Below are positions 1 to 57,808 of a stretch of DNA of 57,808 bases, one piece after another. The position numbers were made by a program, and so were the translations under genes. This DNA is from a virus (lineage: Duplodnaviria; Caudoviricetes). The notes beneath the pieces are model-generated. The model saw nothing but the letters and a program-made list of their open reading frames with translations, was not told the origin of the DNA and made no database searches. Positions within the stretch are counted from its first letter, which is position 1, and each line of letters begins with the position of its first letter. Where the stretch lies: the IMG/VR virus record IMGVR_UViG_3300044695_002920, positions 1 through 57,808 of that record; one strand, 5' to 3'.

Positions 1-425
1 ATCCTTGGCGCGGTAGTCCGAGGTGGTATTGTATGCCACCAATCCGCCCGCACGGTTGTAGGTAATTGAACCCCGTACCGAAGCCCCGGCTTCGGTGTAG
101 AACTTAATAAATACGTTATCGCCGGAAGTTGCTGCGTTCCATGCCGCGATAGTGTCGACAGTCGTGTCACTATTCCTAAACACCCCGGCGCGAGCGCCTG
201 CAGTTGCGGTGTCTACTTGGACCTTATCATCAGCACCCGCAATGCCACTCGATATCCCAACCAAGAAATTCCCGCTGCTGTCGATACGGGCGCGTTCTGT
301 GTTAGCGCCGCTGGCGTAGAAGACGAGGCCGCCACCTACATTGCCCACCCCAGACGAGCTAACTCCGGTGGGGTTAAAGGCCAGCTTAGCCGTGTTGGCC
401 GTGCTAGTTACGAGTACGTTGGCGT
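1..425. repeat. Terminal overlap, copy 1 (matches 57384-57808)
   Basis: Direct comparison at offset 57383: 11 mismatches within 1-298, and 299-425 identical (127 bp). Confidence 0.95.
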
Positions 426-3400
426 TATATACGCCGTCCAAACCACCATTTACTTCAACTTTTGCCTGTGGCGAACTTGTACCGATACCGACGTCACCCG
501 CGCCGCTGATGCGCATGCGCTCCGAGCCGTTGGTGGCAAAGCCGAGTGGGTTGGCAGTAGCGTTATCAATATACGCCGTGCCGTCGCCGCGCACATAGAA
601 ATAGGCGAAATTTGAACCTGCGCGAGCAAGATACCCTGCAGCGCCAGTGCCGCCAGTGGCTGTGGTATTCGTTATCCCGATATAGCTGGCCGAGGATGCG
701 GCGTCTGCGCGAACTTCTAGCGGATACGAGGGCGCATTGAGGTTAAAGCCGACATTGCCCGATGTGTCGATAACTTGGCGATAGAAAGCTGTGACGTCGT
801 CAAAAATTATGAACCCGTTTGCATCAGACCCTACGGTAAACTGTCGGTGAGATGTCGGGTTGAAGTTCATGTAGGCGCTTGTAGTGCCGCCAATCCCCAA
901 TATTCTTTGCGGCGAACTCGTACCAATCCCAACTAAGCCCGCACTGGTAATGCGCATGCGTTCTGCACCAGTGGTCTCAAAACTTACCGCACCCGTGCCT
1001 TCATACCCGACCGTTACACGCCCGGTGTTCCAAGTCAGATAGCCACTTTCGTTGTACGACCCAGTGACAACACTACTGCCCCAGCGGACAACACCATCGT
1101 TCTGGACACGGAAACGGCCTATAACTTGGAGGGGACTTTCCGGTATAATGGTACCGATCCCGACGTTGCCTGCGCTGGTAATAGTAAGTCGTTCTGCTGC
1201 TGCAACATTGTCAAATATGCTGTATGATGTAGCACCAGCAGTGCCGAGGATACCAGTAGCGTAGCGGAATGTCCCGGTGTCATCCCGGAAGCGTACATTA
1301 CCGCCATTGCCCGGATTGGCTGCTTTAGTCCCGCACCATATGGCGACATTATTTACGTCAAGACCGGGTGATGGCGAACTTGTATTAATGCCGACGTCGC
1401 CGCCAGCAGTGATACGCATGCGCTCGGTATTGTTAGTACCAAAAACCAATGGGTGGGCGGTTGTGGTGCGTAGGACGGTGCCTGCTACCACTGCGTTACC
1501 GGCGGCGTCGTTGAAGAGCTGTGAAGTCACAGGCCCACTGATAATATTGATACCCGCATACGCGGAGGTTGTACCCGCGTTGACGACCGTGATGCCGGTT
1601 AAAGAGCCCGCAGTGTTAGTGCGGGACAGGGACATATTACCGCCGTTGATATCCAGCAAAGACCCCGGCGTGCTCGTACCAATCCCGACGTTGCCGCCAT
1701 TAGGTTGGAGGAGAAGGTCGTAGTTTGTAGCCGTGCCATCCCAGCGAGTTGCCTGTAGATAAGCGTTGCCGTTAGTAACCGCGCCTGTCGCAAGGCCATA
1801 ACCAACCGTACCAAATGCGGTGCAATGCCCACCGGCACCTGCAGCAGGGACCGTGATTGGGTTAGCATATGTAACCAGAAACTTATTATTGGCCGCAGTC
1901 GTGCCGATCATGACATTGCCTGCGCTGTCGATACGCATGCGCTCAGTGGTGTCAGTAGCTAAAAGGAGGGGGAGGCCGACGTCCGAGGCTACAGTCAAAG
2001 AACCTGCCTGTGCTTGGATATAACCTCTACGGGTGCCCCCTGTATACCACGACACATATGGGCTGCCTGCGCCGGTTACCCGCACGATTTCATCAAAAGA
2101 GCTACTTGAGACTTCAAGGCTTGCAGAAGGCGAAGTAGTACCAATCCCGACGTTGCCGCCGCTGGTGATGCGCATGCGTTCTACGCCACCGGTGCCGTCC
2201 CAAATATGCTGGATGTTGTTCACCGCATCCTTGGTGATGTAGTAGCCATTTGACTGGCCCGTGACACCAAATAGTGCAACATTGCCGGAATACGCGCCTT
2301 GGCCTACAGTGACACGGATACCATTTGCCGCGTCGGTGCGGGTAACCTCCAGCCTCGCCCCTGACGAACTCGAACCAATCCCTACGTCACCTGCACTGGT
2401 GATGCGCATGGCTTCATTGCCGCTAATCTGAAATACATGCTGAAGAGCGCTGTAGGTCAGTTGGGTGTATGCAGCACCGCTGCGGTTGTAGGACTGGATG
2501 ACGGGTGCAGAAGCCACTGCGGTCGGGTCAATTTCCAACCCTGCTGCGCCAGCGTTAGAGACAACAAATTTTAGTTGTGGCGAAGTCGTACCAATCCCAA
2601 CATCGCCCGCGCTCGTCAAGTCCATCGCGCGAGTAGTACCGGCAGTGCTGACATACCATGTGTGCGCAGAGGAATATGTGGTTCGTGAGGTGTATAGCGC
2701 TGTGGTACGGTTATAGGTCGATACGGTTGCCCCGCCGCCGAGACCGCCAGTGGCGTTTATTTCGTAACCCTCTGCACTAGCATTACTGACCACAAACTGA
2801 ACGGACGGATTGCTTGTACCAATCCCGACATTACCCGCAGCGGTGATGCGCATGCGCTCAAGTTCGCCCCCTCCGTTTGGAGTGGTCTGGAAGGCAAGGT
2901 ACGCGCCGGTAGCATTATACGCACTCAAGTCGGTAGCATTGGCATTGGCGCGCATGGTCAGCAGAGTAGCGCCATCCGTGCTTGCATTTATGTTTCCGCG
3001 TACCGCCAGTTTGCCGTAGCTGCTGGGGATTGTAGTACCGATGCCGACGTTACCTGATGCGTCAATACGCATGCGTTCGGTGCCGCTGTTGCCGAAGGTA
3101 AGTACGTTTGTTGATGCTGGGTTCTGGATGATCCAGCTCTCGTTGGCGTCCTGTATAAGCTGGATACCAGCAGCGGTACCAGACAGGGTGTTTACCATCA
3201 GCTTCGAGGTGCTGCTCGCTACGCCTTCGCCTACTTTGGTATTGCCAGCAACGGTAAGGCGCTCAGTCGGTGAACTGGTGGCAACCCCCAGCCGACCATT
3301 CACGTTATCCCAAAACAGGTTCGAGTTGCTCTGTGAATACACGCCCGAAGCGCCTGCGAACACAACGGAACCAGCGGTGAAGGCGGTGGCCGTGCCCGTG

Positions 3401-4890
3401 CCGCCATTAGCAACACCAAGCGTACCGGCAACAGTGATAGCGCCAGTGGTAGCCGTGGCGGGCGTGAGGCCGGTAGAGCCGAAGCTGAGCGAGGTGACGC
3501 CGATACCGCTGAGTGCAGTCCATGATGGAGCCGCGCCTGTGTTGCCTACGAGAACCTGACCAGTCGCACCAACGGCAGTGATCTGTATAGCAGAAGTGCC
3601 GTTACCGAGCAGGATGCCATTTGCCGTCAGTGTGGCTGCGCCTGTGCCCCCCTGTGGCACGGACAGCGGCGTCGTGAGGCCGGTGAGTGACGTGATGTCG
3701 GAGTTTGCGCCCGACTTCGCCGCCGATATCGCGGAGCGCGCAGCCGCCTCGCTCACTGCCGTGAACAGGCTCGAGCCGATGCCCGTAGCGCCGAGGTTGG
3801 TACGCGCGGACGGTGCGTTGTTCGCACCCGTGCCGCCCTGCGTCACCGGCAGGATCCCCGCGAAGGTGACCGCCGTGGTGGCCGGAATAATGTCCGTGCC
3901 GTCGCAGTACAATATGCTCGTGGACGCCTGCGTGACAGGCGTGGACGTCCCGCTGCCCGCCGCTCTCAGGCTGAGCGTGAAGGATCCCGTCGTGGCGTTG
4001 TTCACCCAGTACTGCTGCACAGTGGCAGGCACGACGATGGTGACGTTCGACACAAGCGTGCCGGTGAACTTGTACGCGATGCGGTTCAGTTCCGAGCCGC
4101 TGAGCGTGTACGTGCCGCCAGTGACGGCAATGGAGGTGTAGTCAAACGCGAAGACAGCCTGCTGGCCGAGGCCGATCGTATACCACTGCGTGCCGTTGCT
4201 GACGATGACAGCGCTGTCGCCGGGCTGCAGGTTGAGCGTCGAGCCTGCGTTGATGAGTTCCGTGCCCGACGGGTCGATGGTCAGGTCGCCTTGGCCCGCA
4301 TTGCGGACCTGCACGAACCAGCCGTCACCCGCGCTGGGCGCGGAGGGCAGGTTGAGCGTGCCGAGGCCGCCGTCCCAGATGAAGACCTTCGCGCGGTCGG
4401 GCGCGGTGAGGGTGTAGGGCGTGACGGAGAAGTCAATGACTTCGTAATTCTGCGCGAGCTGCGACCCCTCGGTGATGAGGCCCGGACCCGCGAGTGCGGC
4501 GGCCTGAGCCTGCGCAGTGGACGCGCCATAGCGCAGCGTGCGCCAAGTGCCGCCGACCGTCGCGTTGTCGATGAGGTAGGCCTGCCACTGCTCGCCAGCC
4601 GCGATGCTCAGGATCGCACCGCCGTCTGCCTTAACAATGAAGACCGTGTTCGGGCCGATGTTGTTGAACAGGACCGTCTGGCCGACGCTGACAGACGTCG
4701 CCTCGGGCATGGTGATCGTGTACGAGCCGGTGGGCGTGATGTCGATGATGCGCGCGACGACAGTGCTTCCGGCAGTAGCCTCGAGGGGCCACTCCAGCGA
4801 CGTGTTGGCGGTGAGGGCGAGAGCCAGATAGGAGACGTCGGCGGGGTAGATCGTCGTGCCGCCGAAGACCTGTGTGAAACTGTTGGGCAT
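1..4890 (-). CDS. Long modular tail fibre, N-terminal part; continues across the junction into 57111-57808 (~1720 aa in total). Not listed in the ORF track
   Basis: ATG at 4890 (MPNSFTQVFGGTTIYPADVSY...). The track lists no terminated ORF in this frame, implying it runs off the edge. Repeated ERMRIxSxGNVGIGT motifs; frame matches ORF 57111..57731. Confidence 0.9.
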   Translation of the reverse strand, partial: MPNSFTQVFGGTTIYPADVSYLALALTANTSLEWPLEATAGSTVVARIIDITPTGSYTITMPEATSVSVGQTVLFNNIGPNTVFIVKADGGAILSIAAGEQWQAYLIDNATVGGTWRTLRYGASTAQAQAAALAGPGLITEGSQLAQNYEVIDFSVTPYTLTAPDRAKVFIWDGGLGTLNLPSAPSAGDGWFVQVRNAGQGDLTIDPSGTELINAGSTLNLQPGDSAVIVSNGTQWYTIGLGQQAVFAFDYTSIAVTGGTYTLSGSELNRIAYKFTGTLVSNVTIVVPATVQQYWVNNATTGSFTLSLRAAGSGTSTPVTQASTSILYCDGTDIIPATTAVTFAGILPVTQGGTGANNAPSARTNLGATGIGSSLFTAVSEAAARSAISAAKSGANSDITSLTGLTTPLSVPQGGTGAATLTANGILLGNGTSAIQITAVGATGQVLVGNTGAAPSWTALSGIGVTSLSFGSTGLTPATATTGAITVAGTLGVANGGTGTATAFTAGSVVFAGASGVYSQSNSNLFWDNVNGRLGVATSSPTERLTVAGNTKVGEGVASSTSKLMVNTLSGTAAGIQLIQDANESWIIQNPASTNVLTFGNSGTERMRIDASGNVGIGTTIPSSYGKLAVRGNINASTDGATLLTMRANANATDLSAYNATGAYLAFQTTPNGGGELERMRITAAGNVGIGTSNPSVQFVVSNASAEGYEINATGGLGGGATVSTYNRTTALYTSRTTYSSAHTWYVSTAGTTRAMDLTSAGDVGIGTTSPQLKFVVSNAGAAGLEIDPTAVASAPVIQSYNRSGAAYTQLTYSALQHVFQISGNEAMRITSAGDVGIGSSSSGARLEVTRTDAANGIRVTVGQGAYSGNVALFGVTGQSNGYYITKDAVNNIQHIWDGTGGVERMRITSGGNVGIGTTSPSASLEVSSSSFDEIVRVTGAGSPYVSWYTGGTRRGYIQAQAGSLTVASDVGLPLLLATDTTERMRIDSAGNVMIGTTAANNKFLVTYANPITVPAAGAGGHCTAFGTVGYGLATGAVTNGNAYLQATRWDGTATNYDLLLQPNGGNVGIGTSTPGSLLDINGGNMSLSRTNTAGSLTGITVVNAGTTSAYAGINIISGPVTSQLFNDAAGNAVVAGTVLRTTTAHPLVFGTNNTERMRITAGGDVGINTSSPSPGLDVNNVAIWCGTKAANPGNGGNVRFRDDTGTFRYATGILGTAGATSYSIFDNVAAAERLTITSAGNVGIGTIIPESPLQVIGRFRVQNDGVVRWGSSVVTGSYNESGYLTWNTGRVTVGYEGTGAVSFETTGAERMRITSAGLVGIGTSSPQRILGIGGTTSAYMNFNPTSHRQFTVGSDANGFIIFDDVTAFYRQVIDTSGNVGFNLNAPSYPLEVRADAASSASYIGITNTTATGGTGAAGYLARAGSNFAYFYVRGDGTAYIDNATANPLGFATNGSERMRISGAGDVGIGTSSPQAKVEVNGGLDGVYNANVLVTSTANTAKLAFNPTGVSSSGVGNVGGGLVFYASGANTERARIDSSGNFLVGISSGIAGADDKVQVDTATAGARAGVFRNSDTTVDTIAAWNAATSGDNVFIKFYTEAGASVRGSITYNRAGGLVAYNTTSDYRAKD

Positions 4891-4895
4891 TCTCT

Positions 4896-5549
4896 TTAAG
4901 CCTCCTTGCGCGTGGCGCTGCGGTCGAGGATTTTCGCGAGATCCTCCCCGTTCAACATCGCCGCCGAGCGATCATACATATTTTGCCACACCGGAATGCG
5001 CTCGTCGTTCTTGAGGAACGGCGTCGCCTCGAGGAGCGTGCCGTAGAGCAGCACTTCCGGTGCGTTTTCGGTGAGCCAGTTGGTTTGGCTGTCCTCGTCG
5101 AGGAGGGCGGGCAACTGGTAATACAGTATTTCTACTGGGTACTCGATGTCGGCCGTGGGCGCGACCAACCAATGATTATAGTCATAGTCCGCGTAGAAGA
5201 TCGGCTCATCGGTCTGGGTGGCGTCGGGCCAGTAGCTGCGCAGATAATCATAGCTGCGCGTGTAGAGCGGCTTGCGCGTGTCGCCATTGACGCCGGTGCC
5301 GATGAAGACGGACACCGTGTCGCGCCAGCGGTCGGGCTTGGGGATGACTGACGAGTTGGGCAATATGGACGTCGTGACGACGTTGATGAAGCCTTGGATT
5401 TTCAGCTCGCGGGCGATGCGCCGCTCGGCCAGATTGATCAGGCGCGGGATCTGCTCGAAGACGATCGGATCCGAGGCGAGGGTGTTCCCCCGCTCCAGAT
5501 AGCGCTGGACGTCCTGTTTCAACGTCGTGAATGTCATCGCAGTGGCCAT
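4896..5549 (-). CDS. Tail tubular/adaptor protein (podovirus gp11/gp4-like)
   Basis: 217 aa with the TNWL..APEVLLYGTLLEATPFLKNDER pattern; lies immediately upstream of the tail fibre. Confidence 0.65.
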   Translation of the reverse strand: MATAMTFTTLKQDVQRYLERGNTLASDPIVFEQIPRLINLAERRIARELKIQGFINVVTTSILPNSSVIPKPDRWRDTVSVFIGTGVNGDTRKPLYTRSYDYLRSYWPDATQTDEPIFYADYDYNHWLVAPTADIEYPVEILYYQLPALLDEDSQTNWLTENAPEVLLYGTLLEATPFLKNDERIPVWQNMYDRSAAMLNGEDLAKILDRSATRKEA

Positions 5550-5584
5550 GGTGGCACCCTTCTAACACATTTTGGCGGGTGTTC

Positions 5585-5752
5585 CTACCCGCCGAGATAC
5601 TGGGATAGCGCCCCCGCGACAGTTGCCACAACAGCCAAACCGGCCGCGACTTTGGTCTTCTTTCCGCGCTTCTTCGGCGCTTCATCCATCGGCAGGATCT
5701 GCTTCGCGGCCTCTTCCACGACCACCTTCTTGATCAGTTTCTTCAGGTTCAT
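5585..5752 (-). CDS. Small basic protein with C-terminal hydrophobic helix (55 aa), lysis-cluster associated
   Basis: Hand translation MNLKKLIKK...VAAGLAVVATVAGALSQYLGG; GGAGG SD upstream. Confidence 0.7.
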   Translation of the reverse strand: MNLKKLIKKVVVEEAAKQILPMDEAPKKRGKKTKVAAGLAVVATVAGALSQYLGG

Positions 5753-5762
5753 GCTAACCTCC

Positions 5763-6374
5763 TTACAGCCAAGTAGCGTACTTTTTGGTCTTCAGTTTGC
5801 GGTCGTCGAGGCCGTGCGTGCCACCGTTGATCCGCTTCGTCAGCGCGAGGATCGCGCCGTCACTGACGCCCTGATCGCAGATGCCCCAGAGCTTGTTGCG
5901 GTCGAAGAACCACAGCGCGCTCTCGAAGCAGAGTTCACCAGCCACAAGGTCTGGATTTGTCATCACGTCGGGGCGGTTGATATAGTTGGCGAAGGCTTGG
6001 TAGTTGTCATGCCCGGTGAGTTGGAGGGCACCCCTGCCTCGGAATTTCCACCCGTCGCCACTGCTTTCGGGGCCATTGCCCATGCGGTTGGCGTACACGC
6101 GGTTTGCGATTTTCATCGGCTGCCGTGCGTAGGCGTTGGCCAGAGCGTCGGTCGGGAAATACTTGCGGAAGACGCCGCGCAGCCCCTTGGCGCTGTAGTT
6201 CAGGTTCTCGCTGAACGCCTTGAAATTTCCGCTCTCATGCGCCGTTTGAGCAAAGAAATGCGCAGCCCGATTAGGTGATAGCTTATAGAAAGCCGCAGCC
6301 GCCTTAAGTGTTCCCGGACCAAACGCGCCATCTGCGGTTACTCCAATCTTCTGCTGTAAGTTTACGAGGCTCAT
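5763..6374 (-). CDS. Endolysin, glycoside hydrolase family 19, with N-terminal peptidoglycan-binding motif
   Basis: LQQKIGVTADGAFGPGT; AHFFAQTAHES; DGWKFRGRGALQLTG; TKRINGGTHGLDDR. Confidence 0.92.
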   Translation of the reverse strand: MSLVNLQQKIGVTADGAFGPGTLKAAAAFYKLSPNRAAHFFAQTAHESGNFKAFSENLNYSAKGLRGVFRKYFPTDALANAYARQPMKIANRVYANRMGNGPESSGDGWKFRGRGALQLTGHDNYQAFANYINRPDVMTNPDLVAGELCFESALWFFDRNKLWGICDQGVSDGAILALTKRINGGTHGLDDRKLKTKKYATWL

Positions 6375-6853
6375 TTGCCAGCACTCCGCCAATCAGGAAA
6401 GTCATCTTCGTCGACCACACCGTCGCCGTTGGCGTCGTAGCGCAGGTCGTTGCGGTACTTCTCCCACGGCTCCATCTCGTCGTCCTCTTCAGGCTCGTCG
6501 ATGAAGACAGTGCCCTGCGGGTCGTCGTAGGTCTTCGGCGTGAGGTCAAGCGGCGGGGGATCGCGCTCCGGCTCAGGCTCGACAGGCTCCGCCTTGTCGC
6601 GCGCATTGGCGTTTAGGCTCAGGCCGCCCAGCAGGCCGACAAAGGCACCGATGATGGTCTGGAAGGCGGGGTTGACCATGTCGAGGATGGCGGCGCTTTC
6701 GACGACGTCGTTCGGCAGGAAAAGCCCTGCGACGAGCGCCACAACCACCACGAGGATGACTGCCGACAGGGTTACAATAGCCACGCGGACCACGAACTCG
6801 ACGGTGTCATTGACGCCCTCTTGCTTGCTCTCAAAGCCACTAAGAAAACTCAT
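6371..6853 (-). CDS. Two-TM membrane protein (holin-like) with acidic tail and EF-hand-like loop
   Basis: Two hydrophobic helices; C-terminal DANGDGVVDEDD. Confidence 0.7.
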   Translation of the reverse strand: MSFLSGFESKQEGVNDTVEFVVRVAIVTLSAVILVVVVALVAGLFLPNDVVESAAILDMVNPAFQTIIGAFVGLLGGLSLNANARDKAEPVEPEPERDPPPLDLTPKTYDDPQGTVFIDEPEEDDEMEPWEKYRNDLRYDANGDGVVDEDDFPDWRSAGK

Positions 6854-7137
6854 TACTTGTCCTCTTCTTCTTCTTCCTTCGGCGCGGGCTTGCCATTCAT
6901 AGGCCCGCTGCCCTGCCCCGCCATCAATCCTGCCAATGCGCCGACTATGAATGTAGCAATCGGGTTAATCAGCTTAAAAAACTCTGCGTCATTAGGTGCC
7001 TGTCCATCCATCGGCTGCGACACGAAAATCAGCGAATACAGCACTGTCGCGACAATGAACATGAGCGTGATCGAGAGGACCACACCCACGATAAACCTCA
7101 ACAATTCCTCCGGCGTCCACTCATCTACTGGCTTCAT
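6853..7137 (-). CDS. Two-TM holin-like protein
   Basis: 94 aa, two hydrophobic segments, charged C-terminus; resembles the neighbouring 6371 gene (NPxxxxIxGAxxGL). Confidence 0.65.
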   Translation of the reverse strand: MKPVDEWTPEELLRFIVGVVLSITLMFIVATVLYSLIFVSQPMDGQAPNDAEFFKLINPIATFIVGALAGLMAGQGSGPMNGKPAPKEEEEEDK

Positions 7138-7312
7138 CTGTAGTCTCGTCGGTCGTAACCAGATACTCGGTGCAGTACCCAGACGCTATACACTTAGGCT
7201 TCTGGCACTCCGGCACTTCCCAGTTATCTGGATCTTGGCAATCATAGCGGAAGCGATCCTCGCACCCCATGAGGAGCACGGACGCCCCGATGAGGATTGC
7301 GACGCGCATCAT
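7121..7312 (-). CDS. Small Cys-rich lipoprotein (possible o-spanin)
   Basis: Signal peptide II-like RVAILIGASVLLMG-C. Confidence 0.6.
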   Translation of the reverse strand: MMRVAILIGASVLLMGCEDRFRYDCQDPDNWEVPECQKPKCIASGYCTEYLVTTDETTDEASR

Positions 7313-7596
7313 TCCCGGTCTTCCTTCTGCTCTAGGCGCTTGAATATCACGCCCAACGTGGTGTCGACCTTGTCGAAGCCCGCCTTCATGTCGGTGCGCA
7401 GCTCCTTCATTGTCTCGCGTATCTCGCGCACAGCCTCACGAAAGTCGTCCTTGCGGACGTAGACCTCGGGTAGGTCGCGCTCAATCTGCTTGACGTCTTG
7501 TTTGAGATCCGTGACCGCATCCCACACAACCTTCAGGATCCAGCCCACGGCCGCCCCGAAACCTGCAAATAACCAATTGAGCACGTCCTGCGTCAC
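7309..7596 (-). CDS. N-terminal TM plus coiled-coil protein (holin/i-spanin-like)
   Basis: Hydrophobic N-terminal helix followed by heptad-rich sequence; lysis-cluster position. Confidence 0.6.
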   Translation of the reverse strand: MTQDVLNWLFAGFGAAVGWILKVVWDAVTDLKQDVKQIERDLPEVYVRKDDFREAVREIRETMKELRTDMKAGFDKVDTTLGVIFKRLEQKEDRE

Positions 7597-7946
7597 TTCA
7601 AGTTCTCCAACTTGTAGATCGTGCGGAGGTACACTTCGGTGACGCCGTCGACGAGGTTACCGATGGCCCGGTTACCGCCGCAAATCTTCTCGTGATGCTC
7701 TTCGATCCATTCCGCGTCACCCTTCAGGACGTCGAGCACCTCGGACTTGGTGTCCTTGGGTGCTGGGATCGAGCCGACCAGACCGTTGACGGCCTGATGC
7801 GCCTCGACGAGGCTGTCAATCGCGTCGATGACGTCGTCGTAGAAGCCGCCCAGCGCCTGATGTTGGCTGTAGCTCTTCGTGCGCCAGTGGTTCCAATGCG
7901 CGAGGTTGCGCGCGTAGAAGACGCGGCTGATAAGTTGCTCAATCAT
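7593..7946 (-). CDS. Ferritin/Dps-like four-helix protein (DUF5856-like)
   Basis: HWNHWRTKSYSQHQALGGFYD...DSLVE and terminal TIYKLENLK pattern. Confidence 0.7.
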   Translation of the reverse strand: MIEQLISRVFYARNLAHWNHWRTKSYSQHQALGGFYDDVIDAIDSLVEAHQAVNGLVGSIPAPKDTKSEVLDVLKGDAEWIEEHHEKICGGNRAIGNLVDGVTEVYLRTIYKLENLK

Positions 7947-7966
7947 GGTGCGGATCCTTCCATTTT

Positions 7967-8008
7967 GGCGGCATCGGCGGTGAGGGAAAGACGACCGCCG
8001 ATGCCGCC
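7967..8008. promoter_or_regulatory. Perfect 15-bp stem-loop upstream of the ferritin-like/lysis cluster
   Basis: GGCGGCATCGGCGGT (7967-7981) pairs with ACCGCCGATGCCGCC (7994-8008); 12-nt loop. Confidence 0.6.
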
Positions 8009-8064
8009 GCCACGCAAGGGGAGCGCGCCTTGGGTGGTATCGCTAAGGGGCGCGCGTGGCATGC

Positions 8065-8370
8065 TCAGTCCCCGTCAAAAACAATGAAATCGTCGCCCTC
8101 GTCCACAACCTCGAAGAGCGCCATTACTGGGGCCGGTGCCGCGACGCCGGTGAGAGGCTCATCGGGGCGCACGAAGGGCAGCGTGATAGTCTCGGTCTGC
8201 CGAGCGGGCAGGCGGTAGGGGTCGAACTGGTCGAGATCCGCGCGGCACACGCGCAGGCCGGGGTAGTTAGGGTCTGACTGCAGCTCGTGCAGCGGGAATT
8301 TGCGGCTGCAGCGGCTGCATATCCCTATGCCCAGCGTGGGGTTGCCCTGCGTGTTCAGGAAGACCGGCAT
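8065..8370 (-). CDS. Conserved phage structural-cluster protein with CxxC (101 aa)
   Basis: MPVFLNTQGN...ICSRCSRKF; TGATG coupling to the upstream gene fixes the start at 8370. Confidence 0.75.
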   Translation of the reverse strand: MPVFLNTQGNPTLGIGICSRCSRKFPLHELQSDPNYPGLRVCRADLDQFDPYRLPARQTETITLPFVRPDEPLTGVAAPAPVMALFEVVDEGDDFIVFDGD

Positions 8371-9356
8371 CAGCGTGTGTACATCGAAATGTTGGGCAGG
8401 ATCATCATCGGGCTGTTGTCCCGCTCTTCCTGCTGCGCGAAGTAGAGGCTCTCCTTGGCCTTCTGGTCGAGCATGCCAATCATGTTGGCGTCGACCTCGA
8501 TATACTCCATGGCGAGGCGCGCGGCGAGCATGGCCACAATGGCCTCGTACCAGCGCTGCGGAACCTCGATCTCCTGCGTCATGGTGCCGACGTCCATGAT
8601 ATGCCGCTGGCACCACACGACCACCTGCTTGACCTCGGCCTCCTCGTTCGGCACCGGCCAGAGGTTCATGACGGGCGACAGGCTCTGGCGATCCAGCCAG
8701 TACTGCAGCGGCCGGTTGGACAGGAAGGCCTTGTTGGGCAGGTTGGTGTAGTCGTCGCGGCTGAGACGCGCGAGGGGTATCTCGCTGGGCGTGTTGCCGG
8801 TGTAGATGGTCTCGTAGGACAGGGTGCCGGTCGTGGCCAATATGCGGAAATATCGCGAGGCGACAACGGTGTTCATGTCGAACCACGTCCACTCTCCGGC
8901 AGCGGCGGCTTGGTCCTCGGTCTGCACCGTGACCCACGTCGTCCCGTCGTCACTGCGCTGTACGGCGATCGGCACGGACGCGGCAGACCACTTGATGCCG
9001 AATGTCGAGATAATGGTCGGGGTGGTGTAGTCGACCGAGTAATACTGGGCCCCAGTGGCCACGGTGCCGGTAGCAGACTGCAGGGTGCGCAGGTTGCTGT
9101 TCAGGATGTCGACAGTGCCCTCATAGGTGATGATCTGCGCCTGCCCGTCGTAGATGGGGTAGATGTTCTTCTGCACGCACCAAAGCTGGATGCCACGGTT
9201 CGACAGGTCAGACAGCAGCAAAAACAACTGGTCATTGGCGATGTCGACATGCTCAGGCGTCAGGGACTGCGCAGGCAGTTTGCAGCGACGCGCGGCGTTT
9301 TCTATAACGCGACGCGTGTTGAACGTGGTCTGAGAAACTGTTCCAGAATATGCCAT
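8370..9356 (-). CDS. Head-tail adaptor-like protein with inserted discoidin (F5/8 type C)-like domain
   Basis: Helical N-/C-termini (LSDLSNRGIQLW; RPLQYWLDR; VPQRWYEAI) flank VQRSDDGTTW...SRYFRI. Confidence 0.6.
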   Translation of the reverse strand: MAYSGTVSQTTFNTRRVIENAARRCKLPAQSLTPEHVDIANDQLFLLLSDLSNRGIQLWCVQKNIYPIYDGQAQIITYEGTVDILNSNLRTLQSATGTVATGAQYYSVDYTTPTIISTFGIKWSAASVPIAVQRSDDGTTWVTVQTEDQAAAAGEWTWFDMNTVVASRYFRILATTGTLSYETIYTGNTPSEIPLARLSRDDYTNLPNKAFLSNRPLQYWLDRQSLSPVMNLWPVPNEEAEVKQVVVWCQRHIMDVGTMTQEIEVPQRWYEAIVAMLAARLAMEYIEVDANMIGMLDQKAKESLYFAQQEERDNSPMMILPNISMYTR

Positions 9357-9418
9357 CGGATCCGCTCGCTAAGGAAGCGCAGCAGCTCGCCACACGGGGC
9401 AAGCATTTCTAACCGCGC

Positions 9419-9447
9419 TGAGATATCAAAAAAGGCGAGCCTTGTAA
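9419..9447 (-). promoter_or_regulatory. Putative sigma70-type promoter for the 9356 operon
   Basis: Minus strand TTTACA-N17-TATCTC in a ~100-bp intergenic gap. Confidence 0.35.
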
Positions 9448-9453
9448 ACAATA

Positions 9454-11826
9454 CTAGGCCGCCGGTGGTCGGCGTGTGCTATTCGGCGGCATTGGCAGCC
9501 GCGAGGGTTCGGGTATCGTCATGCTCTGCCGCAACCGCGTAGGCACCTGCATGGGATCGCGTGCGTCCTCGATAACCTGCATGGGATCGCGCGGTGTTTC
9601 GGCTATCGCGGGCATCGGCTGCCGCGAACCGGCAGGCTTGAAGTCCGGCGGCGGGAAGGCGATGACATACGGCGAGTAGAAGCTCGACGTATTGACCAGC
9701 AATTCCGGCACGAGGATCGGCGGGAATATTATCGCCGTGACTGGGTAGAAACTATTGCTGTTGTCTAGCCGCGCGGGGCTCAGGGTGTTGAGGTTCTGCG
9801 CCGTGGGCAGATAGATGTCGTTCGCGTTGTCGAAGCGCGCGTTCTGGGTGAGCGTGACCGCGCCGGGCACCACAGTGGCGGCGTAGAAGCTATTGCTGTT
9901 GTCGAAGCGCGCAGGCGCGAGCGTCGTCGATGACGTGACTGCGGCCGCGTAGAAGCTGTTGCTGTTCGTGAACAGGCCCGGAAGGATCGTCCAGATCGAC
10001 GTGACCGTGACGGTATAGAAGGTGTTACTGTTGTCGAACCGCGCTGGGTTCAGCGTAACCTCGCCGGGCGTCAGCGTGGCGGTGTAGAACGTGTTGATGT
10101 TCTGCAGCGACAGGCCGATGTAGCCCGCGTCCACGTACCCGTCGTCGACGTACGGGCCGAGGTATATGCCGTAGGTGGTAGTGGCGGGGTAGAACGTGTT
10201 GGTGTTCGTGTACAGCGCAGGGGCCAGCGTCTGGGTCTGCGACACCGTCGGCGTGTAGAACGTGTTGGTATTGTCGTACCGAGCGGGTGCGAGCGCGTTG
10301 CTCGAAGATACGCTAGCCGCGTAAAAGTCGTTGTTGTTCGCATATAGGGGCGGCTGCAGCGTAACGGTGCCAGCCACAACCGTCGTAGCGTAAAAGTCAT
10401 TAGTGTTGTCGTAGCGCGCTGGGGTTAAGGTTACCGTACCTGTGGTAATCGTGGCAGTGTAAAAGTCGTTTGTGTTGTCATAGCGCGCTGGGGTCAGCGT
10501 GTTGTTTGTGGATACGCTAGCTGCGTAGAAGTCGTTGGTGTTCGTGTATAGGTTCGGCGCGATTACCGTCGTGTCTGCGGTTACAAGCGGACTGTAAAAT
10601 ACGTTAGTGTTGTCGTAGCGGTCAGGCGTAAGGGTGACGGTGCCAGCCGTGACCGTAGCTGCGTAGAACGTGTTGCCGTTGTCGTAGCGCGCAGGGGTAA
10701 GTGTGTTCGACGTCGAGACGGTCGCTGCGTAAAAGGTGTTGCTGTTCGTGTACAGCGCAGGTGTGAGCGTCTGTGGCGCGGCAGACTGAGTGACCGTAGC
10801 TGCATAGAACGTGTTGCTGTTATCGTAACGATTTGGAGTGAGCGTTACCGCGCCCCGAGTGACCGTCGCAGCGTAGAACGTATTGCTGTTGTCGTAACGT
10901 GCAGGTGTGAGCGTAACCGTGCCGCGAGTGACCGTAGCTGCAAAGAAGCTGTTGGTGTTTGTGTACAGCGCAGGCGTCAGGGTCTGTGTCGGCGCAACTT
11001 GGGTGACCGTCGCGGTATAGAACGTATTGGTGTTGTCGTAACGAGCGGTCTGGGTCAGGGTCTGATTAGCGGGGGGTATTTCGCGTATCCGCGCCAAGAC
11101 AATAGGGCCGCGCACGTTAGTGACAGTGCCTGTCGCCGTCGTGTTTACGGTCGGCGCAGCCGTGCTGGAGCCTGCCGTCGCCAAGGAGTACGCGCTGTAG
11201 CCACCGATGTCTAACCCAACGGCGCTGTCGGGTTCATTAAGCTCAACGGCTGCGGCGAATGTCGTGCCTGTCGCGGTGACGCTCCGCGCACTGAACTGCG
11301 AGGGCGTCGTGACGTCTGTCGGGATACACATCGCCCAAAGAGCAAGGTCGCCGCTTTGAAAGGCTGTAGCAGTCGCGCCGTTAGTTAACGCTACAGCGAA
11401 GGACGTGTTGGCCGTTGGCGCAGTGGTGCGCTGCCCGTCAGCAGAACCTGTTGTTACCGTCGCACCTGCGGCGTACGAAACGCGGACCATGAAGCCCCAC
11501 GAAACGTCGTTGTCCCCACCAAGATCGACTGTTTGGTTGCCCGTCTCCGTACCCGTTACGGTGGTTTTGCGGAACAGGAATAGGCTTGTGTTACCTGTGT
11601 CCGTGCCGAGGGTAGTGCCGTAGCCGCCAGCGTTTAATAGGCTGTCCACCAAGGTCCAACCCGCTGGCGTGGTAACCGCGCCAGCGTTTTCCCTGTCGGG
11701 CTTCTGCCCAACAAACATGAATATAGCAGTGTTAGCTGTAAGTCCGGTAGGATACGGTACGTTTACACTCGCGCCGCCTGCCGCCGAATAGGCTGTTGTG
11801 CCTACTACTGGTGTACCTAAAGCCAT
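9454..11826 (-). CDS. Virion fibre/appendage protein with ~20 tandem 22-25-aa repeats
   Basis: TLTPARYDNxNxFYxATVT repeats follow a ~250-aa beta-rich N-terminal domain. Confidence 0.75.
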   Translation of the reverse strand: MALGTPVVGTTAYSAAGGASVNVPYPTGLTANTAIFMFVGQKPDRENAGAVTTPAGWTLVDSLLNAGGYGTTLGTDTGNTSLFLFRKTTVTGTETGNQTVDLGGDNDVSWGFMVRVSYAAGATVTTGSADGQRTTAPTANTSFAVALTNGATATAFQSGDLALWAMCIPTDVTTPSQFSARSVTATGTTFAAAVELNEPDSAVGLDIGGYSAYSLATAGSSTAAPTVNTTATGTVTNVRGPIVLARIREIPPANQTLTQTARYDNTNTFYTATVTQVAPTQTLTPALYTNTNSFFAATVTRGTVTLTPARYDNSNTFYAATVTRGAVTLTPNRYDNSNTFYAATVTQSAAPQTLTPALYTNSNTFYAATVSTSNTLTPARYDNGNTFYAATVTAGTVTLTPDRYDNTNVFYSPLVTADTTVIAPNLYTNTNDFYAASVSTNNTLTPARYDNTNDFYTATITTGTVTLTPARYDNTNDFYATTVVAGTVTLQPPLYANNNDFYAASVSSSNALAPARYDNTNTFYTPTVSQTQTLAPALYTNTNTFYPATTTYGIYLGPYVDDGYVDAGYIGLSLQNINTFYTATLTPGEVTLNPARFDNSNTFYTVTVTSIWTILPGLFTNSNSFYAAAVTSSTTLAPARFDNSNSFYAATVVPGAVTLTQNARFDNANDIYLPTAQNLNTLSPARLDNSNSFYPVTAIIFPPILVPELLVNTSSFYSPYVIAFPPPDFKPAGSRQPMPAIAETPRDPMQVIEDARDPMQVPTRLRQSMTIPEPSRLPMPPNSTRRPPAA

Positions 11827-11839
11827 GAGTTAGGCCCTC

Positions 11840-12445
11840 CTACGGGTAGGGTGGGAGGTACGACGGAAGTCCGAATTTGTTGACTTGGTAGTAGAAGTCC
11901 ACGCCAAAGAGGAATACGTCGTCGGGGAACGTGTCCTCCACTGCGTCGCCGTCGCGGAATATGCGCATAAGGAAACGCGTGTTTGCAGCAAGCAGAGTGC
12001 CGTCAAACGGTGGGCTTATAACCTGCGCATGCTTGTACGCGGTGCCGTCAACAGCGCCTATGATGTACGAGGTTGTGGTGGCTCCGAAAACGCCTCCGAC
12101 AGGGGCGTACGTGTATTCTATGCCCCACTTGACGTTCCCTGTCGAGGTCGTGTTACCCGGCGCGTAGTGGAGAGCGAGATAGATGTCCGTGCCTGCGCTC
12201 CATTCGAAGGGGACGTCCCAGTTGGCGAAACTCTCCTCCATGACGGTGGGCTCGTACGCGTACTCCGACACACCACCCCTGAACGTCTTCAATTCGGCGG
12301 CGTTACCAGACCCAGAGCGCACGCTCGGCTCCGTCCCATCCATCACCCACGCCTCATCAGTCCGCGCAGCAAGGTCCGCGAAGTTGCCGTCCATCTCACC
12401 GTAAGTGAGAGGACGACCGAGAGTAGAGCGATATAAGATAGGCAT
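11840..12445 (-). CDS. Putative structural protein (fibre-associated)
   Basis: N-terminal RPLTYGEMDGNF motif typical of fibre attachment segments; beta-rich body. Confidence 0.55.
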   Translation of the reverse strand: MPILYRSTLGRPLTYGEMDGNFADLAARTDEAWVMDGTEPSVRSGSGNAAELKTFRGGVSEYAYEPTVMEESFANWDVPFEWSAGTDIYLALHYAPGNTTSTGNVKWGIEYTYAPVGGVFGATTTSYIIGAVDGTAYKHAQVISPPFDGTLLAANTRFLMRIFRDGDAVEDTFPDDVFLFGVDFYYQVNKFGLPSYLPPYP

Positions 12446-12459
12446 TTAAGCCACCTATA

Positions 12460-12864
12460 TTAGAGGGCGAAGATACCCGACGCGTTCCACGTGATGGCGA
12501 TGTTACCACCGTTTGGTGTTACTGGCAGGCCGGTGACGCTGCTGTCGATGTACGCAACAAGCGGCGAGGTGCCAGCGGTGCCCGTGTCGATGTAGATGAT
12601 GAGAGCTTCGACCGAGTTACCAGTGACCGTAGTGAAAGTGACATCCGCGCCATCAAACACGCCGTTGGTAAAGGTCTTGCTGCCGATAACCTGCGGGGTG
12701 CCTACCACAGCGGAGGAAGCCGAGGACCAAAATTGGTGCGCAGCGCTGTAGGTGTACACGCCGGTGTCGATGAGGGCGACGTTAACGGTGCCAGTCGAAA
12801 GGTTGTTGTTTGCCGCAAACTGGAGAATGCTCTGCTTCCAGAGCGGGTAAAGTGCGTTGGCCAT
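12460..12864 (-). CDS. Putative virion structural protein
   Basis: 134-aa beta-rich ORF in the head/neck operon with AGGA SD. Confidence 0.65.
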   Translation of the reverse strand: MANALYPLWKQSILQFAANNNLSTGTVNVALIDTGVYTYSAAHQFWSSASSAVVGTPQVIGSKTFTNGVFDGADVTFTTVTGNSVEALIIYIDTGTAGTSPLVAYIDSSVTGLPVTPNGGNIAITWNASGIFAL

Positions 12865-12876
12865 GGGTGTTGTCCT

Positions 12877-13347
12877 TTACTTCTTTTTGGGCATGCAGGC
12901 GAGACCGCCTGCCTTGCGTTCAATCATGGGCTTGCCGCGATGCGCGGGCACGGCTTTGTTCGCGCGCTTGGCTGCCATGATCATCGCGTCGATAACGCCG
13001 ATACCCTTCTTCGGGGGCACGGGGCTGTTGTCTACTGGCACGGTGTCCATGCGCATGCGGCGGCCTTTGGCGTCGACGGGGCGGGTCGAGATGCCCTCCT
13101 CAATCATACCACCACGGGCCTTCTTCACGGGCTTCTTGCCAGCCTCGCTCAGGGCGATTGCCATGGCCTGTTTCTTGCTCGTCACCTCGGGGCCCTTCTT
13201 CGAGCCGCTGTGCAGCTCGCCCCGCTTGAACTCGCCCATGACCTTCGAGATCTTTGCCGCGCCTTTGACGCTGCCGCCACTCTTGTACCCTTCGCAAGAT
13301 CCACCTTTCATGTACTGCACGCGGGTGCTGTTCTTGAAACCGTCCAT
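12877..13347 (-). CDS. Basic head-internal protein (DUF6496-like)
   Basis: KVMGEFKRGELHSG...KQAMAIALSEA; several K/A-x-GG motifs. Confidence 0.65.
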   Translation of the reverse strand: MDGFKNSTRVQYMKGGSCEGYKSGGSVKGAAKISKVMGEFKRGELHSGSKKGPEVTSKKQAMAIALSEAGKKPVKKARGGMIEEGISTRPVDAKGRRMRMDTVPVDNSPVPPKKGIGVIDAMIMAAKRANKAVPAHRGKPMIERKAGGLACMPKKK

Positions 13348-13348
13348 G

Positions 13349-13516
13349 TCACTTACCTTTCTTGCGGGCCGCAGCCATATTGTCGATTAAATTCGGATAG
13401 GGTCGCCCAGCGGCGGCTGCGCGACGCTTTGCGGCGGCCTTACGCTTGACGGATAGATCCTTGGGCTTGCCCAGATCCTTGGGGCGCTTCTTGTCCCAGA
13501 CGGCCAGTTTCTTCAT
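13349..13516 (-). CDS. Small basic protein (55 aa)
   Basis: Hand translation MKKLAVWDKKRPK...AGRPYPNLIDNMAAARKKGK; fills the gap between neighbouring genes. Confidence 0.75.
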   Translation of the reverse strand: MKKLAVWDKKRPKDLGKPKDLSVKRKAAAKRRAAAAGRPYPNLIDNMAAARKKGK

Positions 13517-13517
13517 G

Positions 13518-13793
13518 TCAGCAGTCCCACTTGCGCAGCGACAGCGCCTTGCGCGTCGGTCGGCCCTTGTCGTCCTTCATCGGCCCCGGCATGCCTGACA
13601 TACGTGCGCAGAAGCTCTTGCGCCGTCCTGCGGCCTTGGGTGACTTCTTCGCCTGCTTGGCGCTGACGGGCGGCTTGATGTCGTGGCCCTGAGCGCGCAG
13701 CGAGGCGCGGCCCTTGGCATTGAGCCCGCCTTCGGGGTTCTGGCCCTCCTTACGCGTCCACGCGCCACGCTTGACGGAGAGGTCGCCCACCAT
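13518..13793 (-). CDS. Small basic protein (DUF6321-like, 91 aa)
   Basis: AWTRKEGQNPEGGLNAKGRAS...RRKSFCARM...SLRKWDC; TGATG coupling at 13793. Confidence 0.75.
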   Translation of the reverse strand: MVGDLSVKRGAWTRKEGQNPEGGLNAKGRASLRAQGHDIKPPVSAKQAKKSPKAAGRRKSFCARMSGMPGPMKDDKGRPTRKALSLRKWDC

Positions 13794-14200
13794 CAATCCG
13801 CGTAGGATTTCACCATCTCGAGGATGATGGTGTATGTGTCGCCAGCACTTGCGGCAACGGTGGAGAACTGAACGTCGCCGTTCTTGCCTGCGCCTGCATC
13901 GTTCCACAGACCGCCGAACTGCGTGAAATCCATTGAGTATATGGCGTTCTGCGGGATTGCTGCAATCAAGACGTCCGTGGTGGCGTCCCAAAACATCTCT
14001 AATTCCAGCCCTCGGGTAAACGCGTGTATCTTAACGATAGTGACGCCGTCGCAAGGCCGGTTAAAAGCATTGGGAGTGAGTGTCGATACATCGACCTTGG
14101 TCACCTTGGTCTCGCCGGTGCCGTCGGAGATGTTCGTAAATTTCATGATGGCCATACGCTCGCCATCGAACAGGGTCTGAGTTGCTACTGCATCGGCCAT
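13793..14200 (-). CDS. Putative structural protein
   Basis: 135-aa ORF downstream of the capsid genes. Confidence 0.65.
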   Translation of the reverse strand: MADAVATQTLFDGERMAIMKFTNISDGTGETKVTKVDVSTLTPNAFNRPCDGVTIVKIHAFTRGLELEMFWDATTDVLIAAIPQNAIYSMDFTQFGGLWNDAGAGKNGDVQFSTVAASAGDTYTIILEMVKSYAD

Positions 14201-14214
14201 CGATAAATCCTTAG

Positions 14215-14257
14215 AAAATGCGACGGGCAGCAGGGACTTCCGATCTGCTACCCGCGC
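14215..14257 (-). terminator. Putative intrinsic terminator/attenuator hairpin
   Basis: Minus strand GCGCGGGTAGCAG...CTGCTGCCCGTCGC followed by ATTTT. Confidence 0.45.
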
Positions 14258-14280
14258 ACCTTATACCATCGCGTTAGCGA

Positions 14281-14724
14281 TTAGTCATCAGCCGTCGTCT
14301 GGACGTACAGCATGGTGACGCGCACCTGACCCGCAGTCGGCTGACCGACCGAGGTGACAGTGGCGACAACAGTGCGGTTCGTGCCGACGTCGTCCATGGC
14401 AGCGAGCTGAGCGGCGCTGAACGCATTCGGGCGGCGAGCCGCCGTCTTGGCGTTGATTGCGCTCAGGTACTGCGTACCGCCCGAGGCCGTGCCAGCCGAC
14501 AGCGTCGCCGAGGTGGCGCTGTCGTATGCCGTCAGGACGTCGACGTAGAAGTCAACGATCTGCGAGCCTGCGGGAATGTTGAACGTGGCATTCTGGACCA
14601 GCGTGGCATCGAAGTTGATGAGCGCAGTCTGGCTGAGAGCGACGAGGCCGATATTCGGACCACCGCTTTCGCCAGCGTTGCGATCACCCGATGCGAGCGG
14701 GCCACTCCAAGTTGTCTGCGACAT
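14281..14724 (-). CDS. Putative capsid decoration/minor capsid protein
   Basis: 147-aa beta-rich ORF directly after the major capsid gene. Confidence 0.6.
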   Translation of the reverse strand: MSQTTWSGPLASGDRNAGESGGPNIGLVALSQTALINFDATLVQNATFNIPAGSQIVDFYVDVLTAYDSATSATLSAGTASGGTQYLSAINAKTAARRPNAFSAAQLAAMDDVGTNRTVVATVTSVGQPTAGQVRVTMLYVQTTADD

Positions 14725-14740
14725 CTTCGTTTCCTTTTCA

Positions 14741-14767
14741 GAAAAGAGGTGGGGGCCGAAGCCCCCA
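14741..14767 (-). terminator. Rho-independent terminator after the major capsid gene
   Basis: TGGGGGC-TTCG-GCCCCCA then CCTCTTTTC on the minus strand (cUUCGg tetraloop). Confidence 0.8.
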
Positions 14768-14773
14768 GCTCAA

Positions 14774-15691
14774 TTAGATGCCAGCCGTGCCGTACACGCC
14801 GCGCGGGTCGGTCCAGCCGAACGCGTAACGCTCGGTGGCCTTGTAGCGCATGCTGTCGGTTTCGAAGTCACCTTCCATCGACTTTTCAAGACCGCGACGC
14901 ATCGCCAGCTTCATGCCTTCCGGCGCGTCAGTCTGGATCCACCATGCGGTGGTCGAGGTGATACGCGACAGGTTGGCTTGGCCGTCGGCGAGTAGACCCA
15001 TCGAATTAACAGGGTTGACGTCGTTATTTGCCGTTCCTGCACGCAGTGCAGACTTCAGCAAAACTTCGGCTTGGAAGACGTTCGAAGGACCAGTGACGAT
15101 CTTCTTCGGCGTCAGACGGATGCGCTTGCCGTTGTTGTCAACAGCGTTGCGGATCTGGATCAGCAACTGCTCGAGCGAGGTCTGCGACAGGTTTGCGGCC
15201 GTCGAGAGCTGGTTCGAGAAAGTGCCGGTCGCGATCGGGTGCGCCGTGTTGACGAGGCTGACGCCGTCGCCGCCGACAAACGCGCCGCCGGTGAACGCAC
15301 GGTTCAGAATGTTGGCACCGAGGGTTTCCTTGGTTTCAACAAGCGACTGAGCGAGGTGGCGAGCGTAGGTCTGGCCGATACGGATGTGGTCACCGTCTTC
15401 AACCAGAACCTTCGTCAGAGCGAAGGCGAGGCCGTAGACCTGATAGACGTAGCGCTGAATGAACAGCACGCCGCCCGACTGGTAGGTGACCGGCATGCCA
15501 TCGGGCAGTTCCGGTGCAGCGCCGAAGCCGAACAGCACGGGCTCTTCGTGGTAGTTCCGGGGGATGCCCTTGAACTCTTTGAAGACCTGCGACCATTCAT
15601 CGGCACGCTGGTTGTAAACGCCGTCGAACTCTTCGTTCAGGATCGGCTCGACGATTGAGCGGAAGTCAGTACTCCGCATTGGGGTAGCCAT
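14774..15691 (-). CDS. Major capsid protein
   Basis: 305 aa; position after scaffold; strong SD and downstream terminator; ends RYKATERYAFGWTDPRG. Confidence 0.85.
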   Translation of the reverse strand: MATPMRSTDFRSIVEPILNEEFDGVYNQRADEWSQVFKEFKGIPRNYHEEPVLFGFGAAPELPDGMPVTYQSGGVLFIQRYVYQVYGLAFALTKVLVEDGDHIRIGQTYARHLAQSLVETKETLGANILNRAFTGGAFVGGDGVSLVNTAHPIATGTFSNQLSTAANLSQTSLEQLLIQIRNAVDNNGKRIRLTPKKIVTGPSNVFQAEVLLKSALRAGTANNDVNPVNSMGLLADGQANLSRITSTTAWWIQTDAPEGMKLAMRRGLEKSMEGDFETDSMRYKATERYAFGWTDPRGVYGTAGI

Positions 15692-15704
15692 GTGTCAGCC
15701 CTCC

Positions 15705-16271
15705 TTAGTACGCGACGCGGTCAGCGACGTTCTGGTGCTCAGCAACCTGAACCTGAACGATCGTGAAGTTATCACCAAACGCATTGTCTGGGCCGGGGGC
15801 CACGTCGATAATGCGCAATGCTGCGTTGGCGCTGTCAGTCAGCGTGGCAGTGTCCAACATCAGAGCCGACAGACCAGTGACGGTCGAGCCTGCGGTGATG
15901 GTGGTGTAGTCTGCCTGCTTGCCGATGTCGGTCACTGCGATCGAGCCATTCGCCTGAATTTCATAGACGATGGTCGGGTCGAGAGTGACATAGGCAACGA
16001 TGTTGCTGGCGGCAGTGGACGCAGTCCACTTGTTGCTCACGCGACGGCGGCCATCGCTGTCGGTGAACTCAACACCCTGAAAGGTGCCGATGAACCGGTC
16101 GCCAATCGCGGCAGCTTGGATGGTGCCATCCGTGCCGATTTTGACGGGCTGGTTCTGCAGAATGTTTGCGCCATACGCCGATGCAATCGTGTAAGCGGTG
16201 GGGCGAACCACACCGCTCGGCGAGTATGCAGGGCGAAGGCCAAACGGCTGAGATACAGTGCTCATGTCCAT
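15705..16271 (-). CDS. Capsid cement/decoration protein
   Basis: PFGLRP N-terminus; beta-rich; immediately upstream of the capsid gene. Confidence 0.6.
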   Translation of the reverse strand: MDMSTVSQPFGLRPAYSPSGVVRPTAYTIASAYGANILQNQPVKIGTDGTIQAAAIGDRFIGTFQGVEFTDSDGRRRVSNKWTASTAASNIVAYVTLDPTIVYEIQANGSIAVTDIGKQADYTTITAGSTVTGLSALMLDTATLTDSANAALRIIDVAPGPDNAFGDNFTIVQVQVAEHQNVADRVAY

Positions 16272-16302
16272 TTACCTCAAAATTGAGTTGCGTGATGACG
16301 CG

Positions 16303-16857
16303 TCAGGAAAAAGTTACCCTCTGCGTCGAGTGCGAACGCAAGTCCTGCATCCCGTCATCCTCGATCAACCTTGCACCGGCTCGTTCCGCTTGCTCGCGGA
16401 GCATGTCCGCGACGTCAGCGATCTTGTCCTCTTCGCGCTTCGGAGCGTCGTAGTGAGCTTCCTTCATGAACCTGTGGTACAGGCTCAGGGGCAGCTTAAA
16501 CGCGAGCATCTCGTTCACACCGATGAAGCCGACCCATTCGCCAGTCTTCATTGAGGCATATTCCATTCCCGGAACCTCTTCCGGCTTCACGGGCTCGTAT
16601 CCGAGCTGCATGCGCCGATGGATGGGGTCGCGCGGGTTTGTAGTGGTGAGCCAGCACAGATGATAGCCCGGTATTTCCGGCAGGTCAGGCAGTGCGTCGT
16701 TAAACAGTTGGTTTCGGAACATCTCCAAGCGATCATCCTCAGATACATCGCGGTTTTCGGTAACCTCTCGGTTTTCCTGTCCGCGCGTCTCTCGTCGACC
16801 GACTACGTCAAAGTCCGGCGCTTTTTTCAGGCGGTTGTCTTCAGTACCATTCGTCAT
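16303..16857 (-). CDS. Conserved head-module hypothetical protein
   Basis: 184 aa between scaffold and capsid; PGYHLCW...GYEPV. Confidence 0.7.
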   Translation of the reverse strand: MTNGTEDNRLKKAPDFDVVGRRETRGQENREVTENRDVSEDDRLEMFRNQLFNDALPDLPEIPGYHLCWLTTTNPRDPIHRRMQLGYEPVKPEEVPGMEYASMKTGEWVGFIGVNEMLAFKLPLSLYHRFMKEAHYDAPKREEDKIADVADMLREQAERAGARLIEDDGMQDLRSHSTQRVTFS

Positions 16858-16874
16858 GTTGTCTCACTCCTTTT

Positions 16875-17798
16875 TCAGCGAGCCGAACTGTCGTAGGCCT
16901 TGTACGCCTTTAAATAGCGTTGGCGCTGTGCAGGGTCATCCCATACGCCAGCGTCGATCATAGCCTGTTTCCGTTCGGGTGTCACGTATATTTCGTTTTT
17001 AGTGCTGCGCGGTGCATGCTCACGGGTTTTGCCCATGGGCGGACCACGCCGTTTCGGTTTGGTAGTCGCGGTTTCTTCGCCACTTTCAAGGGCCTCGGCG
17101 ACGCGCGCCGTAAGCTCTTCCCAGTACTCGCGCGCGGCGGGGTTGTACCCGTCTCGCACCAGTTCTGCGTCAATCGCCTTGGTCACGGCGCTGTCGCGGT
17201 CGCGGCCACTGGGGTCGTACCACGGGTTGGCTGACATCCACTCCTTGGCGTAGTTGACCACGTTCGGGTCGACCCGCGGCGTGGCTGCCTGTCGCTGCGC
17301 AGCCTCAAACTGCTGCTTAGCACCCATGAGCTGCTGAGCCTCGGCCATCGCCTGATCGCGGATGCGCATGGCCGCCACGACGTCCTCGCCATTGCCCGCC
17401 TCAGTCGCCTTGGCGATGAAGTGTTCAGCCTGCTGGATGTCGCGCTGCGCCTTGGCGATGCGGCCCTCAAGCGTCTTGGCGTTGGTGTTGACCGCGTGCC
17501 CTTCGACTGCGGAGAGGCGGCGAAGCATCTCCTCATTCTGCTGCTTGAGCATGCGGATCTGCCGCTCGGCGTCATCACGCGCCTTGCGTACACGATCGCG
17601 GCGGCGTTCGCGGCGTCGGCGGTTACCGGCCGTCACCTCTTCTTCGCTGTCGTCCTCGCTGGTGGCGAGGCGCTCGTCCTCCTCGTCATCGTCATCAGTG
17701 TCCGCGTCGTCGGCGGCCTGATCCTCGTCCCCTTCGGGCTGAGTATCGACGGGGACCAGCTCCTCGTCTTCGTTATCGGTAATCGTATTGTCGGTCAT
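16875..17798 (-). CDS. Head scaffolding protein
   Basis: Acidic N-terminus, long coiled coil, W...NPWY motif; position between portal and capsid. Confidence 0.7.
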   Translation of the reverse strand: MTDNTITDNEDEELVPVDTQPEGDEDQAADDADTDDDDEEDERLATSEDDSEEEVTAGNRRRRERRRDRVRKARDDAERQIRMLKQQNEEMLRRLSAVEGHAVNTNAKTLEGRIAKAQRDIQQAEHFIAKATEAGNGEDVVAAMRIRDQAMAEAQQLMGAKQQFEAAQRQAATPRVDPNVVNYAKEWMSANPWYDPSGRDRDSAVTKAIDAELVRDGYNPAAREYWEELTARVAEALESGEETATTKPKRRGPPMGKTREHAPRSTKNEIYVTPERKQAMIDAGVWDDPAQRQRYLKAYKAYDSSAR

Positions 17799-17826
17799 AA
17801 CCGGCTCCCTATTGTAGCCTTATCGA

Positions 17827-18255
17827 TCAGATGAAGGCCTTGATGCCGAGCGGGTCGCCCGTCACCTTGCCGATCAGATCGAGGTCGTTGAAGATTACCA
17901 GCAGCGCCTCACCAGCGCCGTCGGCGGTTTTGACGGTCCAGCGATCGCCGCCATACTTGGGCACGCGGACGAAGTCGCCCGGCTCGCACCAGCTCCCTTC
18001 GGGCCAATGCTCCATGGTAGTACGGTTCTTGAATGCCAGTTCTCCCACGCGGACCACCTTGGCGATCTGCGTGTTCCACGCGTCCGTTTCACGCGTCTCC
18101 GTGGTCAGGATGATCCCGCCCTTGGTCTTCTGCTTTGGCGTGCGTATCTGTACCAGTACGCGGCTGCCAAACGGCTGTACGCCCGGATCGCAAGGCGGAA
18201 ACGCCTCGTCCTCACTGTCGTAGCCAAACTCAACTTTGTTAGCTAATTCAATCAT
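17827..18255 (-). CDS. groES: Co-chaperonin GroES (Cpn10)-like protein
   Basis: PFGSRVLV...KTKGGIIL...AKVVRVG...GDFV..PKYGG. Confidence 0.85.
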   Translation of the reverse strand: MIELANKVEFGYDSEDEAFPPCDPGVQPFGSRVLVQIRTPKQKTKGGIILTTETRETDAWNTQIAKVVRVGELAFKNRTTMEHWPEGSWCEPGDFVRVPKYGGDRWTVKTADGAGEALLVIFNDLDLIGKVTGDPLGIKAFI

Positions 18256-18273
18256 TTGCGCTCCATTCTTAAC

Positions 18274-18468
18274 TCACAATGCGAAGTCGCGCCGCTCCTT
18301 CTCGGCGATCATGTCGATCAGCGTGCGCTTCGCATGCTCGAGCCCTGCATACATCCCGACGGCCCGACCGTAGTCAAAGCCGTCCCTTCCCGCTGGATGC
18401 GACAACGCCTCAGTAGCAAGGCGAGCCTGCTCCTGTTCGAGGCGTTGCAGTAGGACTTCGATCTTCAT
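18274..18468 (-). CDS. Hypothetical protein (64 aa)
   Basis: In operon, ATGA overlap with the upstream gene. Confidence 0.7.
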   Translation of the reverse strand: MKIEVLLQRLEQEQARLATEALSHPAGRDGFDYGRAVGMYAGLEHAKRTLIDMIAEKERRDFAL

Positions 18469-18611
18469 GCGGGGGTTTTCTTGCCTCCACTGACTTCGAA
18501 CTTGGGGTGCTGCCCCATCTGCATCAGCTTGTGCATGTTGGTGTTCTTGGGTGTCATGCCGCCTGCGGCCTTGCCCTTACTGAGTACTGCGTCGTTCTTC
18601 TTCATGGCCAT
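18465..18611 (-). CDS. Small basic protein (48 aa)
   Basis: Hand translation MAMKKNDAVLSKGKAAGG...; AAGGA SD; ATGA coupling to the next gene. Confidence 0.6.
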   Translation of the reverse strand: MAMKKNDAVLSKGKAAGGMTPKNTNMHKLMQMGQHPKFEVSGGKKTPA

Positions 18612-18617
18612 TCCTTT

Positions 18618-21161
18618 CTACGGATTGGGGTTGATGCCGGTGCCAGTGGATACCGCCACACGCTCGCCGGACGCGATCTCGGCCTGCGCGAGCGCCATGG
18701 CCGTCTGGTTGTCCTGTGAGTTCATGGTCATGCGGGCCTGCAGCTCGGCGGCGGTGCGTGCGTCCTCGGCCTGCTGGCGCTGCTGCTCGATGGCGACCTT
18801 GGTCTGCAGCTCGGCGGCGTCCATCTGGGCGTCCTGCTGCATCTTCTGCGCCTCCATCTGCATGCGCTGTGCGTCCACCTGCATGTCCATCTGCGCCTTC
18901 TGGGCTGCCTGCTGTGCCTTCTGGCCTTCGAGCTGCAGCTTCTGCCCCTCGAGCGCGAGGCGCGGATCCTGCATCGGCGGCTGCTGGAACTGCTGCATGA
19001 TCTGCTGCGCCTGCTGGATGATCTGCGGCACCTGCTGGAAGATCTGCGAGCCCTCGGTCAGGGCCGTGGTCGACGCCTCGGCGAGCATGCGGTCGAGGGC
19101 CTTGCGTCCCTGCGTGTCCTTCGGGCTCATCTTGCGCATCATGTCGCCCAGATCCTCGCCGCCCAGCGCCTCGGTCGACACGTCGAACACGGTCGAGGCG
19201 TACCACAGGGCGACGTGCTCCTTGATGTGGTTGAGGATTGCGGGGATGTACACCGGCGCGAAGATCGGGTTCGATCCGAACGTCGGGCTGGTCAGGTAGC
19301 TAAGGTGCGTCTGCAGGTGCGCGAGGTGGTCCTGCTCGGGGAATGCCGTGACTGGTCGGCCCAGCGACGCGGCGACGTTCTCGTTGACCGCGTTCTGCTC
19401 GCTCGGCTCCATGGGCGGATTGAGCAGCTCCTTAGCGTTCGGGATCTTGAGCGTCTCGAGGAGACGCTCCTCGACCTTGCGCAGGTTGTAGAGCTGCGGC
19501 ATCGTGGCCGCGCGCTGGGCCACGGCCTGCACCTGAGCGTAGCGCTGCGCCTCGCTGAAGATGTTCGGGTCGGACACCGGCACGACGTCGAGCACGCCGT
19601 CGAAGTCTGCGCGCGTCGCCAGCTCCTCGCCCGCGTCCTTCTCGAGGCGCTCGTCGTCGAGGTTGAAGCCGTTGAGGCGGTCAAGGATGCGCAGCATGCG
19701 CCCCATCGCGTCGTGCAGGCGGCTGTGGATGGCCGAGTAGACCACCGCGCCCTGCTCGAGCTTAGCCAACGTGGTGCCGACTGGCGCGTTGGGGTTGCCG
19801 TCGGCGATGTCGTCCATGGACGTGCGGACCACGCCCTTGCCCGCCTCGACGAGGAAGCCGAGGAGCTGGAACAGGACGGGCGACGGTGGGTTGTACGGCA
19901 GCGGCATGGCCAGCTTGCGCACGTCGTCGACGTTGAGGCCGCCCTCGATCTCCTCGGTCTGGCCCGGCTGGATCGACAGGCTCTGCCCTCCGGCCGTGCC
20001 GCCCTTGAGCTTGAGCATAGTCTGGCTGTTGCTGATGTGCGCGCTGTCGAGCAGTGCGCGCAGCGCGCCGGTGGCTGCGCCGGACAGGCCGCCGATCATG
20101 TGCGGCAGGCCGATGGGGTACGCGCCGCGCCACGGGATGAAGGGCCACTCGACGAAGTGCTGCATCTCCTCGCGGTACTCGTCTTCCTCGTCCCAGTTGC
20201 GGTAGATCGCGAGCACCTTGCCGCTCGGCTTGTCGATGCTGATGATGTAGGGGCTGGCCTCCTCGTCGTCACCGATCCGCGCAATGGCGTAGATCTCGTA
20301 GACGATGCGCAGGCCGTCCTCGTTGTAGCTGGTCGGGTCGCGGCCCTCGATCTTGTCGTTGGCCACACCGGCCACGGACTGCTCCGGCTCCATGCCGGAC
20401 AGCGTCAGCTCGACGTCGCGGTACATGCCCTCGGCGACGCGGTCCTCATAATCGAGCTGCGTCAGGTACTGGACGTGCGTGCGCCGCTGCGCGGTGTAGA
20501 AGTTGGTGGCCGCGTAGGGCAGGTAGATGTCGTCGATCGGCACGAACAGGAAGGTCGGCCGGTTGCGCCGCTCGTCCCAGCCCAGCTTGAGGTACTGCGC
20601 GCCGCCCAGTGGCACCTGCGTCATGAGCTGCTCCAGCTCGGCGCGGACCTCGGGGCACTGCACGGTCATCTGCCAGTTGAGCAGGCTGCTCTTGCGCTTG
20701 GCCTTGTTGATCTTCTCCTGCGTCGCCTCGCCGGAGATGTAGTCCTTGGCCGGACCCTGCGGCGGGAAGATCTCCTTCATGGCACGCGCCGCGAAGTCGA
20801 CGCAGGCCTCGGTCATGAGCGGGTGGACGACCTTGTTCGCGCCTTGGAACTGCGCGCCGCCGGGCGCGTCGTCGCCCAGACCGGTGCGGCGTAGGCCCTC
20901 CTCATACTGCTCGTCGCGCTTCTTGCGCGCCTCCTTGTCGCGGGAGATCAGGTCGAGGAAAGTGCTCGACAGGTGCGCGAGTTCGGTCTCGGGCATCTCC
21001 TCGGCGAGGTTGGCGTAGAACTCGCTCTCGGCCGGACGCGGGCCCACGTCCTCGTCGTCGAGGCGGACGATCGCGCCGCCATCGGGCGTGTCTTCGACGT
21101 CGTCGTTGACGTCTGGCAGATCCACATACTCGCCCTCGGGCATCTCGTTCTCGTCGTCCAC
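18618..21161 (-). CDS. Portal protein (P22-like, long C-terminal Gln-rich coiled-coil barrel)
   Basis: 847 aa directly after terminase; VVHPLMTEACVDFAARA; Q-rich C-terminal helix. Confidence 0.9.
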   Translation of the reverse strand: MDDENEMPEGEYVDLPDVNDDVEDTPDGGAIVRLDDEDVGPRPAESEFYANLAEEMPETELAHLSSTFLDLISRDKEARKKRDEQYEEGLRRTGLGDDAPGGAQFQGANKVVHPLMTEACVDFAARAMKEIFPPQGPAKDYISGEATQEKINKAKRKSSLLNWQMTVQCPEVRAELEQLMTQVPLGGAQYLKLGWDERRNRPTFLFVPIDDIYLPYAATNFYTAQRRTHVQYLTQLDYEDRVAEGMYRDVELTLSGMEPEQSVAGVANDKIEGRDPTSYNEDGLRIVYEIYAIARIGDDEEASPYIISIDKPSGKVLAIYRNWDEEDEYREEMQHFVEWPFIPWRGAYPIGLPHMIGGLSGAATGALRALLDSAHISNSQTMLKLKGGTAGGQSLSIQPGQTEEIEGGLNVDDVRKLAMPLPYNPPSPVLFQLLGFLVEAGKGVVRTSMDDIADGNPNAPVGTTLAKLEQGAVVYSAIHSRLHDAMGRMLRILDRLNGFNLDDERLEKDAGEELATRADFDGVLDVVPVSDPNIFSEAQRYAQVQAVAQRAATMPQLYNLRKVEERLLETLKIPNAKELLNPPMEPSEQNAVNENVAASLGRPVTAFPEQDHLAHLQTHLSYLTSPTFGSNPIFAPVYIPAILNHIKEHVALWYASTVFDVSTEALGGEDLGDMMRKMSPKDTQGRKALDRMLAEASTTALTEGSQIFQQVPQIIQQAQQIMQQFQQPPMQDPRLALEGQKLQLEGQKAQQAAQKAQMDMQVDAQRMQMEAQKMQQDAQMDAAELQTKVAIEQQRQQAEDARTAAELQARMTMNSQDNQTAMALAQAEIASGERVAVSTGTGINPNP

Positions 21162-21172
21162 AGCTCAGTCCT

Positions 21173-22618
21173 TCATGCGGAATATGGGTTGCTATACTCT
21201 TTCGGCGACGCTCTGTCACCATCCCTGCTCACAGGGGGCTTGGTCAGCTTGATCAGGCCCTTGTCCATGGCCACGCGGATGGCCTGTGTCGTCTGGTCGA
21301 CATGGTCGTCGTGCTTGATGGAGTTGCCACCGGCGAAGGTGCAGAGCTGGTAGATCACCGGCTCGCACCAGTTGCGCGGCTTGCCGGGGCTCTTCTCGCT
21401 CTCGGGCATCCAGACGCGCTTCTGCGCGAAGATCGGCGAGGCGATGTGCAGGCGCGTCAGCTTGTCAGCGCGGCCGGGGTTGTAGGCGTAGGCCGTGATG
21501 CCCTCGCGCTCGAGCATCTGGCGCAGGCTGATGCCGCTGCCCTTGTCCTCGATCAGCAGCATGTCGGGCTTGCGTCCCGACGTGCGCGGCTTGTCGGATC
21601 CGAACATCGGCTTGATCAGCGCCGCGTCCTCGTCGTCGCCGTAGGGCGTGTTCATCTCCCGCTTCACGCGCTTCATCAGGTCGGGCAGGCCGAGGTGGTC
21701 CTCCCAACAGTCGAGCAGCATGATGTGGCTCATGCTCTTGTACTGGAAGACGCCCCACACGCCGCAGGCTGTCGGGTCGGGGTCGTGGCTCTTCTTGTCG
21801 ATGCTCTTCTCGGTGTAGGCCGTGTCGAGGCTCATGATGATGTAGTCGAACTTGGGCAGCGTGCGATCGGCGGGCCACAGGTTGATCCAACTGCGGCGGA
21901 TGATGCCCGCCTCCTCGGGATTGATCAGCTCGCCGTACAGCTCCTGCCGCCCGATTTTTGTCCCCTCATATTGTGCGAGCTTGTCGAAGAAGACGTCGGG
22001 CAGGTTGGCGCGGTTGTCGTATGTCGAGCCACGCACGATGATGCGCCCCTTCTTGGGTATCGTGAGCTGGCGCACGATCTCGACGGGGCGAGGCGTCGTC
22101 GTCCAGAGCAGGCGCGGGTGCTTGCCGAGGCGCAGGCCAAACTCGAGCATGTCGAGCGTGTACGTCGCGTCCTTGCCCCACGCCGCCAATTCATCACACC
22201 AAGCGTCGGCATGCTGTGGGCCGCGCAGGCGATCGGCCTTCTCCGCGCTGAAGCCGCGGATCTGCGCGCCGTTGACCAGCGTCAGGATGATGTCGGTCTT
22301 GTTGTAGTCGCGCACGCACTCGGGCGGGATGACGTTGAGCAGCCCGCTCTCACCCTCGAAGCAGACGAGCCGGACGTCGGCCTGTGTCGGGGCAACGACG
22401 CAGCGCGGGAAGGCGTCGGGATCGAGGTAGGCCGCGCGGCCCATCCACTCCGCGCCGACGCGCGTCTTGCCGAAGCCGCGACCGGCCATTGCGCCGAACT
22501 CGTTCCACCCGCTCTCGGGCGGGATCTGGTCGTCGCGAGCCGTGGCGAACCAGTCGGTCTGCCACAAGGTGAAACTCTTGAAGTGCAGCGACGCAGTATC
22601 GAGGTTGAGCGCGCTCAC
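21173..22618 (-). CDS. terL: Terminase large subunit
   Basis: Walker A AGRGFGKT, LRGPQ, Walker B AWCDE, TTTP coupling motif, SLDTA and HDDHVD nuclease motifs. Confidence 0.97.
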   Translation of the reverse strand: MSALNLDTASLHFKSFTLWQTDWFATARDDQIPPESGWNEFGAMAGRGFGKTRVGAEWMGRAAYLDPDAFPRCVVAPTQADVRLVCFEGESGLLNVIPPECVRDYNKTDIILTLVNGAQIRGFSAEKADRLRGPQHADAWCDELAAWGKDATYTLDMLEFGLRLGKHPRLLWTTTPRPVEIVRQLTIPKKGRIIVRGSTYDNRANLPDVFFDKLAQYEGTKIGRQELYGELINPEEAGIIRRSWINLWPADRTLPKFDYIIMSLDTAYTEKSIDKKSHDPDPTACGVWGVFQYKSMSHIMLLDCWEDHLGLPDLMKRVKREMNTPYGDDEDAALIKPMFGSDKPRTSGRKPDMLLIEDKGSGISLRQMLEREGITAYAYNPGRADKLTRLHIASPIFAQKRVWMPESEKSPGKPRNWCEPVIYQLCTFAGGNSIKHDDHVDQTTQAIRVAMDKGLIKLTKPPVSRDGDRASPKEYSNPYSA

Positions 22619-23034
22619 TGGATCGTGGAGGTCTGGTCTTTACTCGGTCGTTGCGCCTGCAGCGTCTTGACGATGTCGAGGGCGGCGAAGCGCTCGGCGA
22701 TCTCGCGCGCACGCTCGTCGGTGACGACGTCGTCCTTCTCGCGCCAGCGGCCGCGTGTCTTGAGGAAGAAGATCATGGCCGTGGTGTCGCCCGCGATCGC
22801 CTTGGCATACAGCGAGGAAGCCACGGTCGCGACGCCGCGTGCGGACGCATCGGCCAACTCGCAGGCGTAATATTTGGACAGCGTGTCTTCGGAGATGCCC
22901 AGTTCACGGGCGATGACGAGCTGCGTCGTGCCGACCCGAGCCCACGTCTTCACGAGGTTTCGCGTCTCTTCGGTCGGCTGGTGCGCAGGCATCCCGCCGG
23001 TGAGCCTCTTTGTATTTCCGCTTTTTGCCGTCAT
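22615..23034 (-). CDS. terS: Terminase small subunit
   Basis: HTH (IARELGISEDTLSKYY), GDTTAMIFFLKTR; directly upstream of terL. Confidence 0.85.
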   Translation of the reverse strand: MTAKSGNTKRLTGGMPAHQPTEETRNLVKTWARVGTTQLVIARELGISEDTLSKYYACELADASARGVATVASSLYAKAIAGDTTAMIFFLKTRGRWREKDDVVTDERAREIAERFAALDIVKTLQAQRPSKDQTSTIQ

Positions 23035-23114
23035 GTCGGTCCCCTTGCGCCCGCAATCAATCGCGCAGGCGTCACCGGACTTAGATAGCATCGGCCACGC
23101 GGATCGACAAGAGG

Positions 23115-23726
23115 TCAGAGCAAGTCGCCGAACTCTTCGCGCAGCCTAGACAGCTCGACCACCTCTTCTATGCGCTCCGGCGTGGCCAGTGTGCCGTCGC
23201 GCAGGCGTCGATACGGTGGCTTCTCGTCACTTACTGCAGCCTTAGACACCTTCGAGAAATTACTCGGCCGCCGGTGAGCCTCACACCGACGCGTGATGCC
23301 GCGCGCCACACTGACTGCCGAGGGCACCAGCGTGCGATAGGGCGTCGAGCACTCGCAACACTCGCCATCGAACATGTAGAACGCGAACTTGCCGCGCTTC
23401 GTCACGCGCCACGTCAGGCCCGCAAAGGTGAACGTGACGCCGCCATACTCGAACAGCGCGCCGACCTTGGGCGTGCCCTTGAGCCCGCCATTCTCTTCCC
23501 TGAACTTTTCATACCGCGCGCAGAACGACGCCTCGGGGCCCCGTTTACGAGGGTAGGCCACCCGCGCCTCCTCATAGGCCCGCCCAGCATCCTCCACATC
23601 GACGAACGACCCGAGCCACTTGCGCTGCCCTGCGACGTATACGACGGCAGTGAACCGATCGGTACGAGCGTCATAGGTCACACCGGTATACCCACTGGCC
23701 AACAGCCTCTTAGTTTCAATATCCAT
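23115..23726 (-). CDS. AP2-domain DNA-binding protein with C-terminal Cys cluster
   Basis: SGYTGV...RFTAVVYVAGQRKWLGSF..VEDAGRAYEEAR; AGGAGG SD before ATG 23726. Confidence 0.8.
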   Translation of the reverse strand: MDIETKRLLASGYTGVTYDARTDRFTAVVYVAGQRKWLGSFVDVEDAGRAYEEARVAYPRKRGPEASFCARYEKFREENGGLKGTPKVGALFEYGGVTFTFAGLTWRVTKRGKFAFYMFDGECCECSTPYRTLVPSAVSVARGITRRCEAHRRPSNFSKVSKAAVSDEKPPYRRLRDGTLATPERIEEVVELSRLREEFGDLL

Positions 23727-23997
23727 ACTGCCTCCTGTTTTGCTGACACTGCTGATACAACATAGTAGGTGCTTAATCAACAGTGCAACGCCAATCTACA
23801 CGGTGGTATATATACACCGAAGGAGCTGTGTATATACCACTGTTACTGTATACTACCACAGAGTGCAACATACGCAACAACCACAGTGCACGTTGCATCG
23901 CGTTGCAAGTGTTGCAAAAAAAGTTTGCATAAGGCTATTGCAATGTAAATCTGCATGTGCAATATACTGTGAGACAGCAACACGGAGTACCCAGACA
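23727..23997. promoter_or_regulatory. Divergent control region (AT-rich, inverted repeats, TGCA arrays); possible origin
   Basis: Strand switch; inverted repeat 23800-23812/23831-23843; TTGCA at 23893, 23903, 23912, 23925, 23938. Confidence 0.7.
23938..23997 (+). promoter_or_regulatory. Early promoter/operator plus conserved leader, copy 1
   Basis: TTGCAA...CAGCAACACGGAGTACCCAGACA-ATG. Confidence 0.75.
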
Positions 23998-24201
23998 ATG
24001 ACCGAACCGACCATCATCTTCTACGCAATGGACGCAGCTACCGCAGAAGCCGAGCTGGGCCTCTACGTCTCAAACCCTGCCGATAAGTATGTGATCGTCG
24101 AGTTCTGGGCCGAGGCCGACCAGTATGACTTCGGCGCGGCTTTCCGCACTCGCGCCGATCTCGAAGCTACCATGCGCGGCGAGAAGTATCAGTGGTATTG
24201 A
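23998..24201 (+). CDS. Early hypothetical protein (67 aa)
   Basis: ATG after the conserved leader and GGAG SD. Confidence 0.75.
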   Translation: MTEPTIIFYAMDAATAEAELGLYVSNPADKYVIVEFWAEADQYDFGAAFRTRADLEATMRGEKYQWY

Positions 24202-24225
24202 TCAGCAACAAGGAGTACCCAGACC

Positions 24226-24426
24226 ATGCAAACGACCACACACCAAGGCTGGACCATCAGCTACTGCAGCCACCGCCGCGCCTTCGAGGCCGTCGCGCCT
24301 GACTACGAACCGCTATGGCTCGGTGAGGCTGACGGCTGGGTCGACGGCGAGCGCTTCGACGCCAACACACTGGCCGAGGCCGTCGCCGAGATCGACGCCC
24401 GCATCGCAGAGGGGGCAGGCGCATGA
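24226..24426 (+). CDS. Early hypothetical protein
   Basis: Preceded by a leader copy GATCAGCAACAAGGAGTACCCAG. Confidence 0.75.
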   Translation: MQTTTHQGWTISYCSHRRAFEAVAPDYEPLWLGEADGWVDGERFDANTLAEAVAEIDARIAEGAGA

Positions 24427-24683
24427 TCACCCCCAAGCTCAACATCAACGGATCCAGCGCCGACGACCTGATCAACCCCCGCCGTGAGGCTATCGGCCAC
24501 CTGATGGACGCCATCGAGGCCCTGTCGCAGGTCGTGCCCAACGGCCGCGACTATCCGGGCAACAACACCGCCTGCCTCGCCGATCGTGAGGCGCACTACG
24601 ACCGCATCGCCATCATCAAGCGCCTCCGCGACGACATCTTCGACGAGGCCATCGCCATCAAGCAACAGGAGCAAGAAGCATGA
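24423..24683 (+). CDS. Early hypothetical protein
   Basis: ATGA-coupled ORF. Confidence 0.75.
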   Translation: MITPKLNINGSSADDLINPRREAIGHLMDAIEALSQVVPNGRDYPGNNTACLADREAHYDRIAIIKRLRDDIFDEAIAIKQQEQEA

Positions 24684-25069
24684 AGTACGATACCCCATAC
24701 CGACAAGCCGCGCTGACGGAGTGCCGCGACAGCGTCGAAAGTTTCTACCACGCCATCAACGAAAAAGAGGACGATGCCAAGCTAATGAGTTCGGCTGCAT
24801 ACGACGTCGTAGGCCGCGCCATCTCCGACTGGCTTAAGACGCCCGGCATACTGAGCTGCAAGCTCGACGTCGAAGAGCAGACGCTCGAGTTGTATATCGC
24901 GTCTCCCATCGAAGAAGAAGACTTAGCCACGTTCACGCTGCCCTTCGCCGAGCTTGTGCGCGCCACTGCGCGCACTTGCCAAAGTTGGGATGGCCTACCG
25001 CCATCGGACCTGTCGGCGATGCTGCGCAAGCTGGCCGACGAGATCGATGCAAGGGAGCAAGAAGCATGA
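24680..25069 (+). CDS. Early hypothetical protein (apparent paralogue of 25739-26116)
   Basis: ATGA-coupled; ends LRKLADEIDA. Confidence 0.75.
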   Translation: MKYDTPYRQAALTECRDSVESFYHAINEKEDDAKLMSSAAYDVVGRAISDWLKTPGILSCKLDVEEQTLELYIASPIEEEDLATFTLPFAELVRATARTCQSWDGLPPSDLSAMLRKLADEIDAREQEA

Positions 25070-25506
25070 GAATTATCAGCGACGACACCCTAATCCGTGA
25101 CCTGCCGCTGCGCACTCGCGTAAAACAGGGCTTGATGCAAGGGCACCCTCCGGCCCTTCCGTACTTCAGCCGAGACCGCACCTTTGGAGAGGCAAAGACC
25201 CTATCGGACGAAACGCTTCTGGCGACCGATAACTTCGGGCAGACGTCGCTGCAGGAGTGGGTAAACTTCCGTGACAAGGCCCTTGGCTTGACACCCTCGA
25301 ACGTCCGCATCTCGCGCCGTGTGAGGCTGCACAGCCTGCTGCTGGCGCACGAGAGCGCAGCCATCGCCCTGTACGACCTCCAGCGCGCCGATCCTGCCGA
25401 AACCCTCTGCATAGACCCCGAGGGCACCATCACCAAGCGGCAAGAGGCACTCGCCCGTGTCCGTGAGAAGATCCTGAGCCAACTGAACGTGGAGCAAGAC
25501 GTATGA
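25066..25506 (+). CDS. RNA polymerase alpha-CTD-like domain protein
   Basis: IRDLPLRTRVKQGL...TFGEAKTLSDETLLATDNFGQTSLQEW parallels the alpha-CTD pattern. Confidence 0.65.
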   Translation: MRIISDDTLIRDLPLRTRVKQGLMQGHPPALPYFSRDRTFGEAKTLSDETLLATDNFGQTSLQEWVNFRDKALGLTPSNVRISRRVRLHSLLLAHESAAIALYDLQRADPAETLCIDPEGTITKRQEALARVREKILSQLNVEQDV

Positions 25507-25742
25507 GCAACGAACCAGACCGCATCACCGAGATCCTGAGCCTGCCCGTCGCCACCGGCGCGACGTACCAGCTCGACGACCTCGACATCATCCGCCTGCG
25601 TCAGCGCATCTACCTCATCAACAAGAACAACGCCGCAGGCTGGCGCTGGCGCACGACACGCATCGCCACGAAGACCAAGAGCAAGAACCCCAAGGTGGTT
25701 AAGAACCTCACCCACACGCTGATCGTATGGAGGATCAAATGA
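25503..25742 (+). CDS. Early hypothetical basic protein
   Basis: ATGA-coupled ORF. Confidence 0.7.
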   Translation: MSNEPDRITEILSLPVATGATYQLDDLDIIRLRQRIYLINKNNAAGWRWRTTRIATKTKSKNPKVVKNLTHTLIVWRIK

Positions 25743-26116
25743 GCACGCCCCAAATACCGAGCGCGATAGACGCGACCCTGCAAGGCGGAGGCACAAAGGC
25801 TTGGGCTGAGACCTACCACGCCTTCACCGAAGAGGAGCGGCGCGGCATGACATCTATAGCGCACGAGGCCATCAACCGCGTCGCGCGTGAGTGGATCGAG
25901 ACCAACGCAATACGCGTCAGCGTACTGGAGACGAACATCTGCATCACCCTCGAACCCCTTGATGGTCAGGACGGTGACGCCGTACTTGAGTTCGAGGTGC
26001 CGCTCGCCGACGTTATCATGACCGCGCCCTATTGGTGCGACACGTACGCCGCGCCACTGGCCGTGCTGCTTCGTCAGCTCGCCGACAAGCTGGAGGCAAC
26101 GTCCGACAACGACTGA
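25739..26116 (+). CDS. Early hypothetical protein
   Basis: GGAGG SD, ATGA coupling; ends LRQLADKLEA. Confidence 0.7.
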   Translation: MSTPQIPSAIDATLQGGGTKAWAETYHAFTEEERRGMTSIAHEAINRVAREWIETNAIRVSVLETNICITLEPLDGQDGDAVLEFEVPLADVIMTAPYWCDTYAAPLAVLLRQLADKLEATSDND

Positions 26117-26130
26117 CGACAAAATGCCTA

Positions 26131-26188
26131 TTGCAACACCATATTGCGTGTGCCACACCGGCGCATCAGCAACCGAAGGAGACCAACC
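26131..26188 (+). promoter_or_regulatory. Early promoter/operator plus leader
   Basis: TTGCAACACCATATTGCG...TCAGCAACCGAAGGAG. Confidence 0.75.
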
Positions 26189-26269
26189 ATGTCCCTAGAA
26201 ATGTTTATCCTGATCGGCATCATCCTGTGCATGTCGATCGTCGCCTATGATGAATGGAGTAAGTCATGA
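26189..26269 (+). CDS. 26-aa single-TM microprotein
   Basis: MSLEMFILIGIILCMSIVAYDEWSKS; AAGGAG SD; ATGA coupling to the next gene. Confidence 0.65.
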   Translation: MSLEMFILIGIILCMSIVAYDEWSKS

Positions 26270-26781
26270 ATAACCGAGAAATCATCCTGAAGTGCCTCAA
26301 GACCAACGGCCCCCTGACGTCTAAAGAACTCGCCGACGTATCAGGCATCCACTACGATACTGTAACCGCCAACCTGCGCGCCCTTCGCGAGGAGAACAAG
26401 ATACGCCCCGACGGCAAGGTACGCCGCGACGGCGAGAACCGCGCGCAGCAGACCTACGTGCCCACCCGCATGCGCAAGCCCTTTGCCGAGAATGAGGCGG
26501 AGCCCCGGTTCAACTTCGCGCCCGACCCCACCGTGGCTGCCCTGCAGGCGCGTCTGGCCGAGCTGGAGGCGTTCAAGGCTCAGGCCGTGGCGAGACACCC
26601 AGATCTGATACCGTTCGACTATGAAGCCTACCGCAGCGCCATAATCGAGTTCTTCCACGCTCTGGGTAAGAGGGAACGCGTCGACCACCTCGTCTGCCGA
26701 GAGGAGATGACCTTCGCCGACCGTGCCATTATCGACGCCATGATCGCCGCCGCCGCGCTGTTCCCGAAGGACGCCCCATGA
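26266..26781 (+). CDS. Winged-helix DNA-binding protein
   Basis: ILKCLKTNGPLTSKELADVSGIHYDTVTANLRALREENKI. Confidence 0.75.
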   Translation: MNNREIILKCLKTNGPLTSKELADVSGIHYDTVTANLRALREENKIRPDGKVRRDGENRAQQTYVPTRMRKPFAENEAEPRFNFAPDPTVAALQARLAELEAFKAQAVARHPDLIPFDYEAYRSAIIEFFHALGKRERVDHLVCREEMTFADRAIIDAMIAAAALFPKDAP

Positions 26782-27083
26782 CTGATGAAGAACTGCTTGT
26801 GGGGCTAAAGCGCATAGGCAAGAGAGTATCCCTGCCTTGCCCAGATGGGCTTGAGGGGTGTCTTGTACACCACTTTGGCATCGAGACTGACCCGGTTGCA
26901 GCTAGAGCCATCGACCGCATCGAAGCCCTCACCGCCGAGATCGAGTGGTTGCGGGAGGCTTTGTTTGAAAGCGTGGCTCTAAACGAAAACTATTACGCTG
27001 TAGAGGAGGATGACGGCTATCGATTTACCGAAGCACCTGCCGTCATAGCACAAGCCCGCGCAGCACTGGAGAAGCAACCGTGA
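26778..27083 (+). CDS. Hypothetical protein
   Basis: Coupled ORF; AIDRIEALTAEIEWLREAL and ARAAL, typical of phage accessory genes. Confidence 0.7.
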   Translation: MTDEELLVGLKRIGKRVSLPCPDGLEGCLVHHFGIETDPVAARAIDRIEALTAEIEWLREALFESVALNENYYAVEEDDGYRFTEAPAVIAQARAALEKQP

Positions 27084-27397
27084 CCACAGAAACACCACCC
27101 GACGATTGGGTTTTGCTCGAAGCTGCGAAGCGGTCCGATACATGGTGCCGCAGCATCGAATGGCTACGCGAATTATACGGTGTTAGTGGCTCGTTCCGCG
27201 CTCTCTGCGACATGATAGCAAAACACGAGAAACCACCAGCGGACCGCAAGCTGCTTTGTGCGCGTGAGGCAATGGCGGAGAACGCCGAAACATGCGGGTG
27301 GGGCGGGAAGTTTAGGAGCGGCAATTACGATGTCACCTACCACATAACCGTGCCCCTCCGCGCAATTGAGCTTTGGGAAGAGGGCTTTGGGAAATGA
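27080..27397 (+). CDS. Hypothetical protein (shares C-terminal module with 27785-28060)
   Basis: GTGA coupling; ADRKLLCA...RAIELWEEGFGK. Confidence 0.7.
   Translation: MTTETPPDDWVLLEAAKRSDTWCRSIEWLRELYGVSGSFRALCDMIAKHEKPPADRKLLCAREAMAENAETCGWGGKFRSGNYDVTYHITVPLRAIELWEEGFGK
27357..27397 (+). repeat. 41-bp direct repeat, copy 1 (copy 2 at 28020-28060)
   Basis: TCCGCGCAATTGAGCTTTGGGAAGA(G/A)GGCTTTGGGAAATGA, one mismatch. Confidence 0.9.
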
Positions 27398-27609
27398 CCG
27401 TCACCGTCACGCAGGTCTACCACTGCGACATCTGCTCGACCATGCTCAATACGCTTGAGAAGCAGGTGCCCTACAACAGCGTGCCGCAAATCATCTGCGC
27501 GCAGGGCGAACACCTCACTGTGCGTAGTCCTTATGGCTTAACGCGTACACACGACATCTGCCCCGAATGTTGGGCCAAGTTCTGCGACTGGTGGAGGACA
27601 CAGAAATGA
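27394..27609 (+). CDS. Small zinc-finger protein
   Basis: HCDIC...DICPECW; ATGA coupling. Confidence 0.7.
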   Translation: MTVTVTQVYHCDICSTMLNTLEKQVPYNSVPQIICAQGEHLTVRSPYGLTRTHDICPECWAKFCDWWRTQK

Positions 27610-27788
27610 GTGAGATTAAGAAGGAACCTATTATAGTCCATCCGGGTTGGGAGTGGGAGAACACCAGCGACGATGACGCAGTGATTTTTACCGACCATAG
27701 CCACCGAGACATTCTTCGGTTCGTGATTAGCGAGCTTGGCGAAGAGATCAGGTTCCATGTCGATGATCTATTGAAAGGCGACACATGA
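27606..27788 (+). CDS. Hypothetical protein (60 aa)
   Basis: GGAGG SD and ATGA coupling at both ends. Confidence 0.6.
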   Translation: MSEIKKEPIIVHPGWEWENTSDDDAVIFTDHSHRDILRFVISELGEEIRFHVDDLLKGDT

Positions 27789-28060
27789 CCACACACCACC
27801 CTGAGTGCGAAGACGCGACCGGCGCATATTTCGGTAGCTGCACCTGCGCTGCTATTAAGCGGAGGGAGGCACTGGACAACCTATTCGCCAGTGATGCCGA
27901 CCTTATAGAACTGGAGACAGGGCCTATGGAAGAGGCCACAGAAGCTGATCGCAAGCTGCTTTGCGCGCTTGAGGCTATGGAAAGCATACGAGGCGACGCC
28001 ACTCACTCTGAGATAGCCGTCCGCGCAATTGAGCTTTGGGAAGAAGGCTTTGGGAAATGA
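27785..28060 (+). CDS. Hypothetical protein
   Basis: ATGA-coupled; ends RAIELWEEGFGK. Confidence 0.7.
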   Translation: MTTHHPECEDATGAYFGSCTCAAIKRREALDNLFASDADLIELETGPMEEATEADRKLLCALEAMESIRGDATHSEIAVRAIELWEEGFGK

Positions 28061-28134
28061 ACCTGCGGCAGTTTTTGCAGACCAACTTCGGCTGGGACAT
28101 CTACGACTGGGATCCCAGCGACATTAGATTTTGA
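28057..28134 (+). CDS. 25-aa peptide
   Basis: MNLRQFLQTNFGWDIYDWDPSDIRF; ATGA coupling. Confidence 0.5.
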   Translation: MNLRQFLQTNFGWDIYDWDPSDIRF

Positions 28135-28280
28135 ATGCCCACCCCCACTCCTTCAATATCCCGACAACCACGGCGGGATCGAGGGCTAGGCAGCGGAAGT
28201 ATCAAGCGCACCGGGGGAGCAACTGGGACATAGAGATAGTGCGCGAATGCCTAGCAACGTGGCAATAAAAGGAGCAGACA

Positions 28281-28940
28281 ATGAAATTCCACCCAAGCGA
28301 CGAGGAGATCACCCGCGTGTGCTCCTACATCAGCGACGACAAGTACATCGCCTCACTCTACGGCGTGCCCCTCGAACGGGTGCGCATACTGCGCGGCCGA
28401 CAGGAGGCAGGCACCAAGAGCACTGCGCCCAAGGATCCGACGCCCATGTCGATAGCAGTCGTCGAGGGCGGCGACCGCAAGGCGCGCGAGGACGGCAAGC
28501 TGGGCTCCGAGGCCCTGCTCAAGGCGATCAATCGCTACTACAAGAAATATCACATCGACGGTTGCAGTTTGATATTGCAGGCCCCGCTTCCGGCTGCTAG
28601 GGAGGTGGCTCAGCAACCGAAGGACACCACCATGCAGTACTACATCAGCACCGAAAAGACCCTCAACGACCTGCTCAAGGAGCGGGGCGAGCAGGACATC
28701 TACATCCGCTGGAACGGATGTGAGGAAGCGCCCAACTACAAGGTCTATTTCCAAGAGGAGCTGACCGAACTGCTTCTTGCCGACCACGACGACGGCTACG
28801 AGCTGCAGCGCAACCCCATCGGCTCGCGCACCTTCGAGGGCGTCGACAGCGCCCGTAACAACGGCGAGGCCGTGCAGATCATCGTCGAGGAGATCCGCTC
28901 CGCGATCGCGAGCGGCGACTTACTGGAGGGAGACTGGTAA
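28281..28940 (+). CDS. Hypothetical protein; contains an in-frame internal start at 28632 with its own promoter/leader
   Basis: AAGGAG SD before 28281; second SD and ATG at 28632. Confidence 0.65.
   Translation: MKFHPSDEEITRVCSYISDDKYIASLYGVPLERVRILRGRQEAGTKSTAPKDPTPMSIAVVEGGDRKAREDGKLGSEALLKAINRYYKKYHIDGCSLILQAPLPAAREVAQQPKDTTMQYYISTEKTLNDLLKERGEQDIYIRWNGCEEAPNYKVYFQEELTELLLADHDDGYELQRNPIGSRTFEGVDSARNNGEAVQIIVEEIRSAIASGDLLEGDW
28562..28631 (+). promoter_or_regulatory. Early promoter/operator plus leader embedded in a CDS
   Basis: TTGCAGTTTGATATTGCAG...GCTAGGGA...TCAGCAACCGAAGGA. Confidence 0.7.
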
Positions 28941-29155
28941 TGGATATGGGAGACTTACTCTGGCCGTGGGGCGCACTGCGCGAAGCGCGTGAGACCATAG
29001 CTCGGCGCGATCGCGAGATCGACCAGCTTGATCGCGCCCTAATCAAGAGCACCGTGGCGCAGCTACGGCAGAGCAAGCTGCTGCGGGAGGCGCACTTCCG
29101 CAACCCGAAGACCGGCCGCATAGGCAAGAAGGGGGAGAGATATGACATTAGCTAA
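28940..29155 (+). CDS. Hypothetical protein
   Basis: TAATG coupling; coiled coil and RNPKTGR motif. Confidence 0.7.
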   Translation: MDMGDLLWPWGALREARETIARRDREIDQLDRALIKSTVAQLRQSKLLREAHFRNPKTGRIGKKGERYDIS

Positions 29156-29315
29156 TGAGGCGACAGCCCTCTTCACCGAGCTGGACCAGCTCAACGCGCG
29201 CAAGCGTGAGATTGAAAACCGTTTGCGCACACTGCGCACCGCGTACATGGTTGAGGCCCGACTGTGGGGCATCAGCGACGAACGCTTCAGACAGGAAATA
29301 AAGGCAGCAATATGA
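29142..29315 (+). CDS. Small coiled-coil protein (57 aa)
   Basis: Hand translation MTLANEATALF...QEIKAAI; GGAG SD. Confidence 0.65.
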   Translation: MTLANEATALFTELDQLNARKREIENRLRTLRTAYMVEARLWGISDERFRQEIKAAI

Positions 29316-29536
29316 GCACCAAGGAAAGCCGCGTCGCGGCACTGAACACCGCCATCGCCAACGCGGGAGGCATCTTCGCCTTCGCCCGATCACTCGGCGT
29401 CTCGCATCAGGTCGTGTATCAGTGGAAGCGGCTGGGCTACGTGCCCGCCGCCCGCGCGATTGTGATTGAGCACCGCTTCGGCGTGCCCCAGATCGACATG
29501 GTGAGCGAGAGCATCACGACAGCCCTACGCGCCTGA
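29312..29536 (+). CDS. Cro/YdaS-like HTH regulator
   Basis: AIANAGGIFAFARSLGVSHQVVYQWKRLGYVPAARAIVIE. Confidence 0.8.
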   Translation: MSTKESRVAALNTAIANAGGIFAFARSLGVSHQVVYQWKRLGYVPAARAIVIEHRFGVPQIDMVSESITTALRA

Positions 29537-29558
29537 CTTTGTGGACGAGGAGGGAGAC

Positions 29559-31616
29559 ATGAACAACGTGAGCCCCATCGCGCCTCAACTCTACGACGTT
29601 GAGGTGCCCGAGGAGCTGCGCGAGCTGTCTGGGTGGCTGATCTGGCGCTTCGAGAAGTTTGATAACGAGCCCAAGCCGCGCAAGGTGCCCTACTGGGCCG
29701 ACGGCACAAAACGCCACGGACAACAGGGCGGCCCCGTCGACCGCGCACGCCTGACTACCTTCGTGGCGGCGCGCGATGCCGCTGCGCGCAAGGGCTATGA
29801 CGGCGTGGGCTTCGCCCCGCTGGAGGGCGTCGGCTACACCTTCCTCGACTTCGACGACTGCGTCGGGGTCAAAGGCGCTCTGCCGCCCGAGATCGAGAAG
29901 ATCGTCGCCACCACCTACACGGAGTACAGCCCGAGCGGCAAAGGCCTGCGCGTCGCGCTGAGGGGCAATCTGGGCAACCGGAAGAGCCACGCGACGGAGG
30001 ATCAATACGGGCTAGAGACATTCTCCACCACTGGCTTCGTCACCTTCACTGGCAACATCGTGCCCGCCTGTGAAATGATCTACGGGCCGGACCACATCGC
30101 CGACGTCGACGACCATGTGCGCAGCCTGTGCGAGGAACGCTTCAAGACCTCACAGCCGCAGGCGGCAGTCGACCCCGACGACTTCATGGTCGGGCATGAG
30201 CCTCGGCTGGGGTTGTCGATCGAGCGCATGCAGGAGCTGCTTGAAGAGATCGACCCCGACATGGGCCGCGACGACTGGATCCGCGTCGGCATGGCGCTGC
30301 ACCACGAGTGCGACGGCGACGACACTGGCTTCGAACTCTGGGACGAGTGGTCGTCCGGTGGCTACAGCTACCCCGGCACTGAGGGGCTGCGCACGCAGTG
30401 GGACAGCTTCGAGCGGCGCGCAGGACAGCGTCGCAGGCAGGTCACCATGGCCACTGTCATCAAGATGGCGAAGGACGCCAGCGCCCGCCCTAGTCAGGCG
30501 GCAAGCGTGGAGCGTGTGCAGCAGCGCACAGCCCTGCTTGCCGCCCAGTTGACACCCACCGGCGGCGTCTTCTCGCCCCCTGAGTATCAGGGCAAGTTCC
30601 CGATCTTCTCCGCGGGCGACATGAGCCGCAGGGAGCCACCGGACTGGCTCGTCAGGGGCGTGATACCCAAGGCCGACCTGTTCATGCTCTACGGCGCGTC
30701 TGGCAGCGGTAAGAGCTTCGCCGCGATCGACCTCGCCGCGCACGTCGCGCTGGGCCTGCCGTGGCGCGGGCAGCGTGTCGAGCGGACGAAGGTCGTCATC
30801 GTCGCGGCCGAGGGCGGCGGAGGCTACGGCCTGCGCATCAAGGCGTGGTGCCAACAGCATGCCTGCAGCCCCGAGGATCTCGACATCGGCATCATCACCG
30901 TGCCGCCGAACATGATGGAGAGCGACGACGTCAGCGAGCTGGCCGCAGTCATCAACCTGATCGGCGGCGTCGGCCTGATCCTGATCGACACGCTGGCGCA
31001 GGTGACGCCCGGCGCGAATGAGAACTCATCCGAGGACATGGGCCTGACCCTGTCGAACTGTCGCACGCTGGGCGCTGCCACCGGCGCTGTCGTGGGCCTA
31101 GTCCACCACGCGGGCAAGGATCTCACACGCGGCGCGCGTGGCTGGTCGGGCGCACGCGCGGCGGTCGACGCCGAGATCGAGGTCACCTACGACATGGACA
31201 GCGGCGTGCGCATGATACGCATCACGAAGCAGAAGGACGGTCGGGACGGCATGAAGTACGCCTTCAAGCTGGGCATCGTGGCGCTGGGCTTCGACCGCCA
31301 CGGCGACGACGTGACGTCCTGCGTCGCGCTGGAGACAGACGTGCCGGTGCGCGAGGAGGCCGACGACAAGACGAGCAAGGCCCTGCGCGGTCGGATCGAG
31401 ACGCATGTGCTCGAAGTCATGGCCCTGTTCCCCGACGAGGGCGCGGTGCCTGTCGCACGCTTCATCAACAAGGCCGTGGAGACGCTGCCACCGCCCGAAG
31501 AGGGCGCACGGGACACGCGCAGGCAGAAAGTTATGCGCGCAATCCGTAGCATTTCCGCCATTAAGGGCGACGTGCCACTGCGCCTCGAAGGCAGCTCTGT
31601 CGTTTTTTATGATTAA
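29559..31616 (+). CDS. Primase-helicase (AEP primase, PriCT-2, RecA-like AAA_25 helicase)
   Basis: DFD and EYSPSGKG primase motifs; RDDWIRVGMALH..WDEWS; Walker A GASGSGKS; Walker B LIDT; VHHAGKD..RGARGWS. Confidence 0.92.
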   Translation: MNNVSPIAPQLYDVEVPEELRELSGWLIWRFEKFDNEPKPRKVPYWADGTKRHGQQGGPVDRARLTTFVAARDAAARKGYDGVGFAPLEGVGYTFLDFDDCVGVKGALPPEIEKIVATTYTEYSPSGKGLRVALRGNLGNRKSHATEDQYGLETFSTTGFVTFTGNIVPACEMIYGPDHIADVDDHVRSLCEERFKTSQPQAAVDPDDFMVGHEPRLGLSIERMQELLEEIDPDMGRDDWIRVGMALHHECDGDDTGFELWDEWSSGGYSYPGTEGLRTQWDSFERRAGQRRRQVTMATVIKMAKDASARPSQAASVERVQQRTALLAAQLTPTGGVFSPPEYQGKFPIFSAGDMSRREPPDWLVRGVIPKADLFMLYGASGSGKSFAAIDLAAHVALGLPWRGQRVERTKVVIVAAEGGGGYGLRIKAWCQQHACSPEDLDIGIITVPPNMMESDDVSELAAVINLIGGVGLILIDTLAQVTPGANENSSEDMGLTLSNCRTLGAATGAVVGLVHHAGKDLTRGARGWSGARAAVDAEIEVTYDMDSGVRMIRITKQKDGRDGMKYAFKLGIVALGFDRHGDDVTSCVALETDVPVREEADDKTSKALRGRIETHVLEVMALFPDEGAVPVARFINKAVETLPPPEEGARDTRRQKVMRAIRSISAIKGDVPLRLEGSSVVFYD

Positions 31617-31631
31617 ATTGCACAAGGGGGG

Positions 31632-31690
31632 TTGCAATACCTGATTGCAGTAACTATATGGGTTCTGTCAGCAACGAAAGGACAGACCCA
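31632..31690 (+). promoter_or_regulatory. Early promoter/operator plus leader
   Basis: TTGCAA-N17-TATATG; palindrome TGCAAT-ACCTG-ATTGCA; TCAGCAACGAAAGGA. Confidence 0.8.
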
Positions 31691-32020
31691 ATGGCTACCA
31701 AGTTTGATAATACCATCGACCTCGCATCGCAGGTTGTCGACCGTCTCGGCGACATCAAGGCGCAGATCGCCGAGCTGAAGGCAGTTGAGGCCAACCTCAT
31801 CGCCCTCATCATCAACACCGGCGACAGCGTCGTCGAGGGCAGCACGTTCCGTGCCGCTGTCAGCACCACCGCTGACCGCACCTCGCTCGACGTCAAGGCC
31901 GCAGAGGCCAAGCTGCGCGAGTTGGGTGTCGACGGTCGCTGGTTCTCGAAGAACCAGAAAGTCACGCGCGGCTACACCAGTGTCCGCGTCTCGGCGCGCA
32001 AGAGCGGGGGTGCCCTGTGA
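31691..32020 (+). CDS. Hypothetical protein
   Basis: ATG after the conserved leader. Confidence 0.75.
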   Translation: MATKFDNTIDLASQVVDRLGDIKAQIAELKAVEANLIALIINTGDSVVEGSTFRAAVSTTADRTSLDVKAAEAKLRELGVDGRWFSKNQKVTRGYTSVRVSARKSGGAL

Positions 32021-32193
32021 TGGGCGTTCTTGCCGCCGAATACACATCGGGGAGCGCCAGTCGCTCCCCGGTGCTGGATCTTAACCGCATCGTGGATGGC
32101 CGACGCACGCACGTCATCGCCTTCCGCGTGAAGAACAAGCGCGAGGCTCGCACCCTCGCCAAGACATACGGAGCGACGCCATGGAACTTTTGA
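32020..32193 (+). CDS. Hypothetical protein (57 aa)
   Basis: TGATG coupling; MGVLAAEY...GATPWNF. Confidence 0.65.
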   Translation: MGVLAAEYTSGSASRSPVLDLNRIVDGRRTHVIAFRVKNKREARTLAKTYGATPWNF

Positions 32194-32480
32194 AGGACCG
32201 CAGCTACTACCGCCAGCGCAGCGACCGCGCCCTCATCGAGGCCGCGTGGAGCAATCCCAACGTGGAACTCGCTATCGTGCTTGCCGAGCGGCTGGAAGCC
32301 TCTACGACGGAGCATGAGGCGGAGATCGAGGAGCAGAAGGAGTACGTCGCAGACGCGCGCCGCGAAGCTGAAAATCTGGACGAAGACCTGTATCGCGCCC
32401 AGAACACGATCACGAGCCTTGAGTGGAAAATCGAAGAATTGACAAAGGAGTTAGAAGCATGCCGTACAAAATCGAAGTAA
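32181..32480 (+). CDS. Coiled-coil hypothetical protein
   Basis: GGAG SD; heptad-rich sequence. Confidence 0.7.
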   Translation: MELLKDRSYYRQRSDRALIEAAWSNPNVELAIVLAERLEASTTEHEAEIEEQKEYVADARREAENLDEDLYRAQNTITSLEWKIEELTKELEACRTKSK

Positions 32481-32827
32481 CCGCCGACAGCCTGAGCGAG
32501 CTGGCCGGTAAGGTGCTCGCCCTCGCCGCCCAGTTTCAGGCGGTCCCTGTCATAGTCCACCACTCGGGTGTGAAGCCGAAGGCCGACAAGCCTGTAAAGG
32601 CAGCAAAGGAGCCCAAGGCCGAGGAGCCCAAGGCCGAGGAGCCCAAGGCCCCGACCTACGACTTCAACACCGACATCTCGCCCTTGGTCCTGCGCGTTGC
32701 GGCCGAGAAGGGCCGTCCCGCGATCGCAGAGCTGCTCTCGCAGTTCGGTGTGGAGCGCGCGTCGAACGTGCCCGCGGAGCAGTTCGGTGAGCTGCTCAAC
32801 GCCCTCAAGGACGCGTTAGGCGAATGA
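32459..32827 (+). CDS. Replication-module protein with KAEEP repeats
   Basis: AAGGAG SD; typical position just upstream of a DUF2800 gene. Confidence 0.7.
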   Translation: MPYKIEVTADSLSELAGKVLALAAQFQAVPVIVHHSGVKPKADKPVKAAKEPKAEEPKAEEPKAPTYDFNTDISPLVLRVAAEKGRPAIAELLSQFGVERASNVPAEQFGELLNALKDALGE

Positions 32828-34074
32828 GTGCCGGTCATGCCAAACTGAGCCCCTCGGGCGCGCATCGATGGATGGCGTGTCCGGGGAGCATCGTGCTCGA
32901 AAGCAACATACCCGACAAGGGCAGCGTCTACGCCGACGAGGGCACCGCAGCGCACGAGCTGGCGGCGTGGTGCCTGAAGGACAACATGGACCCGAGCAAC
33001 TATCTGAACGAGAAGATCTCGGTCGGGGAGAACCGGTTCACTGTCGACGCAGATATGTGCGACCACGTCCGCAGCTACACCAAGCTGGTCAAGGAGTACG
33101 CACAGGGCGCGCACCTGATGGTCGAGCAGGCGGTCGGTATCGGCCACCTGACCGGCGAGGACGACGCGACCGGCACGTCGGACGCAATCATCATTGACGC
33201 TGTCAAACGGTCTTTGACAGTCGTCGACCTGAAGTATGGCATGGGCGTGCGGGTGGACGCGACGGAAAACCCGCAGCTCATGCTGTACGCCCTCGGGGCG
33301 TATGAGGCGACCTCGATGCTCGCCGACTTCGATACGGTGACCATGGTCATCCACATGCCGCGCCTGAACCACGTCAGCGAGTGGACGATACCGATAACGG
33401 AGCTGATCGAGTTCGGCAGCCTCGTCAGCTACTACGCCACCGAGACGCGGCTGGCCGAGGCTGACGAGGCTGCGGCACTGGGTGCCCAGAAGCCGACCGA
33501 CAGCGGCTGGGCGGAGAAGTACCTCACGCCCGGCGAGAAGCAGTGCCGCTTCTGTAAGGCCAAGGGCGTCTGCCCCGCCCTGCGCGATAGCGTCATGGAG
33601 ACGGTTACTGGGTCGGCACCAGCCACGGTCGAGGACTTCGCCGACATGCTGCCGATTGAGATCGGCGTGGCTGGAGGAGACAACTACCTGTCCGTCGCCA
33701 TGGACAAGGTCGATCTGGTCGAGGTGTGGTGCAAGGCCATCCGCGCCGAGGTCGAGCGGAGATTGTTTGCAGGCGAGCGCGTGACCGGCTACAAGCTGGT
33801 CGAGGGCAAGCGCGGCAACCGCCAGTGGTCCGACGAGGAGCAAGCGACGAAAGCATTGAAGGCAGCGAAGCTGAAGGCCGAGGAGATGTACAGCAAGAAG
33901 CTGATCTCACCGACCGAGGCGGAGAAACGCCTGAAGGGATACCCAGCGCAGTGGGCGAAGGTCGAAGGCCTGATCACCCAGAGCGCGGGCAAGCCGTCTG
34001 TGGCCAAGGCCACTGACAAGCGGCCAGAAGTGGCCGTAAACGCCACTGCGGAAGACTTCCGCAGTATTTTGTAG
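32824..34074 (+). CDS. DUF2800 / Cas4-like PD-(D/E)xK exonuclease
   Basis: HAKLSPSGAHRWMACPGS; GTAAH; GTSD; VDLKYG; QLMLYALG; QCRFCKAKGVC. Confidence 0.92.
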   Translation: MSAGHAKLSPSGAHRWMACPGSIVLESNIPDKGSVYADEGTAAHELAAWCLKDNMDPSNYLNEKISVGENRFTVDADMCDHVRSYTKLVKEYAQGAHLMVEQAVGIGHLTGEDDATGTSDAIIIDAVKRSLTVVDLKYGMGVRVDATENPQLMLYALGAYEATSMLADFDTVTMVIHMPRLNHVSEWTIPITELIEFGSLVSYYATETRLAEADEAAALGAQKPTDSGWAEKYLTPGEKQCRFCKAKGVCPALRDSVMETVTGSAPATVEDFADMLPIEIGVAGGDNYLSVAMDKVDLVEVWCKAIRAEVERRLFAGERVTGYKLVEGKRGNRQWSDEEQATKALKAAKLKAEEMYSKKLISPTEAEKRLKGYPAQWAKVEGLITQSAGKPSVAKATDKRPEVAVNATAEDFRSIL

Positions 34075-34102
34075 TTGATAGTTGAGAAGTGGATAATTGA
34101 AT

Positions 34103-34687
34103 ATGGCAACCCGTATTATGCTTAAGAACGTCGTGCTGGCTTTCCCCGCACTGGCCGAGCCGCAGTCCTACGGGGACGGCGATCCAGCCTTTGGCGCTAA
34201 GTTCCCGATCGAGCCCGGTTCCGAGAACGAAATATTGATCGAGGAGGCGATGCTCGCCGAGGCGAATGCGCAGTGGGTAGACAAGGGCGAGAGCGTCCTC
34301 AAGATGCTCATCGAGGACGGCAAGGTCTGCTTCAGCAAGAAGGTCTACCGCTCGAAGAAGACCGGCGACGCCTATCAGGGCTTCGAGGGCAAGCACTACC
34401 TGTCGAGCCGCAATGCCTCGACCCAGCCCACCGTCTTCAACCAGTTTGGGGATCAGGTCACGGCCAAGGGCGAGATCGAGCGTCAGGCGTTCAGCGGTGC
34501 CGTTGTGGCTGCCTCCGTCGAGATCTGGGCACAGGACAACAAGTGGGGTCGGCGCATCAACTGCACGCTTCGCGGCGTGATGTTGACCGGCGAGGGCGAG
34601 AACTTCGGCGGCGGCTCGTCTCCGGCGTCCAGCGACGAGTTCGCCAGTTTGGCGAAGGGCAAGCCCGACGCGGAAGACTTCCTCTGA
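34103..34687 (+). CDS. DUF2815 single-stranded DNA-binding protein
   Basis: Between DUF2800 and polA; LRGV...GENFGGG...acidic tail ending DFL. Confidence 0.85.
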   Translation: MATRIMLKNVVLAFPALAEPQSYGDGDPAFGAKFPIEPGSENEILIEEAMLAEANAQWVDKGESVLKMLIEDGKVCFSKKVYRSKKTGDAYQGFEGKHYLSSRNASTQPTVFNQFGDQVTAKGEIERQAFSGAVVAASVEIWAQDNKWGRRINCTLRGVMLTGEGENFGGGSSPASSDEFASLAKGKPDAEDFL

Positions 34688-34923
34688 TGTCGGCCAACGA
34701 CCAGCTCCGCCTCTTCGTCGAGCGTCTCGAGCGCCTCGGCGAGGAGAAGGACGGCATCGCCGAGGACATCAAGTGTGTCTTCGCCGAGATGAAGAGCCAA
34801 GGCTACGACGCCAAGATCGTTCGCGAGATCCTGCGCCTGCGCAAGTTGAGCAAGGACGATCTGGACAATCGTAACGCCATCCTCCGCCTGTATGGCGAGC
34901 AGTTGGGTCTGGACTTCCTCTAA
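34687..34923 (+). CDS. gapR: GapR (DUF2312) nucleoid-associated protein homologue
   Basis: QLRLFVERLERLGEEKDGIAEDIKCVFAEMKSQGYDAKIVREILRLRK; TGATG coupling. Confidence 0.9.
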   Translation: MSANDQLRLFVERLERLGEEKDGIAEDIKCVFAEMKSQGYDAKIVREILRLRKLSKDDLDNRNAILRLYGEQLGLDFL

Positions 34924-34938
34924 CCCACAAACTAGATA

Positions 34939-35078
34939 GGGCGCGGCGGCTGTGCTACCCTCACTGCACAGTCGCCACCCTCCCTCCCTTCCGGTGAGGG
35001 CCGCAGGTTACACTGGGTGCTCCTTGTGTTGCTGATCCCCTGCGGCCCTCTCCCGAAGCGAGGTGAAGGATCAGCACC
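34939..35078 (+). ncRNA. Candidate structured regulatory RNA (two hairpins; loop 2 antisense to early-gene leaders)
   Basis: Stem 34945-34955/34966-34976; perfect stem 34996-35007/35039-35050; loop CTGGGTGCTCCTTGTGTTGCTGATC. Confidence 0.65.
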
Positions 35079-37157
35079 ATGAACACACTACATCTTGATA
35101 TCGAGACCTTCTGCGCGATGCCGATCACCGCAGGGGCGCACCGCTACGCCGAGGACGCCGAGGTCATGCTCATCGCCAAGGCGTGGGACGACGAGCCTGT
35201 CGAGGTCATCGACTGCACTGAGGGCGTCTGGGACACCATCGCCCCGCGCCTGCAGAACGACATCGACCGCGCCGAGCGCGTCGTCATCCACAACAGCTCA
35301 TTCGATCGCACTGTGCTGCGCCACAGGGGCGTCAGCGTGCCTACGGAGAAGATCACGGACAGCATGGTGCTCGCCCTGCAGCACGGCCTGCCGGGCAAGC
35401 TGGGGCAGCTCTGTGAGGCTCTGGGCGTGCCGCAGGACAAGGCCAAGGACAAACGCGGCTCGCGCCTCATTAATCTCTTCACAAAGCCCCGCCCGAAGAA
35501 TATAAAGATCAGACGGGCTACGCGGGAGACGCACCCTGATGAGTGGCAAGAGTTCATCGAATACGCCTCACTCGACGTGGACGCGATGCGAGAAGTATTG
35601 GCACGAACCCCTAGATGGAACGATACTCCAAGTGAGCGTCGACTGTGGCTCCTCGACCAAGACATTAACGACCGTGGTGTCTGCGTCGACACTGAACTCG
35701 CCAGCGCTGCTGTGCGAGCTTTCAACGGAACTTTGGGAACTCTGGCCACTCGTATCGAGGGACTTACCGGAGGGGCCGTAAGCAGCGCCACGCAGCGCGA
35801 CCGCATGCTGGCCTACCTGCGCGATCAGCAGGGCCTAGAGATAGCCGACCTGACCAAGGACACGCTGGCCAAGCTGCTGCGCTCCGACCTGTCGCCACAC
35901 GTCCGCGAGGTGCTTGAGGTGCGTCAGCAGGCCTCGGCGACCAGCCCAGCCAAGTACACGGCCCTACTGCTCGCCGCGTCGTCCGATGGGCGTCTGCGCG
36001 GCACTGTGCAGTTCTGCGGCGCTGCCCGCACTGGGCGCGACGCGGGCCGGATCTTCCAGCCGCAGAACCTGCCCCGCACGCCCGACTGGTTCGACGGCGA
36101 GGTGCAGGAGCTGACCGTGCGCGCCTTCAAGGAGGGCATGGCCGACGTCCTGTGGGACAATATCAGCGAGCGCTGCAGCATGGCCGTGCGCGGCTCTCTG
36201 GTGGCCGCCAAGGGTAAGAAGCTGGTCATCGCCGACCTGTCGAACATCGAGGGGCGCGTCCTCGCGTGGCTGGCCAACGAGGCGTGGAAGATCGAGGCCT
36301 TCAGGGCCTATGACCGCGGCGAGGGGCCTGACCTGTACAAGGTCACCGCCGGGCGCATCCTCGGCAAGGATCCGGCCGACATCACCAAGGAAGAGCGCCA
36401 GCTACAGGGCAAGGTGCCCGAGTTGGCCGGAGGCTATCAGGGCGGCGTCGGTGCCTACCGCGTCATGGGCGGCGCAGTGTTCGAGGCCATGACCGACGAG
36501 GAGATCCAAGAGATCGTCCACGCGTGGCGCGCGGCGCACCCGCGCACCAAGGCCCTGTGGTACGACGTCGAGCGCGCGGCGAAGGACGTCATCAAGAACC
36601 CCGGCAGCAGCGTCGACGTGCGGGGCCTGCTGCGCTTCGACATGCGCACGGACGAGTATGGCGCGAACTGGATGCGCATACGCCTGCCCAGCGGCCGGTA
36701 CCTGTGCTACAAGGATCCGAAGGTCGACGACGAGGGCTGCGAGCCTTGCAACGGTGAGGGCCTGATCCACGACATGGAGCACGGCTCTCCGGGCCTGTGG
36801 GTGCGCTGCGAGACGTGCGACGGCAAGGGGCGTCTGGGCGGCGGCCAGATCATCTACAAGGGCATCAACCAGTACACGCGCCAGTGGGCGACGCTGGAGA
36901 CCTACGGCGGCAAGCTGGTCGAGAACATCGTGCAGGCGATCGCGCGCGACGTCTTCATGTCCGGCCTGCGCCGCGCCGAGGAGCACGACTACCCAGTCGT
37001 CCTGCGCGTGCATGACGAGCTGGTCTGCGAGGTGCCTGACAGCAGCGGCTACACGCACGAGGTGCTGGCCAACCTGATGGGTGCCAACCCCGGCTGGGCC
37101 ATAGGCCTGCCGCTGGCCGCTGCGGGCTTCGAGACGCGCAGATATCGGAAGGACTGA
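35079..37157 (+). CDS. polA: DNA polymerase, family A (3'-5' exonuclease plus polymerase)
   Basis: DIET exo I, HNSSFD exo II, motif A DLSNIEGR, motif B RQLQGKVPELAGGYQGG, motif C VHDE. Confidence 0.96.
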   Translation: MNTLHLDIETFCAMPITAGAHRYAEDAEVMLIAKAWDDEPVEVIDCTEGVWDTIAPRLQNDIDRAERVVIHNSSFDRTVLRHRGVSVPTEKITDSMVLALQHGLPGKLGQLCEALGVPQDKAKDKRGSRLINLFTKPRPKNIKIRRATRETHPDEWQEFIEYASLDVDAMREVLARTPRWNDTPSERRLWLLDQDINDRGVCVDTELASAAVRAFNGTLGTLATRIEGLTGGAVSSATQRDRMLAYLRDQQGLEIADLTKDTLAKLLRSDLSPHVREVLEVRQQASATSPAKYTALLLAASSDGRLRGTVQFCGAARTGRDAGRIFQPQNLPRTPDWFDGEVQELTVRAFKEGMADVLWDNISERCSMAVRGSLVAAKGKKLVIADLSNIEGRVLAWLANEAWKIEAFRAYDRGEGPDLYKVTAGRILGKDPADITKEERQLQGKVPELAGGYQGGVGAYRVMGGAVFEAMTDEEIQEIVHAWRAAHPRTKALWYDVERAAKDVIKNPGSSVDVRGLLRFDMRTDEYGANWMRIRLPSGRYLCYKDPKVDDEGCEPCNGEGLIHDMEHGSPGLWVRCETCDGKGRLGGGQIIYKGINQYTRQWATLETYGGKLVENIVQAIARDVFMSGLRRAEEHDYPVVLRVHDELVCEVPDSSGYTHEVLANLMGANPGWAIGLPLAAAGFETRRYRKD

Positions 37158-37158
37158 C

Positions 37159-37422
37159 ATGTTCACCCAACTCGACCCCTCGATCCCCATGGACACGCCC
37201 AAGGGGCGTGGCTACGCTCTGGCTGTCATCGACTATGGTCTGGAGCACAGCCTGCTCTGGGTCGTGGCGCTGGACGACAGTGGCGAGATCTGGTGCGTGC
37301 CGAACGCCGAGGTGCGCGCGCAGAAGAACTGGTCGGCGGGGAGGACACGGCATGACCCCAGCAGCGAAACTTCAGGAGTACATCAAGAAGCGCGTGCAGG
37401 GGAGTGGCGGGAGCTACCGTAA
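37159..37422 (+). CDS. Hypothetical protein
   Basis: AAGGA SD; phage-like TPKGRGYALAVIDYG. Confidence 0.7.
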   Translation: MFTQLDPSIPMDTPKGRGYALAVIDYGLEHSLLWVVALDDSGEIWCVPNAEVRAQKNWSAGRTRHDPSSETSGVHQEARAGEWRELP

Positions 37423-37645
37423 GGTCCGCTGGGAGGCGCGCACCGGCTGCCCTGACTGCTTTATCTGGTGGCAGTGGCCGCAGGCCGCCTTCATCGAGGT
37501 TAAGGCTGGTCGCGATCGGCTGAGCCCCATGCAGGCGCGCGAGATCGAGCGCATGAAGGCCGACGGAGTGCCGGTCTACGTCGTCTCGACGGTCGAGGAC
37601 GTGGACGTCGTGCTGTCGCGTGTAAAAAACCTGTTGCAATCCTAA
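37352..37645 (+). CDS. VRR-NUC domain nuclease
   Basis: GCPD...FIEVKAGRDRLSPMQ; GGAGG SD. Confidence 0.88.
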   Translation: MTPAAKLQEYIKKRVQGSGGSYRKVRWEARTGCPDCFIWWQWPQAAFIEVKAGRDRLSPMQAREIERMKADGVPVYVVSTVEDVDVVLSRVKNLLQS

Positions 37646-37690
37646 GTTGCATGCTGTATACGGGCCTTCTCAGCAACGAAGGAGTACCAA
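37634..37690 (+). promoter_or_regulatory. Early promoter/operator plus leader
   Basis: TTGCAA-N17-TATACG; TGCAAT-CCTAA-GTTGCA; TCAGCAACGAAGGAGTACC. Confidence 0.8.
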
Positions 37691-38407
37691 ATGCCTACAG
37701 CAACACTCAAGCCCGTGAAGCGCGCCGCCAAGGGTCACAACCGCTTCTGCGGCCCGGCCGCCCTATCGATCATCGCGGGCATCGACACTGCCGAGGCCTC
37801 TGCCGTCATCCGGCACGTCAGCCGCAAGCGTAGCGTTAAGGGCACCAGCAACTGGGATATCTTACGCTCGCTCGCCCTGCTCGGCTTCAAGGCCAGCTCG
37901 GCCGCCAAGGTCGACCCGCTCAACCTCAAGACCAACCCGACGCTGGCCGCGTGGCTCAAGAGCGACGAGCGCGACGGCCAGTCGCTCTACCTGATCGCGG
38001 CCGGTTACCACTGGCAGGTCGTGCAGGGCCGCCGCTTCTGCTGCGGCATCACCAAGGACATCGTCTCGATCCGCGACGAGAAGGTCAAGCGCCGCGCCCG
38101 CATCAGCGGCGTCTGGAAGATCGAGCACGACCGCAAGGTGGCGCTGGCCGACGTGCTGCCCGCCAAGGTCAAGGCCAAGGACACCGAGGCGACCGTCCGC
38201 CGCAAGGCGCGGGAGCTGGCTGCCAAGCACGACATCGAGATCGAGATGTACCGCAACTACGACGGCGGCGAGTACTACACCAGCATCATGGTCTGGGGCC
38301 CGCGCGGCGTCGAGCTGGACAACGACCCGTTCGAGGGTGACCACTACGCCGAAGACTGGGCCGACGCGCTGGCGCGAGTGGAGGAGTACGCCAAGCTGGC
38401 GGCCTGA
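37691..38407 (+). CDS. Hypothetical protein (moron-like); N-terminal CGPAAL...H pattern suggests a papain-like fold
   Basis: Own promoter and terminator; FCGPAALSII and GYHWQVV motifs. Confidence 0.65.
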   Translation: MPTATLKPVKRAAKGHNRFCGPAALSIIAGIDTAEASAVIRHVSRKRSVKGTSNWDILRSLALLGFKASSAAKVDPLNLKTNPTLAAWLKSDERDGQSLYLIAAGYHWQVVQGRRFCCGITKDIVSIRDEKVKRRARISGVWKIEHDRKVALADVLPAKVKAKDTEATVRRKARELAAKHDIEIEMYRNYDGGEYYTSIMVWGPRGVELDNDPFEGDHYAEDWADALARVEEYAKLAA

Positions 38408-38413
38408 CCGATC

Positions 38414-38445
38414 GGGGTGGCCTTCGGGCCGCCCCAAACTTTTTT
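38414..38445 (+). terminator. Rho-independent terminator
   Basis: GGGGTGGCC-TTCG-GGCCGCCCC then AAACTTTTTT. Confidence 0.85.
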
Positions 38446-38456
38446 CACAAAGGGTA

Positions 38457-38513
38457 TTGCAATGTCGTATTGCATGTGCCACTAGGGTGCATCAGCAACA
38501 CGGAGTTAAGATC
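38457..38513 (+). promoter_or_regulatory. Early promoter/operator plus leader
   Basis: Palindrome TGCAAT-GTCGT-ATTGCA; TCAGCAACACGGAG. Confidence 0.8.
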
Positions 38514-39215
38514 ATGTCCTACGCTTTTATCGAAAACGAAGCCCGCTACGAAGCCGCCAAGTGGGCGCGCATCAAGGCCAATCGCGCCAAGAGTGGCCGC
38601 GCCAAGTGGCTGGCCGCGCACGACGATGCGCAGACCCTGTTCGACTGGCTCTTCTCGCAAGGTGAGTTCATCGGCGTTGAGCAGCTCGGCTCGCGCTGCT
38701 GCCGCTATGCCGACGGCCATGTCGAGCACGAGGACAACAAGTACGGCGTCTGCGGATGCAAGATCGTCAGCCACCCGCTGTCGTTCTACGCTCGCGGCGA
38801 CTTCCTCAACAAGATGCGCGGCACGATTGAAGAGTGGGGCGGCCTGACCGACGGCCAGCACGCCGCAGTCGCCAAGTCCTTCGCCAACGCCAAAGACAAG
38901 CTGGCCGGTCGCGAAGTGGCTCGCGCCGAGGCGAACGCCGCAGACCGCAACACCTGCCACGTCGGCACCGTCGGCGAGCGCCGCGACTTCGAGCTGACTG
39001 CCGAGCGCACGCACAGCTTCGACGGCCAGTTCGGCACGACGTACATCACGATCTTCCGCGACGCTGACAACAACGTCATCGTCTACAAGGGCAACCTCGC
39101 GTTTGGTCGCGGTGAGAAGGTGCGTGGCAAGGCCACCATCAAGGCGCACGACGTACGCGACGGTGTGCCGCAGACCATCATCGCCCGCCCCAAGTTTGAG
39201 GAGCACCAAGCATGA
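38514..39215 (+). CDS. Hypothetical protein with C-terminal OB-fold-like domain
   Basis: HVGTVGER...FRDADNNVIVYKG...KATIKAH..RDGVPQTIIARPK. Confidence 0.7.
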   Translation: MSYAFIENEARYEAAKWARIKANRAKSGRAKWLAAHDDAQTLFDWLFSQGEFIGVEQLGSRCCRYADGHVEHEDNKYGVCGCKIVSHPLSFYARGDFLNKMRGTIEEWGGLTDGQHAAVAKSFANAKDKLAGREVARAEANAADRNTCHVGTVGERRDFELTAERTHSFDGQFGTTYITIFRDADNNVIVYKGNLAFGRGEKVRGKATIKAHDVRDGVPQTIIARPKFEEHQA

Positions 39216-39373
39216 AACTTACCGACCGTGAGATCCGCGCCAAGGCACACGCCATCGTCGACGAGATCGAGACGCGCGCCGCCCCGCGCATCGCTGCGGG
39301 CATGAGCCGCGACAAGGCGCTGATGCTGACCATCATGGAGATGGGCGGCAAGATCAGCGTAGTGAAGGGATGA
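39212..39373 (+). CDS. Hypothetical protein (53 aa)
   Basis: AGGAG SD, ATGA coupling; MKLTDREIRAK... Confidence 0.65.
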   Translation: MKLTDREIRAKAHAIVDEIETRAAPRIAAGMSRDKALMLTIMEMGGKISVVKG

Positions 39374-39374
39374 G

Positions 39375-40055
39375 ATGCTAAAGCAGGTAACACTTGCTGA
39401 AGCAAAGGATTGGTTCGCCCAGTACCACTACACCGGTACTGCGGCGGGCCATCGTTTCTACGCGTGGCTTCGAGACGACAAGATCGACGGCGTCGTTGCC
39501 CTTGGGCGCGGAGGCAACCGTTTTGGGGTGGCCGATAAGTTCGGCCTCACCGCATGGGCTGGCGGTCTTGAGATAACGCGCGTGGCTTGCCATCCAGACG
39601 GGCCGAAGAACACCGCCTCGAAGATGGTCGCCGCTGCCCTGCGCGAGCTTGCGGCGGGCGGCGATCAGTGGGTCTTCACTTACGCGGATACCGCCCACGG
39701 CCACCACGGGGGCATCTATCAGGCTCTCAACGCCGTGTATGTCGGCACCGACGCCAAGCAGTGGGTGAACTTCGAGCTGGATGGCCTGCGCGTTTCCAAG
39801 CGGGCAATCAGCGGGAAGTTCGGGCACACGCGCTGGCCTGAAGTTCGCGATCTTGCGGCGGATGCCGGTCATGTCTTGCGCAAAGTCGCGTGGCAGCCGA
39901 AACACACATATGTGCTGCCAATTGCTAGTGACCGCAAAGCGCGCCGCGCGATACAGGCCGCACTCGAACCACGGGCGCTTCCGTATCCAAAGCCGGGCCA
40001 GCCTGTTGCGCCTACGCCGTATCGCAATCATCGACCGAAAGACGACAACCAATGA
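39375..40055 (+). CDS. mom: Mom-like GNAT DNA-modification enzyme
   Basis: AQYHY; LEITRV; PKNTASKMV; TYAD..GHHGGIYQALN..YVG matches the Mu Mom family pattern. Confidence 0.8.
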   Translation: MLKQVTLAEAKDWFAQYHYTGTAAGHRFYAWLRDDKIDGVVALGRGGNRFGVADKFGLTAWAGGLEITRVACHPDGPKNTASKMVAAALRELAAGGDQWVFTYADTAHGHHGGIYQALNAVYVGTDAKQWVNFELDGLRVSKRAISGKFGHTRWPEVRDLAADAGHVLRKVAWQPKHTYVLPIASDRKARRAIQAALEPRALPYPKPGQPVAPTPYRNHRPKDDNQ

Positions 40056-41413
40056 AGTTCACCCCGCACGACTACCAGCGCGAGGCCATGGACCACATCT
40101 ACAGGACGCCACGCTGCGCCCTGTGGATGCCCATGGGCGGCGGTAAGACGGTGACCACCCTCACGGCGCTAGACACCCTCGACTTCGTAGAGGACGTCTT
40201 CCCGGTGCTGGTGCTGGCACCGCTGCGCGTCGCGCGGTCGACATGGCCTGACGAGGTGGCGAAGTGGCAGCACCTCGCGCACCTGCGCGTCAGTGTCATC
40301 ACCGGCAGCGCCAAGGAGCGGGCTGCGGCCCTGCGTAACGTCGCAGACATATACACGATGAACTACGACAACCTCGTCTGGCTGCGCGAGACGCTGGGCG
40401 ACGAGTGGCCGTTCAAGACGGTGGTCGCGGACGAGTTCACGCGCCTCAAGTCCTTCAGGCTGCGTCAGGGAGGCTCCAGAGCCGCTGCGCTGGGTAAGGT
40501 GGCCCACACGCGCGTCAGCCGCTTCATCGGCCTCACAGGCACGCCTGCGCCCAACGGCGTGAAGGATCTGTGGGGGCAGACGTGGTTCCTCGATCAGGGG
40601 GCACGCCTCGGGCGCACCTTCAGCGCCTTCGAGCAGCGCTGGTTCCGCAAGGGCTATGACGGCTACAGCCTCGTGCCATACGCGCATACACAGCGTGAGG
40701 TCGAAGAGGCGCTGAAGGACATCTGCCTCACCGTGCAAGCCCTATCCGTCGACGAGCCCAACACGCTGCCGATCTACATCGACCTGCCGAAGAAGGCGCG
40801 CAAGGCGTATGACGCCATGGAGGAGGAGATGTACGCCATGCTCGCCGAGGGTGAGATCGAGGCGGCCAACGCGGCGGTGCGCACGCAGAAGTGCTTGCAG
40901 CTCGCCAACGGCGCGGCGTACACGGATGACGAGGGGTCGTGGGAGGAAGTGCATGACGCAAAGCTCGACGCGCTGGAGAGCATCATCGAGGAGGCTAACG
41001 GAGCGCCTGTGCTTGTGGCGTATAACTTCAAGCACGATCTCGCGCGACTACAGGCTCGTTTCCGTAAAGGTCGGGTGTTGGACGCTGACCCTGATACGAT
41101 CAGGCAGTGGAACGCCGGTCGGATCCAGCTACTATTCGCTCACCCTGCGTCGGCAGGGCACGGCCTCAACCTCGCCGACGGCGGGAACATCCTCGCCTTC
41201 TTCGGTGTGAACTGGAACCTCGAAGAGCATATGCAGATCATCGAGCGTATCGGGCCGATGCGCCAGAAGCAGGCGGGCTATGACCGGCCGGTCATGGTCT
41301 ATCCGATCCTCGCCCGCGACACGATCGACGACGTCGTCATGGACCGGCTGGGCGGCAAGAAGAGCGTACAGGAGGCGTTGTTGGACGCCATGAAATCAAG
41401 GAGACAGAAATGA
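40052..41413 (+). CDS. SNF2-like SF2 helicase
   Basis: MGGGKT, ADEF, LTGTP, SAGHGLNL, QIIERI. Confidence 0.93.
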   Translation: MKFTPHDYQREAMDHIYRTPRCALWMPMGGGKTVTTLTALDTLDFVEDVFPVLVLAPLRVARSTWPDEVAKWQHLAHLRVSVITGSAKERAAALRNVADIYTMNYDNLVWLRETLGDEWPFKTVVADEFTRLKSFRLRQGGSRAAALGKVAHTRVSRFIGLTGTPAPNGVKDLWGQTWFLDQGARLGRTFSAFEQRWFRKGYDGYSLVPYAHTQREVEEALKDICLTVQALSVDEPNTLPIYIDLPKKARKAYDAMEEEMYAMLAEGEIEAANAAVRTQKCLQLANGAAYTDDEGSWEEVHDAKLDALESIIEEANGAPVLVAYNFKHDLARLQARFRKGRVLDADPDTIRQWNAGRIQLLFAHPASAGHGLNLADGGNILAFFGVNWNLEEHMQIIERIGPMRQKQAGYDRPVMVYPILARDTIDDVVMDRLGGKKSVQEALLDAMKSRRQK

Positions 41414-41628
41414 CAAGACTACTGACGCTTATGGACCCCGAAGAGTGCCCAGACACGGATATGTACCGCGAGCTGTTGTGGTTCGAAACCGTATGCCGGA
41501 TCAAGCATATCAGACACACAACGGAAGAAGAGGTGCGTTCGTTTCTGCGTAACGAGCGGGGCCGCCCCGACCTAGCCGACGCGTTCTCTACTTCTTATCT
41601 TTTTCCAGAAGACTTTCAAGAAACCTGA
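41410..41628 (+). CDS. Hypothetical protein
   Basis: AGGAG SD, ATGA coupling; overlaps the convergent late gene by 41 nt. Confidence 0.6.
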   Translation: MTRLLTLMDPEECPDTDMYRELLWFETVCRIKHIRHTTEEEVRSFLRNERGRPDLADAFSTSYLFPEDFQET

Positions 41629-43015
41629 GTGTCTTGTAGTCAAGGACGCCACCTTGCGGCTTCAGTTGCATGGCACGCAAAGGTGACTTTGTGCCGGGCT
41701 GAACGCCTACGGGGAAGTCAAACGGGGTTTCGTATTTAAGAGCCGCCATGACGTCAGGGGATAGACCGAGAGCGCCAATGTTTTCTTTCAACCGCCCCAC
41801 CCCACGACCGGGGATCGAGTAGTTGTAGGACGCGTGGGACGAAGGCGATGCGCCGAACCTTGGGTCGATAATACCGACATTGCGGAGCGTTGTCAGCGGA
41901 GTGTTCATCTGATCGAGGTCGGTCGCAGCGTATATTGCTTCCCCTTCCCCAAGACCCCCGCGATTGCGGTATTTGTCCATCAATGAGTTCAAAGCGCCGC
42001 GCGCCTTTCCGGTGACGGTCATGAACATTTCAGCGCTGTCGGGGTCTTCAAACCCACGCCAGTTTGGCAAGATTTCCTTGATGCCAGCGGCTAGTGCTTT
42101 GCGATCCGCGCCACCCATCGCCGCGTCGGCGTAGCTGTACTGGATGCCACGCGGCATGTGCGAGAACTTTACCGCCTTCGGCCCCATCGTCCACGGCATG
42201 TACAGGACGTCTTTGCCTGTCATCTGCTGTAGCTGATCCGCAAGCTCTACGTGCCGTTCAGCAGGGCCGCGCTCGGACGCCCAGACAGAGCCGGGGTTGT
42301 CGAACATATAGTCTTGGCCGCCACGGCGACTGAACGGGACGCGGAACATTACATCGTTGATCGCGGTGATGTCGTCACCCGCCGCCGCAAGGTCAGACAT
42401 GGACGTGATGTACGGGTAGCCTTCGTAATCAAAGATGCTGACCTCTGGTGCGGGATCGGTAATGCGCGGGGCTAGATCTACCTTAAGGTTAGCGATCTTG
42501 CCCAGTTCGCCTTTACGGTTTTCGATGCGTGGGTCTGTCGCCACGTCGGCGGGGCGCACTGAGTAGGGGCTAGGCGCTTTGGTGTTTACGTTTGGCGTGT
42601 CAGATCCCGACAGGCGTTGCGCAGCCACGCGCCACTCTGCCAGCGGTGCGTCTGCTGGGATCATGCCTTCGAGCCTGCGAGCGATATCGGAGCCGAACTC
42701 AAGCGCGACTTCGTGGATGGGGTTTGCAATACCCTTAACGATAGGTTTTGCTTTGGGCTTGGGAGCCTTCTTTACGGCCTTTTTCTCTGCGGCATCAGGC
42801 TTCGCAGCCAACGGCTTCGCAGCAGGCGGTTTCGCAGCCAACGGCTTCTGCTTCGGTGCTTTCTTCCTCGGCACCGTTAGCGAGGGTAAGTCTAGAACGT
42901 CGCGCAGTGGCTTCTCGATAATGTCGGGAATGTAGTCCGAGCCGCTTCTGACGGCGCTTCTTAGGCCACTCTCAATAATCCGAGTTGGGCTTGGTTTGCG
43001 GGATCTGCCTGACAC
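41588..43015 (-). CDS. Putative virion cargo protein B (shared N-terminal leader plus unknown globular domain)
   Basis: Last gene of the ejection operon; first 62 aa are 82% identical to those of 43020-44258. Confidence 0.8.
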   Translation of the reverse strand: MSGRSRKPSPTRIIESGLRSAVRSGSDYIPDIIEKPLRDVLDLPSLTVPRKKAPKQKPLAAKPPAAKPLAAKPDAAEKKAVKKAPKPKAKPIVKGIANPIHEVALEFGSDIARRLEGMIPADAPLAEWRVAAQRLSGSDTPNVNTKAPSPYSVRPADVATDPRIENRKGELGKIANLKVDLAPRITDPAPEVSIFDYEGYPYITSMSDLAAAGDDITAINDVMFRVPFSRRGGQDYMFDNPGSVWASERGPAERHVELADQLQQMTGKDVLYMPWTMGPKAVKFSHMPRGIQYSYADAAMGGADRKALAAGIKEILPNWRGFEDPDSAEMFMTVTGKARGALNSLMDKYRNRGGLGEGEAIYAATDLDQMNTPLTTLRNVGIIDPRFGASPSSHASYNYSIPGRGVGRLKENIGALGLSPDVMAALKYETPFDFPVGVQPGTKSPLRAMQLKPQGGVLDYKTLRFLESLLEKDKK

Positions 43016-43019
43016 GGTG

Positions 43020-44258
43020 TTACCTCCGGTTTCTGTCTACACGCCCGCCAATAGCGAAGCCCTTCATTGCTTTCACCACATCAGAGTGCGTAGTGACTTC
43101 GTCCCCAGCTTTATCCCAAATGGCGTGATGCGCGAGATGTTGATAGTAGGGCCGTAGCTCTTCTGGCAAAGCAAAGTCGAGAGCCTCTTGTCTGGCGGAA
43201 AGCCGCTCCACCCCTTCAACACCTCCGAGACCGCCACGACGGGCGATGTATTTTGAGGCCTCTTTTGTCGGGCGGCCGGTGTTCAGGATTATCTGGCGGG
43301 CATCAAGGGTTGGTTGGTCACCTCGGCCAAGAAGAGAAGCTAAGAAACCGGATTTACTAGGGCCAATACCTTTGACATCCTTCGTAAACACCCTCCAATC
43401 TGAGGGGGTGCTTGCCATCTCGCGACCTGCCGCAACGAGATCCGACACTTGGGATTGTTGGCCGGGGAGGTTCAGCGCAGCCCATTCGAGGGCGTTGCGC
43501 AGATCGTTCTGTTTCCCAAATGGCTTCATCTGCGCGACGGCGTCTCCGATAGCGTTATCAGACAGCCGCCCGTATTGTGCGGCATCAAGATACGCCTGAC
43601 CTGCAGGTGTCCCGAGCCACTCACCAAATGCGCCTTCTGGCCGCACCTTGCCTGTGACATCAACAGGGAGATCAAGACCTGCGCGGCGTAGGTTCTCTGC
43701 GTCTGTAGCCTGCCGCTGGATGCTTGCGCGGGTGATAGTAAACGCTTTGATAAGATCGCGCGGTGTTAATCCTTGCCCTGCAGCGCGGGCTGCCTGTTCT
43801 TCCATGAAACGACCAAAGTCGATCACATGTGGCGGGATTTCAGACATACCGCCCAGTTTCTCGTAAACTTCCGGCAGGCCAGCCCAATTCCACTCGGGGT
43901 TAACCGCCGCCACAGGGTCTACGTACTCCGCGACGGTGCGAGGGGGCGGCATAACCTGAGCAATCTGCTTTTCTTTTACCGCAGGACTGGAGGGTTTAGT
44001 TGTTGCTGGCAACGCCTTTACGACGGGTTTCTTGCGAGTGACGTTTGTCTCAGGCGCTGGGGTTGGCGTGGTCTTCGCGGCCAACGACTTTTGCTTAGTG
44101 GCAGCCTTCCTCGGCACCGCCAGATCAGGCATGCTCAGAACGTCACGCAGTGGCTTCTCGATGACATCGGGAATGTAATCCGAACCGCTTCTGATGGCGC
44201 TTCTCAAACCGCTCTCGATGATGCGAGTTGGGCTTGGTTTGCGGGGTCTGCTTGACAC
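43020..44258 (-). CDS. Putative virion cargo protein A with HhH-GPD (EndoIII-like) glycosylase domain
   Basis: VKGIGPSKSGFLASLLGRGDQPTLD; C-terminal FAIGGRV. Confidence 0.7.
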   Translation of the reverse strand: MSSRPRKPSPTRIIESGLRSAIRSGSDYIPDVIEKPLRDVLSMPDLAVPRKAATKQKSLAAKTTPTPAPETNVTRKKPVVKALPATTKPSSPAVKEKQIAQVMPPPRTVAEYVDPVAAVNPEWNWAGLPEVYEKLGGMSEIPPHVIDFGRFMEEQAARAAGQGLTPRDLIKAFTITRASIQRQATDAENLRRAGLDLPVDVTGKVRPEGAFGEWLGTPAGQAYLDAAQYGRLSDNAIGDAVAQMKPFGKQNDLRNALEWAALNLPGQQSQVSDLVAAGREMASTPSDWRVFTKDVKGIGPSKSGFLASLLGRGDQPTLDARQIILNTGRPTKEASKYIARRGGLGGVEGVERLSARQEALDFALPEELRPYYQHLAHHAIWDKAGDEVTTHSDVVKAMKGFAIGGRVDRNRR

Positions 44259-44262
44259 GGTG

Positions 44263-47200
44263 TTACCTCCGCATTTGCTTCACTGCGTAGCGGACAGGCC
44301 GCGCCGCAAAATTTATAGCCGCCTGACCGCGTCGCGTGTTCGCAAGCCTCTTGCCAGCCGCACCTGCACCCATCAGGATGGCAAAGTCTGCGGCGTTGCG
44401 CGGAGCATCTGCACGAATGGCCGACATCCGGTCGGATCCGGCCACCTTCGGATCGGGTTTAGCCTGCCCTGCCGAATACAATGCGCCCTGACCGAGAGCG
44501 TCGACAGCCCCCGCACCGAGGCGAGCGAGGCGACCAGCATTGCCCACTACCCGTGCGCCAGCGAGCGACGGGGCCAGAAGCGAGCCACCCAGCATGCCAG
44601 CACCCTCAAGCACCATGGCGGTGTTCGGGTTGGCCTTAGCATAGCGCTCCTGCAGCATGCGCAGGCGGGTTACCTCGTTTTCGTATGCGTTCGGATCCCT
44701 AGACGCGAGCGAGCGCAGCTTGGCCTCGATCTCGTCACCGAAACCGAAGGTCAGGCCCTGCCCCACTGTGCGGGCTGCGTTCGCGTAGTCATAGCCGCGG
44801 CGGGGCCGTCCGCCCTTCTTGAGCTGCTGCACGGAGCCGCCACGGGCCAGCTCCACGACGTTGCCTGCCTGATCCACGCGGGTGCCGTCAGGCAGCACAT
44901 ACGTGTCCGTATCGGCGTCGTACGCGCCTTCTGTGCCGAGGTCGATAGAGCCGCCCTGCGGCGCTGGGCTATTGACCGGCACCATATCCTCAAGCGGCAC
45001 ACCGTCTCCGCGTGTCAGCTCGACAACTGGGCTGCCGGGCATGCTGGCCTGCGGCGTGCGGTATATCTGCGGCAACTCTTGCGGGGCTGCGACTTCTTCC
45101 TGCCCCTGCGCGGCTTGAAGGCCCTGCGCACCAGCCATAAGGCTCTGGATGGTCATCCGGTTGTCACCGTACTTGGTGTTCAGGTAGTCAAAGGCGTCGG
45201 CGATCGGCTGGCCGCGCTGCGCCATGTTGGAAAACGCAGCGCCGATCGTCCTGTCGACCGCGCCCATGCCTTGCCCAGCTTTGTAAGCGGCCTCGCCCAT
45301 CAGGCGCGGAGACGTCAACGGCAGAGTTACCAGCGACGCGCCCGAGGTTGGGATGGCTGCCATCAAGCTACCGCCAGCACTTATCTGGCCAAGGCCGCGC
45401 GGTGTTTTTGCCGATAGCTGCTGCCCCGCCAGAGCGGGGAACAGCTCAGTCGCGCCTGCTGCTTCTAGCTCGCGGCCTAGCTCTACGCGTCGGCCATAGT
45501 TGGTGTTGGCATTGTTGCGCAGCATGGACTGCAGCTTGCGGAGCGAGGTATCGACCTGCGCGCCCGGCTTGAGCGAGAGCGTGCCTTCGATGTCGCGAAG
45601 TTTCTCCATGCCAAACTCGTAGTCCGCCATCACCTTGGCGTAGGCGGGCACCTGATCGTTGATGACCTTCTTGACCTCGCCATACACCCCCGACGCAATC
45701 GACGACGCGCGGCGGTTGTTCTCAGTCGCAAAGGCATTCGACAGCTCACCCAGACGCTGCTTCAGAGCGTCCATGCCTTCCGGCGTATGGAACTGATCAG
45801 GGGTGTCACCGTACCAATCGTCGACAATCGCCTTGGCTTTCTCGTACACGGCCGCCGCAGACGGGTTTACAACTTTGTTGCCCCTGAAAGCCCGGTCACG
45901 CAGCTTATCTAGGCGGTCGTAAATAGGCTGGAAGTCTAGGATGGTTTTGTCTTTTTTGACGTCTACCATGCCCGAACGGTAAGCCTCAGATGCCTGTGAG
46001 CGAATGTTCCCCACCGCCTCTTTGGCTTGCGTGAGGACAGTATCCAGATCTGCGCCGCCGCGCATGTTTTCGAGGAAGGTCTTAGCCCCTTCGCCCCCCA
46101 TGCGCCCAGCCTTAGCGGCCTCCTTCAGGGCGTCCGCTCCCGCGCCAGTGGTGAGCCCGACAGCCTGCGCCGATCCCTCTTGGATGGCCTTACCGGTGAG
46201 CGCCAACGCCTTAAACGGCGCGGAGGCAACGCGGGCAGTCAAACGGACGGGATCCAGCGTCTCGCTCAGTTTGGTGGCCTTTGCGATGTTACCCGCCTTA
46301 CCGAGGGCACCAGCGACTACAGTCGCGTCAGAAAGCACCTCAAAGGGGCGCTCTGCTAGGGCTGTCAGGAAACCGTTCTCCGTGCCGTACTGCGTGGCGT
46401 AGTGGTTGCCAAGGGCGGCGAGTGTCTCGCCGTCAGTGATGCCGAGGGCGTCGCCAGCCAGCTTGCCGATGCTGGTCACCGTCTCAGGCAGGTCTACGGT
46501 GAGGGCCTTGCCCGTTTCCGCAAAACTTTTGACGGCACTCATGGGCAGGTTAGCGACACCGGAGAGGGCCGCTTCCGGCCACGTAAGACCGCCGCGCGCA
46601 GCCTCGTCAATCTGCTCGTAGCTGAAACCGCCCCACTGCAGGCCCTTTTCCATGTTCTGGACAGTCTCGCGGCCCTTCGCAAGCGCGTCAGCCTTGAACG
46701 CATCATCGGGCTGGACACCGGACTGCACCGCACCAGCCGTTACGAGGTCTGCATACGCCTGCGGCGTAAGCTCTCCGCTTTGGTAAAGCGCGCGTATGCG
46801 GCCCGCAGTCTCTTCAGGCAGACGGTAGCCTTGGGTCTTGGTGGGGTCTATCCTCTGCAGCAGATCCGCCTCGACCTCATTGATGCCGCGCGGTTTCATA
46901 CCCAACTTGAGCAGTTCCGACGGCGAGGTGCCCCCGGCCATGCCAGAAATGAGCAAGTCGAGCATGGCGTACTTGGTTTCGATCGTCCTATCACTGTCGC
47001 CCGCTTGCGGGATGTAGGACATGAAGACCGCCATTTCCTTGTCGCTGTCGCCTTCTTTTGCGGACTGCGCGACGAGTGGTCGGATGAGCGACAGCATGGT
47101 GTCATTGGCTTTTGTAAAGCTCTCGAATGCCGGTATGGCGGGAACGACGCCGCCGAGTGTCGGTTTGTCGAAATACTCGGCGTAACCAAAAAGGCGAGAG

Positions 47201-47547
47201 GCGGGCTGCCCTTTGATGTCCCGCTTATACAGGCCGATGTTATTCAACATCTGCGCGCGCACGACGGCGGCGCGCTGCTCTATCCCGCTCCTCTTCGCCT
47301 CTAGAGCAATTTCCGTAGCGGTCTGCTTGGGGCCCTCTTGGGCGTCCTTTTCAGCTTTAGCGGCGTCGGCGATAGCTTTACGCGCGTCGGCTTCCGCCTT
47401 AGTGATCTGGGCCTTAACCGTCGCCTCACTCACGGCAGCGCCTGCCTGACCCCTGCGGATGTCGACCTCGCGTTTTGTTGCCTCCTGCGTAGCAGGGCCA
47501 CTCCACGTTGCGCCGGAAAGATCAATCTTTTCGGGTCCAGCCATCAC
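44263..47547 (-). CDS. Large DNA-ejection/internal virion protein
   Basis: 1094 aa, helical and A/G-rich; GQGLTFGFGDEIEA motif; operon position. Confidence 0.75.
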   Translation of the reverse strand: MMAGPEKIDLSGATWSGPATQEATKREVDIRRGQAGAAVSEATVKAQITKAEADARKAIADAAKAEKDAQEGPKQTATEIALEAKRSGIEQRAAVVRAQMLNNIGLYKRDIKGQPASRLFGYAEYFDKPTLGGVVPAIPAFESFTKANDTMLSLIRPLVAQSAKEGDSDKEMAVFMSYIPQAGDSDRTIETKYAMLDLLISGMAGGTSPSELLKLGMKPRGINEVEADLLQRIDPTKTQGYRLPEETAGRIRALYQSGELTPQAYADLVTAGAVQSGVQPDDAFKADALAKGRETVQNMEKGLQWGGFSYEQIDEAARGGLTWPEAALSGVANLPMSAVKSFAETGKALTVDLPETVTSIGKLAGDALGITDGETLAALGNHYATQYGTENGFLTALAERPFEVLSDATVVAGALGKAGNIAKATKLSETLDPVRLTARVASAPFKALALTGKAIQEGSAQAVGLTTGAGADALKEAAKAGRMGGEGAKTFLENMRGGADLDTVLTQAKEAVGNIRSQASEAYRSGMVDVKKDKTILDFQPIYDRLDKLRDRAFRGNKVVNPSAAAVYEKAKAIVDDWYGDTPDQFHTPEGMDALKQRLGELSNAFATENNRRASSIASGVYGEVKKVINDQVPAYAKVMADYEFGMEKLRDIEGTLSLKPGAQVDTSLRKLQSMLRNNANTNYGRRVELGRELEAAGATELFPALAGQQLSAKTPRGLGQISAGGSLMAAIPTSGASLVTLPLTSPRLMGEAAYKAGQGMGAVDRTIGAAFSNMAQRGQPIADAFDYLNTKYGDNRMTIQSLMAGAQGLQAAQGQEEVAAPQELPQIYRTPQASMPGSPVVELTRGDGVPLEDMVPVNSPAPQGGSIDLGTEGAYDADTDTYVLPDGTRVDQAGNVVELARGGSVQQLKKGGRPRRGYDYANAARTVGQGLTFGFGDEIEAKLRSLASRDPNAYENEVTRLRMLQERYAKANPNTAMVLEGAGMLGGSLLAPSLAGARVVGNAGRLARLGAGAVDALGQGALYSAGQAKPDPKVAGSDRMSAIRADAPRNAADFAILMGAGAAGKRLANTRRGQAAINFAARPVRYAVKQMRR

Positions 47548-48233
47548 ATCGCTCCTTTGCTAGGGACAGTTCCAATTTTCATGCCGGTAGCAGGATCGTA
47601 CACATCTTGCGAGCCGTCTGGATTGGTGAAACGCAAACTCCCGTCTGTATACTGCCTCAAGGTAATACCCGACTTCGTGGTGACAGTCTGGCGTGTTGGT
47701 TTTGGTTCGTCGGGAGACACGTAGGACATCATGTTTTCCGACCAGTTCTGCGTAGGTTTCTTCAGCAACGACCCAGCAGTCCTCACGAGGTCTGCAGCCG
47801 TCCGAGCGTTCTGCGTGCCGAGGCCCGCGCGCCGCATGCCGTAGGCCTCGTCGAATTTCGCGAGCTGCTCCTCGCGCGATAAGGCCGCCTTGCGCTGTGC
47901 CTCGCTGATGTCGCCGAAGGCACCGCTGATCTTGCCGATCGTGCCCGCGATGCCGCGATGCTCCCTCGGGGCCAGCAGCGCCTTAGACAGGGCGAACAGT
48001 TGCTCGGACGTAGACGGCCCTTGGTTGCGCGCAATGATATTGGCGCGGCCCTTCTCGTAAAACTCCGCGAGGGTCTTCTTCTCTGCCTCTTGCGCCGCCA
48101 TCTGCTGGTTGAGCACGGCCTGCAGAACAGACGCGGGATCGTCGCGCAGTTTGCCGAAGTCGATGCCGCCCATGGCACCAAGAGCGCCCAGCTTGCCGGT
48201 GTCGACGGGTACTTCTTCTTCTTCCTCGTACAT
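47544..48233 (-). CDS. Internal virion/ejection protein
   Basis: Helical 229-aa ORF; ATG directly after the upstream stop. Confidence 0.7.
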   Translation of the reverse strand: MYEEEEEVPVDTGKLGALGAMGGIDFGKLRDDPASVLQAVLNQQMAAQEAEKKTLAEFYEKGRANIIARNQGPSTSEQLFALSKALLAPREHRGIAGTIGKISGAFGDISEAQRKAALSREEQLAKFDEAYGMRRAGLGTQNARTAADLVRTAGSLLKKPTQNWSENMMSYVSPDEPKPTRQTVTTKSGITLRQYTDGSLRFTNPDGSQDVYDPATGMKIGTVPSKGAM

Positions 48234-48234
48234 G

Positions 48235-50292
48235 TCAGATCCCCAATAGCTTGCTGAGAGCGGATCCAGCCTGCGCGCTTGATAGTATGCCGCCAAGACC
48301 AGTCAGCGCGCCGCCGATAGTCTCTGCGGTGCTCGGTCTCAGTTGCGGCTGGTAGCCCATAGGCACGATCCCCTCGTCGCGGCTGGCCACCGGTACGCCC
48401 GATTTGACGCCGCCGAAGGTCTGCAGCATCGCGTTGATCTGCTCCTGCGGGTAGCCCTGCTGGCGGAGGAAGTCGGCGTAGGCGACGTCGAGGTTCTTCT
48501 GCGCCTGCTCTTGCTGGATGCCGCCGACTTGGCCAAGCGCGCCTGCGCCAGTGAGGCCGAGGCGCTGGGCGTCCGCGCCAAGAGTGGCGAGCTGCTGTGC
48601 TCCGGCGAGGTTGCGAGTGAGATCCTGACCAGCGAAGCCACCGGCAGTCTGGCCCATCTGCGAGAGCAGACGCTGCTGCTCCTGCGTGATGCCAGCACCG
48701 GAAGCGCCGAGGGCCGCCAACTGCTGCGCGGCGCTGAGCGCGCCCTGCTGACCCGTACCGGCCAGCGTGCCGAAGCGGCCACCGATGTCGACCAGAGCCT
48801 GCTGCTGCTGCGCCATGAGGTTGCCGCCGATCTGGCCCAGCGCACCCGTCTGCTGCCCCGCCTGCGCGAGGGCACGCTGCTGCTCGGTGCCGAGCTGCCC
48901 AGCCTGCGCGCCGATGTTGGTGAGGGCCTGCTGCTGCTGCGTCGTGAGGCCGCCAAGCTGGTTGGCGATCGCGGCCTGCTGGTTGGCAGCCTCGAGCAGC
49001 GCCTGCTGCTGCTGGCCGCCCAGTACGCCGCGCTGCGTGCCGATGCTGGTGAGAGCCTGCTGTTGCTGCCCTGTAAGCTGGCCGAGCTGCGTGCCCACGG
49101 CGGCCTGCTGCTGCGCGGCCTCGAGCAGGGCCTGCTGTTGCTGCGAGCCGAGTTGGCCTGCAGTCCCAGCGAGCTGAGCCTGCCGCGCGAGGTCGGCTGC
49201 AGCCGCAGCCTGCGCCTCGCCATAGCCTCGGCTGAGTAGCTCACCCTGCTGCCTAACTGTTGCCTCCTGAACGTCGCGCAGGGCGCGAGCCGTGTCGGTC
49301 ATCATGCCCGAGGGCGTGCCGGATCCCGGCTGACGGCCACCAGCGCCGAGCTGGCCTGCGGCGATGTAGCGGCCCTCAATATCGGGCAATAGGTTCTCGC
49401 GCAGGTTGCGAGCGCCCAGCTCACCGACCTGCCTGACGACCTGCTCGGTGTAGGGGTTCATGTACTGGCTGATGTTGGCGACGCTCGTCTGGCCTGCCTG
49501 CCCGAGGTACGGTGCGGCAGCCGCGAGGCCGCCAGCGGCAGTGCCCTGCTGGATCGTGCCGAGGGCCTGCTGGTAGGCGGGCGAGGCGGCGCTGACACTG
49601 CTCAGGCGCTCGGCGGCGGAGAGCGTGGGCTCCGCGGACTGCATGCCCAGAGCCTGCGTGCCCTGCGCGGCGGTGCCCAGCGCCTGCTGGAAGCCCGGCA
49701 GGGCGGCGCTGACACCTGAGAGCTGGGCCGCTGAGCCGAGGTAGGGCTGCGCCGCCTGCTGGCCGAGAGCCTGCGTGCTCTGTTGCGCGAACTGCTCGGC
49801 CTGACTGAGGTAGGGGTGCGCGAGGTCGAAGCCGGACATGCCCGCAGCCTGCTGCAGATAGGGCTGCGCGGCTCCTACGACGTTGGTCTGTCCGGCCTGC
49901 GTCGTGAGGTTGCGCGCCGCGTCGTAGTCGCTGGCGGCGACGCCCATGGGGTTAAGCTGCTGGGCCTGAGTGAAGTAGGGCTGGGCGGCTGCCAGAGAGC
50001 CCGGAGCGCCCAAGGCACCCTGCGTCGCCTGCGTGGCAGCCGTGAGGGCAGGCTGATAGGCTCCGGCCGCCTGACCAGTCTGCGCGAAGGCCTGCTGCTG
50101 CGTGGGCGAGAACTCAGCGACGCGCGGACCCTGATAGGTCTGCAGCGGCTGCGCAGCCAACGCCTGCTGGTTGGAGAGCAACTGCATGGCGTAGTTGGTG
50201 TACCACTCAGGCAACACGCTCTCGCTGATCTTCGACGTGTATGTCGAGCCAGCGGGCAGCTCCCCGTTGTTGAGAAAATCACTGAGTGCCAT
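48235..50292 (-). CDS. DNA-transfer/pilot protein, Q/A/G-rich helical repeats
   Basis: YQGPRVAEFSPTQ, YMNPY, QQGYP motifs; C-terminal hydrophobic Gly-rich helix. Confidence 0.75.
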   Translation of the reverse strand: MALSDFLNNGELPAGSTYTSKISESVLPEWYTNYAMQLLSNQQALAAQPLQTYQGPRVAEFSPTQQQAFAQTGQAAGAYQPALTAATQATQGALGAPGSLAAAQPYFTQAQQLNPMGVAASDYDAARNLTTQAGQTNVVGAAQPYLQQAAGMSGFDLAHPYLSQAEQFAQQSTQALGQQAAQPYLGSAAQLSGVSAALPGFQQALGTAAQGTQALGMQSAEPTLSAAERLSSVSAASPAYQQALGTIQQGTAAGGLAAAAPYLGQAGQTSVANISQYMNPYTEQVVRQVGELGARNLRENLLPDIEGRYIAAGQLGAGGRQPGSGTPSGMMTDTARALRDVQEATVRQQGELLSRGYGEAQAAAAADLARQAQLAGTAGQLGSQQQQALLEAAQQQAAVGTQLGQLTGQQQQALTSIGTQRGVLGGQQQQALLEAANQQAAIANQLGGLTTQQQQALTNIGAQAGQLGTEQQRALAQAGQQTGALGQIGGNLMAQQQQALVDIGGRFGTLAGTGQQGALSAAQQLAALGASGAGITQEQQRLLSQMGQTAGGFAGQDLTRNLAGAQQLATLGADAQRLGLTGAGALGQVGGIQQEQAQKNLDVAYADFLRQQGYPQEQINAMLQTFGGVKSGVPVASRDEGIVPMGYQPQLRPSTAETIGGALTGLGGILSSAQAGSALSKLLGI

Positions 50293-53200
50293 TACAAACG
50301 TCCTCCGGCCATATAGTGCTCAGGCCTCTTCGCATTTTCACTGAACTCACCGCGAGCGAGCTTGCGGCCCTTCTGTTTCCTTACGTTCACGCGGAACTTG
50401 TCAAGCATCTGCGCGCCCGCCTTGTTCGAACCGTTGCCCAGAAGCGCAACTGTTTCGGCGTCTATAACATATTCGCCGTCAGAAAGCAGCGCCGGTATTT
50501 TATCGTCGCGACCGTCTCCAGCCCCCTCGACGGCAAAGCCGCCTCGGGCGTAGCCGGTGTAGGCTTTGCTGGTGTTGCGCGCGCCCTGCGGCACGTAATT
50601 GAAGAAGCTCTGCTCCGGCCCGTAGCCATAGCGGTAATAGTCGATCGGCGCGCTAAGGCCCCGAGCCGCAAGGTCGCTGGGCGAGCGTGCGCCGCTTCCA
50701 CCTCCGCCGACACCGAGGCCGGGCAGGTTGGCTGGCGGGAGCTTCGCGCCAAAGATCGGGTTGAGCCTGCCCATGGTGCCCGGCACGTTGAACTTCTGGC
50801 TGCCGCCACCACCGCTGCCAGCGAGGCCGCCCAGTAGGCTGCTCAGCAAGCCCGCGATGCGCAGATAGTCGGCGATGTCTTTGAGGGTCGTGTCCTTCTT
50901 GGCTTCGGGCTGCGTCGCGCCATCGCGAGCGCCGGTGAAGCCCAAATCAGTGCGCGACGTAACCATGGGCGGCGTCACAGGTATGGACGTCGGTTGCTCA
51001 GGTACAGTCGTCTTATTGCCAATTACATTTATGCCCTCCTCGTAAGTGACAGGAGGCAGGCCGCCCGATGTTATAGGCAGCGTAACTGGGACAGATGGCG
51101 GCAGCGGCGGCGCATTGTTGCCCGTAACGACGATCTGGTCAGGATCTGTCGGCTGTTGAGCCGCATCGAGTGGCTGCGGTATCGGTACGGGCTGCGGCGA
51201 CGGCGCGAATATCGATGGCAGCGGAACAGACGGCATCACCTCACCACCTGTGACGACGATATCCCTGTTTTCGGGTGCCGCCTCGGGTTGCGCGGGTTGC
51301 TGAACCACACCGGCATCGAGCGGCTGCGGTATCGGTATGGGTTCCGGCGACGGTGTGAATATCGGCGCAGGGATGGGTATGCTCGGCGTCACATTGCCGC
51401 CCGACACAACGATCTCGCTCTCTTCAGGAGCTGCGGGTTGCTGCGGCGCGCCCGCATCGAGCGGCTGCGGTATCGGTATAGGTTCCGGTGACGGTGTGAA
51501 TATCGGCGCGAGGTTGACGCTTGGTGCTGCATTGCCGCCCGACACGACGATCTCGCCCCCGAGGGTATCTGCTTTAGCGTCGCCAGCCACATTCGAGCCG
51601 CTGCCAGCGCTAATCGGCGTGCTCGGACTTACGCCGCCGGTAGTGGTTATGGTGTTGGTCGCCGCATCATAGACACCTGATCCCCCCGGCAGTGTGATGC
51701 CTAACTCCTCGGCCACGCCCGGTATGACGTACGATGCCGCACCAGAGGCCAAGCCGCCGAGCAGTGAGTTCTTTAGGTTCTGGCCCGTCGCAAGACCGCC
51801 AGCAGTCGCGCCGAGACCTGTGCCGACCGCGCTGGCGGCCTTTGTTGCGCCCAGAGCAGGGCCCAGTATAGTGCCGCCTGCCGTCGTGAGGCCGCCCATG
51901 ACAGCGCCCTTAAGCGGGTCGCCGCCAGATAGCGCATTACCTGCTGCGCCTGCCGCAGCCGCCGCTGCGATCTGGGCAGGGACGCTCAGACCGCCGGTCA
52001 GGACCGCTGTGGCGATGGGAAGCGCGAAGCCTGCAATCTTACCGAACACACCGAGGTCGCTGCCCTTCGGGTCATCGTCGGCGATGCGCGACCACTGGCC
52101 GTCCTGATCCGAGCGCTCAAGATACCAGTCAGCCTTGGTGCCACCCTCGGCCGACAGGCGCTGCGCTGCGGCATAGGCGTCGCGGAGGCCCTGTTCGCCC
52201 ACGCCGCTGGTGAGAATGGCATTCTGGCCCCGCTCGTTGACGAGGCGGTAGGTGGCGTTGGGGTCGAGGCTTACGAAGGCGGTGGGGTTGGCTTTCGTCT
52301 TCGCGGGCTTACCGGCGTTGGTGACGAAATAGTAACCCTGCTGTCCGTCGTTCGTGACGAAGTCCAAGCCCGGCGTCGCGCTGGGCTTGCTGTACTGTAT
52401 CACGGTCTCCGGCGTCGGGCGCACCGTCGGTCGCGGGCCTGTGATGGCGTAATCCTCTGGCCCCATCAGGGGGTCAGTCATGTCGCCTACCGGCGCGTTG
52501 TAGTCGGCAGGAACGACGGCGTTCGGCATGCCTATCTGCTCGCTGTACACAGGCTCTACAGCGTAGGGTGCGCCTACCTGCTCAGCCGGTGCGCTGGGCA
52601 CTGGCTCCATGCTTACAGGCGCGCCGACTTGCTCACCGGGCATTGGGTAATTCACCAGAGCGGAGTAGTCAGGCGCGACGTAATCAGACACGCCGTAATC
52701 CAGTGGCGCTGGCTCTACGGCGTAGGGCGAGCCTGTCTGCTCGGCCGGTGCGCTGGGCGCTGGTTCTACGGCGTAGGGCGAGCCTGCCTGCTCAGTATAG
52801 GCTGGTTCGACGTAGGGGTTGTAGGCAGGCTCCACGCCGCTGGGCGCTTGCTCGCTGTACACCGGCTCCGAAGCATAAGGCGAGCCTACAGGCTCGTTAT
52901 ACACCGACGGCATGGATACCGAAGGCGTCGCGACGTAATCAGACGCGCCGTAGTCCAGCAGCGAGGGGTACTCGACTGGTGGCGTGTACGCGGGCTCCGA
53001 GTACTGCGGAGGCGTGTAGATGGGCTCGTTATAGACAGGCGGCGCATACTCGACTGGCGGCGTGTAAGCGGGCTCCGAGTACTGCGGGGCCGGTTCGTTG
53101 TAGACAGGCTCGTAGTACTCCACCGGAGACGTATACTCGGTCGGAGGTGTGTAGGCGGGCGGAGTGTACTCGACGGGCGGCGTGTAGGCGGGTTCGCTGT

Positions 53201-54599
53201 ACACGGGCGGCGTGTATACCGGCTCAGGCGCTGTGTAGACAGGCTCCGAGTACTGCGGCGGCATCGCGTAGTCGACCGGCGGGGTGTACTCAACCGGCGG
53301 CGTGTATACCGGCTCGTTGTACACGGGCTCGTTGTACACGGGCTCGTTGTACACGGGCGGAGTGTATACCGGCTCGTTGTACACGGGCGGGGTGTATACC
53401 GGCTCAGGTGCTGTGTAGACAGGCTCCACGTACTCAACAGGAGACGTGTATTCGACCGGCGGCGTGTATTCGACCGGCGGCGTGTAGACGGGCTCCGCGT
53501 AGGTGGGCGGAGTGTACTCGACGGGCGGAGTATAAACAGGCTCGTTGTACACGGGCGGAGTGTAGACAGGCTCAGGCGCTGTGTACACCGGCTCGTTGTA
53601 CACAGGCTCGTTGTACACGGGCTCGTTATACACCGGCTCGTTATACACGGGCGGCGTGTACTCAACCGGAGGTGTGTAAACAGGCTCGTTATACACGGGC
53701 GGAGTGTACTCGACTGGCGGCGTGTACTCGACTGGCGGCGTGTAAGCAGGCTCGGGCGCTGTGTAGACAGGCTCGTTGTATACCGGAGGCGTATACTCGA
53801 CTGGGGGAGTGTATACCGGCTCGCTGTAGGTAGGTGCCGTGTATACCGGCTCAGGCGCTGTGTATACCGGCTCAGGCGCTGTGTAGACAGGCTCGTTGTA
53901 TACTGGCGGCGTGTACTCGACAGGAGGCGTGTAGACAGGCTCGGCGCTGACAGGCGCGCTGGTCTGTGCAGGCTCGCCGTACATCGACTGGAGGTACTGC
54001 AGGTAGGCGAGCATCGACGCGTAATCGAATGCCACAGGTGTTGGCATTTCAGGTGGCGAGCTTACCGGCGGTGGGGGCGGAGGTGGTGTGTACGCGGGCT
54101 CCGGTGCTGTATAGACAGGCTCGTTATACACGGGCGGAGTGTAGACAGGCTCGTTGTACACGGGCGGCGTGTAGACAGGCTCGTTGTATGCAGGCGGATT
54201 GTATACCGGCTCGTTGTACACGGGTGGGGTGTAGACAGGCTCGGGCGCTGTGTAGACAGGCTCGTTGTATACCGGAGGCGTGTACACGGGCGGGGTGTAT
54301 ACCGGCTCGTTGTACATCGGCGGCGGAGGTGCGGAGTAGATAGGCTCGTTGTACACGGGCGGGGTGTATACCGGCTCGTTGTATACCGGAGGCGCGTATA
54401 CCGGCTCTGAGTACATCGGCGGATTGTAGACAGGCTCCGAGTACATCGGCGGGCTGTAGACAGGCTCGTTGTAGATCGGCGGGCTGTAGACAGGCTCGTT
54501 GTAGATCGGCGGCGTGTAGTTCCACATGCCGTAGTCAGCCATACCGTAGTCAGGCGAATACATGAAGTCTGATAAGCCGGGGATATAGTATTCGTCCAT
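50292..54599 (-). CDS. Ejection protein with Tyr/Pro repeats, Gly-zipper hydrophobic region and TonB-box-like repeats (1435 aa)
   Basis: TGATG coupling sets the start at 54599; C-terminal GDGRDDKIPALLSDGEYV motif. Confidence 0.8.
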   Translation of the reverse strand: MDEYYIPGLSDFMYSPDYGMADYGMWNYTPPIYNEPVYSPPIYNEPVYSPPMYSEPVYNPPMYSEPVYAPPVYNEPVYTPPVYNEPIYSAPPPPMYNEPVYTPPVYTPPVYNEPVYTAPEPVYTPPVYNEPVYNPPAYNEPVYTPPVYNEPVYTPPVYNEPVYTAPEPAYTPPPPPPPVSSPPEMPTPVAFDYASMLAYLQYLQSMYGEPAQTSAPVSAEPVYTPPVEYTPPVYNEPVYTAPEPVYTAPEPVYTAPTYSEPVYTPPVEYTPPVYNEPVYTAPEPAYTPPVEYTPPVEYTPPVYNEPVYTPPVEYTPPVYNEPVYNEPVYNEPVYNEPVYTAPEPVYTPPVYNEPVYTPPVEYTPPTYAEPVYTPPVEYTPPVEYTSPVEYVEPVYTAPEPVYTPPVYNEPVYTPPVYNEPVYNEPVYNEPVYTPPVEYTPPVDYAMPPQYSEPVYTAPEPVYTPPVYSEPAYTPPVEYTPPAYTPPTEYTSPVEYYEPVYNEPAPQYSEPAYTPPVEYAPPVYNEPIYTPPQYSEPAYTPPVEYPSLLDYGASDYVATPSVSMPSVYNEPVGSPYASEPVYSEQAPSGVEPAYNPYVEPAYTEQAGSPYAVEPAPSAPAEQTGSPYAVEPAPLDYGVSDYVAPDYSALVNYPMPGEQVGAPVSMEPVPSAPAEQVGAPYAVEPVYSEQIGMPNAVVPADYNAPVGDMTDPLMGPEDYAITGPRPTVRPTPETVIQYSKPSATPGLDFVTNDGQQGYYFVTNAGKPAKTKANPTAFVSLDPNATYRLVNERGQNAILTSGVGEQGLRDAYAAAQRLSAEGGTKADWYLERSDQDGQWSRIADDDPKGSDLGVFGKIAGFALPIATAVLTGGLSVPAQIAAAAAAGAAGNALSGGDPLKGAVMGGLTTAGGTILGPALGATKAASAVGTGLGATAGGLATGQNLKNSLLGGLASGAASYVIPGVAEELGITLPGGSGVYDAATNTITTTGGVSPSTPISAGSGSNVAGDAKADTLGGEIVVSGGNAAPSVNLAPIFTPSPEPIPIPQPLDAGAPQQPAAPEESEIVVSGGNVTPSIPIPAPIFTPSPEPIPIPQPLDAGVVQQPAQPEAAPENRDIVVTGGEVMPSVPLPSIFAPSPQPVPIPQPLDAAQQPTDPDQIVVTGNNAPPLPPSVPVTLPITSGGLPPVTYEEGINVIGNKTTVPEQPTSIPVTPPMVTSRTDLGFTGARDGATQPEAKKDTTLKDIADYLRIAGLLSSLLGGLAGSGGGGSQKFNVPGTMGRLNPIFGAKLPPANLPGLGVGGGGSGARSPSDLAARGLSAPIDYYRYGYGPEQSFFNYVPQGARNTSKAYTGYARGGFAVEGAGDGRDDKIPALLSDGEYVIDAETVALLGNGSNKAGAQMLDKFRVNVRKQKGRKLARGEFSENAKRPEHYMAGGRL
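52560..54525 (-). repeat. Coding tandem repeat of 15-21-bp units (YNEPV/YTPPV/YTAPEPV)
   Basis: Recurrent GGCTCGTTGTACACGGGCGG-type units on the plus strand. Confidence 0.95.
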
Positions 54600-54832
54600 C
54601 AACCTGTACTTTCGAGCATCGGATAAGCGCGCATTGCCCATTCGCGCCAGTCCGAGAACTGGTAAGGATCAGGAAGGGTGCGCTGCGTAAAAGGAGACGC
54701 GCGTACAAGCCCCGTTGCCCAATCGCGCCACGCAGCTTCTTCGGGAGGCCTCCCGAATGACCACGCATCGCCTACGACCAGTATAACCGAAGAAGCCCAG
54801 TCTTGCCAAGACATTCCGAGGGGATTTATCAT
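54599..54832 (-). CDS. Small Trp-rich conserved tail-module protein
   Basis: WQDWA..WRDWA..PDPYQFSDWREWA; coupled at both ends. Confidence 0.75.
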   Translation of the reverse strand: MINPLGMSWQDWASSVILVVGDAWSFGRPPEEAAWRDWATGLVRASPFTQRTLPDPYQFSDWREWAMRAYPMLESTG

Positions 54833-56610
54833 CCCAAAGTCGTGCTATCGCCGGGCTGGAGGTGCGCGAGCACCAGACCCATCTGAAAGTCGCCCCCGAG
54901 CGTGTTGCTCTCGAAGCGGAAGCGCAGCTCGCGGCGCTGGGTTTTCAGGAACACGACCTGCTCCTGTGGCGTCGCCGCAGTCTCTGTGATGAGCACCGGA
55001 TCCCCATTCACCTCCTGCGCTCGGGCGTTGGCGCGGCCGCGCACCTGCACCGTCATGTCGCCGCTCTGTACGAAGTCAGGCTCGAGCATGAGCACCTGCA
55101 GCGCCTTGTTCTGTTGTGTCGACACCGGCAGCGACAAGTCCGCCGTCTCGAAGTAGGATTTGATCGGGTTCAGCAGCAGGCCGTCAATCTCGTCGGTGCC
55201 GACCTCGTGGACCCAGAACTTGTAGGGCTGCTCGAAGACAATGTCGAAGGTGGCACCTGCCCCCGCGCCGCCAGTCACGTTCACGGGGTTGCTCGGGATC
55301 TCGGTGTAGCTGCCCGCATTGCTTATGGTCACGCCAGTCACCGCGCCGCCTGCGCCTATGGTGGAGACCGTGAGTTCCGCGTTGATCTGGCCGAAGCCGC
55401 CTGACACTGTCAGGATGTTGCCCACGGCGTAGCCAGTGCCGCCGACGACCACGTCAACCTCGAAGGCGGTGAACTCTTGCGGCTGCACGCCCGACATCAG
55501 GGGCTTGCGGAAGACGGCAGGGAACAGGCCCGCGCCGCGCCCCTCGTTCGGCAGCGCCGTGTCGTACCATATGTTTTCGCGGACGTTGTAGACAATGGCG
55601 TGGTTGGGCTCCTCGCTGTTTCCGAAGGGGAAGCACCACCAGATCTCGCCAAAGCGCGGCACCTTCATGGCGAAGACCTTCTGCCGCTGGGCGAAATTCA
55701 GATTGTCGAAGAAGAAGTTGAGATTGAGGTTGTTTTCAACCTCGCGCACGACGCCGTTGAACATCAGGAAGCGATCGGTGCCGATCCAGTAGAAGACGCC
55801 GTCATACTCGATGACCGACTGCGCGGACAGGATCGACGACTGCGAGCTGATCGTGTCGAACTGGAATAGCGCCGTGCCGCCGATGTAGCTGGCGCGGATG
55901 AGGCTGTCTGCCGACCAGAAGAGGCCCGAGGGGCTGTTGCCCGGTCCACCGCGCAGGGGCATGCCGCGCACAATCTTCTGACCCGTGACGTAGGCATTGC
56001 CTGCCCCTGAGCCGGTGTAGTCGTCGGGCTTGTTGGGCACCGACCACGCGACGTAGCCGTCATTGCCGAAGGCGAAGGTGTACGGAGCCAGCGTCACAAC
56101 GCCGCCGGTGCAGTTGAAGTTGGCGGGCTTATTGAGGGCGGGTACGGCAGTCAGCACGCCGGTGCCGAGGAGGTCGCCCGTGAAGATCTCACCCGCGTCG
56201 CTGTTGCAGATGCAGTTGAGGTTCGGGGCGACCTGCGCGACGATCTTGTTGCCGGAGGCGGTGTCGTAGGCGACGGTGAACTGCCAGAGATTGGCGTCGC
56301 TGGCCGTGAAGCCCGTTGTCGGCGTGCGGTCGGTGATGACGCTCGTATTGTACGTGCCGTCGATGAAGAACCGCTCGACGCGATTGGCTGAGCCCGCGTG
56401 CACGTAGGTCTGAAGATCCTGCGTGTACTCCAAGAGCGTGCGCGGCAGGCCGCGCAAGAACTTGTTGATCGAGCGGTAGCCGCCCATCTTCCTCGGCAAC
56501 CCGCGCTGGAAGCGCACCCACTGCCCGTCGACATAGTTGTCGCCTTCGAACTTGGTGCCGTCCCGCTTGATGCCGGGTGCCGATTTGATTTGGGCAATTT
56601 GCTCAGCCAT
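54829..56610 (-). CDS. Tail nozzle / head-closure beta-propeller protein (P22 gp10 / tubular B-like)
   Basis: PGIKRDGT, WVRFQRGLPRKMGG, FYWIG..F..FNG, FGEIWWCFP, VYNVRENIWY. Confidence 0.75.
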   Translation of the reverse strand: MAEQIAQIKSAPGIKRDGTKFEGDNYVDGQWVRFQRGLPRKMGGYRSINKFLRGLPRTLLEYTQDLQTYVHAGSANRVERFFIDGTYNTSVITDRTPTTGFTASDANLWQFTVAYDTASGNKIVAQVAPNLNCICNSDAGEIFTGDLLGTGVLTAVPALNKPANFNCTGGVVTLAPYTFAFGNDGYVAWSVPNKPDDYTGSGAGNAYVTGQKIVRGMPLRGGPGNSPSGLFWSADSLIRASYIGGTALFQFDTISSQSSILSAQSVIEYDGVFYWIGTDRFLMFNGVVREVENNLNLNFFFDNLNFAQRQKVFAMKVPRFGEIWWCFPFGNSEEPNHAIVYNVRENIWYDTALPNEGRGAGLFPAVFRKPLMSGVQPQEFTAFEVDVVVGGTGYAVGNILTVSGGFGQINAELTVSTIGAGGAVTGVTISNAGSYTEIPSNPVNVTGGAGAGATFDIVFEQPYKFWVHEVGTDEIDGLLLNPIKSYFETADLSLPVSTQQNKALQVLMLEPDFVQSGDMTVQVRGRANARAQEVNGDPVLITETAATPQEQVVFLKTQRRELRFRFESNTLGGDFQMGLVLAHLQPGDSTTLG

Positions 56611-56621
56611 TAGAAGGACAC

Positions 56622-56780
56622 TTAGCCCCCTTCTGCATCATCCTGCGCAGGCACTTGCGCTTCGGCCTGCTGCTTGATCTTTACGACGAGGGGCCACGCG
56701 CCGGAAGACGTGGGCAGTGCGCCCAGTGTCTGCAGTACGGCGTTGATCTCGTCTACGGTAAGGTTCAGATTGATTTCCAT
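56622..56780 (-). CDS. Small protein downstream of the fibre chaperone (52 aa)
   Basis: MEINLNLTVDEINAVLQTLGALP...; TAATG coupling. Confidence 0.75.
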   Translation of the reverse strand: MEINLNLTVDEINAVLQTLGALPTSSGAWPLVVKIKQQAEAQVPAQDDAEGG

Positions 56781-57109
56781 TATGCGCTCCATGGTAATGG
56801 GGGTGTGACTACCGGCGGCACGACTTGGTCGTTGATCTGCTGGGCCACATTTGCTTCATACGCGGTAACTTGGTCTTCGCCAAGTGCCGACTGCACCCAG
56901 CCAACAACCTGCGCTTCGGTAAGGTCCGCATAGGGAGTGAAGGTAGCGCCCTCGTCGAGGGTCACGCCGACCGAGCCATAAACGCCGCCGGAGAAGCCAG
57001 CTTCCTCACCGGAAAGGGTCCAGTGTACGGTAAAGACCACATCGGTGTGGTTGTCATATTCGGGGTAACAATCAAGTTGGACGACGCCCCATGTGTAAGA
57101 TACAGCCAT
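56780..57109 (-). CDS. Tail-fibre-associated protein
   Basis: FTPYADLTEAQVVGWV...PLPW; directly follows the fibre gene. Confidence 0.75.
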   Translation of the reverse strand: MAVSYTWGVVQLDCYPEYDNHTDVVFTVHWTLSGEEAGFSGGVYGSVGVTLDEGATFTPYADLTEAQVVGWVQSALGEDQVTAYEANVAQQINDQVVPPVVTPPLPWSA

Positions 57110-57110
57110 T

Positions 57111-57808
57111 TTACTTCCTTTCTTCGAGTTGCGCCACACGGGCACGTAGACTTTGAATTTCTGCAATCAGGAGCGGGATAAGCACCTGATGATCGACCTG
57201 CTGGTAGTCCGGCGTTCCGTCCTCGTTGACGGCATCCTTTTCGCCTGTGACTGCATAAGGCACTACTTCCTGCGCTTCGTGAGCAACAAGCATAGGCCGC
57301 TCTATGGTTGCGTCGTGCATCTTTCCGGTGTGGACCTTGAGCGCGTCGATGGTCGTACCGGTATTTTCAACCGGACCGAGGATATTCTTGGCGCGGTAGT
57401 CCGAGGTGGTGTTGTATGCCACCAATCCACCTGCACGGTTGTAGGTAATTGAACCCCGTACCGAAGCCCCGGCTTCGGTGTAGAACTTAATAAATACGTT
57501 ATCGCCGGAAGTTGCTGCGTTCCATGCCGCGATAGTGTCGACGGTCGTGTCACTATTCCTGAACACCCCGGCGCGAGCGCCTGCAGTTGCGGTGTCTACT
57601 TGGACCTTATCATCAGCACCCGCAATGCCACTCGATATCCCAACCAACAAATTCCCGCTGCTGGTGATACGGGCGCGCTCAGTGTTAGCGCCGCTGGCGT
57701 AGAAGACGAGGCCGCCACCTACATTGCCCACCCCAGACGAGCTAACTCCGGTGGGGTTAAAGGCCAGCTTAGCCGTGTTGGCCGTGCTAGTTACGAGTAC
57801 GTTGGCGT
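57111..57808 (-). CDS. Tail fibre C-terminus with intramolecular chaperone (peptidase S74) domain
   Basis: TTSDYRAK cleavage motif, VAHEAQEVVPYAV, LIAEIQSLRARVAQLE coiled coil. Confidence 0.9.
   Translation of the reverse strand, partial: ANVLVTSTANTAKLAFNPTGVSSSGVGNVGGGLVFYASGANTERARITSSGNLLVGISSGIAGADDKVQVDTATAGARAGVFRNSDTTVDTIAAWNAATSGDNVFIKFYTEAGASVRGSITYNRAGGLVAYNTTSDYRAKNILGPVENTGTTIDALKVHTGKMHDATIERPMLVAHEAQEVVPYAVTGEKDAVNEDGTPDYQQVDHQVLIPLLIAEIQSLRARVAQLEERK
57384..57808. repeat. Terminal overlap, copy 2
   Basis: Matches 1-425. Confidence 0.95.

Follow-up and report, generated by a model that had tools for sequence, protein, structure and literature searches.

A conserved hairpin in the predicted leader of a phage DNA polymerase operon carries a loop complementary to the leaders of replication-module genes

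The family A DNA polymerase gene (polA) in the window, which is the whole 57,808-nt stretch of Caudoviricetes DNA analysed here (IMG/VR record IMGVR_UViG_3300044695_002920), is preceded by a long hairpin whose large loop is an antisense copy of the leader found before other genes of the same phage. As judged from alignments of relatives, the element is a conserved structured RNA of the polA-sense strand, and the cautious reading, that it represents a new structured leader controlling the phage DNA polymerase operon, is well supported by these comparisons. It is further proposed that the leader-embedded antisense loop links expression of the polA operon to the leader-bearing transcripts, a reading to which we assign a probability of roughly 0.55.

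An inverted-repeat search of the window returned a 25-nt imperfect repeat (34983-35007/35039-35063) with arms that are 88% complementary, the upper part of which is a perfect 12-bp stem enclosing a 31-nt loop (Table 1). The initial annotation, made from the sequence alone, had described this stem as extendable to about 34983/35063 and the loop as an antisense copy of the leader consensus, and both descriptions proved accurate. The reverse complement of the loop, GATCAGCAACACAAGGAGCACCCAG, occurs only once in the window (35013-35037, - strand) and is a copy of the phage (A)TCAGCAAC-SD leader (SD, Shine-Dalgarno sequence) without a start codon; loop TGGGTG (35015-35020) can pair with the (T/C)ACCCA spacer that the leaders contain. 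On the + strand, the region 34925-35095 folds with z = -4.76, and none of 200 shuffles folds equally well. The 3' base of the hairpin 2 stem reaches the purine-rich SD region and, as the initial annotation had also pointed out, loop TGCTGATCC (35030-35038) can pair in cis with GGATCAGCA (35068-35076). The element shares with SD-sequestering operators an SD/start region that is base-paired in a conserved 5' UTR structure.

If the possible promoter upstream of hairpin 1 is real, this hairpin would stand at the very 5' terminus of the transcript. The promoter region of most relatives reads TTGGCN-N17-TATAnn, with the -10 element just past the stop codon of the GapR-like gene, and in the window the spacer to TTGGGT is 7 nt longer than in most relatives. 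A sigma-70 consensus scan of 34500-35400 returned no site, and for this reason the start of the polA transcript is a predicted one. A terminator scan of the same interval gave 0 terminator-like sites, and purine-rich SD sequence follows the 3' arm. An intrinsic (Rho-independent) terminator was considered and rejected because no U run follows the hairpin.

Table 1. Positions of the polA leader element and of the complementary leaders in the window
Feature	Position (strand)	Remarks
Leader, first + strand gene (67 aa)	23974..24000 (+)	ACAGCAAC-SD-ATG, TTGCAA box upstream; duplex with loop -37.4 kcal/mol
Leader, second gene (66 aa)	24202..24228 (+)	Begins right after the stop codon of the first gene; no promoter box; best loop match, -41.2 kcal/mol
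Leader, 26-aa ORF overlapping the start of a winged-helix gene (26266)	26166..26191 (+)	
Leader	28610..28634 (+)	TCAGCAAC-SD-ATG
Leader, operon ending at the GapR-like gene just upstream of the polA element	31668..31693 (+)	
Leader, gene after polA (238 aa)	37670..37693 (+)	
Leader	38492..38516 (+)	TCAGCAAC-SD-ATG
Possible polA operon promoter	34910..34938 (+)	Predicted; -35-like TGGACT (34910-34915), 17 nt, -10-like TAGATA (34933-34938)
Hairpin 1	34945..34976 (+)	From the fold; 11-bp stem, 10-nt loop
Hairpin 2	34981..35066 (+)	Long imperfect stem, ~22 pairs, two conserved non-Watson-Crick positions; bears the anti-leader loop
5' arm, perfect 12-bp upper stem	34996..35007 (+)	GAGGGCCGCAGG
3' arm, perfect 12-bp upper stem	35039..35050 (+)	CCTGCGGCCCTC
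Anti-leader loop, 31 nt	35008..35038 (+)	Anti-SD CTCCT (35020-35024); core GTTGCTGA (35028-35035)
polA translation start region	35060..35081 (+)	SD GAGGTGAAGGA; cis partner GGATCAGCA (35068-35076); ATG 35079
Family A DNA polymerase gene (692 aa)	35079..37157 (+)	PF00476

The motif TCAGCAAC occurs 13 times in the window against 1.8 expected, a number that none of 100 shuffles reaches. Six of its + strand copies, together with ACAGCAAC in the leader of the first gene, stand directly before an SD and an ATG, and the standard leader can be written as (A)UCAGCAAC, a short linker, GGAG and an A/C-rich spacer. In 29 of 33 leaders the start of a TTG(C/T)A box is found 34-39 nt upstream, and in 24 of them the distance is 35-36 nt; on account of this distance the motif is placed at the predicted 5' end of the transcript. 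The polA element itself shares its strand with the leaders, lies at a distance of 2.6-11 kb from them and runs into the polA start. Pfam searches with four leader-bearing genes and with the gene inserted before polA in many relatives gave nothing above threshold.

Pairing of the loop with 24200-24222 (11+12 bp) and with 23975-23994 (9+11 bp), each with one G.U pair and a 2-nt bulge, yields the two best non-self loop duplexes genome-wide (background mean -18.7 kcal/mol, sd 4.0, n = 23106 windows), so that the 23-bp and 20-bp pairings claimed in the initial annotation hold. The remaining five window leaders match the loop by motif without outstanding energy (-25.6 to -31.5 kcal/mol, inside the energy tail of this GC-rich genome), and only two of the seven stand out. 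Among the non-self loop partners of each genome, leaders rank 1 and 2 in the window, 1, 2 and 4 in G001, 1 in G002 and 4 in G005, and are absent from the 8 best loop duplexes genome-wide in G003 and G004; energy percentiles of the leaders are partly circular, because the leaders were chosen by motif. In the commonest lineage the complementarity comprises only a 9-10-nt seed plus the anti-SD (GGAG), as against 20-23 bp.

Throughout the window and G001-G005 the leader match stops at the loop borders and does not enter the stem. Trigger complementarity running into the SD-hiding stem, the hallmark of a toehold-type switch, is not found in these genomes, and therefore neither direct release of the SD nor toehold-type strand displacement is predicted; the natural toehold switch suggested earlier is not supported by the sequence. 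With antisense regulators of the RNA-OUT/CopA type the element shares a recognition loop complementary to the translation initiation region of its targets (seven genes in the window). Regulators of this type are also small separate transcripts encoded opposite the target, between a promoter and a terminator of their own, and the element, which lies on the strand of its targets and is followed by no terminator, does not fit that pattern.

For comparison, 299 polymerase relatives were collected from IMG/VR, 80 of which were kept for locus work. Of the 78 loci examined, 76 have the element ahead of the polA operon (73 by motif and fold, three more by a covariance model), and it is kept down to ~54% polymerase identity; in operons with other genes in front of polA, it precedes these genes as well and thus keeps its place at the operon start. 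Each complete genome has one strong covariance-model match, always on the polA strand, the window element scoring 67.9 bits (E = 3e-18, 34967-35091, +). At the position of hairpin 1, relatives have a hairpin of different sequence. The structure alignment comprises 47 distinct elements (30 distinct loops), in which 96.8% of the paired cells can pair, compared with 85.3% in shuffles and 44-58% in slid controls. Changes on both sides occur in 19 of the 27 consensus pairs versus 10.7 in shuffles, and 0 of 500 shuffles reach 19. The main stem cells are 975 Watson-Crick, 33 G.U and 3 A.C on the + strand, which agrees with the polA-strand RNA postulated in the initial annotation. The basal pairs CCUC(U/C)/(G/A)GAGG (columns 20-23 with 119-122) are kept in 46-47 of the 47 elements, and the SD purines of the + strand gene are paired by the stem base in all 47. 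An anti-SD lies 2-8 nt 5' of the loop core in every aligned element, against 28% in shuffles. An N4-type or other single-strand DNA promoter hairpin was rejected because the pairing is conserved and the stem sequence is not.

The distant relatives L073 and L075 keep the hairpin with a different loop sequence, and a scan of both loci for loop partners found none that is leader-like. Among GenBank phages, blastn with 34925-35095 found nothing similar. Of the cultured phages, those of the Caulobacter phage RW group come closest (53.5% polymerase identity); in them hairpin 1 is kept and the place of hairpin 2 is taken by a different, fully paired hairpin without an anti-leader loop; the covariance model found no match in Caulobacter phage RW. 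The text of the paper on this group (PMC11053796) contains none of the words promoter, hairpin and stem-loop, and the open-access literature searched does not describe such an element. Rfam 15 returned 0 matches for the whole window at gathering thresholds. With E up to 10, 34850-35150 gave chance-level matches only, the best being a miRNA model (23.8 bits against a cut-off of 100); Lambda_thermo reached 12 bits against a cut-off of 50, and no antisense-RNA family was listed. A known RNA family (phage antisense RNAs, ROSE-type or lambda cIII thermosensors) was rejected on these below-threshold scans.

Loop and leader motif also co-vary in three variant lineages. In L019 the loop reads GTTGTTGA and all four motif-bearing leaders read TCAACAAC; in the L079/L085 group the loop reads TTGCTTGA and the leaders (T/C)CAAGCAA, the TCAGCAAC leader being absent; in the L007/L009 group CTCAGCAAC is found in loop and leaders alike. 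In L069, GAGCAAC precedes the ATG of a leader and that of the operon's own start region, and the loop has an extra GTTGCTC. The cis pairing varies as well: at least 7 contiguous nt of the 3' part of the loop pair with the own start region in 27 of the 47 elements, compared with 0.4% of shuffles, and the flanks co-vary (TAC/GTA, TAAC/GTTA, TACAC/GTGTA, TCC/GGA); the match in L043, counted by eye, is 10 nt. The cis partner is absent in 19-20 of the 47 distinct elements. The initial annotation had named beforehand, as findings that would speak against it, relatives without the hairpin or without covariation of loop and leaders; the relatives keep the hairpin with compensatory stem changes and display that covariation. 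A C-to-U change in the loop keeps G.U pairs with unchanged leaders, and would therefore provide a neutral co-evolution path at the RNA level.

We propose that the polA operon mRNA begins with this element as a structured leader, with hairpin 1 following the likely promoter and hairpin 2 covering the SD region with its base while its large loop displays the antisense of the standard leader. That leader heads 5-7 transcription units of the replication module and stands at the expected start of transcription, 35-36 nt after a TTGCAA box; the loop could pair with it in trans, or over a long range on read-through transcripts, the exposed GUUGCUGAU acting as the seed and the anti-SD as its extension. 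Through such pairing the polA operon and the leader-bearing transcripts would become coupled. The loop segment concerned is predicted, in most lineages, to pair with the operon's own start region as well, forming a pseudoknot, and leader RNAs and own start region would therefore compete for the loop. The regulated partner may be the leader-bearing mRNAs, blocked at their ribosome-binding sites, or polA, whose translation would be opened, or both; RNase III or another nuclease may release the upper stem-loop as a small RNA. Sites cut by RNase III typically offer some two turns of double-stranded RNA, often with an internal loop where the cut falls; the stem here has 22 pairs plus two conserved non-Watson-Crick positions. 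The multi-target riboregulator of the initial annotation is supported in part: hairpin conservation, strand, and loop-leader and cis covariation agree with it, toehold displacement is not what the sequence predicts, and early expression of the leader-bearing genes and their silencing by the polA leader are conjectural.

Several observations speak against this proposal. A joint change of the leaders fits a shared protein reader of the motif equally well; a duplex that exceeds roughly one helical turn within a closed loop is under topological strain; one leader transcript faces 5-7 kinds of target, which poses a stoichiometry problem; and pairing that stops short of the stem by itself leaves the SD unfreed. 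A bolder version, which we hold only tentatively, makes the polA leader a regulon hub: its loop would read the 5' end shared by every promoter-proximal message in the replication module, would have co-evolved with 5-7 of them, and would tie message accumulation to polymerase synthesis by RNA-RNA pairing alone, as a natural many-target loop-mediated riboregulator from which stem cleavage possibly yields a small RNA.

A translational operator acting in cis only is, in our view, a rather unlikely alternative. The hairpin would hide the SD, the pseudoknot would hide spacer and AUG, and little polymerase would be made before the structure is opened, be it by an RNase III cut of the ~22-bp stem, by temperature or by a protein such as the polymerase, and the likeness of the loop to the leaders would be a by-product of AUCAGC in the operon's own start region. 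The invariant pairing of the SD purines and the co-varying cis pairing of the 27 elements favour such an operator, as do the non-Watson-Crick positions conserved 11 and 14 pairs below the loop, since such positions resemble nuclease or thermosensor sites, and the lack of a visible discrete small-RNA end or of a terminator in 34500-35400. However, the elements without a cis partner keep the full anti-leader loop, and in L019 and the L079 group, which belong to them, the loop has nevertheless changed in step with the leaders. Moreover, the loop mirrors the order leader-linker-SD-spacer, whereas the own start region consists of an SD followed by AUCAGC, and every one of the 47 elements retains the anti-SD in its loop, for which no consistent cis partner exists.

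Reading the motif as double-stranded DNA appears distinctly improbable to us. A phage or host protein, or RNA polymerase, would recognise ATCAGCAAC where transcription from the TTGCAA promoters starts. The inverted copy before polA would be a further such site, serving as an operator or roadblock, and the hairpin a separate feature of the mRNA. Drifting protein specificity would make the loop and all leaders of a genome change together, as observed, and would fit both the fixed distance of the motif from the -35 box in 24-29 of 33 leaders and the palindromic TGCAAT-N5-ATTGCA boxes of the leader promoters, which suggest protein operators. Against it, the motif is also kept where a leader has no promoter box (window 24202, G002 20380, G003 21378); the loop keeps an SD complement at variable distance and, in several genomes, a spacer complement, neither of which a protein would need; and the site is always framed by co-varying stem arms with G.U pairs and always antisense to the polA message. 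A functional - strand RNA, an antisense transcript across the polA start that exposes the leader mimic with its SD as a decoy for ribosomes or a leader-binding factor, is very improbable. The - strand of 34925-35095 does fold well (z = -3.45, 1 of 200 shuffles folding equally well), the stem position that is C.A in 29 of 47 elements would be G.U there, and in the window the mimic reads AAGGAG-N6-GTG-TAA, a start-stop; yet the stem has the G.U excess on the + strand noted above, covariance-model scores are 30-70 bits lower on the - strand, and the - strand of the window has no TTGCA box ahead of the inverted copy, as the initial annotation had stated. In relatives GTG-TAA is not kept, being confined to the lineage of the window, on which ground a small - strand ORF was rejected; the downstream + strand gene varies while the element stays with the operon start. 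It is equally hard to believe in a functionless relic, an old inverted duplication of the promoter-leader cassette that has simply been inherited, with gene conversion keeping the copies alike. The cassettes are repeated DNA that could recombine (54 nt at 76% identity, 26120 versus 38446), but the conservation across loci described above, stems rebuilt by compensatory changes around an unchanged loop core, and a copy that comprises the transcribed part of the cassette and never its promoter all argue otherwise.

The proposed leader-embedded antisense loop resembles several known systems without matching any. RNA-OUT of IS10 is a stem-loop RNA complementary to the 5' translation initiation region of its target, where pairing blocks ribosome binding (PMC5006887). 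The stem-loop is complementary to a 5' translation initiation region in both systems. RNA-OUT, however, is 69 nt long and transcribed on its own, opposite its only target, whereas the polA antisense loop belongs to an mRNA leader encoded away from its 5-7 different targets. The RNA-OUT loop makes first contact with the 5' end of RNA-IN, and imperfections of its stem matter. In c4 of the P1/P7 immI operon, a phage antisense sequence from an operon leader is likewise aimed at ribosome-binding regions. The c4 targets lie downstream on the same transcript and thus in its own operon, and the control concerns immunity and an antirepressor, whereas here the targets lie scattered over the replication module and a polymerase gene follows the element. 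A hairpin-hidden SD combined with a single-stranded region that receives the trigger is also the design of engineered loop-mediated riboregulators and toehold switches; the trigger of a toehold switch opens the stem by invasion and thereby exposes the SD, whereas the complementarity of the polA element ends at the loop borders. Small RNAs of the GcvB type use a G/U-rich single-stranded seed to contact several messages at a C/A-rich element ahead of the SD, and the polA loop seed GUUGCUGAU is likewise G/U-rich and faces a C/A-rich element before the SD; GcvB is, however, chromosomal, Hfq-dependent and free-standing, whereas this seed sits in a phage mRNA leader and its target motif at a predicted 5' end. 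T7 messages contain long imperfect intercistronic stems that are RNase III processing hairpins, and T4 RegB inactivates early messages at the SD during a phase switch; both are functional analogies, and neither uses a conserved loop complementary to other leaders. To our knowledge, phage antisense control is known mainly from single, overlapping pairs.

A loop that matches many leaders and has followed their changes in three or more lineages provides evidence of the sort that is usually asked for before an RNA-RNA interaction is given credence. If the pairing is real, a timing switch for a lytic module could be built from RNA alone, a natural many-target design would stand beside the engineered riboregulators, and the element would define a new RNA family common in lake-water phages. 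In lake-water sequencing, 17 DNA runs contain at least half of the sampled words of the window. Three runs labelled RNA hold shares of 0.06-0.10 of these words, in short contigs only, and may be DNA. In one of them (X18, probably DNA), a 151-nt contig covers 34905-35054 without differences.

The 57,808-base window is a complete record of an uncultured virus, with structural genes on the - strand and the replication module on the + strand at ~23.7-41.4 kb. Its closest cultured phages are those of the Caulobacter phage RW group (polymerase identity 53.5%), and DNA of the window phage is present in many lake-water metagenomes. What the initial annotation says of the sequence itself is borne out in full. 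The element 5' of the polA operon contains the perfect 12-bp stem and 31-nt loop described in the initial annotation, and the stem extends as proposed there, with 25-nt arms that are 88% complementary. The + strand fold of this region has a z-score of -4.76, with 0 of 200 shuffles as good. No Rfam family matches the element, and no terminator or consensus promoter was called in its region.

Coordinates of the element and associated features in the window
Feature	Position	Strand
Primase-helicase gene (module)	29541	+
DUF2800 nuclease gene (module)	32824	+
GapR-like DNA-binding protein gene (module)	34273	+
Family A DNA polymerase gene, polA (module)	35079-37157	+
Mom-like protein; SNF2 helicase	within ~23.7-41.4 kb module	+
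Element hairpin	34981-35066	+
Perfect 12-bp stem	34996-35007/35039-35050	+
Extended stem arms	34983-35007/35039-35063	+
Anti-leader loop	35008-35038	+
Cis pairing	35030-35038/35068-35076	+
Leader starts	23974, 24202, 26166, 28610, 31668, 37670, 38492	+
TTGGCN and TATAnn region, end of GapR-like gene	34900-34940
26-aa hydrophobic ORF	26189-26269
Winged-helix gene, 171 aa	26266
44-nt direct repeat	27354-27397 and 28017-28060
Second repeat pair	27238/27943
G+C-rich hairpin, 16 bp	7934-8034	-

The loop is the reverse complement of a leader, the A/C-rich motif plus SD that precedes seven + strand genes; that reverse complement was found once in the window, and the reverse complement of the loop core, TCAGCAAC, occurs in 13 copies against 1.8 expected. 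Six + strand copies of TCAGCAAC, plus ACAGCAAC at 23974, lie directly 5' of an SD and start codon, in agreement with the earlier claim. When the window loop was scanned against 23,106 windows on both strands (mean -18.7, sd 4.0), the top two non-self partners were the leaders at 24200 (-41.2 kcal/mol) and 23975 (-37.4), and the third-best scored -34.2. The expectation that leaders would rank top genome-wide thus holds for these two and fails for the other five (-25.6 to -31.5 kcal/mol), whose match to the loop is that of the motif, without outstanding energy. In the window, G001, G002 and G005 (complete genomes, the last three from relatives) the match of the loop reverse complement extends to the SD-to-AUG spacer of one specific leader; in the complete genomes G003 and G004 no leader is among the eight best genome-wide duplexes of the loop. 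The universal part is thus a 9-10-nt seed plus the anti-SD rather than a 20-bp duplex. A pyrimidine anti-SD lies 2-8 nt 5' of the core in 47/47 copies (30 distinct loops) and in 28% of shuffled-loop trials. The commonest lineage allows a small hairpin within the 5' half of the loop, and GUUGCUGAUA(C/A) then remains single-stranded.

Of the 33 leaders in six complete genomes (window, G001-G005), 29 have a TTG(C/T)A box beginning 34-39 nt 5' of the T of TCAGCAAC, at 35-36 nt in 24; TTGCA boxes recur in the window. The position of this box and its 17-nt spacer to a TATA-like -10 put the predicted transcription start at (A)TCAGCAAC. The three boxless leaders (window 24202, G002 20380, G003 21378), each of which follows a stop codon or hairpin, keep the motif, which ties it to the translation start region and not to the promoter alone. 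Two of the seven window leaders lie downstream of polA. Most relatives carry TTGGCN-N17-TATAnn with its end just 3' of the GapR-like stop codon and ~7 nt ahead of the first hairpin; this arrangement is read as a putative promoter of the polA operon itself. In the window and relatives the final codons of the GapR-like gene contain the conserved TTGGCN, so this promoter seems to lie within the end of that gene; the assignment is weaker in the window, where, as in the relative L013, 7 additional bases separate the TTGGCN and TATAnn regions. The leader at 26166 is followed by a 26-aa hydrophobic ORF (MSLEMFILIGII...), whose stop overlaps the start of a MarR/HTH_24-like winged-helix gene, an arrangement that suggests translational coupling.

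Of 299 polymerase relatives found in IMG/VR, 80 were kept and further ones were taken from genome contigs; sequence 5' of polA was available at 78 loci (76 of the 80, L091 and the window). A motif-plus-fold screen placed the element in 73 of these, and a covariance model based on the 47 distinct copies added L019, L073 and L075. The model found no element in L041, in L087 (only 237 nt of upstream sequence), or in the Caulobacter phage RW and enterobacterial prophage-like loci. Strong matches numbered exactly one per genome, on the polymerase strand, in all six complete genomes. Where genes are inserted 5' of polA the element remains at the operon's 5' end. The commonly inserted gene is a 95-99-aa ORF ending ...GRVSEILHGKR (L013 1170-1457, L043 9705-10004 and many other loci), which acquires the start region and so has ATCAGC ahead of its ATG; Pfam gave nothing above threshold for it, only a weak HTH_32 hint. 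L073 (6170-6286) and L075 (8386-8515), at 57-59% polymerase identity, keep a long hairpin with unrelated loops, and no leaders matching these were found in their loci. In Caulobacter phage RW (L011 11905-12000) a hairpin stands straight after a CTAGGG motif, 3' of the gene preceding polA, and a second, fully paired hairpin covers the SD with its base (CUCCG/CGGAG); the two-hairpin layout of the leader is thus older than the anti-leader loop.

RNAalifold assigned 27 pairs to the 47-sequence alignment, of which 19 were changed on both sides (10.7 in shuffles, 5-11 in slid controls; 0/500 shuffles attained 19); 96.8% of cells were paired, compared with 85.3% in shuffles and 44-58% in slid controls. 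The main stem (22 pairs in 47 sequences) comprises 975 Watson-Crick, 33 G.U and 3 A.C cells, and the excess of G.U over A.C indicates that the polA-sense strand is the folding strand. Conserved imperfections occur at two positions, 11 and 14 pairs down from the loop: one is always non-Watson-Crick (C.A in 29/47, U.U in 17/47, C.U in 1/47), and the other, mixed, is Watson-Crick in only some copies. At the stem base, five pairs tie CCUC(U/C) to SD purines, which leaves the SD partly buried in all copies.

The 3' segment of the loop finds 7-12 contiguous complementary bases between the SD and start codon of its own operon in 27/47 copies (28/47 by eye, with L043 included); shuffled spacers attain 7 in 0.4% of trials. 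The flanks of this pairing co-vary (loop GCUGAUAC with start region GUAUCAGC, GCUGAUAAC with GUUAUCAGC, GCUGAUACAC with GUGUAUCAGC, and GCUGAUCC with GGAUCAGC), and the contact is probably real in many lineages. The other 19-20/47 copies keep the loop with no cis partner, among them L019 and the L079 group, where loop and leaders have altered together; the cis contact therefore cannot be the sole ground for loop retention.

The covariation of loop and leader anticipated in relatives was indeed found: three lineages have departed from TCAGCAAC, and the loop is altered complementarily in each. L019 has the loop GTTGTTGA and four + strand leader sites TCAACAAC, two of which are the loop's top duplex partners in the locus; its sole TCAGCAAC lacks an SD. 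The L079/L085 group combines the loop TTGCTTGA with promoter-proximal leaders TCAAGCAA and CCAAGCAA, and no TCAGCAAC leader is present. In the L007/L009 group the loop complement and the sole available leader are both CTCAGCAAC, where most others have ATCAGCAAC. In L069 both a leader and the operon's own start region have GAGCAAC ahead of the ATG, and the loop carries an additional GTTGCTC matching these spacers. One leader of L014 (12472) is TCAACAAC, whereas the G form is retained in the loop and remaining leaders of L014; the variant known from L019 is thus also present elsewhere, as a polymorphism of a single leader. The covariation is qualitative, resting on few events common to related genomes.

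The initial observation thus holds up: the element is a structured RNA leader that is new and widely conserved, and its loop co-evolves with message leaders. The simplest account would be that loop and leaders interact at the RNA level and that, in most lineages, the start region of the operon itself competes as an additional partner. The polymerase-message leader, or a stem-loop cut from it, may block translation of leader-bearing messages; abundant leader RNAs may draw the loop away from the polymerase start region; or both may occur. Regulation by such pairing is a well-motivated hypothesis, and we put its probability at slightly above one half (about 0.55). The toehold switch suggested earlier for polA is not predicted, because the leader match ends at the loop borders and invasion would not free the SD at the stem base.

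Several points weigh against the RNA-pairing reading. Pairing is weak in some genomes, the polA-operon promoter is itself a prediction, and the loops of two distant relatives are unrelated. Topology would limit long duplexes formed within a closed loop, and setting one leader against many targets poses a problem of stoichiometry. Burial of the SD, the pseudoknot and the stem mismatches would all follow from a purely cis operator; loops that follow the leaders while having no cis partner would not. Concerted change would also be expected if a common DNA-binding protein read the motif at both places, yet such a reader leaves the conserved anti-SD, the co-varying stem and the promoterless leaders unexplained. 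The G.U counts and covariance-model scores speak against a decoy acting from the - strand, and conservation to ~54% polymerase identity, with rebuilt stems, speaks against a functionless relic.

RNA pairing would add the element, as a novel version, to the known modes of antisense and leader-based control. Like classical antisense RNAs, it has a long imperfect stem and a large recognition loop, directed at message 5' ends including the ribosome-binding site. Among the systems consulted in print, the closest analogue is IS10 RNA-OUT (PMC5006887) and the nearest phage analogue is P1 c4 RNA (PMC8546580). In contrast to classical antisense RNAs and RNA-OUT, the element sits within an mRNA leader, is encoded far from its targets and faces several of them. 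Because natural compensatory variants exist, the proposed pairing is open to direct test.

Elsewhere in the replication module, the 44-nt direct repeat (95% identity) and the second repeat pair (87%) indicate two tandem paralogous small genes. The G+C-rich hairpin on the - strand, just 5' of a late-strand gene, is a weak covariance-model match (20.9 bits, E = 0.001) without an anti-leader loop, and the start region of that gene, GGAAGGATCCGCACCATG, is much like that of polA, GAAGGATCAGCACCATG.

Follow-up and report, generated by a model that had tools for sequence, protein, structure and literature searches.

Why do two neighbouring genes at the end of a phage late operon begin with the same protein sequence and continue into different domains? 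We address this question for two genes, here called A and B, in the window, a stretch of 57,808 nucleotides that is the complete, circularly permuted genome (57.8 kb) of an uncultured lake podovirus. The first-pass annotation of this DNA had proposed an address tag for packaging or injection, followed by exchangeable effector C-termini. Our analysis finds a real modular leader-cargo system, related to known capsid-targeting and polyvalent-effector themes, in which the leader is, on balance, probably a docking tag that loads cargo into the particle for injection with the DNA.

Two leader copies at the end of the late operon

The late operon, on the minus strand, ends with a block of internal virion (ejection) protein genes, then gene A (43020..44258; a 412-aa open reading frame with an N-terminus kept in relatives) and gene B (41588..43015; a 475-aa open reading frame), which is the last gene of the operon and converges with an SNF2 helicase gene at 40052-41413. 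Directly upstream of gene A lies the gene of a 1094-aa protein (44263..47547, minus strand), whose central part is homologous by tblastn (30% identity over 39% of the query) to Sm_phiM5_31, annotated as 'putative internal virion protein; detected in phage particle proteome'. A and B close the block after this homologue of a phiM5 internal virion protein, in agreement with their annotation as the last two genes of the ejection operon. The three preceding genes (250, 685 and 1449 aa; 47544..54641, minus strand) are syntenic with Caulobacter phage GB2A and phiM5 and probably encode internal virion or ejection proteins; the 1449-aa protein gives weak tape-measure-like PHROG matches. The adaptor of this podovirus is of the SU10 type, and its head module includes a GroES-like gene. 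Genes A and B are thus encoded among the late virion genes of a portal-terminase phage, a setting that serves as a criterion for polyvalent proteins. Intergenic gaps at the gene A/gene B end of the block are 4 nt, and promoter-like or terminator-like sites within 41000-48500 are not commoner than in shuffled sequence. Both junctions are spanned, with 0 differences, by contigs of other lake-water runs (for A/B, X2 record 1 and X3 record 11; for the 1094-aa gene and gene A, X3 record 12 and X4 record 19), indicating that the gene arrangement is not an artefact of a single assembly.

Both proteins have a three-part architecture of leader, linker and cargo domain. In a direct comparison (BLASTP of A against B), residues 1-62 align with 51/62 identities (E=3e-28) and no significant match follows, and the two cargo profiles align with an hhalign probability of 0.1%; the 62-aa leader and the unrelated domains behind it are therefore as first described. 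The leader core, which we take as approximately 48 residues (1-48) with the motif DYIPD..E.PLR, occupies 44115..44258 in gene A and 42872..43015 in gene B (both minus strand; 40/48 identical by sequence comparison), and these are the only two copies in the genome. The linkers are K/P/A-rich and cationic, as had been noted. By composition, that of gene A (approximately residues 49-108; 43935..44114, minus strand) has one SLAAK motif and a net charge of +9, computed over the script-delimited residues 40-111, and that of gene B (approximately residues 49-94; 42734..42871, minus strand) has two PLAAK motifs, a net charge of +13 and 67% K/P/A. Across leader proteins this tether measures 45-60 residues and usually contains one or more (P/S)LA(A/V)K motifs. 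The leader DNA is identical at 149/186 nt, and 17 of the 28 differing codons are synonymous, so that the reported synonymous differences between the copies are real. The comparison of substitution rates that had been suggested gives a dS of 0.76, a dN of 0.12 and a dN/dS of 0.16, indicating that the two leader copies are old and under long-term purifying selection.

The identical 19-nt junction before each gene was also recovered. The 19-mer CGGAGGTAACACCGTGTCA occurs exactly twice, at 44253-44271 (44253..44271) and 43010-43028 (43010..43028), both on the minus strand, with an expected count of 0 (100 shuffles). It consists of the final two codons of the preceding gene with its stop (R R stop, ending the 1094-aa gene at the first site and gene A at the second), GGAGG, a 4-nt spacer, the GTG start of gene A or gene B, respectively, and the second codon. 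Because an identical run of 22 nt lies inside the leader itself, the 19-mer is not exceptional within the repeat; a Shine-Dalgarno and start context overlapping the stop of the gene before it is enough to account for the identity. An analogous junction is present at other loci.

Distribution of the leader

We detected the leader in 14 related viral contigs and in eight more metagenome contigs (22 in total), and its position was always N-terminal. All seven matches in a word-indexed search begin at the N-terminus, and a search of 1.84 billion representatives returned 13 matches, of which eight are credible and start at residues 1-8; of the remaining five, three showed no domain above 8 bits and the two that did are repeat proteins. 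The genomic position is equally constant. In all 14 viral loci the leader gene or genes end the late operon and converge with helicase or polymerase genes, and in every locus that shows the gene immediately before them, that gene encodes a 1060-1210-aa protein. The 1094-aa protein occupies the same position in all related loci. Two adjacent leader genes are present in 10 of the 14 loci (one is seen in the other 4), and the metagenome contigs contribute four further tandem pairs. The leader subtype tracks the phage lineage, not the cargo, which is the behaviour expected of a tag matched to its own virion.

Such conservation bears on another alternative, in which the shared N-terminus is a functionless remnant, left over when a segment was partly duplicated in tandem or copied by gene conversion. 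The block of homology begins 14 nt before the start codon and takes in the ribosome-binding site, as duplicated DNA would, but the substitution rates given above speak for selection over a long period, and a leader kept across 22 contigs and at least 11 cargo types, always at the N-terminus, contradicts a remnant. We consider this explanation extremely improbable.

Outside this set of contigs the leader gave 0 credible matches in 50,697 isolate phage records (best E approximately 7) and was not found in 185,579 species genomes. The closest isolates are the Caulobacter phages RW, KcrB, RLK and GB2A (portal 60% identical), which have the same synteny and are devoid of leader genes, indicating that the leader genes are accessory. 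In position and synteny the locus resembles the internal virion modules of podoviruses (T7 gp14-16, P22 gp7/16/20 and phiM5 gp28-31); it differs in that genes A and B are accessory additions with no homologue in phiM5 or the Caulobacter phages. The 1094-aa protein ends in a conserved C-terminal domain of approximately 215 aa (44266..44910, minus strand) that all 11 leader-bearing genomes of alignment A5 have and that is absent from the GB2A and phiM5 homologues. The same domain is found in 11 of 51 B-gene loci without the DYIPD leader, and is therefore not specific to this leader class; it is missing in loci with other common leaders (for example, L032, L039 and L059).

Cargo domains and their exchange

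Each of the two genes has one cargo domain. Cargo domain A (residues 109-412; 43023..43934, minus strand) belongs to a large unannotated viral family (alignment A2) with at least 150 homologues at E<=1e-3 and no sequence match in Pfam, PHROG, NCBIfam or PDB. Its conserved block, GIGP.KSGF..LLGRGD.PTLDARQ, has what we take to be a resemblance to the HhH-GPD motif of DNA glycosylases; a protein atlas gave leads only (DUF7178, 0.87; Ogg-HhH, 0.86), Pfam scans of 79 cargo A members contained no HhH-GPD-type match, and cargo A aligned to the DUF7178-type leader proteins with an hhalign probability of 0.2%. Cargo domain B (residues 95-475; 41591..42733, minus strand; alignment A3), with the motifs GGQDYMF and FSHMPRG, is a very widespread unannotated viral domain, with at least 180 homologues in the protein search, 483 viral-contig stretches and no family or PDB match. 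Among the matches listed, the DYIPD leader is carried by 3/119 A homologues and 10/120 B homologues. Some A homologues are fused to ART-PolyVal (P0136, 46.7 bits), LPD23 (P0114, 69.5 bits) or DUF6321; in P0175 a single polypeptide runs from the end part of an A domain into a B domain, and a B homologue (P0247) has an ART match of 28.0 bits, below the threshold of 31.2 bits.

In distant phages the B gene adjoins terminase and portal genes; rather than a variable effector, B might thus be a conserved component of assembly or of the virion. In another reading, A and B would both belong to the structure of the ejection conduit and would not be effectors, with the leader as the interface that stacks subunits onto the internal core, and cargo variation would reflect adaptation to host envelopes. 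Their place at the end of the internal-protein block and the spread of B (483 viral stretches, near terminase and portal in distant phages) suit a core virion function, and podovirus internal virion protein genes are described as highly mosaic in a passage of PMC10386132. However, the genes are entirely missing from the nearest relatives in culture, a locus may have one or two genes with this leader (in L039, three genes share another class), and enzymatic effector domains (ART and PBECR5) occupy the same slot. A conduit role for A and B is therefore unlikely in our estimation.

The first-pass annotation had named a leader never fused to other domains as evidence against its proposal; searching the leader alone and cataloguing what follows, we found it on at least 11 cargo types across 52 leader proteins. 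With domains called at scores above the Pfam gathering thresholds, four leader proteins contain ART-PolyVal (56.9, 36.8, 86.9 and 62.0 bits), one a PBECR5 nuclease (53.4 bits) and one DUF7178, and a PcfJ-like domain is present in all seven tested members of one leader-protein family; L006:8799 combines ART-PolyVal with a weak ParB_N match. Of the proposed exchangeable effector C-termini, what stands is that the leader is separable and the C-termini are exchangeable, several of the cargo types coming from the polyvalent effector repertoire.

Exchange is visible in pairwise comparisons. Cargo B is identical to that of P0140 at 365/381 residues (96%), whereas the leaders agree at 19/48 (40%); against P0149 the cargo is identical at 347/381 residues and the N-terminus is unrelated (3/48). 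Conversely, the gene B leader matches the L004 leader at 41/48 residues (85%), and the L004 cargo is of the DUF7178 type and unrelated. Cargo A shares 270/304 residues with P0021, the N-terminus of which is unrelated. Recombination between leader and cargo is recent and falls at the module borders. In other lineages, other common leaders are attached to the same cargoes, and other leader classes occur on adjacent cargo genes (L032, 17/20 residues; L059, 11/20; L039; L090). L046 has an A gene followed by a B gene with a common leader (14/20 residues), and L039 has three genes with one common leader class; in the control comparison of N-termini, non-adjacent open reading frames match at most at 8/20, in 2/213.

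A conserved N-terminus with variable, recombining C-termini is also what external tail appendages would show, if the leader were their anchor and the C-termini receptor-binding or depolymerase domains. Tail fibres of the T7 type have a conserved N-terminal adaptor, and podoviruses of the SP6/K1-5 type have tandem tailspikes; the place after the internal virion protein genes, at the end of the structural operon and often in tandem, would suit such appendages. The cargoes themselves argue otherwise: ADP-ribosyltransferase, BECR-type nuclease and PcfJ-like domains act on intracellular targets, and no tail-fibre, tailspike or beta-helix family of Pfam or PHROGs is found in A, B or 26 other leader proteins. 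Moreover, a separate tail-fibre gene (approximately 1860 aa, with strong PHROG tail-fibre matches) lies upstream, and the leader is only approximately 48 residues long and followed by a cationic low-complexity stretch. We regard tail appendages as quite improbable.

Candidate role of the leader and related systems

The analogy drawn at first was with T4, whose tag is short and removed by the prohead protease. It holds in that several cargoes of one phage begin with a similar N-terminal peptide (here as pairs in 10 of the 14 related loci), and it is otherwise loose. The present core has approximately 48 residues, as compared with 10-19, and is followed by a long cationic tether; the phage is a podovirus, and the sequences are not similar. 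Scans of the head-module open reading frames with PHROGs and Pfam, which a divergent protease could have escaped, gave no prohead protease, and the only PHROG matches named 'protease' fall on the capsid portion of fused families; a cleaved tag of the T4 kind is thus unsupported. According to the relevant passages of PMC9024508, T4 IPIII has a capsid targeting sequence; IPI, IPII, IPIII and Alt have a similar N-terminal peptide, proposed as a head address (citing Mullaney and Black); and the internal-protein cargo is injected along with the DNA, and foreign proteins can take its place. The same passages report that a reporter reaches the capsid when it carries just the first 30 residues of P1 DarB, and that no N-terminal consensus was found among the Dar proteins (PMC9024508). 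The present leader would resemble the DarB signal (there at most 30 residues) as an N-terminal element for loading a large effector or reporter; unlike the N-termini of the Dar proteins, it is recognizably conserved, both on the different cargoes within a genome and throughout a clade of phages.

The closest parallel in cargo is with the polyvalent proteins, for which Iyer et al. 2017 (PMC5512222), in the part available to us, predict packaging and injection of ART-PolyVal and PBECR-type domains. Common to both are ART-PolyVal, PBECR5 and LPD23 (here in relatives), a late virion-gene context and the prediction that the proteins travel with the DNA. For cargoes A and B themselves there is no match to any Pfam model; the matches to the polyvalent repertoire are in sister leader proteins and A-homologue fusions. 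Polyvalent proteins, as described in that part, have 2-15 domains per polypeptide, whereas the domains here are mostly in separate genes, each with a copy of the common leader. The virion links named there are MuF or portal fusions and the N4 polymerase encapsidation region, and the words 'leader' and 'linker' were absent (0 occurrences) when that paper was searched for them. It also describes MuF polymorphic toxins of temperate phages, in which a conserved N-terminal virion-associated module precedes variable C-terminal effector or toxin domains (PMC5512222). The likeness lies in a constant N-terminal module with variable C-terminal domains; MuF, however, is a large folded head protein domain, and the N-termini of the leader proteins match neither MuF (Phage_Mu_F) nor other Pfam or PHROG families.

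In our proposal the leader would recruit whatever follows it into the assembling particle, either to the internal-protein complex or to the procapsid interior, where A and B would be incorporated through a binding partner of the leader. The basic tether may keep the cargo flexible and possibly associated with DNA. The cargo, including A and B, would then exit the particle together with the DNA and, early in infection, serve host take-over or counter-defence in the cytoplasm. The leader could equally dock a cytoplasmic partner (for example, a common phage or host factor, a chaperone or a protease), the proteins then being non-virion late proteins and the leader an intracellular interaction, oligomerization or regulation module with no role in packaging. 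The GroES-like gene of the head module would be compatible with this, and effector-type cargoes could act late. Yet translational coupling ties the genes to the structural operon, every locus has them at the extreme end of that operon, take-over effectors produced late and not earlier would need packaging to reach the next host, and the same cargo domains are elsewhere fused to domains in virion-gene contexts, as part of PMC5512222 describes. A purely intracellular role therefore seems to us improbable, if still worth weighing.

Returning to a loading tag, we advance a more general version tentatively and think it less probable than its opposite: lineage-coded loading, in which a short leader plus a cationic K/P/A tether would suffice, in freshwater and marine podoviruses of the wider group, to load any downstream domain and have it delivered with the DNA. 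The leaders would fall into five or more sequence classes unrelated to one another, DYIPD..PLR among them, joined to tethers with (P/S)LA(A/V)K motifs, and phages would trade a common pool of effector domains by recombination at the tether; LA(A/V)K may be a common recognition or processing element, with the leader conferring virion specificity.

If the leader is a loading tag, it offers a sequence handle on the proteins that uncultured podoviruses carry into their hosts, which are otherwise very hard to recognize from sequence, and two very large unannotated viral domain families (A and B) become probable injected proteins. The polyvalent repertoire would then be deployable as separate tagged genes and not only as one giant polypeptide, recombination at a disordered tether would be the mechanism of exchange, and a transferable tag of approximately 50 residues would be a simple protein-loading tool for laboratory phage-host pairs. 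Even if the tag does something else, a leader that tracks the phage lineage while its cargo moves freely needs explaining.

Two leader copies and their junction

Genes A (43020-44258, minus strand; 412 aa) and B (41588-43015, minus strand; 475 aa) have 51 of their 62 N-terminal residues in common (E = 3e-28) and match nowhere else, as the first-pass annotation had described; its view that the two cargo domains are unrelated also held, hhalign of the two C-terminal family profiles giving 0.1%. The DNA copies of the leader do differ at synonymous sites (149 of 186 nt are identical, and at 17 of the 28 codons that differ the residue is unchanged), and dN/dS between them, a comparison that the annotation had proposed, is 0.16 at a dS of 0.76. 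These values rule out a fresh duplication as the origin of the copies; the leader pair is an old repeat, maintained by selection on the peptide.

The annotation had also singled out an identical 19-nt junction in front of both genes. The identity is real (two identical occurrences, with 0 expected), but we do not read the junction as a separate element. The 19-mer runs from the 'R R stop' of the preceding gene through GGAGG and a 4-nt spacer to GTG and the second codon; it also marks where the homology block between the copies begins, 14 nt before the start codon, and is shorter than an identical run of 22 nt inside the leader. Related loci have a comparable junction, in which AAGGAAG overlaps TAA and a short spacer leads on to the start codon. 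We read the junction as a probable translational-coupling signal that travels with the leader. Both junctions are bridged by contigs of other runs with 0 differences. At loci L004-L017, many of the proteins encoded just before leader genes have similar C-terminal tails, of the form (F/Y)AV(K/N/Q) plus basic residues. The coding sequence of the tail partly coincides with the ribosome-binding site of the following gene; what is conserved may be the peptide or the RNA signal.

In all 40 leader proteins examined, the core is followed by a cationic stretch rich in K, P, A and T (the tether; net charge +3 to +14). The N-terminal extensions of cargo homologues contain the motif L[AS][AV][KR] more often than composition-preserving shuffles predict (B homologues, 87 observed versus 10.1 +/- 3.1; A homologues, 25 observed versus 5.1 +/- 2.2), an excess that is overstated because many of the sequences are related. 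The motif, which may be a binding or a processing site, does not stand out in the window's other structural proteins.

Distribution of the leader and its cargoes

The leader, whose invariant core is DYIPD, then E, then PLR, was sought on its own and its attached domains were catalogued, as the first-pass annotation had suggested. A word-indexed search of 5.8 billion proteins yielded 80 candidates of 261-832 aa, 7 of them matching at E ≤ 0.01, and an eight-leader profile gave 13 matches at E ≤ 0.001 among 1.84 billion representatives. For 8 of these 13 the aligned part runs from residues 1-8 to about residue 55; the other 5 are long or repetitive (2 with weak repeat-like stretches, 3 without a domain above 8 bits). 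Internal leader copies in the giant proteins P0008, P0011, P0013 and P0019 were rejected, the matches being weak repeat-like stretches. Scans of viral and metagenome contigs gave at least 14 and at least 12 leader loci, respectively, 4 of the latter being repeats of viral loci. The leader has no relative in 185,579 species genomes, hence no prophage or host assignment by this route, no credible match in 50,697 isolate phage records, and no match to Pfam, PHROG or NCBIfam models; a literature search found no published description of it.

Far from never occurring on other domains, the leader is attached to at least 11 cargo types among 52 distinct leader proteins, whose C-terminal parts were clustered. 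The census comprises a B-type family (19 members), a PcfJ-like family (10), two unnamed families (6 and 4), ART-PolyVal (3, plus one separate ART protein), a DUF7178 pair, four full-length singletons (gene A, a PBECR5 protein and two others) and 3 fragments. Matches above the Pfam gathering threshold were obtained for ART-PolyVal (L006:8799, that is, locus and open reading frame position, L010:5571, L020 and L025:5980), for PBECR5 (leader protein P0009), for DUF7178 (leader protein P0005) and for 7 of 7 PcfJ-like family members tested. A ParB-like insert suspected by eye in homologue P0004 was rejected, as P0004 has no Pfam match; the sole ParB_N match is in L006:8799, at a sub-threshold 14.5 bits. 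In PcfJ-like leader proteins (L007, L009, L011, L012 and L014-L016) the tether has a conserved proline-rich element, KALPAPPKPLALPAPGPG, between leader and domain.

Sequence comparisons indicate that the borders between leader and cargo are recombination points. Cargo B is identical to that of homologue P0140 at 365 of 381 positions and the leaders at 19 of 48; it matches P0149 at 347 of 381, and the N-terminus of P0149 is unrelated (3/48). Cargo A agrees with P0021 at 270 of 304 positions, again with an unrelated N-terminus. Conversely, the gene B leader is identical at 41 of 48 positions to that of locus L004, whose cargo is of the DUF7178 type. Leader subtype tracks phage lineage, not cargo. 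Few of the cargo homologues listed have the DYIPD leader (3 of 119 for A, 10 of 120 for B); the rest have different N-termini.

The cargo A and B families

Neither cargo domain has a match in Pfam, PHROGs, NCBIfam or any PDB sequence: PDB searches with the cargo A and cargo B alignments gave nothing at E ≤ 1 but one chance match (E = 0.9), an NCBIfam scan of 15 proteins gave nothing meaningful, and a PHROGs scan of A, B and 12 distant homologues gave no match. The best protein-atlas score for cargo B, 0.76, is at an uninformative level. A conserved block in cargo A has what we take to be an HhH-GPD-like look, with a weak protein-atlas lead alongside. Both domains are widespread, with at least 150 (A) and at least 180 (B) matches among about 8,000 scored candidates, and cargo B is also found in 483 viral-contig stretches. 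Some cargo-A homologues are fused to ART-PolyVal, LPD23 or DUF6321, and P0175 has the end of the A domain followed by the B domain in one protein. In the part of their paper that concerns such domains and contexts, Iyer et al. treat them as polyvalent proteins, predicted to be injected with DNA (PMC5512222).

The motif A/Y-x-G-G-x-V recurs at domain borders in many homologues: as YAGGGLV where domain A of P0175 gives way to domain B, as AIGGRV at the end of gene A, and as ARGGSV before the C-terminal domain (about residue 900) of the 1094-aa protein encoded upstream of gene A. Among the matches listed, MW202675.1 (locus L001; 8968-11664) is the sole phage record from GenBank that has a homologue of cargo A. 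There the domain stands N-terminally in a protein of 898 aa annotated 'type I restriction enzyme', which lacks the leader and is encoded downstream of the portal gene with two further large genes between.

In distant contigs (L062-L109; for example, L062 1539-2762 and L065 2568-3791), a B-type domain lies directly upstream of a putative large terminase gene, itself followed by a portal-sized gene, a context quite unlike that of the window; these proteins have a different N-terminus with a glycine- and alanine-rich hydrophobic stretch. Given how widespread the B domain is, and that distant phages encode it beside terminase genes, it may be a core component of the virion or of its assembly and not a variable effector.

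Genomic position and proposed role of the leader

The record of 57,808 bases is a whole virus (completeness rating 100%) and, although its ends are classed 'linear', a circular permutation of the complete genome, because the two pieces of the minus-strand tail-fibre gene split by the record ends (1-4890 and 57111-57808) match consecutive regions of the same PHROG. The stretch was recovered as identical contigs in 4 further lake-water runs from 4 studies. Its closest cultured relatives are the Caulobacter phages RW, KcrB, RLK and GB2A (portal identity 60%); Roseobacter CRP-901/902 and Pelagibacter HTVC023P/027P are remoter. The minus strand encodes, in order, small and large terminase, portal, a GroES-like protein, capsid (Phage_capsid_4), an SU10-type adaptor, endolysin and tail fibre, then proteins of 593, 1449, 685, 250 and 1094 aa, and finally A and B. 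The plus strand carries the replication module (primase-helicase, DUF2800 exonuclease, SSB, family A polymerase, Mom-like protein and SNF2 helicase).

Several other genes deserve mention. The GroES/Cpn10-like gene (17827-18255, minus strand; 34.8 bits) lies between the portal and capsid genes, and a 'co-chaperonin groeS' gene is annotated in the corresponding region of MW202675.1, whose portal is a distant match (30% identity). A candidate scaffold gene is located at 16875-17798. The Mom-like gene within the replication module (39375-40055, plus strand; Pfam Mom, 82 bits) suggests that the phage DNA is modified. DUF6321 (85 bits) forms the end of a 157-aa protein encoded immediately downstream of the capsid gene (13518-13991, minus strand). 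The domain is also a C-terminal fusion in some cargo-A homologues (P0101, P0118) and terminates many of the larger PHROG families; it may act as a second module for virion association, placed C-terminally. The 1449-aa protein (50292-54641, minus strand) opens with a proline/tyrosine-rich region of about 400-420 residues, made up of near-perfect PPVYNEPVYT-type repeats that score 104 bits against Pfam Extensin_1, just below the cut-off of 105 bits; its resemblance to a tape-measure PHROG is limited to the last 60 or so residues.

At each of the 14 viral loci the late operon ends with one or two leader genes, convergent with helicase and polymerase genes, and wherever the upstream gene is visible they lie directly 3' of one for a 1060-1210-aa protein. 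At least 10 of these loci have two adjacent leader genes and at least 4 have one (at one of these, L008, the contig ends just upstream), and metagenome contigs add at least 4 further tandem pairs, all these counts being lower bounds, in part because contigs are short. This gene order would also fit leader proteins that are tail appendages, but the cargo types do not, and we regard that explanation as very improbable. The window's upstream protein (44263-47547, minus strand) has homologues in phiM5 (Sm_phiM5_31, annotated 'putative internal virion protein; detected in phage particle proteome') and in Caulobacter phage GB2A (the last structural protein). No leader gene follows it in GB2A; leader genes are therefore accessory additions ending the internal-virion-protein block. 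That A and B are themselves subunits of a structural conduit seems quite unlikely.

Genomic position, coupling, cargo type, leaders matched to lineage, and precedent favour reading the leader as a docking tag for virion delivery, the best-supported explanation, which we hold with moderate confidence. On this reading the leader would bring the protein into the particle along with the internal proteins, the basic tether would leave the protein free to move and perhaps bound to DNA, and cargo and genome would be delivered together. The precedents, as far as the relevant sections of PMC9024508 describe them, are the N-terminal signal of P1 DarB and the capsid targeting sequence of T4. No prohead protease is evident in the head-module open reading frames by PHROGs or Pfam. 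We consider it unlikely that the leader is instead a late cytoplasmic module.

If the leader is a docking tag, a candidate partner is the conserved C-terminal domain of the upstream protein, aligned from 11 leader-bearing genomes. Its role as a leader-specific receptor is weakened by its presence in 11 of 51 B-gene loci without the DYIPD leader, and complex prediction between the leader and this domain gave a score of 0.00, which speaks neither for nor against binding. The domain is absent from loci with other shared leaders. Another leader class is common to adjacent cargo genes in five further loci: L032 (17 of 20 leader residues identical), L046 (14 of 20, an A gene then a B gene, as in the window), L059 (11 of 20), L039 (three genes) and L090; the maximum between non-adjacent open reading frames, 8 of 20, was reached in 2 of 213. 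The arrangement in the window is therefore one instance of a wider habit.

Follow-up and report, generated by a model that had tools for sequence, protein, structure and literature searches.

In an uncultured virus that resembles Caulobacter phages, a large putative virion protein bears a tandem array of short peptides that resemble the TonB boxes of bacterial outer-membrane transporters. The open reading frame (termed P0001, positions 50292–54641, minus strand) has a chain length of 1449 amino acids and was found in the window, i.e. the whole stretch of 57,808 nt that was analysed. The array is tentatively interpreted as TonB-box mimicry, by which a large, probably ejected virion protein may engage the TonB motor of the host. 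Judged from sequence comparisons, this reading is plausible, with a chance that is put slightly below even, and if it holds, TonB-box mimicry would be new for phage virion proteins. Full-text literature searches yielded no phage virion protein for which a TonB box of its own is described. They also agree with an earlier reading of this DNA from its letters alone (the sequence-only reading), which knew of no phage protein described with a TonB-box array.

The true start of the gene is probably the ATG at position 54599, which would give a chain length of 1435 aa. This ATG overlaps the stop codon of an upstream 77-aa open reading frame as TGATG, and the copy of the protein in the ESM Atlas begins at residue 15. 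EPVYTPPVYN-type repeats make up about 600 aa of the N-terminal part (52722–54524, minus strand; 27% Pro, 17% Tyr, net charge −72) and are missing in most homologues. These repeats gave 104.2 bits with Extensin_1 (PF02095), below the gathering cut-off of 105, and this identity was rejected as a compositional likeness between Pro/Tyr repeats. Ahead of the array is a Gly/Ala-rich hydrophobic region (51642–52061, minus strand, aa 861–1000; 21% Gly, 21% Ala), which has one clearly hydrophobic segment at about aa 863–888 and glycine-zipper-like helices. AlphaFold2 models the region as 5–6 helices, with a mean pLDDT of up to 88 in blocks of 10 residues. The Pro-rich linker that carries the array follows (50937–51641, minus strand, aa 1001–1235; 21% Pro, net charge −17), and directly after the array there is a second hydrophobic Gly-rich segment, KDIADYLRIAGLLSSLLGGLAGSGGGG (50802–50885, minus strand), which is conserved in the family. 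The array is thus flanked on both sides by hydrophobic, glycine-rich segments that are predicted to be helical. The chain ends in a conserved C-terminal domain (50295–50684, minus strand, aa 1320–1449), including a module, DDKIPALLSDGEYVIDAETVALLG, that also occurs in tape measure proteins of many siphophages.

Five motifs had been placed in a single open reading frame on the minus strand by the sequence-only reading, and translation together with a coordinate map bears this out. From the N-terminal side they are EIVVSGG (51534–51554, aa 1030–1036), a second EIVVSGG (51396–51416, aa 1076–1082), DIVVTGG (51243–51263, aa 1127–1133), QIVVTGN (51117–51137, aa 1169–1175) and a degenerate copy, GINVIGN (51015–51035, aa 1203–1209), all on the minus strand, with start-to-start distances of 46, 51, 42 and 34 aa. 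The Pro-rich spacers, of the form IF(T/A)PSP(E/Q)P(I/V)PIPQPLDA, are at 51453–51503, 51312–51362 and 51162–51212 (span 51162–51503, minus strand); their sequence is IFTPSPEPIPIPQPLDA twice and IFAPSPQPVPIPQPLDA once. An acidic lead-in, QQPAAPEESEIVVSG, stands before the motif. Spacers, lead-in and the preceding Gly/Ala-rich region are all as the same reading described them. The units of the array are direct DNA repeats of 126–153 nt with 63–87% identity, and a protein alignment displays three good units and two degenerate ones, of 34–51 aa, in tandem. The motif copies are tandem duplicates and thus are not independent of one another within this gene.

TonB boxes are carried by outer-membrane transporters such as BtuB and FhuA. 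A reference set of 26 transporter N-termini, picked by the Plug domain alone, was taken from five alphaproteobacterial genomes rich in TonB-dependent transporters (TBDTs). The consensus is [DE]EIVVT[GA]x[KR]; examples are LDEIVVTAQKR, VDEIVVTAEKR, TEVVVTGSRI, EEIVVTARP and DTIVVTGA. In three TBDT-rich genomes the back-translated pattern [DE]IVVT[GA] gave 49 sites, versus 3 for the reversed pattern. Among the 42 sites examined, 37 are N-termini of transporters, a short way ahead of a Plug domain, and 5 are outside transporter N-termini (three other proteins and two short, probably spurious frames). The sequence-only reading took (E/D)IVVT(G/A), preceded by an acidic lead-in rich in Ala and Pro, as the typical TonB box of alphaproteobacterial TonB-dependent receptors, and this holds on real genomes.

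The phage motif shares its core and the acidic lead-in with the TonB box of TBDT-rich Alphaproteobacteria ([LV][DE]EIVVT[AG]x[KR]R). The lead-ins of the array copies consist of Ala, Pro, Gln and acidic residues, resembling those of transporters; both kinds of motif are in a flexible segment, and the phage family logo agrees with the transporters even at position +6 (R/K). The arrangement is different: in a transporter a single box stands at the mature N-terminus, straight before the Plug domain, whereas the phage protein has up to five copies in a Pro-rich linker in its C-terminal half, and neither a Plug nor a barrel. The flanks of the array copies (GGN) also differ from those of transporter boxes. 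Plug or TonB_C genes were not found in the window.

Matrices of 7 and 12 columns were built from the real TonB boxes of the 26 Plug-selected transporters. With the 7-column matrix, copies 1 to 4 scored 11.9, 11.9, 9.8 and 13.8 bits, and the degenerate copy 8.0 bits, which is inside the shuffle range. In 300 shuffles of the array protein the fourth-best site was never above 8.8 bits, although a lone match near 12 bits arises in about 5% of shuffles; left-out transporters had an interquartile range of 11.7–18.0 bits. With the 12-column matrix the array copies gave 11.4, 7.8, 7.1 and 4.9 bits, and the degenerate copy 8.4, versus a shuffle 99th percentile of 13.3. Because GGN or GGE stands where transporters have x[KR]R, the array copies fit the transporters in the 6–7-residue core only. 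The agreement with the transporter consensus covers seven columns, with the flanks unmatched, and that consensus is the one of Alphaproteobacteria, the likely host group. In the family as a whole, 163 of 252 proteins are above the 99th percentile of shuffles with the 12-column matrix.

The array protein belongs to a very large viral family that only metagenomes have revealed (4848 cluster representatives at E ≤ 1e-3). The pattern I[IVL]V[ST][GA] has 244 occurrences in 252 homologues, compared with 2.2 ± 1.5 (maximum 6) in 50 shuffles. A looser pattern is found in 165 of the 252, in 0–5 copies and always in the corresponding linker, and the motif lies 235–486 aa from the C-terminus (5th–95th percentile). 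Residues outside the search pattern are also biased: D, N, G or E at −2, E (36%) or D (24%) at −1, and R (24%) or K (19%) at +6. The spacers around the motif in homologues are not conserved. Retention of the motif while the spacers diverge beyond recognition points to selection on the motif and not to recent duplication alone, and this is a stronger argument than the scores of copies within one gene. Close relatives (74–91% identity) have 3 or 5 motif copies. At least one strict copy is kept in 41 of 66 distinct IMG/VR relatives, across 49–68% GC; the two with the lowest GC (49–52%) have EEVVVTG[KR]R, and those of higher GC have mostly [DE]IVVTG.

The strict motif is absent from 87 of the 252 homologues. 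Among the 45 of these that were inspected, variants at the motif site are common, e.g. SLIRVTGNK, GLIDVKASK, EDIIKVTGER, EEILVEARK, EIVVSNKY, EVVVEGG and EVVVKPE. Variant cores found in many members of the family include EVVVEG, EIVVTP, IDVKAS and IIKVTG. Caulobacter phage GB2A, the one cultured relative, displays VDEIVVTP and weaker copies, with Pro where transporters have Gly/Ala. Several distant relatives (Planktothrix phage Pag-Yong1, pelagiphage HTVC027P and loci L009 and L010) have the hydrophobic region and the C-terminal module without the array. Matches in genome collections are phage-sized contigs in metagenome-assembled genomes labelled with conflicting phyla; others, in Rhizobiales and Streptomyces genomes, consist of the C-terminal module only.

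IMG/VR was also scanned for independent arrays. A two-copy, codon-specific DNA pattern gave 2 loci only, both of an unrelated repeat protein. This phage protein consists of a series of some 30 repeat units in tandem, each about 22 aa long and of the form ASIVVTGTADPRRR, which contain IVVTG strands. As this protein and the 5 genomic sites away from transporter N-termini show, IVVTG strands also occur elsewhere than in TonB boxes.

The array region was analyzed for predicted structure. AlphaFold2, with a 46-sequence alignment, gave no secondary structure there and a pLDDT of about 30–45. The array appears to sit in a flexible, accessible segment and not in a folded domain, low pLDDT being an indirect sign of disorder. 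Folding of the repeats as a self-contained structural domain, which would have spoken against the sequence-only reading, was not seen in this model, whose confidence is low. A motif unit (aa 1108–1150) was co-folded with the C-terminal domain (residues 105–200) of a stand-in TonB and gave 0.04 against a mark of 0.34, in a run without controls, so that the value has no weight in either direction. The stand-in is encoded by a 200-aa gene beside two exbD genes in a TBDT-rich genome (G017).

Alternatively, the motif could be a short beta strand of a generic kind that serves in docking or assembly, with a partner that is phage-internal or is a host protein other than TonB. Internal partners could be the portal, the core/tail channel, another ejection protein, or further copies of the same protein in self-association into a trans-periplasmic conduit. 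In that case the motif would resemble TonB boxes by convergence from shared strand-forming chemistry, i.e. an acidic cap followed by beta-branched residues. In the family, the Thr may be replaced by K, E or N and the Gly by Pro, and an additional residue is also tolerated (IIKVTG). This, with the flanks unlike those of transporters, the structural use of an IVVTG strand in the unrelated phage repeat protein, the copy number of 0 to 5 and the absence of the array in some distant relatives, is in accordance with a docking element. Left unexplained are the commonest form of the motif, which follows the transporter consensus beyond the core (D/E at −2/−1, G/A at +4, R/K at +6), and the finding that TonB boxes of transporters account for at least 37 of the 49 genomic occurrences of the exact peptide. 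Unconserved spacers and the absence of a predicted fold would also be unusual for a fixed structural assembly. A docking element of this kind is considered rather unlikely.

The array gene is part of a conserved gene block. Upstream of it is a gene for a 593-aa virion protein (54829–56610, minus strand), whose homologues include gp067c of GB2A and, in a Manatee Spring phage, the "phage stabilization protein". Downstream is a gene for a Gln-rich protein of 685 aa (48235–50292, minus strand), homologous to GB2A gp064c and likely a second member of a putative ejection gene block. A 1094-aa protein (44263–47547, minus strand) is homologous to GB2A gp062c, which is annotated as a "lytic tail protein". 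In the Caulobacter phage RW/GB2A cluster, the syntenic counterpart of the array gene is gp065c. The order of tail fibre, stabilization-protein-like gene, array gene and "lytic tail protein" gene is alike in GB2A, where synteny spans gp069c to gp062c. In the Manatee Spring phage ctpbd312 the block runs from the stabilization protein through a homologue of the array protein to an SLT transglycosylase that closes it.

This position, after tail-completion genes and near a lytic protein, is that of the ejection genes in P22-type podoviruses. The array protein is like the ejection proteins of P22 (gp7, gp20, gp16) and T7 (gp14, gp15, gp16) in gene position, large size and membrane-active segments, but searches of Pfam, PHROG and PDB sequences gave no homology to P22 gp7/gp20/gp16 or T7 gp14–gp16. 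The label "ejection protein", which the sequence-only reading had given it, thus has gene order in its favour and not homology. One account describes the P22 ejection proteins as a trans-periplasmic conduit (PMC8402733). TonB-box-like motifs in the P22 or T7 proteins are not described in the literature that was searched.

GB2A gp065c carries a tape measure annotation, and the array protein shares a C-terminal module of about 50 aa (..IPAxLSDGEYV..) with tape measure proteins (phrog_6090, phrog_25241). The module occurs in tape measure genes in 169 phage records, most of them from actinophages. This identity was rejected: residues 1365–1421 alone match phrog_6090 (E = 6e-6), i.e. 57 of 1449 residues, and apart from the Gly/Ala helices most of the model is without structure, with no long helical rod. 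The remainder of the protein, unlike a tape measure, is Pro-rich and largely unstructured, and its relatives range from 295 to 1449 aa. Tail-tube or sheath families were not found among 17 scanned proteins, which represent part of the genome. Neither the array protein nor its neighbours could be given a functional name from Pfam, PHROGs, PDB sequences or the ESM Atlas, apart from weak matches to the tape measure module. A prohead-protease cleavage site was also considered for the motif and rejected, as the motif did not appear to resemble the known protease site.

Since a virion protein bears copies of a TonB-docking type of peptide, the phage may use the TonB motor in infection. In the proposed mechanism, infection would bring the large virion protein, probably by ejection, into the host envelope. 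A Pro-rich, probably unstructured stretch between two membrane-active segments would then display four to five copies of [ED]IVV[ST]G, an acidic-then-beta-branched peptide that may mimic the TonB box of the TonB-dependent outer-membrane transporters of the host. Its place among putative ejection genes and the flanking hydrophobic segments suggest that this stretch is exposed in the periplasm. There, each copy could add a beta strand to the TonB C-terminal domain, as TonB boxes of transporters, colicins and pyocins do. Such pairing would couple the phage protein to the ExbB-ExbD-TonB motor, which is driven by the proton motive force, and the motor would most likely pull or position the protein, together with the channel to which it contributes, across the periplasm. 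This is close to the interpretation first offered for the motifs, in which an ejected protein presents handles to TonB; the TonB-box likeness, the family-wide conservation of the motif and the lack of a predicted fold agree with that interpretation, and gene order is what speaks for its ejection step.

Group B colicins carry their own TonB box and engage TonB for import driven by the proton motive force. Pyocin S2 is described as bringing its own TonB box to TonB and being pulled in (PMC10994204). These are foreign proteins with a TonB box of their own and resemble the proposed role of the array protein. They differ in having a single N-terminal box and in entering through a transporter, whereas the phage motifs form a tandem array on a putative virion protein that arrives through a tail, and the two kinds of protein are not homologous in sequence. 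The location of the phage motifs in the C-terminal half, and not at the N-terminus as in transporters and bacteriocins, speaks against mimicry. Another parallel is the g3p protein of filamentous phages, for which binding to TolA is described (PMC4339652). Here too a phage virion protein docks on the periplasmic domain of an envelope-spanning system linked to the proton motive force, but the system is Tol and not Ton, folded domains on both sides make the contact in place of a repeated linear motif, and the phages are of an unrelated type.

Capture of TonB could also serve another end. As a decoy, the array would occupy TonB and block TonB-dependent uptake or competitors (other phages, bacteriocins). 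The sequence evidence is shared with the mimicry reading, and several boxes per chain would raise avidity. However, the gene is in the late structural block, so that freshly synthesised chains would stay in the cytoplasm, and an informal inspection revealed no signal peptide. Ejected copies that reach the periplasm would probably be too few to titrate the TonB of a cell, and there is no early gene context of the exclusion type; a decoy is considered very unlikely. It is just as improbable that the array is a mere Pro-rich, flexible spacer that grows and shrinks through tandem duplication and carries a partnerless motif kept by descent, since, although its units are tandem DNA repeats and copy number shifts between close relatives, the motif outlasts the divergence of the spacers across the family, with strict copies in most of the distinct IMG/VR relatives over the whole range of GC.

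If the array does mimic TonB boxes, a more specific and in itself unlikely extension is that TonB-ExbBD acts as an external winch for tailed phages whose Gram-negative hosts are rich in TonB. TonB boxes in series would allow successive pulls, driven by the proton motive force, on an ejected, unfolded protein. The unfolded protein and its membrane-inserting segments would be drawn from the tail across the periplasm, powering the first step of genome delivery.

How the ejection proteins of short-tailed phages and the leading DNA cross the periplasm, and from what source of energy, is an old open question. To our knowledge, hijacking of the TonB motor has so far been known for colicins and pyocins. 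TonB-box mimicry, if true, would answer this in a testable way, with hijacking of the TonB motor, for a very large group of uncultured freshwater phages. It would also predict new routes of resistance (mutations in tonB and exbBD) as well as natural TonB ligands of a new class. In the RW/GB2A cluster, which infects Caulobacter vibrioides CB15, there is a cultured relative, and although this relative bears a weaker form of the motif, the idea is thus open to ordinary phage genetics.

All five TonB-box-like motifs lie on the minus strand in a single 1449-amino acid open reading frame (positions 50292–54641), and the coordinate map matches every position claimed in the sequence-only reading exactly. 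These are EIVVSGG at aa 1030 and again at aa 1076, DIVVTGG at aa 1127, QIVVTGN at aa 1169 and a degenerate GINVIGN at aa 1203, i.e. with spacings of 46, 51, 42 and 34 aa. The IF(T/A)PSP(E/Q)P(I/V)PIPQPLDA spacers described with them are located between motifs 1 and 2, between motifs 2 and 3, and past motif 3. At the DNA level the array units are direct repeats of 126–153 nt with 63%–87% identity; at the protein level there are three good and two decayed units. The protein likely starts with the ATG at 54599, which displays a TGATG overlap with the stop of an upstream 77-aa open reading frame; the ESM Atlas entry begins at the residue of this ATG. Residue numbering throughout follows the longer 1449-aa frame.

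The N-terminal region (aa ~40–640, positions 52722–54524, minus strand) consists of ~600 aa of EPVYTPPVYN/EPVYTAP pentapeptide-type repeats with 27% Pro, 17% Tyr and a net charge of −72. The Pfam family Extensin_1 gives 104.2 bits on these repeats, just below the cut-off of 105. Such repeats are missing from most homologues, and in the homologue listing Extensin_1 matches only P0041 and P0119. Speculatively, the Pro/Tyr repeats may form an extended rod. A degenerate acidic/Pro stretch and then a small domain, seen in the consensus of a 46-sequence alignment, occupy aa ~641–860.

Next is a Gly/Ala-rich hydrophobic region (aa 861–1000) with one clear hydrophobic segment (~863–888) and glycine-zipper-like stretches, for which AlphaFold2 gives 5–6 helices (10-residue-block mean pLDDT up to 88). 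For the Pro-rich array (aa 1001–1235; 21% Pro, net charge −17) AlphaFold2 predicts neither secondary structure (pLDDT about 30–45) nor a folded repeat domain (whole-model mean pLDDT 48). A second hydrophobic, Gly-rich segment (aa ~1253–1280) and a C-terminal domain (aa 1320–1449), both conserved, complete the protein. Since the array is without predicted structure and lies between two membrane-active-looking segments, it is probably a flexible tether linking them; the evidence for flexibility is indirect because the whole AlphaFold2 model is poor.

For transporter TonB boxes, Plug domains were sampled in 251 genomes in the class of a starting Rhizobium locus. Five genomes rich in TonB-dependent transporters (43–55 Plug matches apiece) were chosen and N-termini were read for the 30 best matches; removal of four loci whose longest frame is an antisense artefact (L026, L027, L035 and L041) left 26. 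These align on a block immediately before the Plug domain, e.g. LDEIVVTAQKR, VDEIVVTAEKR, TEVVVTGSRI and EEIVVTARP. Further boxes are DTIVVTGA and ETIVVTGTD, and a few are divergent, e.g. PTISVQG and DTVFVFE. The consensus of the 26 boxes is that of the phage family logo, down to the basic +6 residue.

Back-translated [DE]IVVT[GA] yielded 49 sites in three transporter-rich genomes (15, 18 and 16), compared with 3 for the reversed pattern. Comparison of coordinates with the Plug list and the reading of 30 sites covered 42 of the 49. At least 37 of the 49 are transporter N-termini; five of those classified are not, three being in other proteins and two in short, probably spurious frames. The transporter sites have a signal-peptide-like start and Plug-like sequence after the motif, their frame stays open for 505 aa or more, and the motif is 27–84 aa from the first Met where there is an upstream Met in the open frame. 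The claim that this motif is an alphaproteobacterial TonB box thus holds on real genomes, both in the 26 Plug-selected N-termini and in 37 of the 49 genomic sites.

On a 7-column matrix of the 26 boxes, left-out transporters show an interquartile range of 11.7–18.0 bits; the window copies score 13.8, 11.9, 11.9 and 9.8 bits, and the degenerate fifth 8.0 bits. In 300 shuffles of the array protein the best site had a mean of 8.8 (95th percentile 11.8) and the fourth-best site never exceeded 8.8. On a 12-column matrix the window copies score 11.4, 8.4, 7.8, 7.1 and 4.9, whereas the 99th percentile of the shuffles is 13.3. These scores are low because GGN/GGE follows the core in the window copies, in contrast to x[KR]R in the transporters. 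Among family members, 163 of 252 are above the shuffle 99th percentile on the 12-column matrix. No other window protein (21 open reading frames scanned) exceeded 10.3 on the first 12-column matrix, for which the family-shuffle 99th percentile is 11.2. At the sequence level the TonB-box interpretation is therefore upheld for the core motif and the family, but not for the flanks of the window copies.

At E ≤ 1e-3, a HMMER search with aa 860–1449 yielded 4848 cluster representatives, of which 1973 remain at ≤ 1e-10 and 260 at ≤ 1e-30; the closest ESM Atlas clusters are viral wherever their origin is recorded. The pattern I[IVL]V[ST][GA] occurs 244 times in 252 homologues, whereas 50 shuffles gave 2.2 ± 1.5 (maximum 6); for a looser pattern the counts are 300 and 23.6. 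At least one copy is present in 165 of the 252, and 0, 1, 2, 3, 4 and 5 copies are found in 87, 82, 46, 27, 5 and 5 homologues, respectively. The sites are 235–486 aa (5th–95th percentile) from the C-terminus, i.e. in the same linker in all. Positions unconstrained by the search pattern show preferences at −2 (D 29%, N 18%, G 17%, E 16%), −1 (E 36%, D 24%) and +6 (R 24%, K 19%, P 16%), and conservation is absent further out. Of two close relatives, the one with 91% identity carries 3 copies and the one with 74% carries 5, so the array expands and contracts fast. A strict copy is present at least once in 41 of 66 distinct IMG/VR relatives, 49%–68% GC (from 80 fetched loci).

Many of 45 inspected homologues, among the 87 that lack the strict motif, display variants at the motif site: SLIRVTGNK, GLIDVKASK, DIVVKANR, EDIIKVTGER, EEILVEARK, NEIVVEGTRK and GEIVVSNKY. 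Other relatives have EVVVEGG, EVVVKPE or ELKITAD, and Caulobacter phage GB2A has VDEIVVTP with weaker VDPVVVNP and VDELVIKP. The hydrophobic region and C-terminal module are kept, and the array is absent, in Planktothrix phage Pag-Yong1 (295 aa), pelagiphage HTVC027P gp82 (340 aa) and the low-GC contigs L009 and L010. The family swaps modules, while the hydrophobic region and the C-terminal module stay constant. L009 and L010 also display an extra N-terminal region with GGDTMLAHINPREA, absent from the window's array protein.

The PHROG scan locates the large terminase at 21173–22618, the portal at 18618–21161, a capsid/protease-like protein at 14774–15691 and a tail fibre of at least 1630 aa at 1–4890 (minus strand), which is cut off by the start of the window. 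A primase-helicase, a DNA polymerase, a helicase and an exonuclease are also found. The N-terminal 388 aa of the fibre frame are 49% identical to GB2A gp068c. An open reading frame at 57111–57806 (minus strand) is open at the window end, in a frame other than the one expected from a simple circular junction. Although CheckV rates this 57,808-bp IMG/VR record, a stand-alone virus entry, as complete, its terminal frames show that it is cut within or beside the fibre gene. Among isolates, RW, RLK, KcrB and GB2A, all phages of Caulobacter vibrioides, are closest; the genus Riverwalkvirus is proposed in the paper describing them (PMC11053796).

The GB2A order (gp069c, fibre gp068c, gp067c, gp066c, gp065c, gp064c, gp062c) is kept. 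Counterparts of gp067c and gp066c have 593 and 77 aa; that of gp065c, annotated 'tape measure' in GB2A, is the array protein (last ~160 residues 49% identical); that of gp062c, 'lytic tail protein', has 1094 aa. The 685-aa gp064c counterpart (48235–50292, minus strand) is Gln/Ala/Gly-rich with many QQQAL-type repeats, and no family match was obtained for it. It lies directly downstream of the array gene, with an ATGA-type stop-start overlap at 50292. A small protein with a clear match to DUF7936 (56780–57166, minus strand; E = 2.3e-30) separates the 593-aa virion protein from the end of the fibre. In a relative from Manatee Spring the same block begins with a 'phage stabilization protein', continues with the array-protein homologue and ends in an SLT transglycosylase. 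The array gene has the block position of the ejection genes in P22-type podoviruses. Because of this match in gene order, the earlier label 'ejection protein' is a reasonable inference rather than a demonstrated function.

The tape-measure label depends on a ~50-aa module (..IPAxLSDGEYV..) that is shared with tape measure genes in 169 phage records, most of them from actinophages. A tape-measure identity for the array protein was rejected, since outside this module the remainder is unlike a tape measure. In the window the C-terminal module DDKIPALLSDGEYVIDAETVALLG.. is at aa 1365–1421 (50379–50549, minus strand); it is also found in another locus (L094:4282–6201). It occurs in phages of Mycobacterium, Arthrobacter, Gordonia, Corynebacterium and others, in short proteins of cyanophages and a pelagiphage, and twice in the Manatee Spring relative. 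The module is widespread but has no name, and the proteins that carry it are annotated as tape measure or sited among ejection genes.

TonB-box mimicry is the best-supported explanation of the array: the peptide selected in the phage family marks, in the sampled genomes, almost exclusively the TonB-docking strand of transporters. That the array binds TonB is proposed tentatively, as a possibility a little short of probable. The main rival, which is considered rather unlikely, sees in the motif a generic element for strand docking whose partner is either phage-internal or a host factor other than TonB. This rival is favored by the wide breadth of motif variants in the family and by an unrelated protein from IMG/VR with roughly 30 tandem ASIVVTGTADPRRR-type repeats, which shows that IVVTG simply makes a good strand. 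This 958-aa protein (L095:3435–6308, plus strand; also in contig L096), possibly a fibre, has its repeats of about 22 aa (..GTASIVVTGTADPRRR..) before a C-terminal globular domain; IVVTG strands thus serve as structural repeats also.

The array protein most likely enters the periplasm, where, under TonB-box mimicry, the array would display TonB boxes on a probably flexible, acidic, Pro-rich tether. TonB would then pull or ratchet the chain from the tail across the periplasm, which seems the most natural role for a serial array between membrane-active segments; that TonB draws the protein out of the tail in this manner is judged quite improbable. Alternatively, TonB binding would position the conduit at the inner membrane, or the array would act as a TonB decoy. 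A precedent is pyocin S2 (PMC10994204), a foreign protein with its own TonB box that is pulled in by proton-motive force; the array protein would likewise be a foreign protein with its own, putative, TonB boxes. Among the papers listed by full-text searches of the literature open without subscription, none describes a virion protein of a phage that brings a TonB box of its own; those that mention a TonB box together with a tape measure concern T5 and FhuA. TonB-box piracy is known so far from bacteriocins; the array, if this reading is true, would be a case of it in a phage virion protein.
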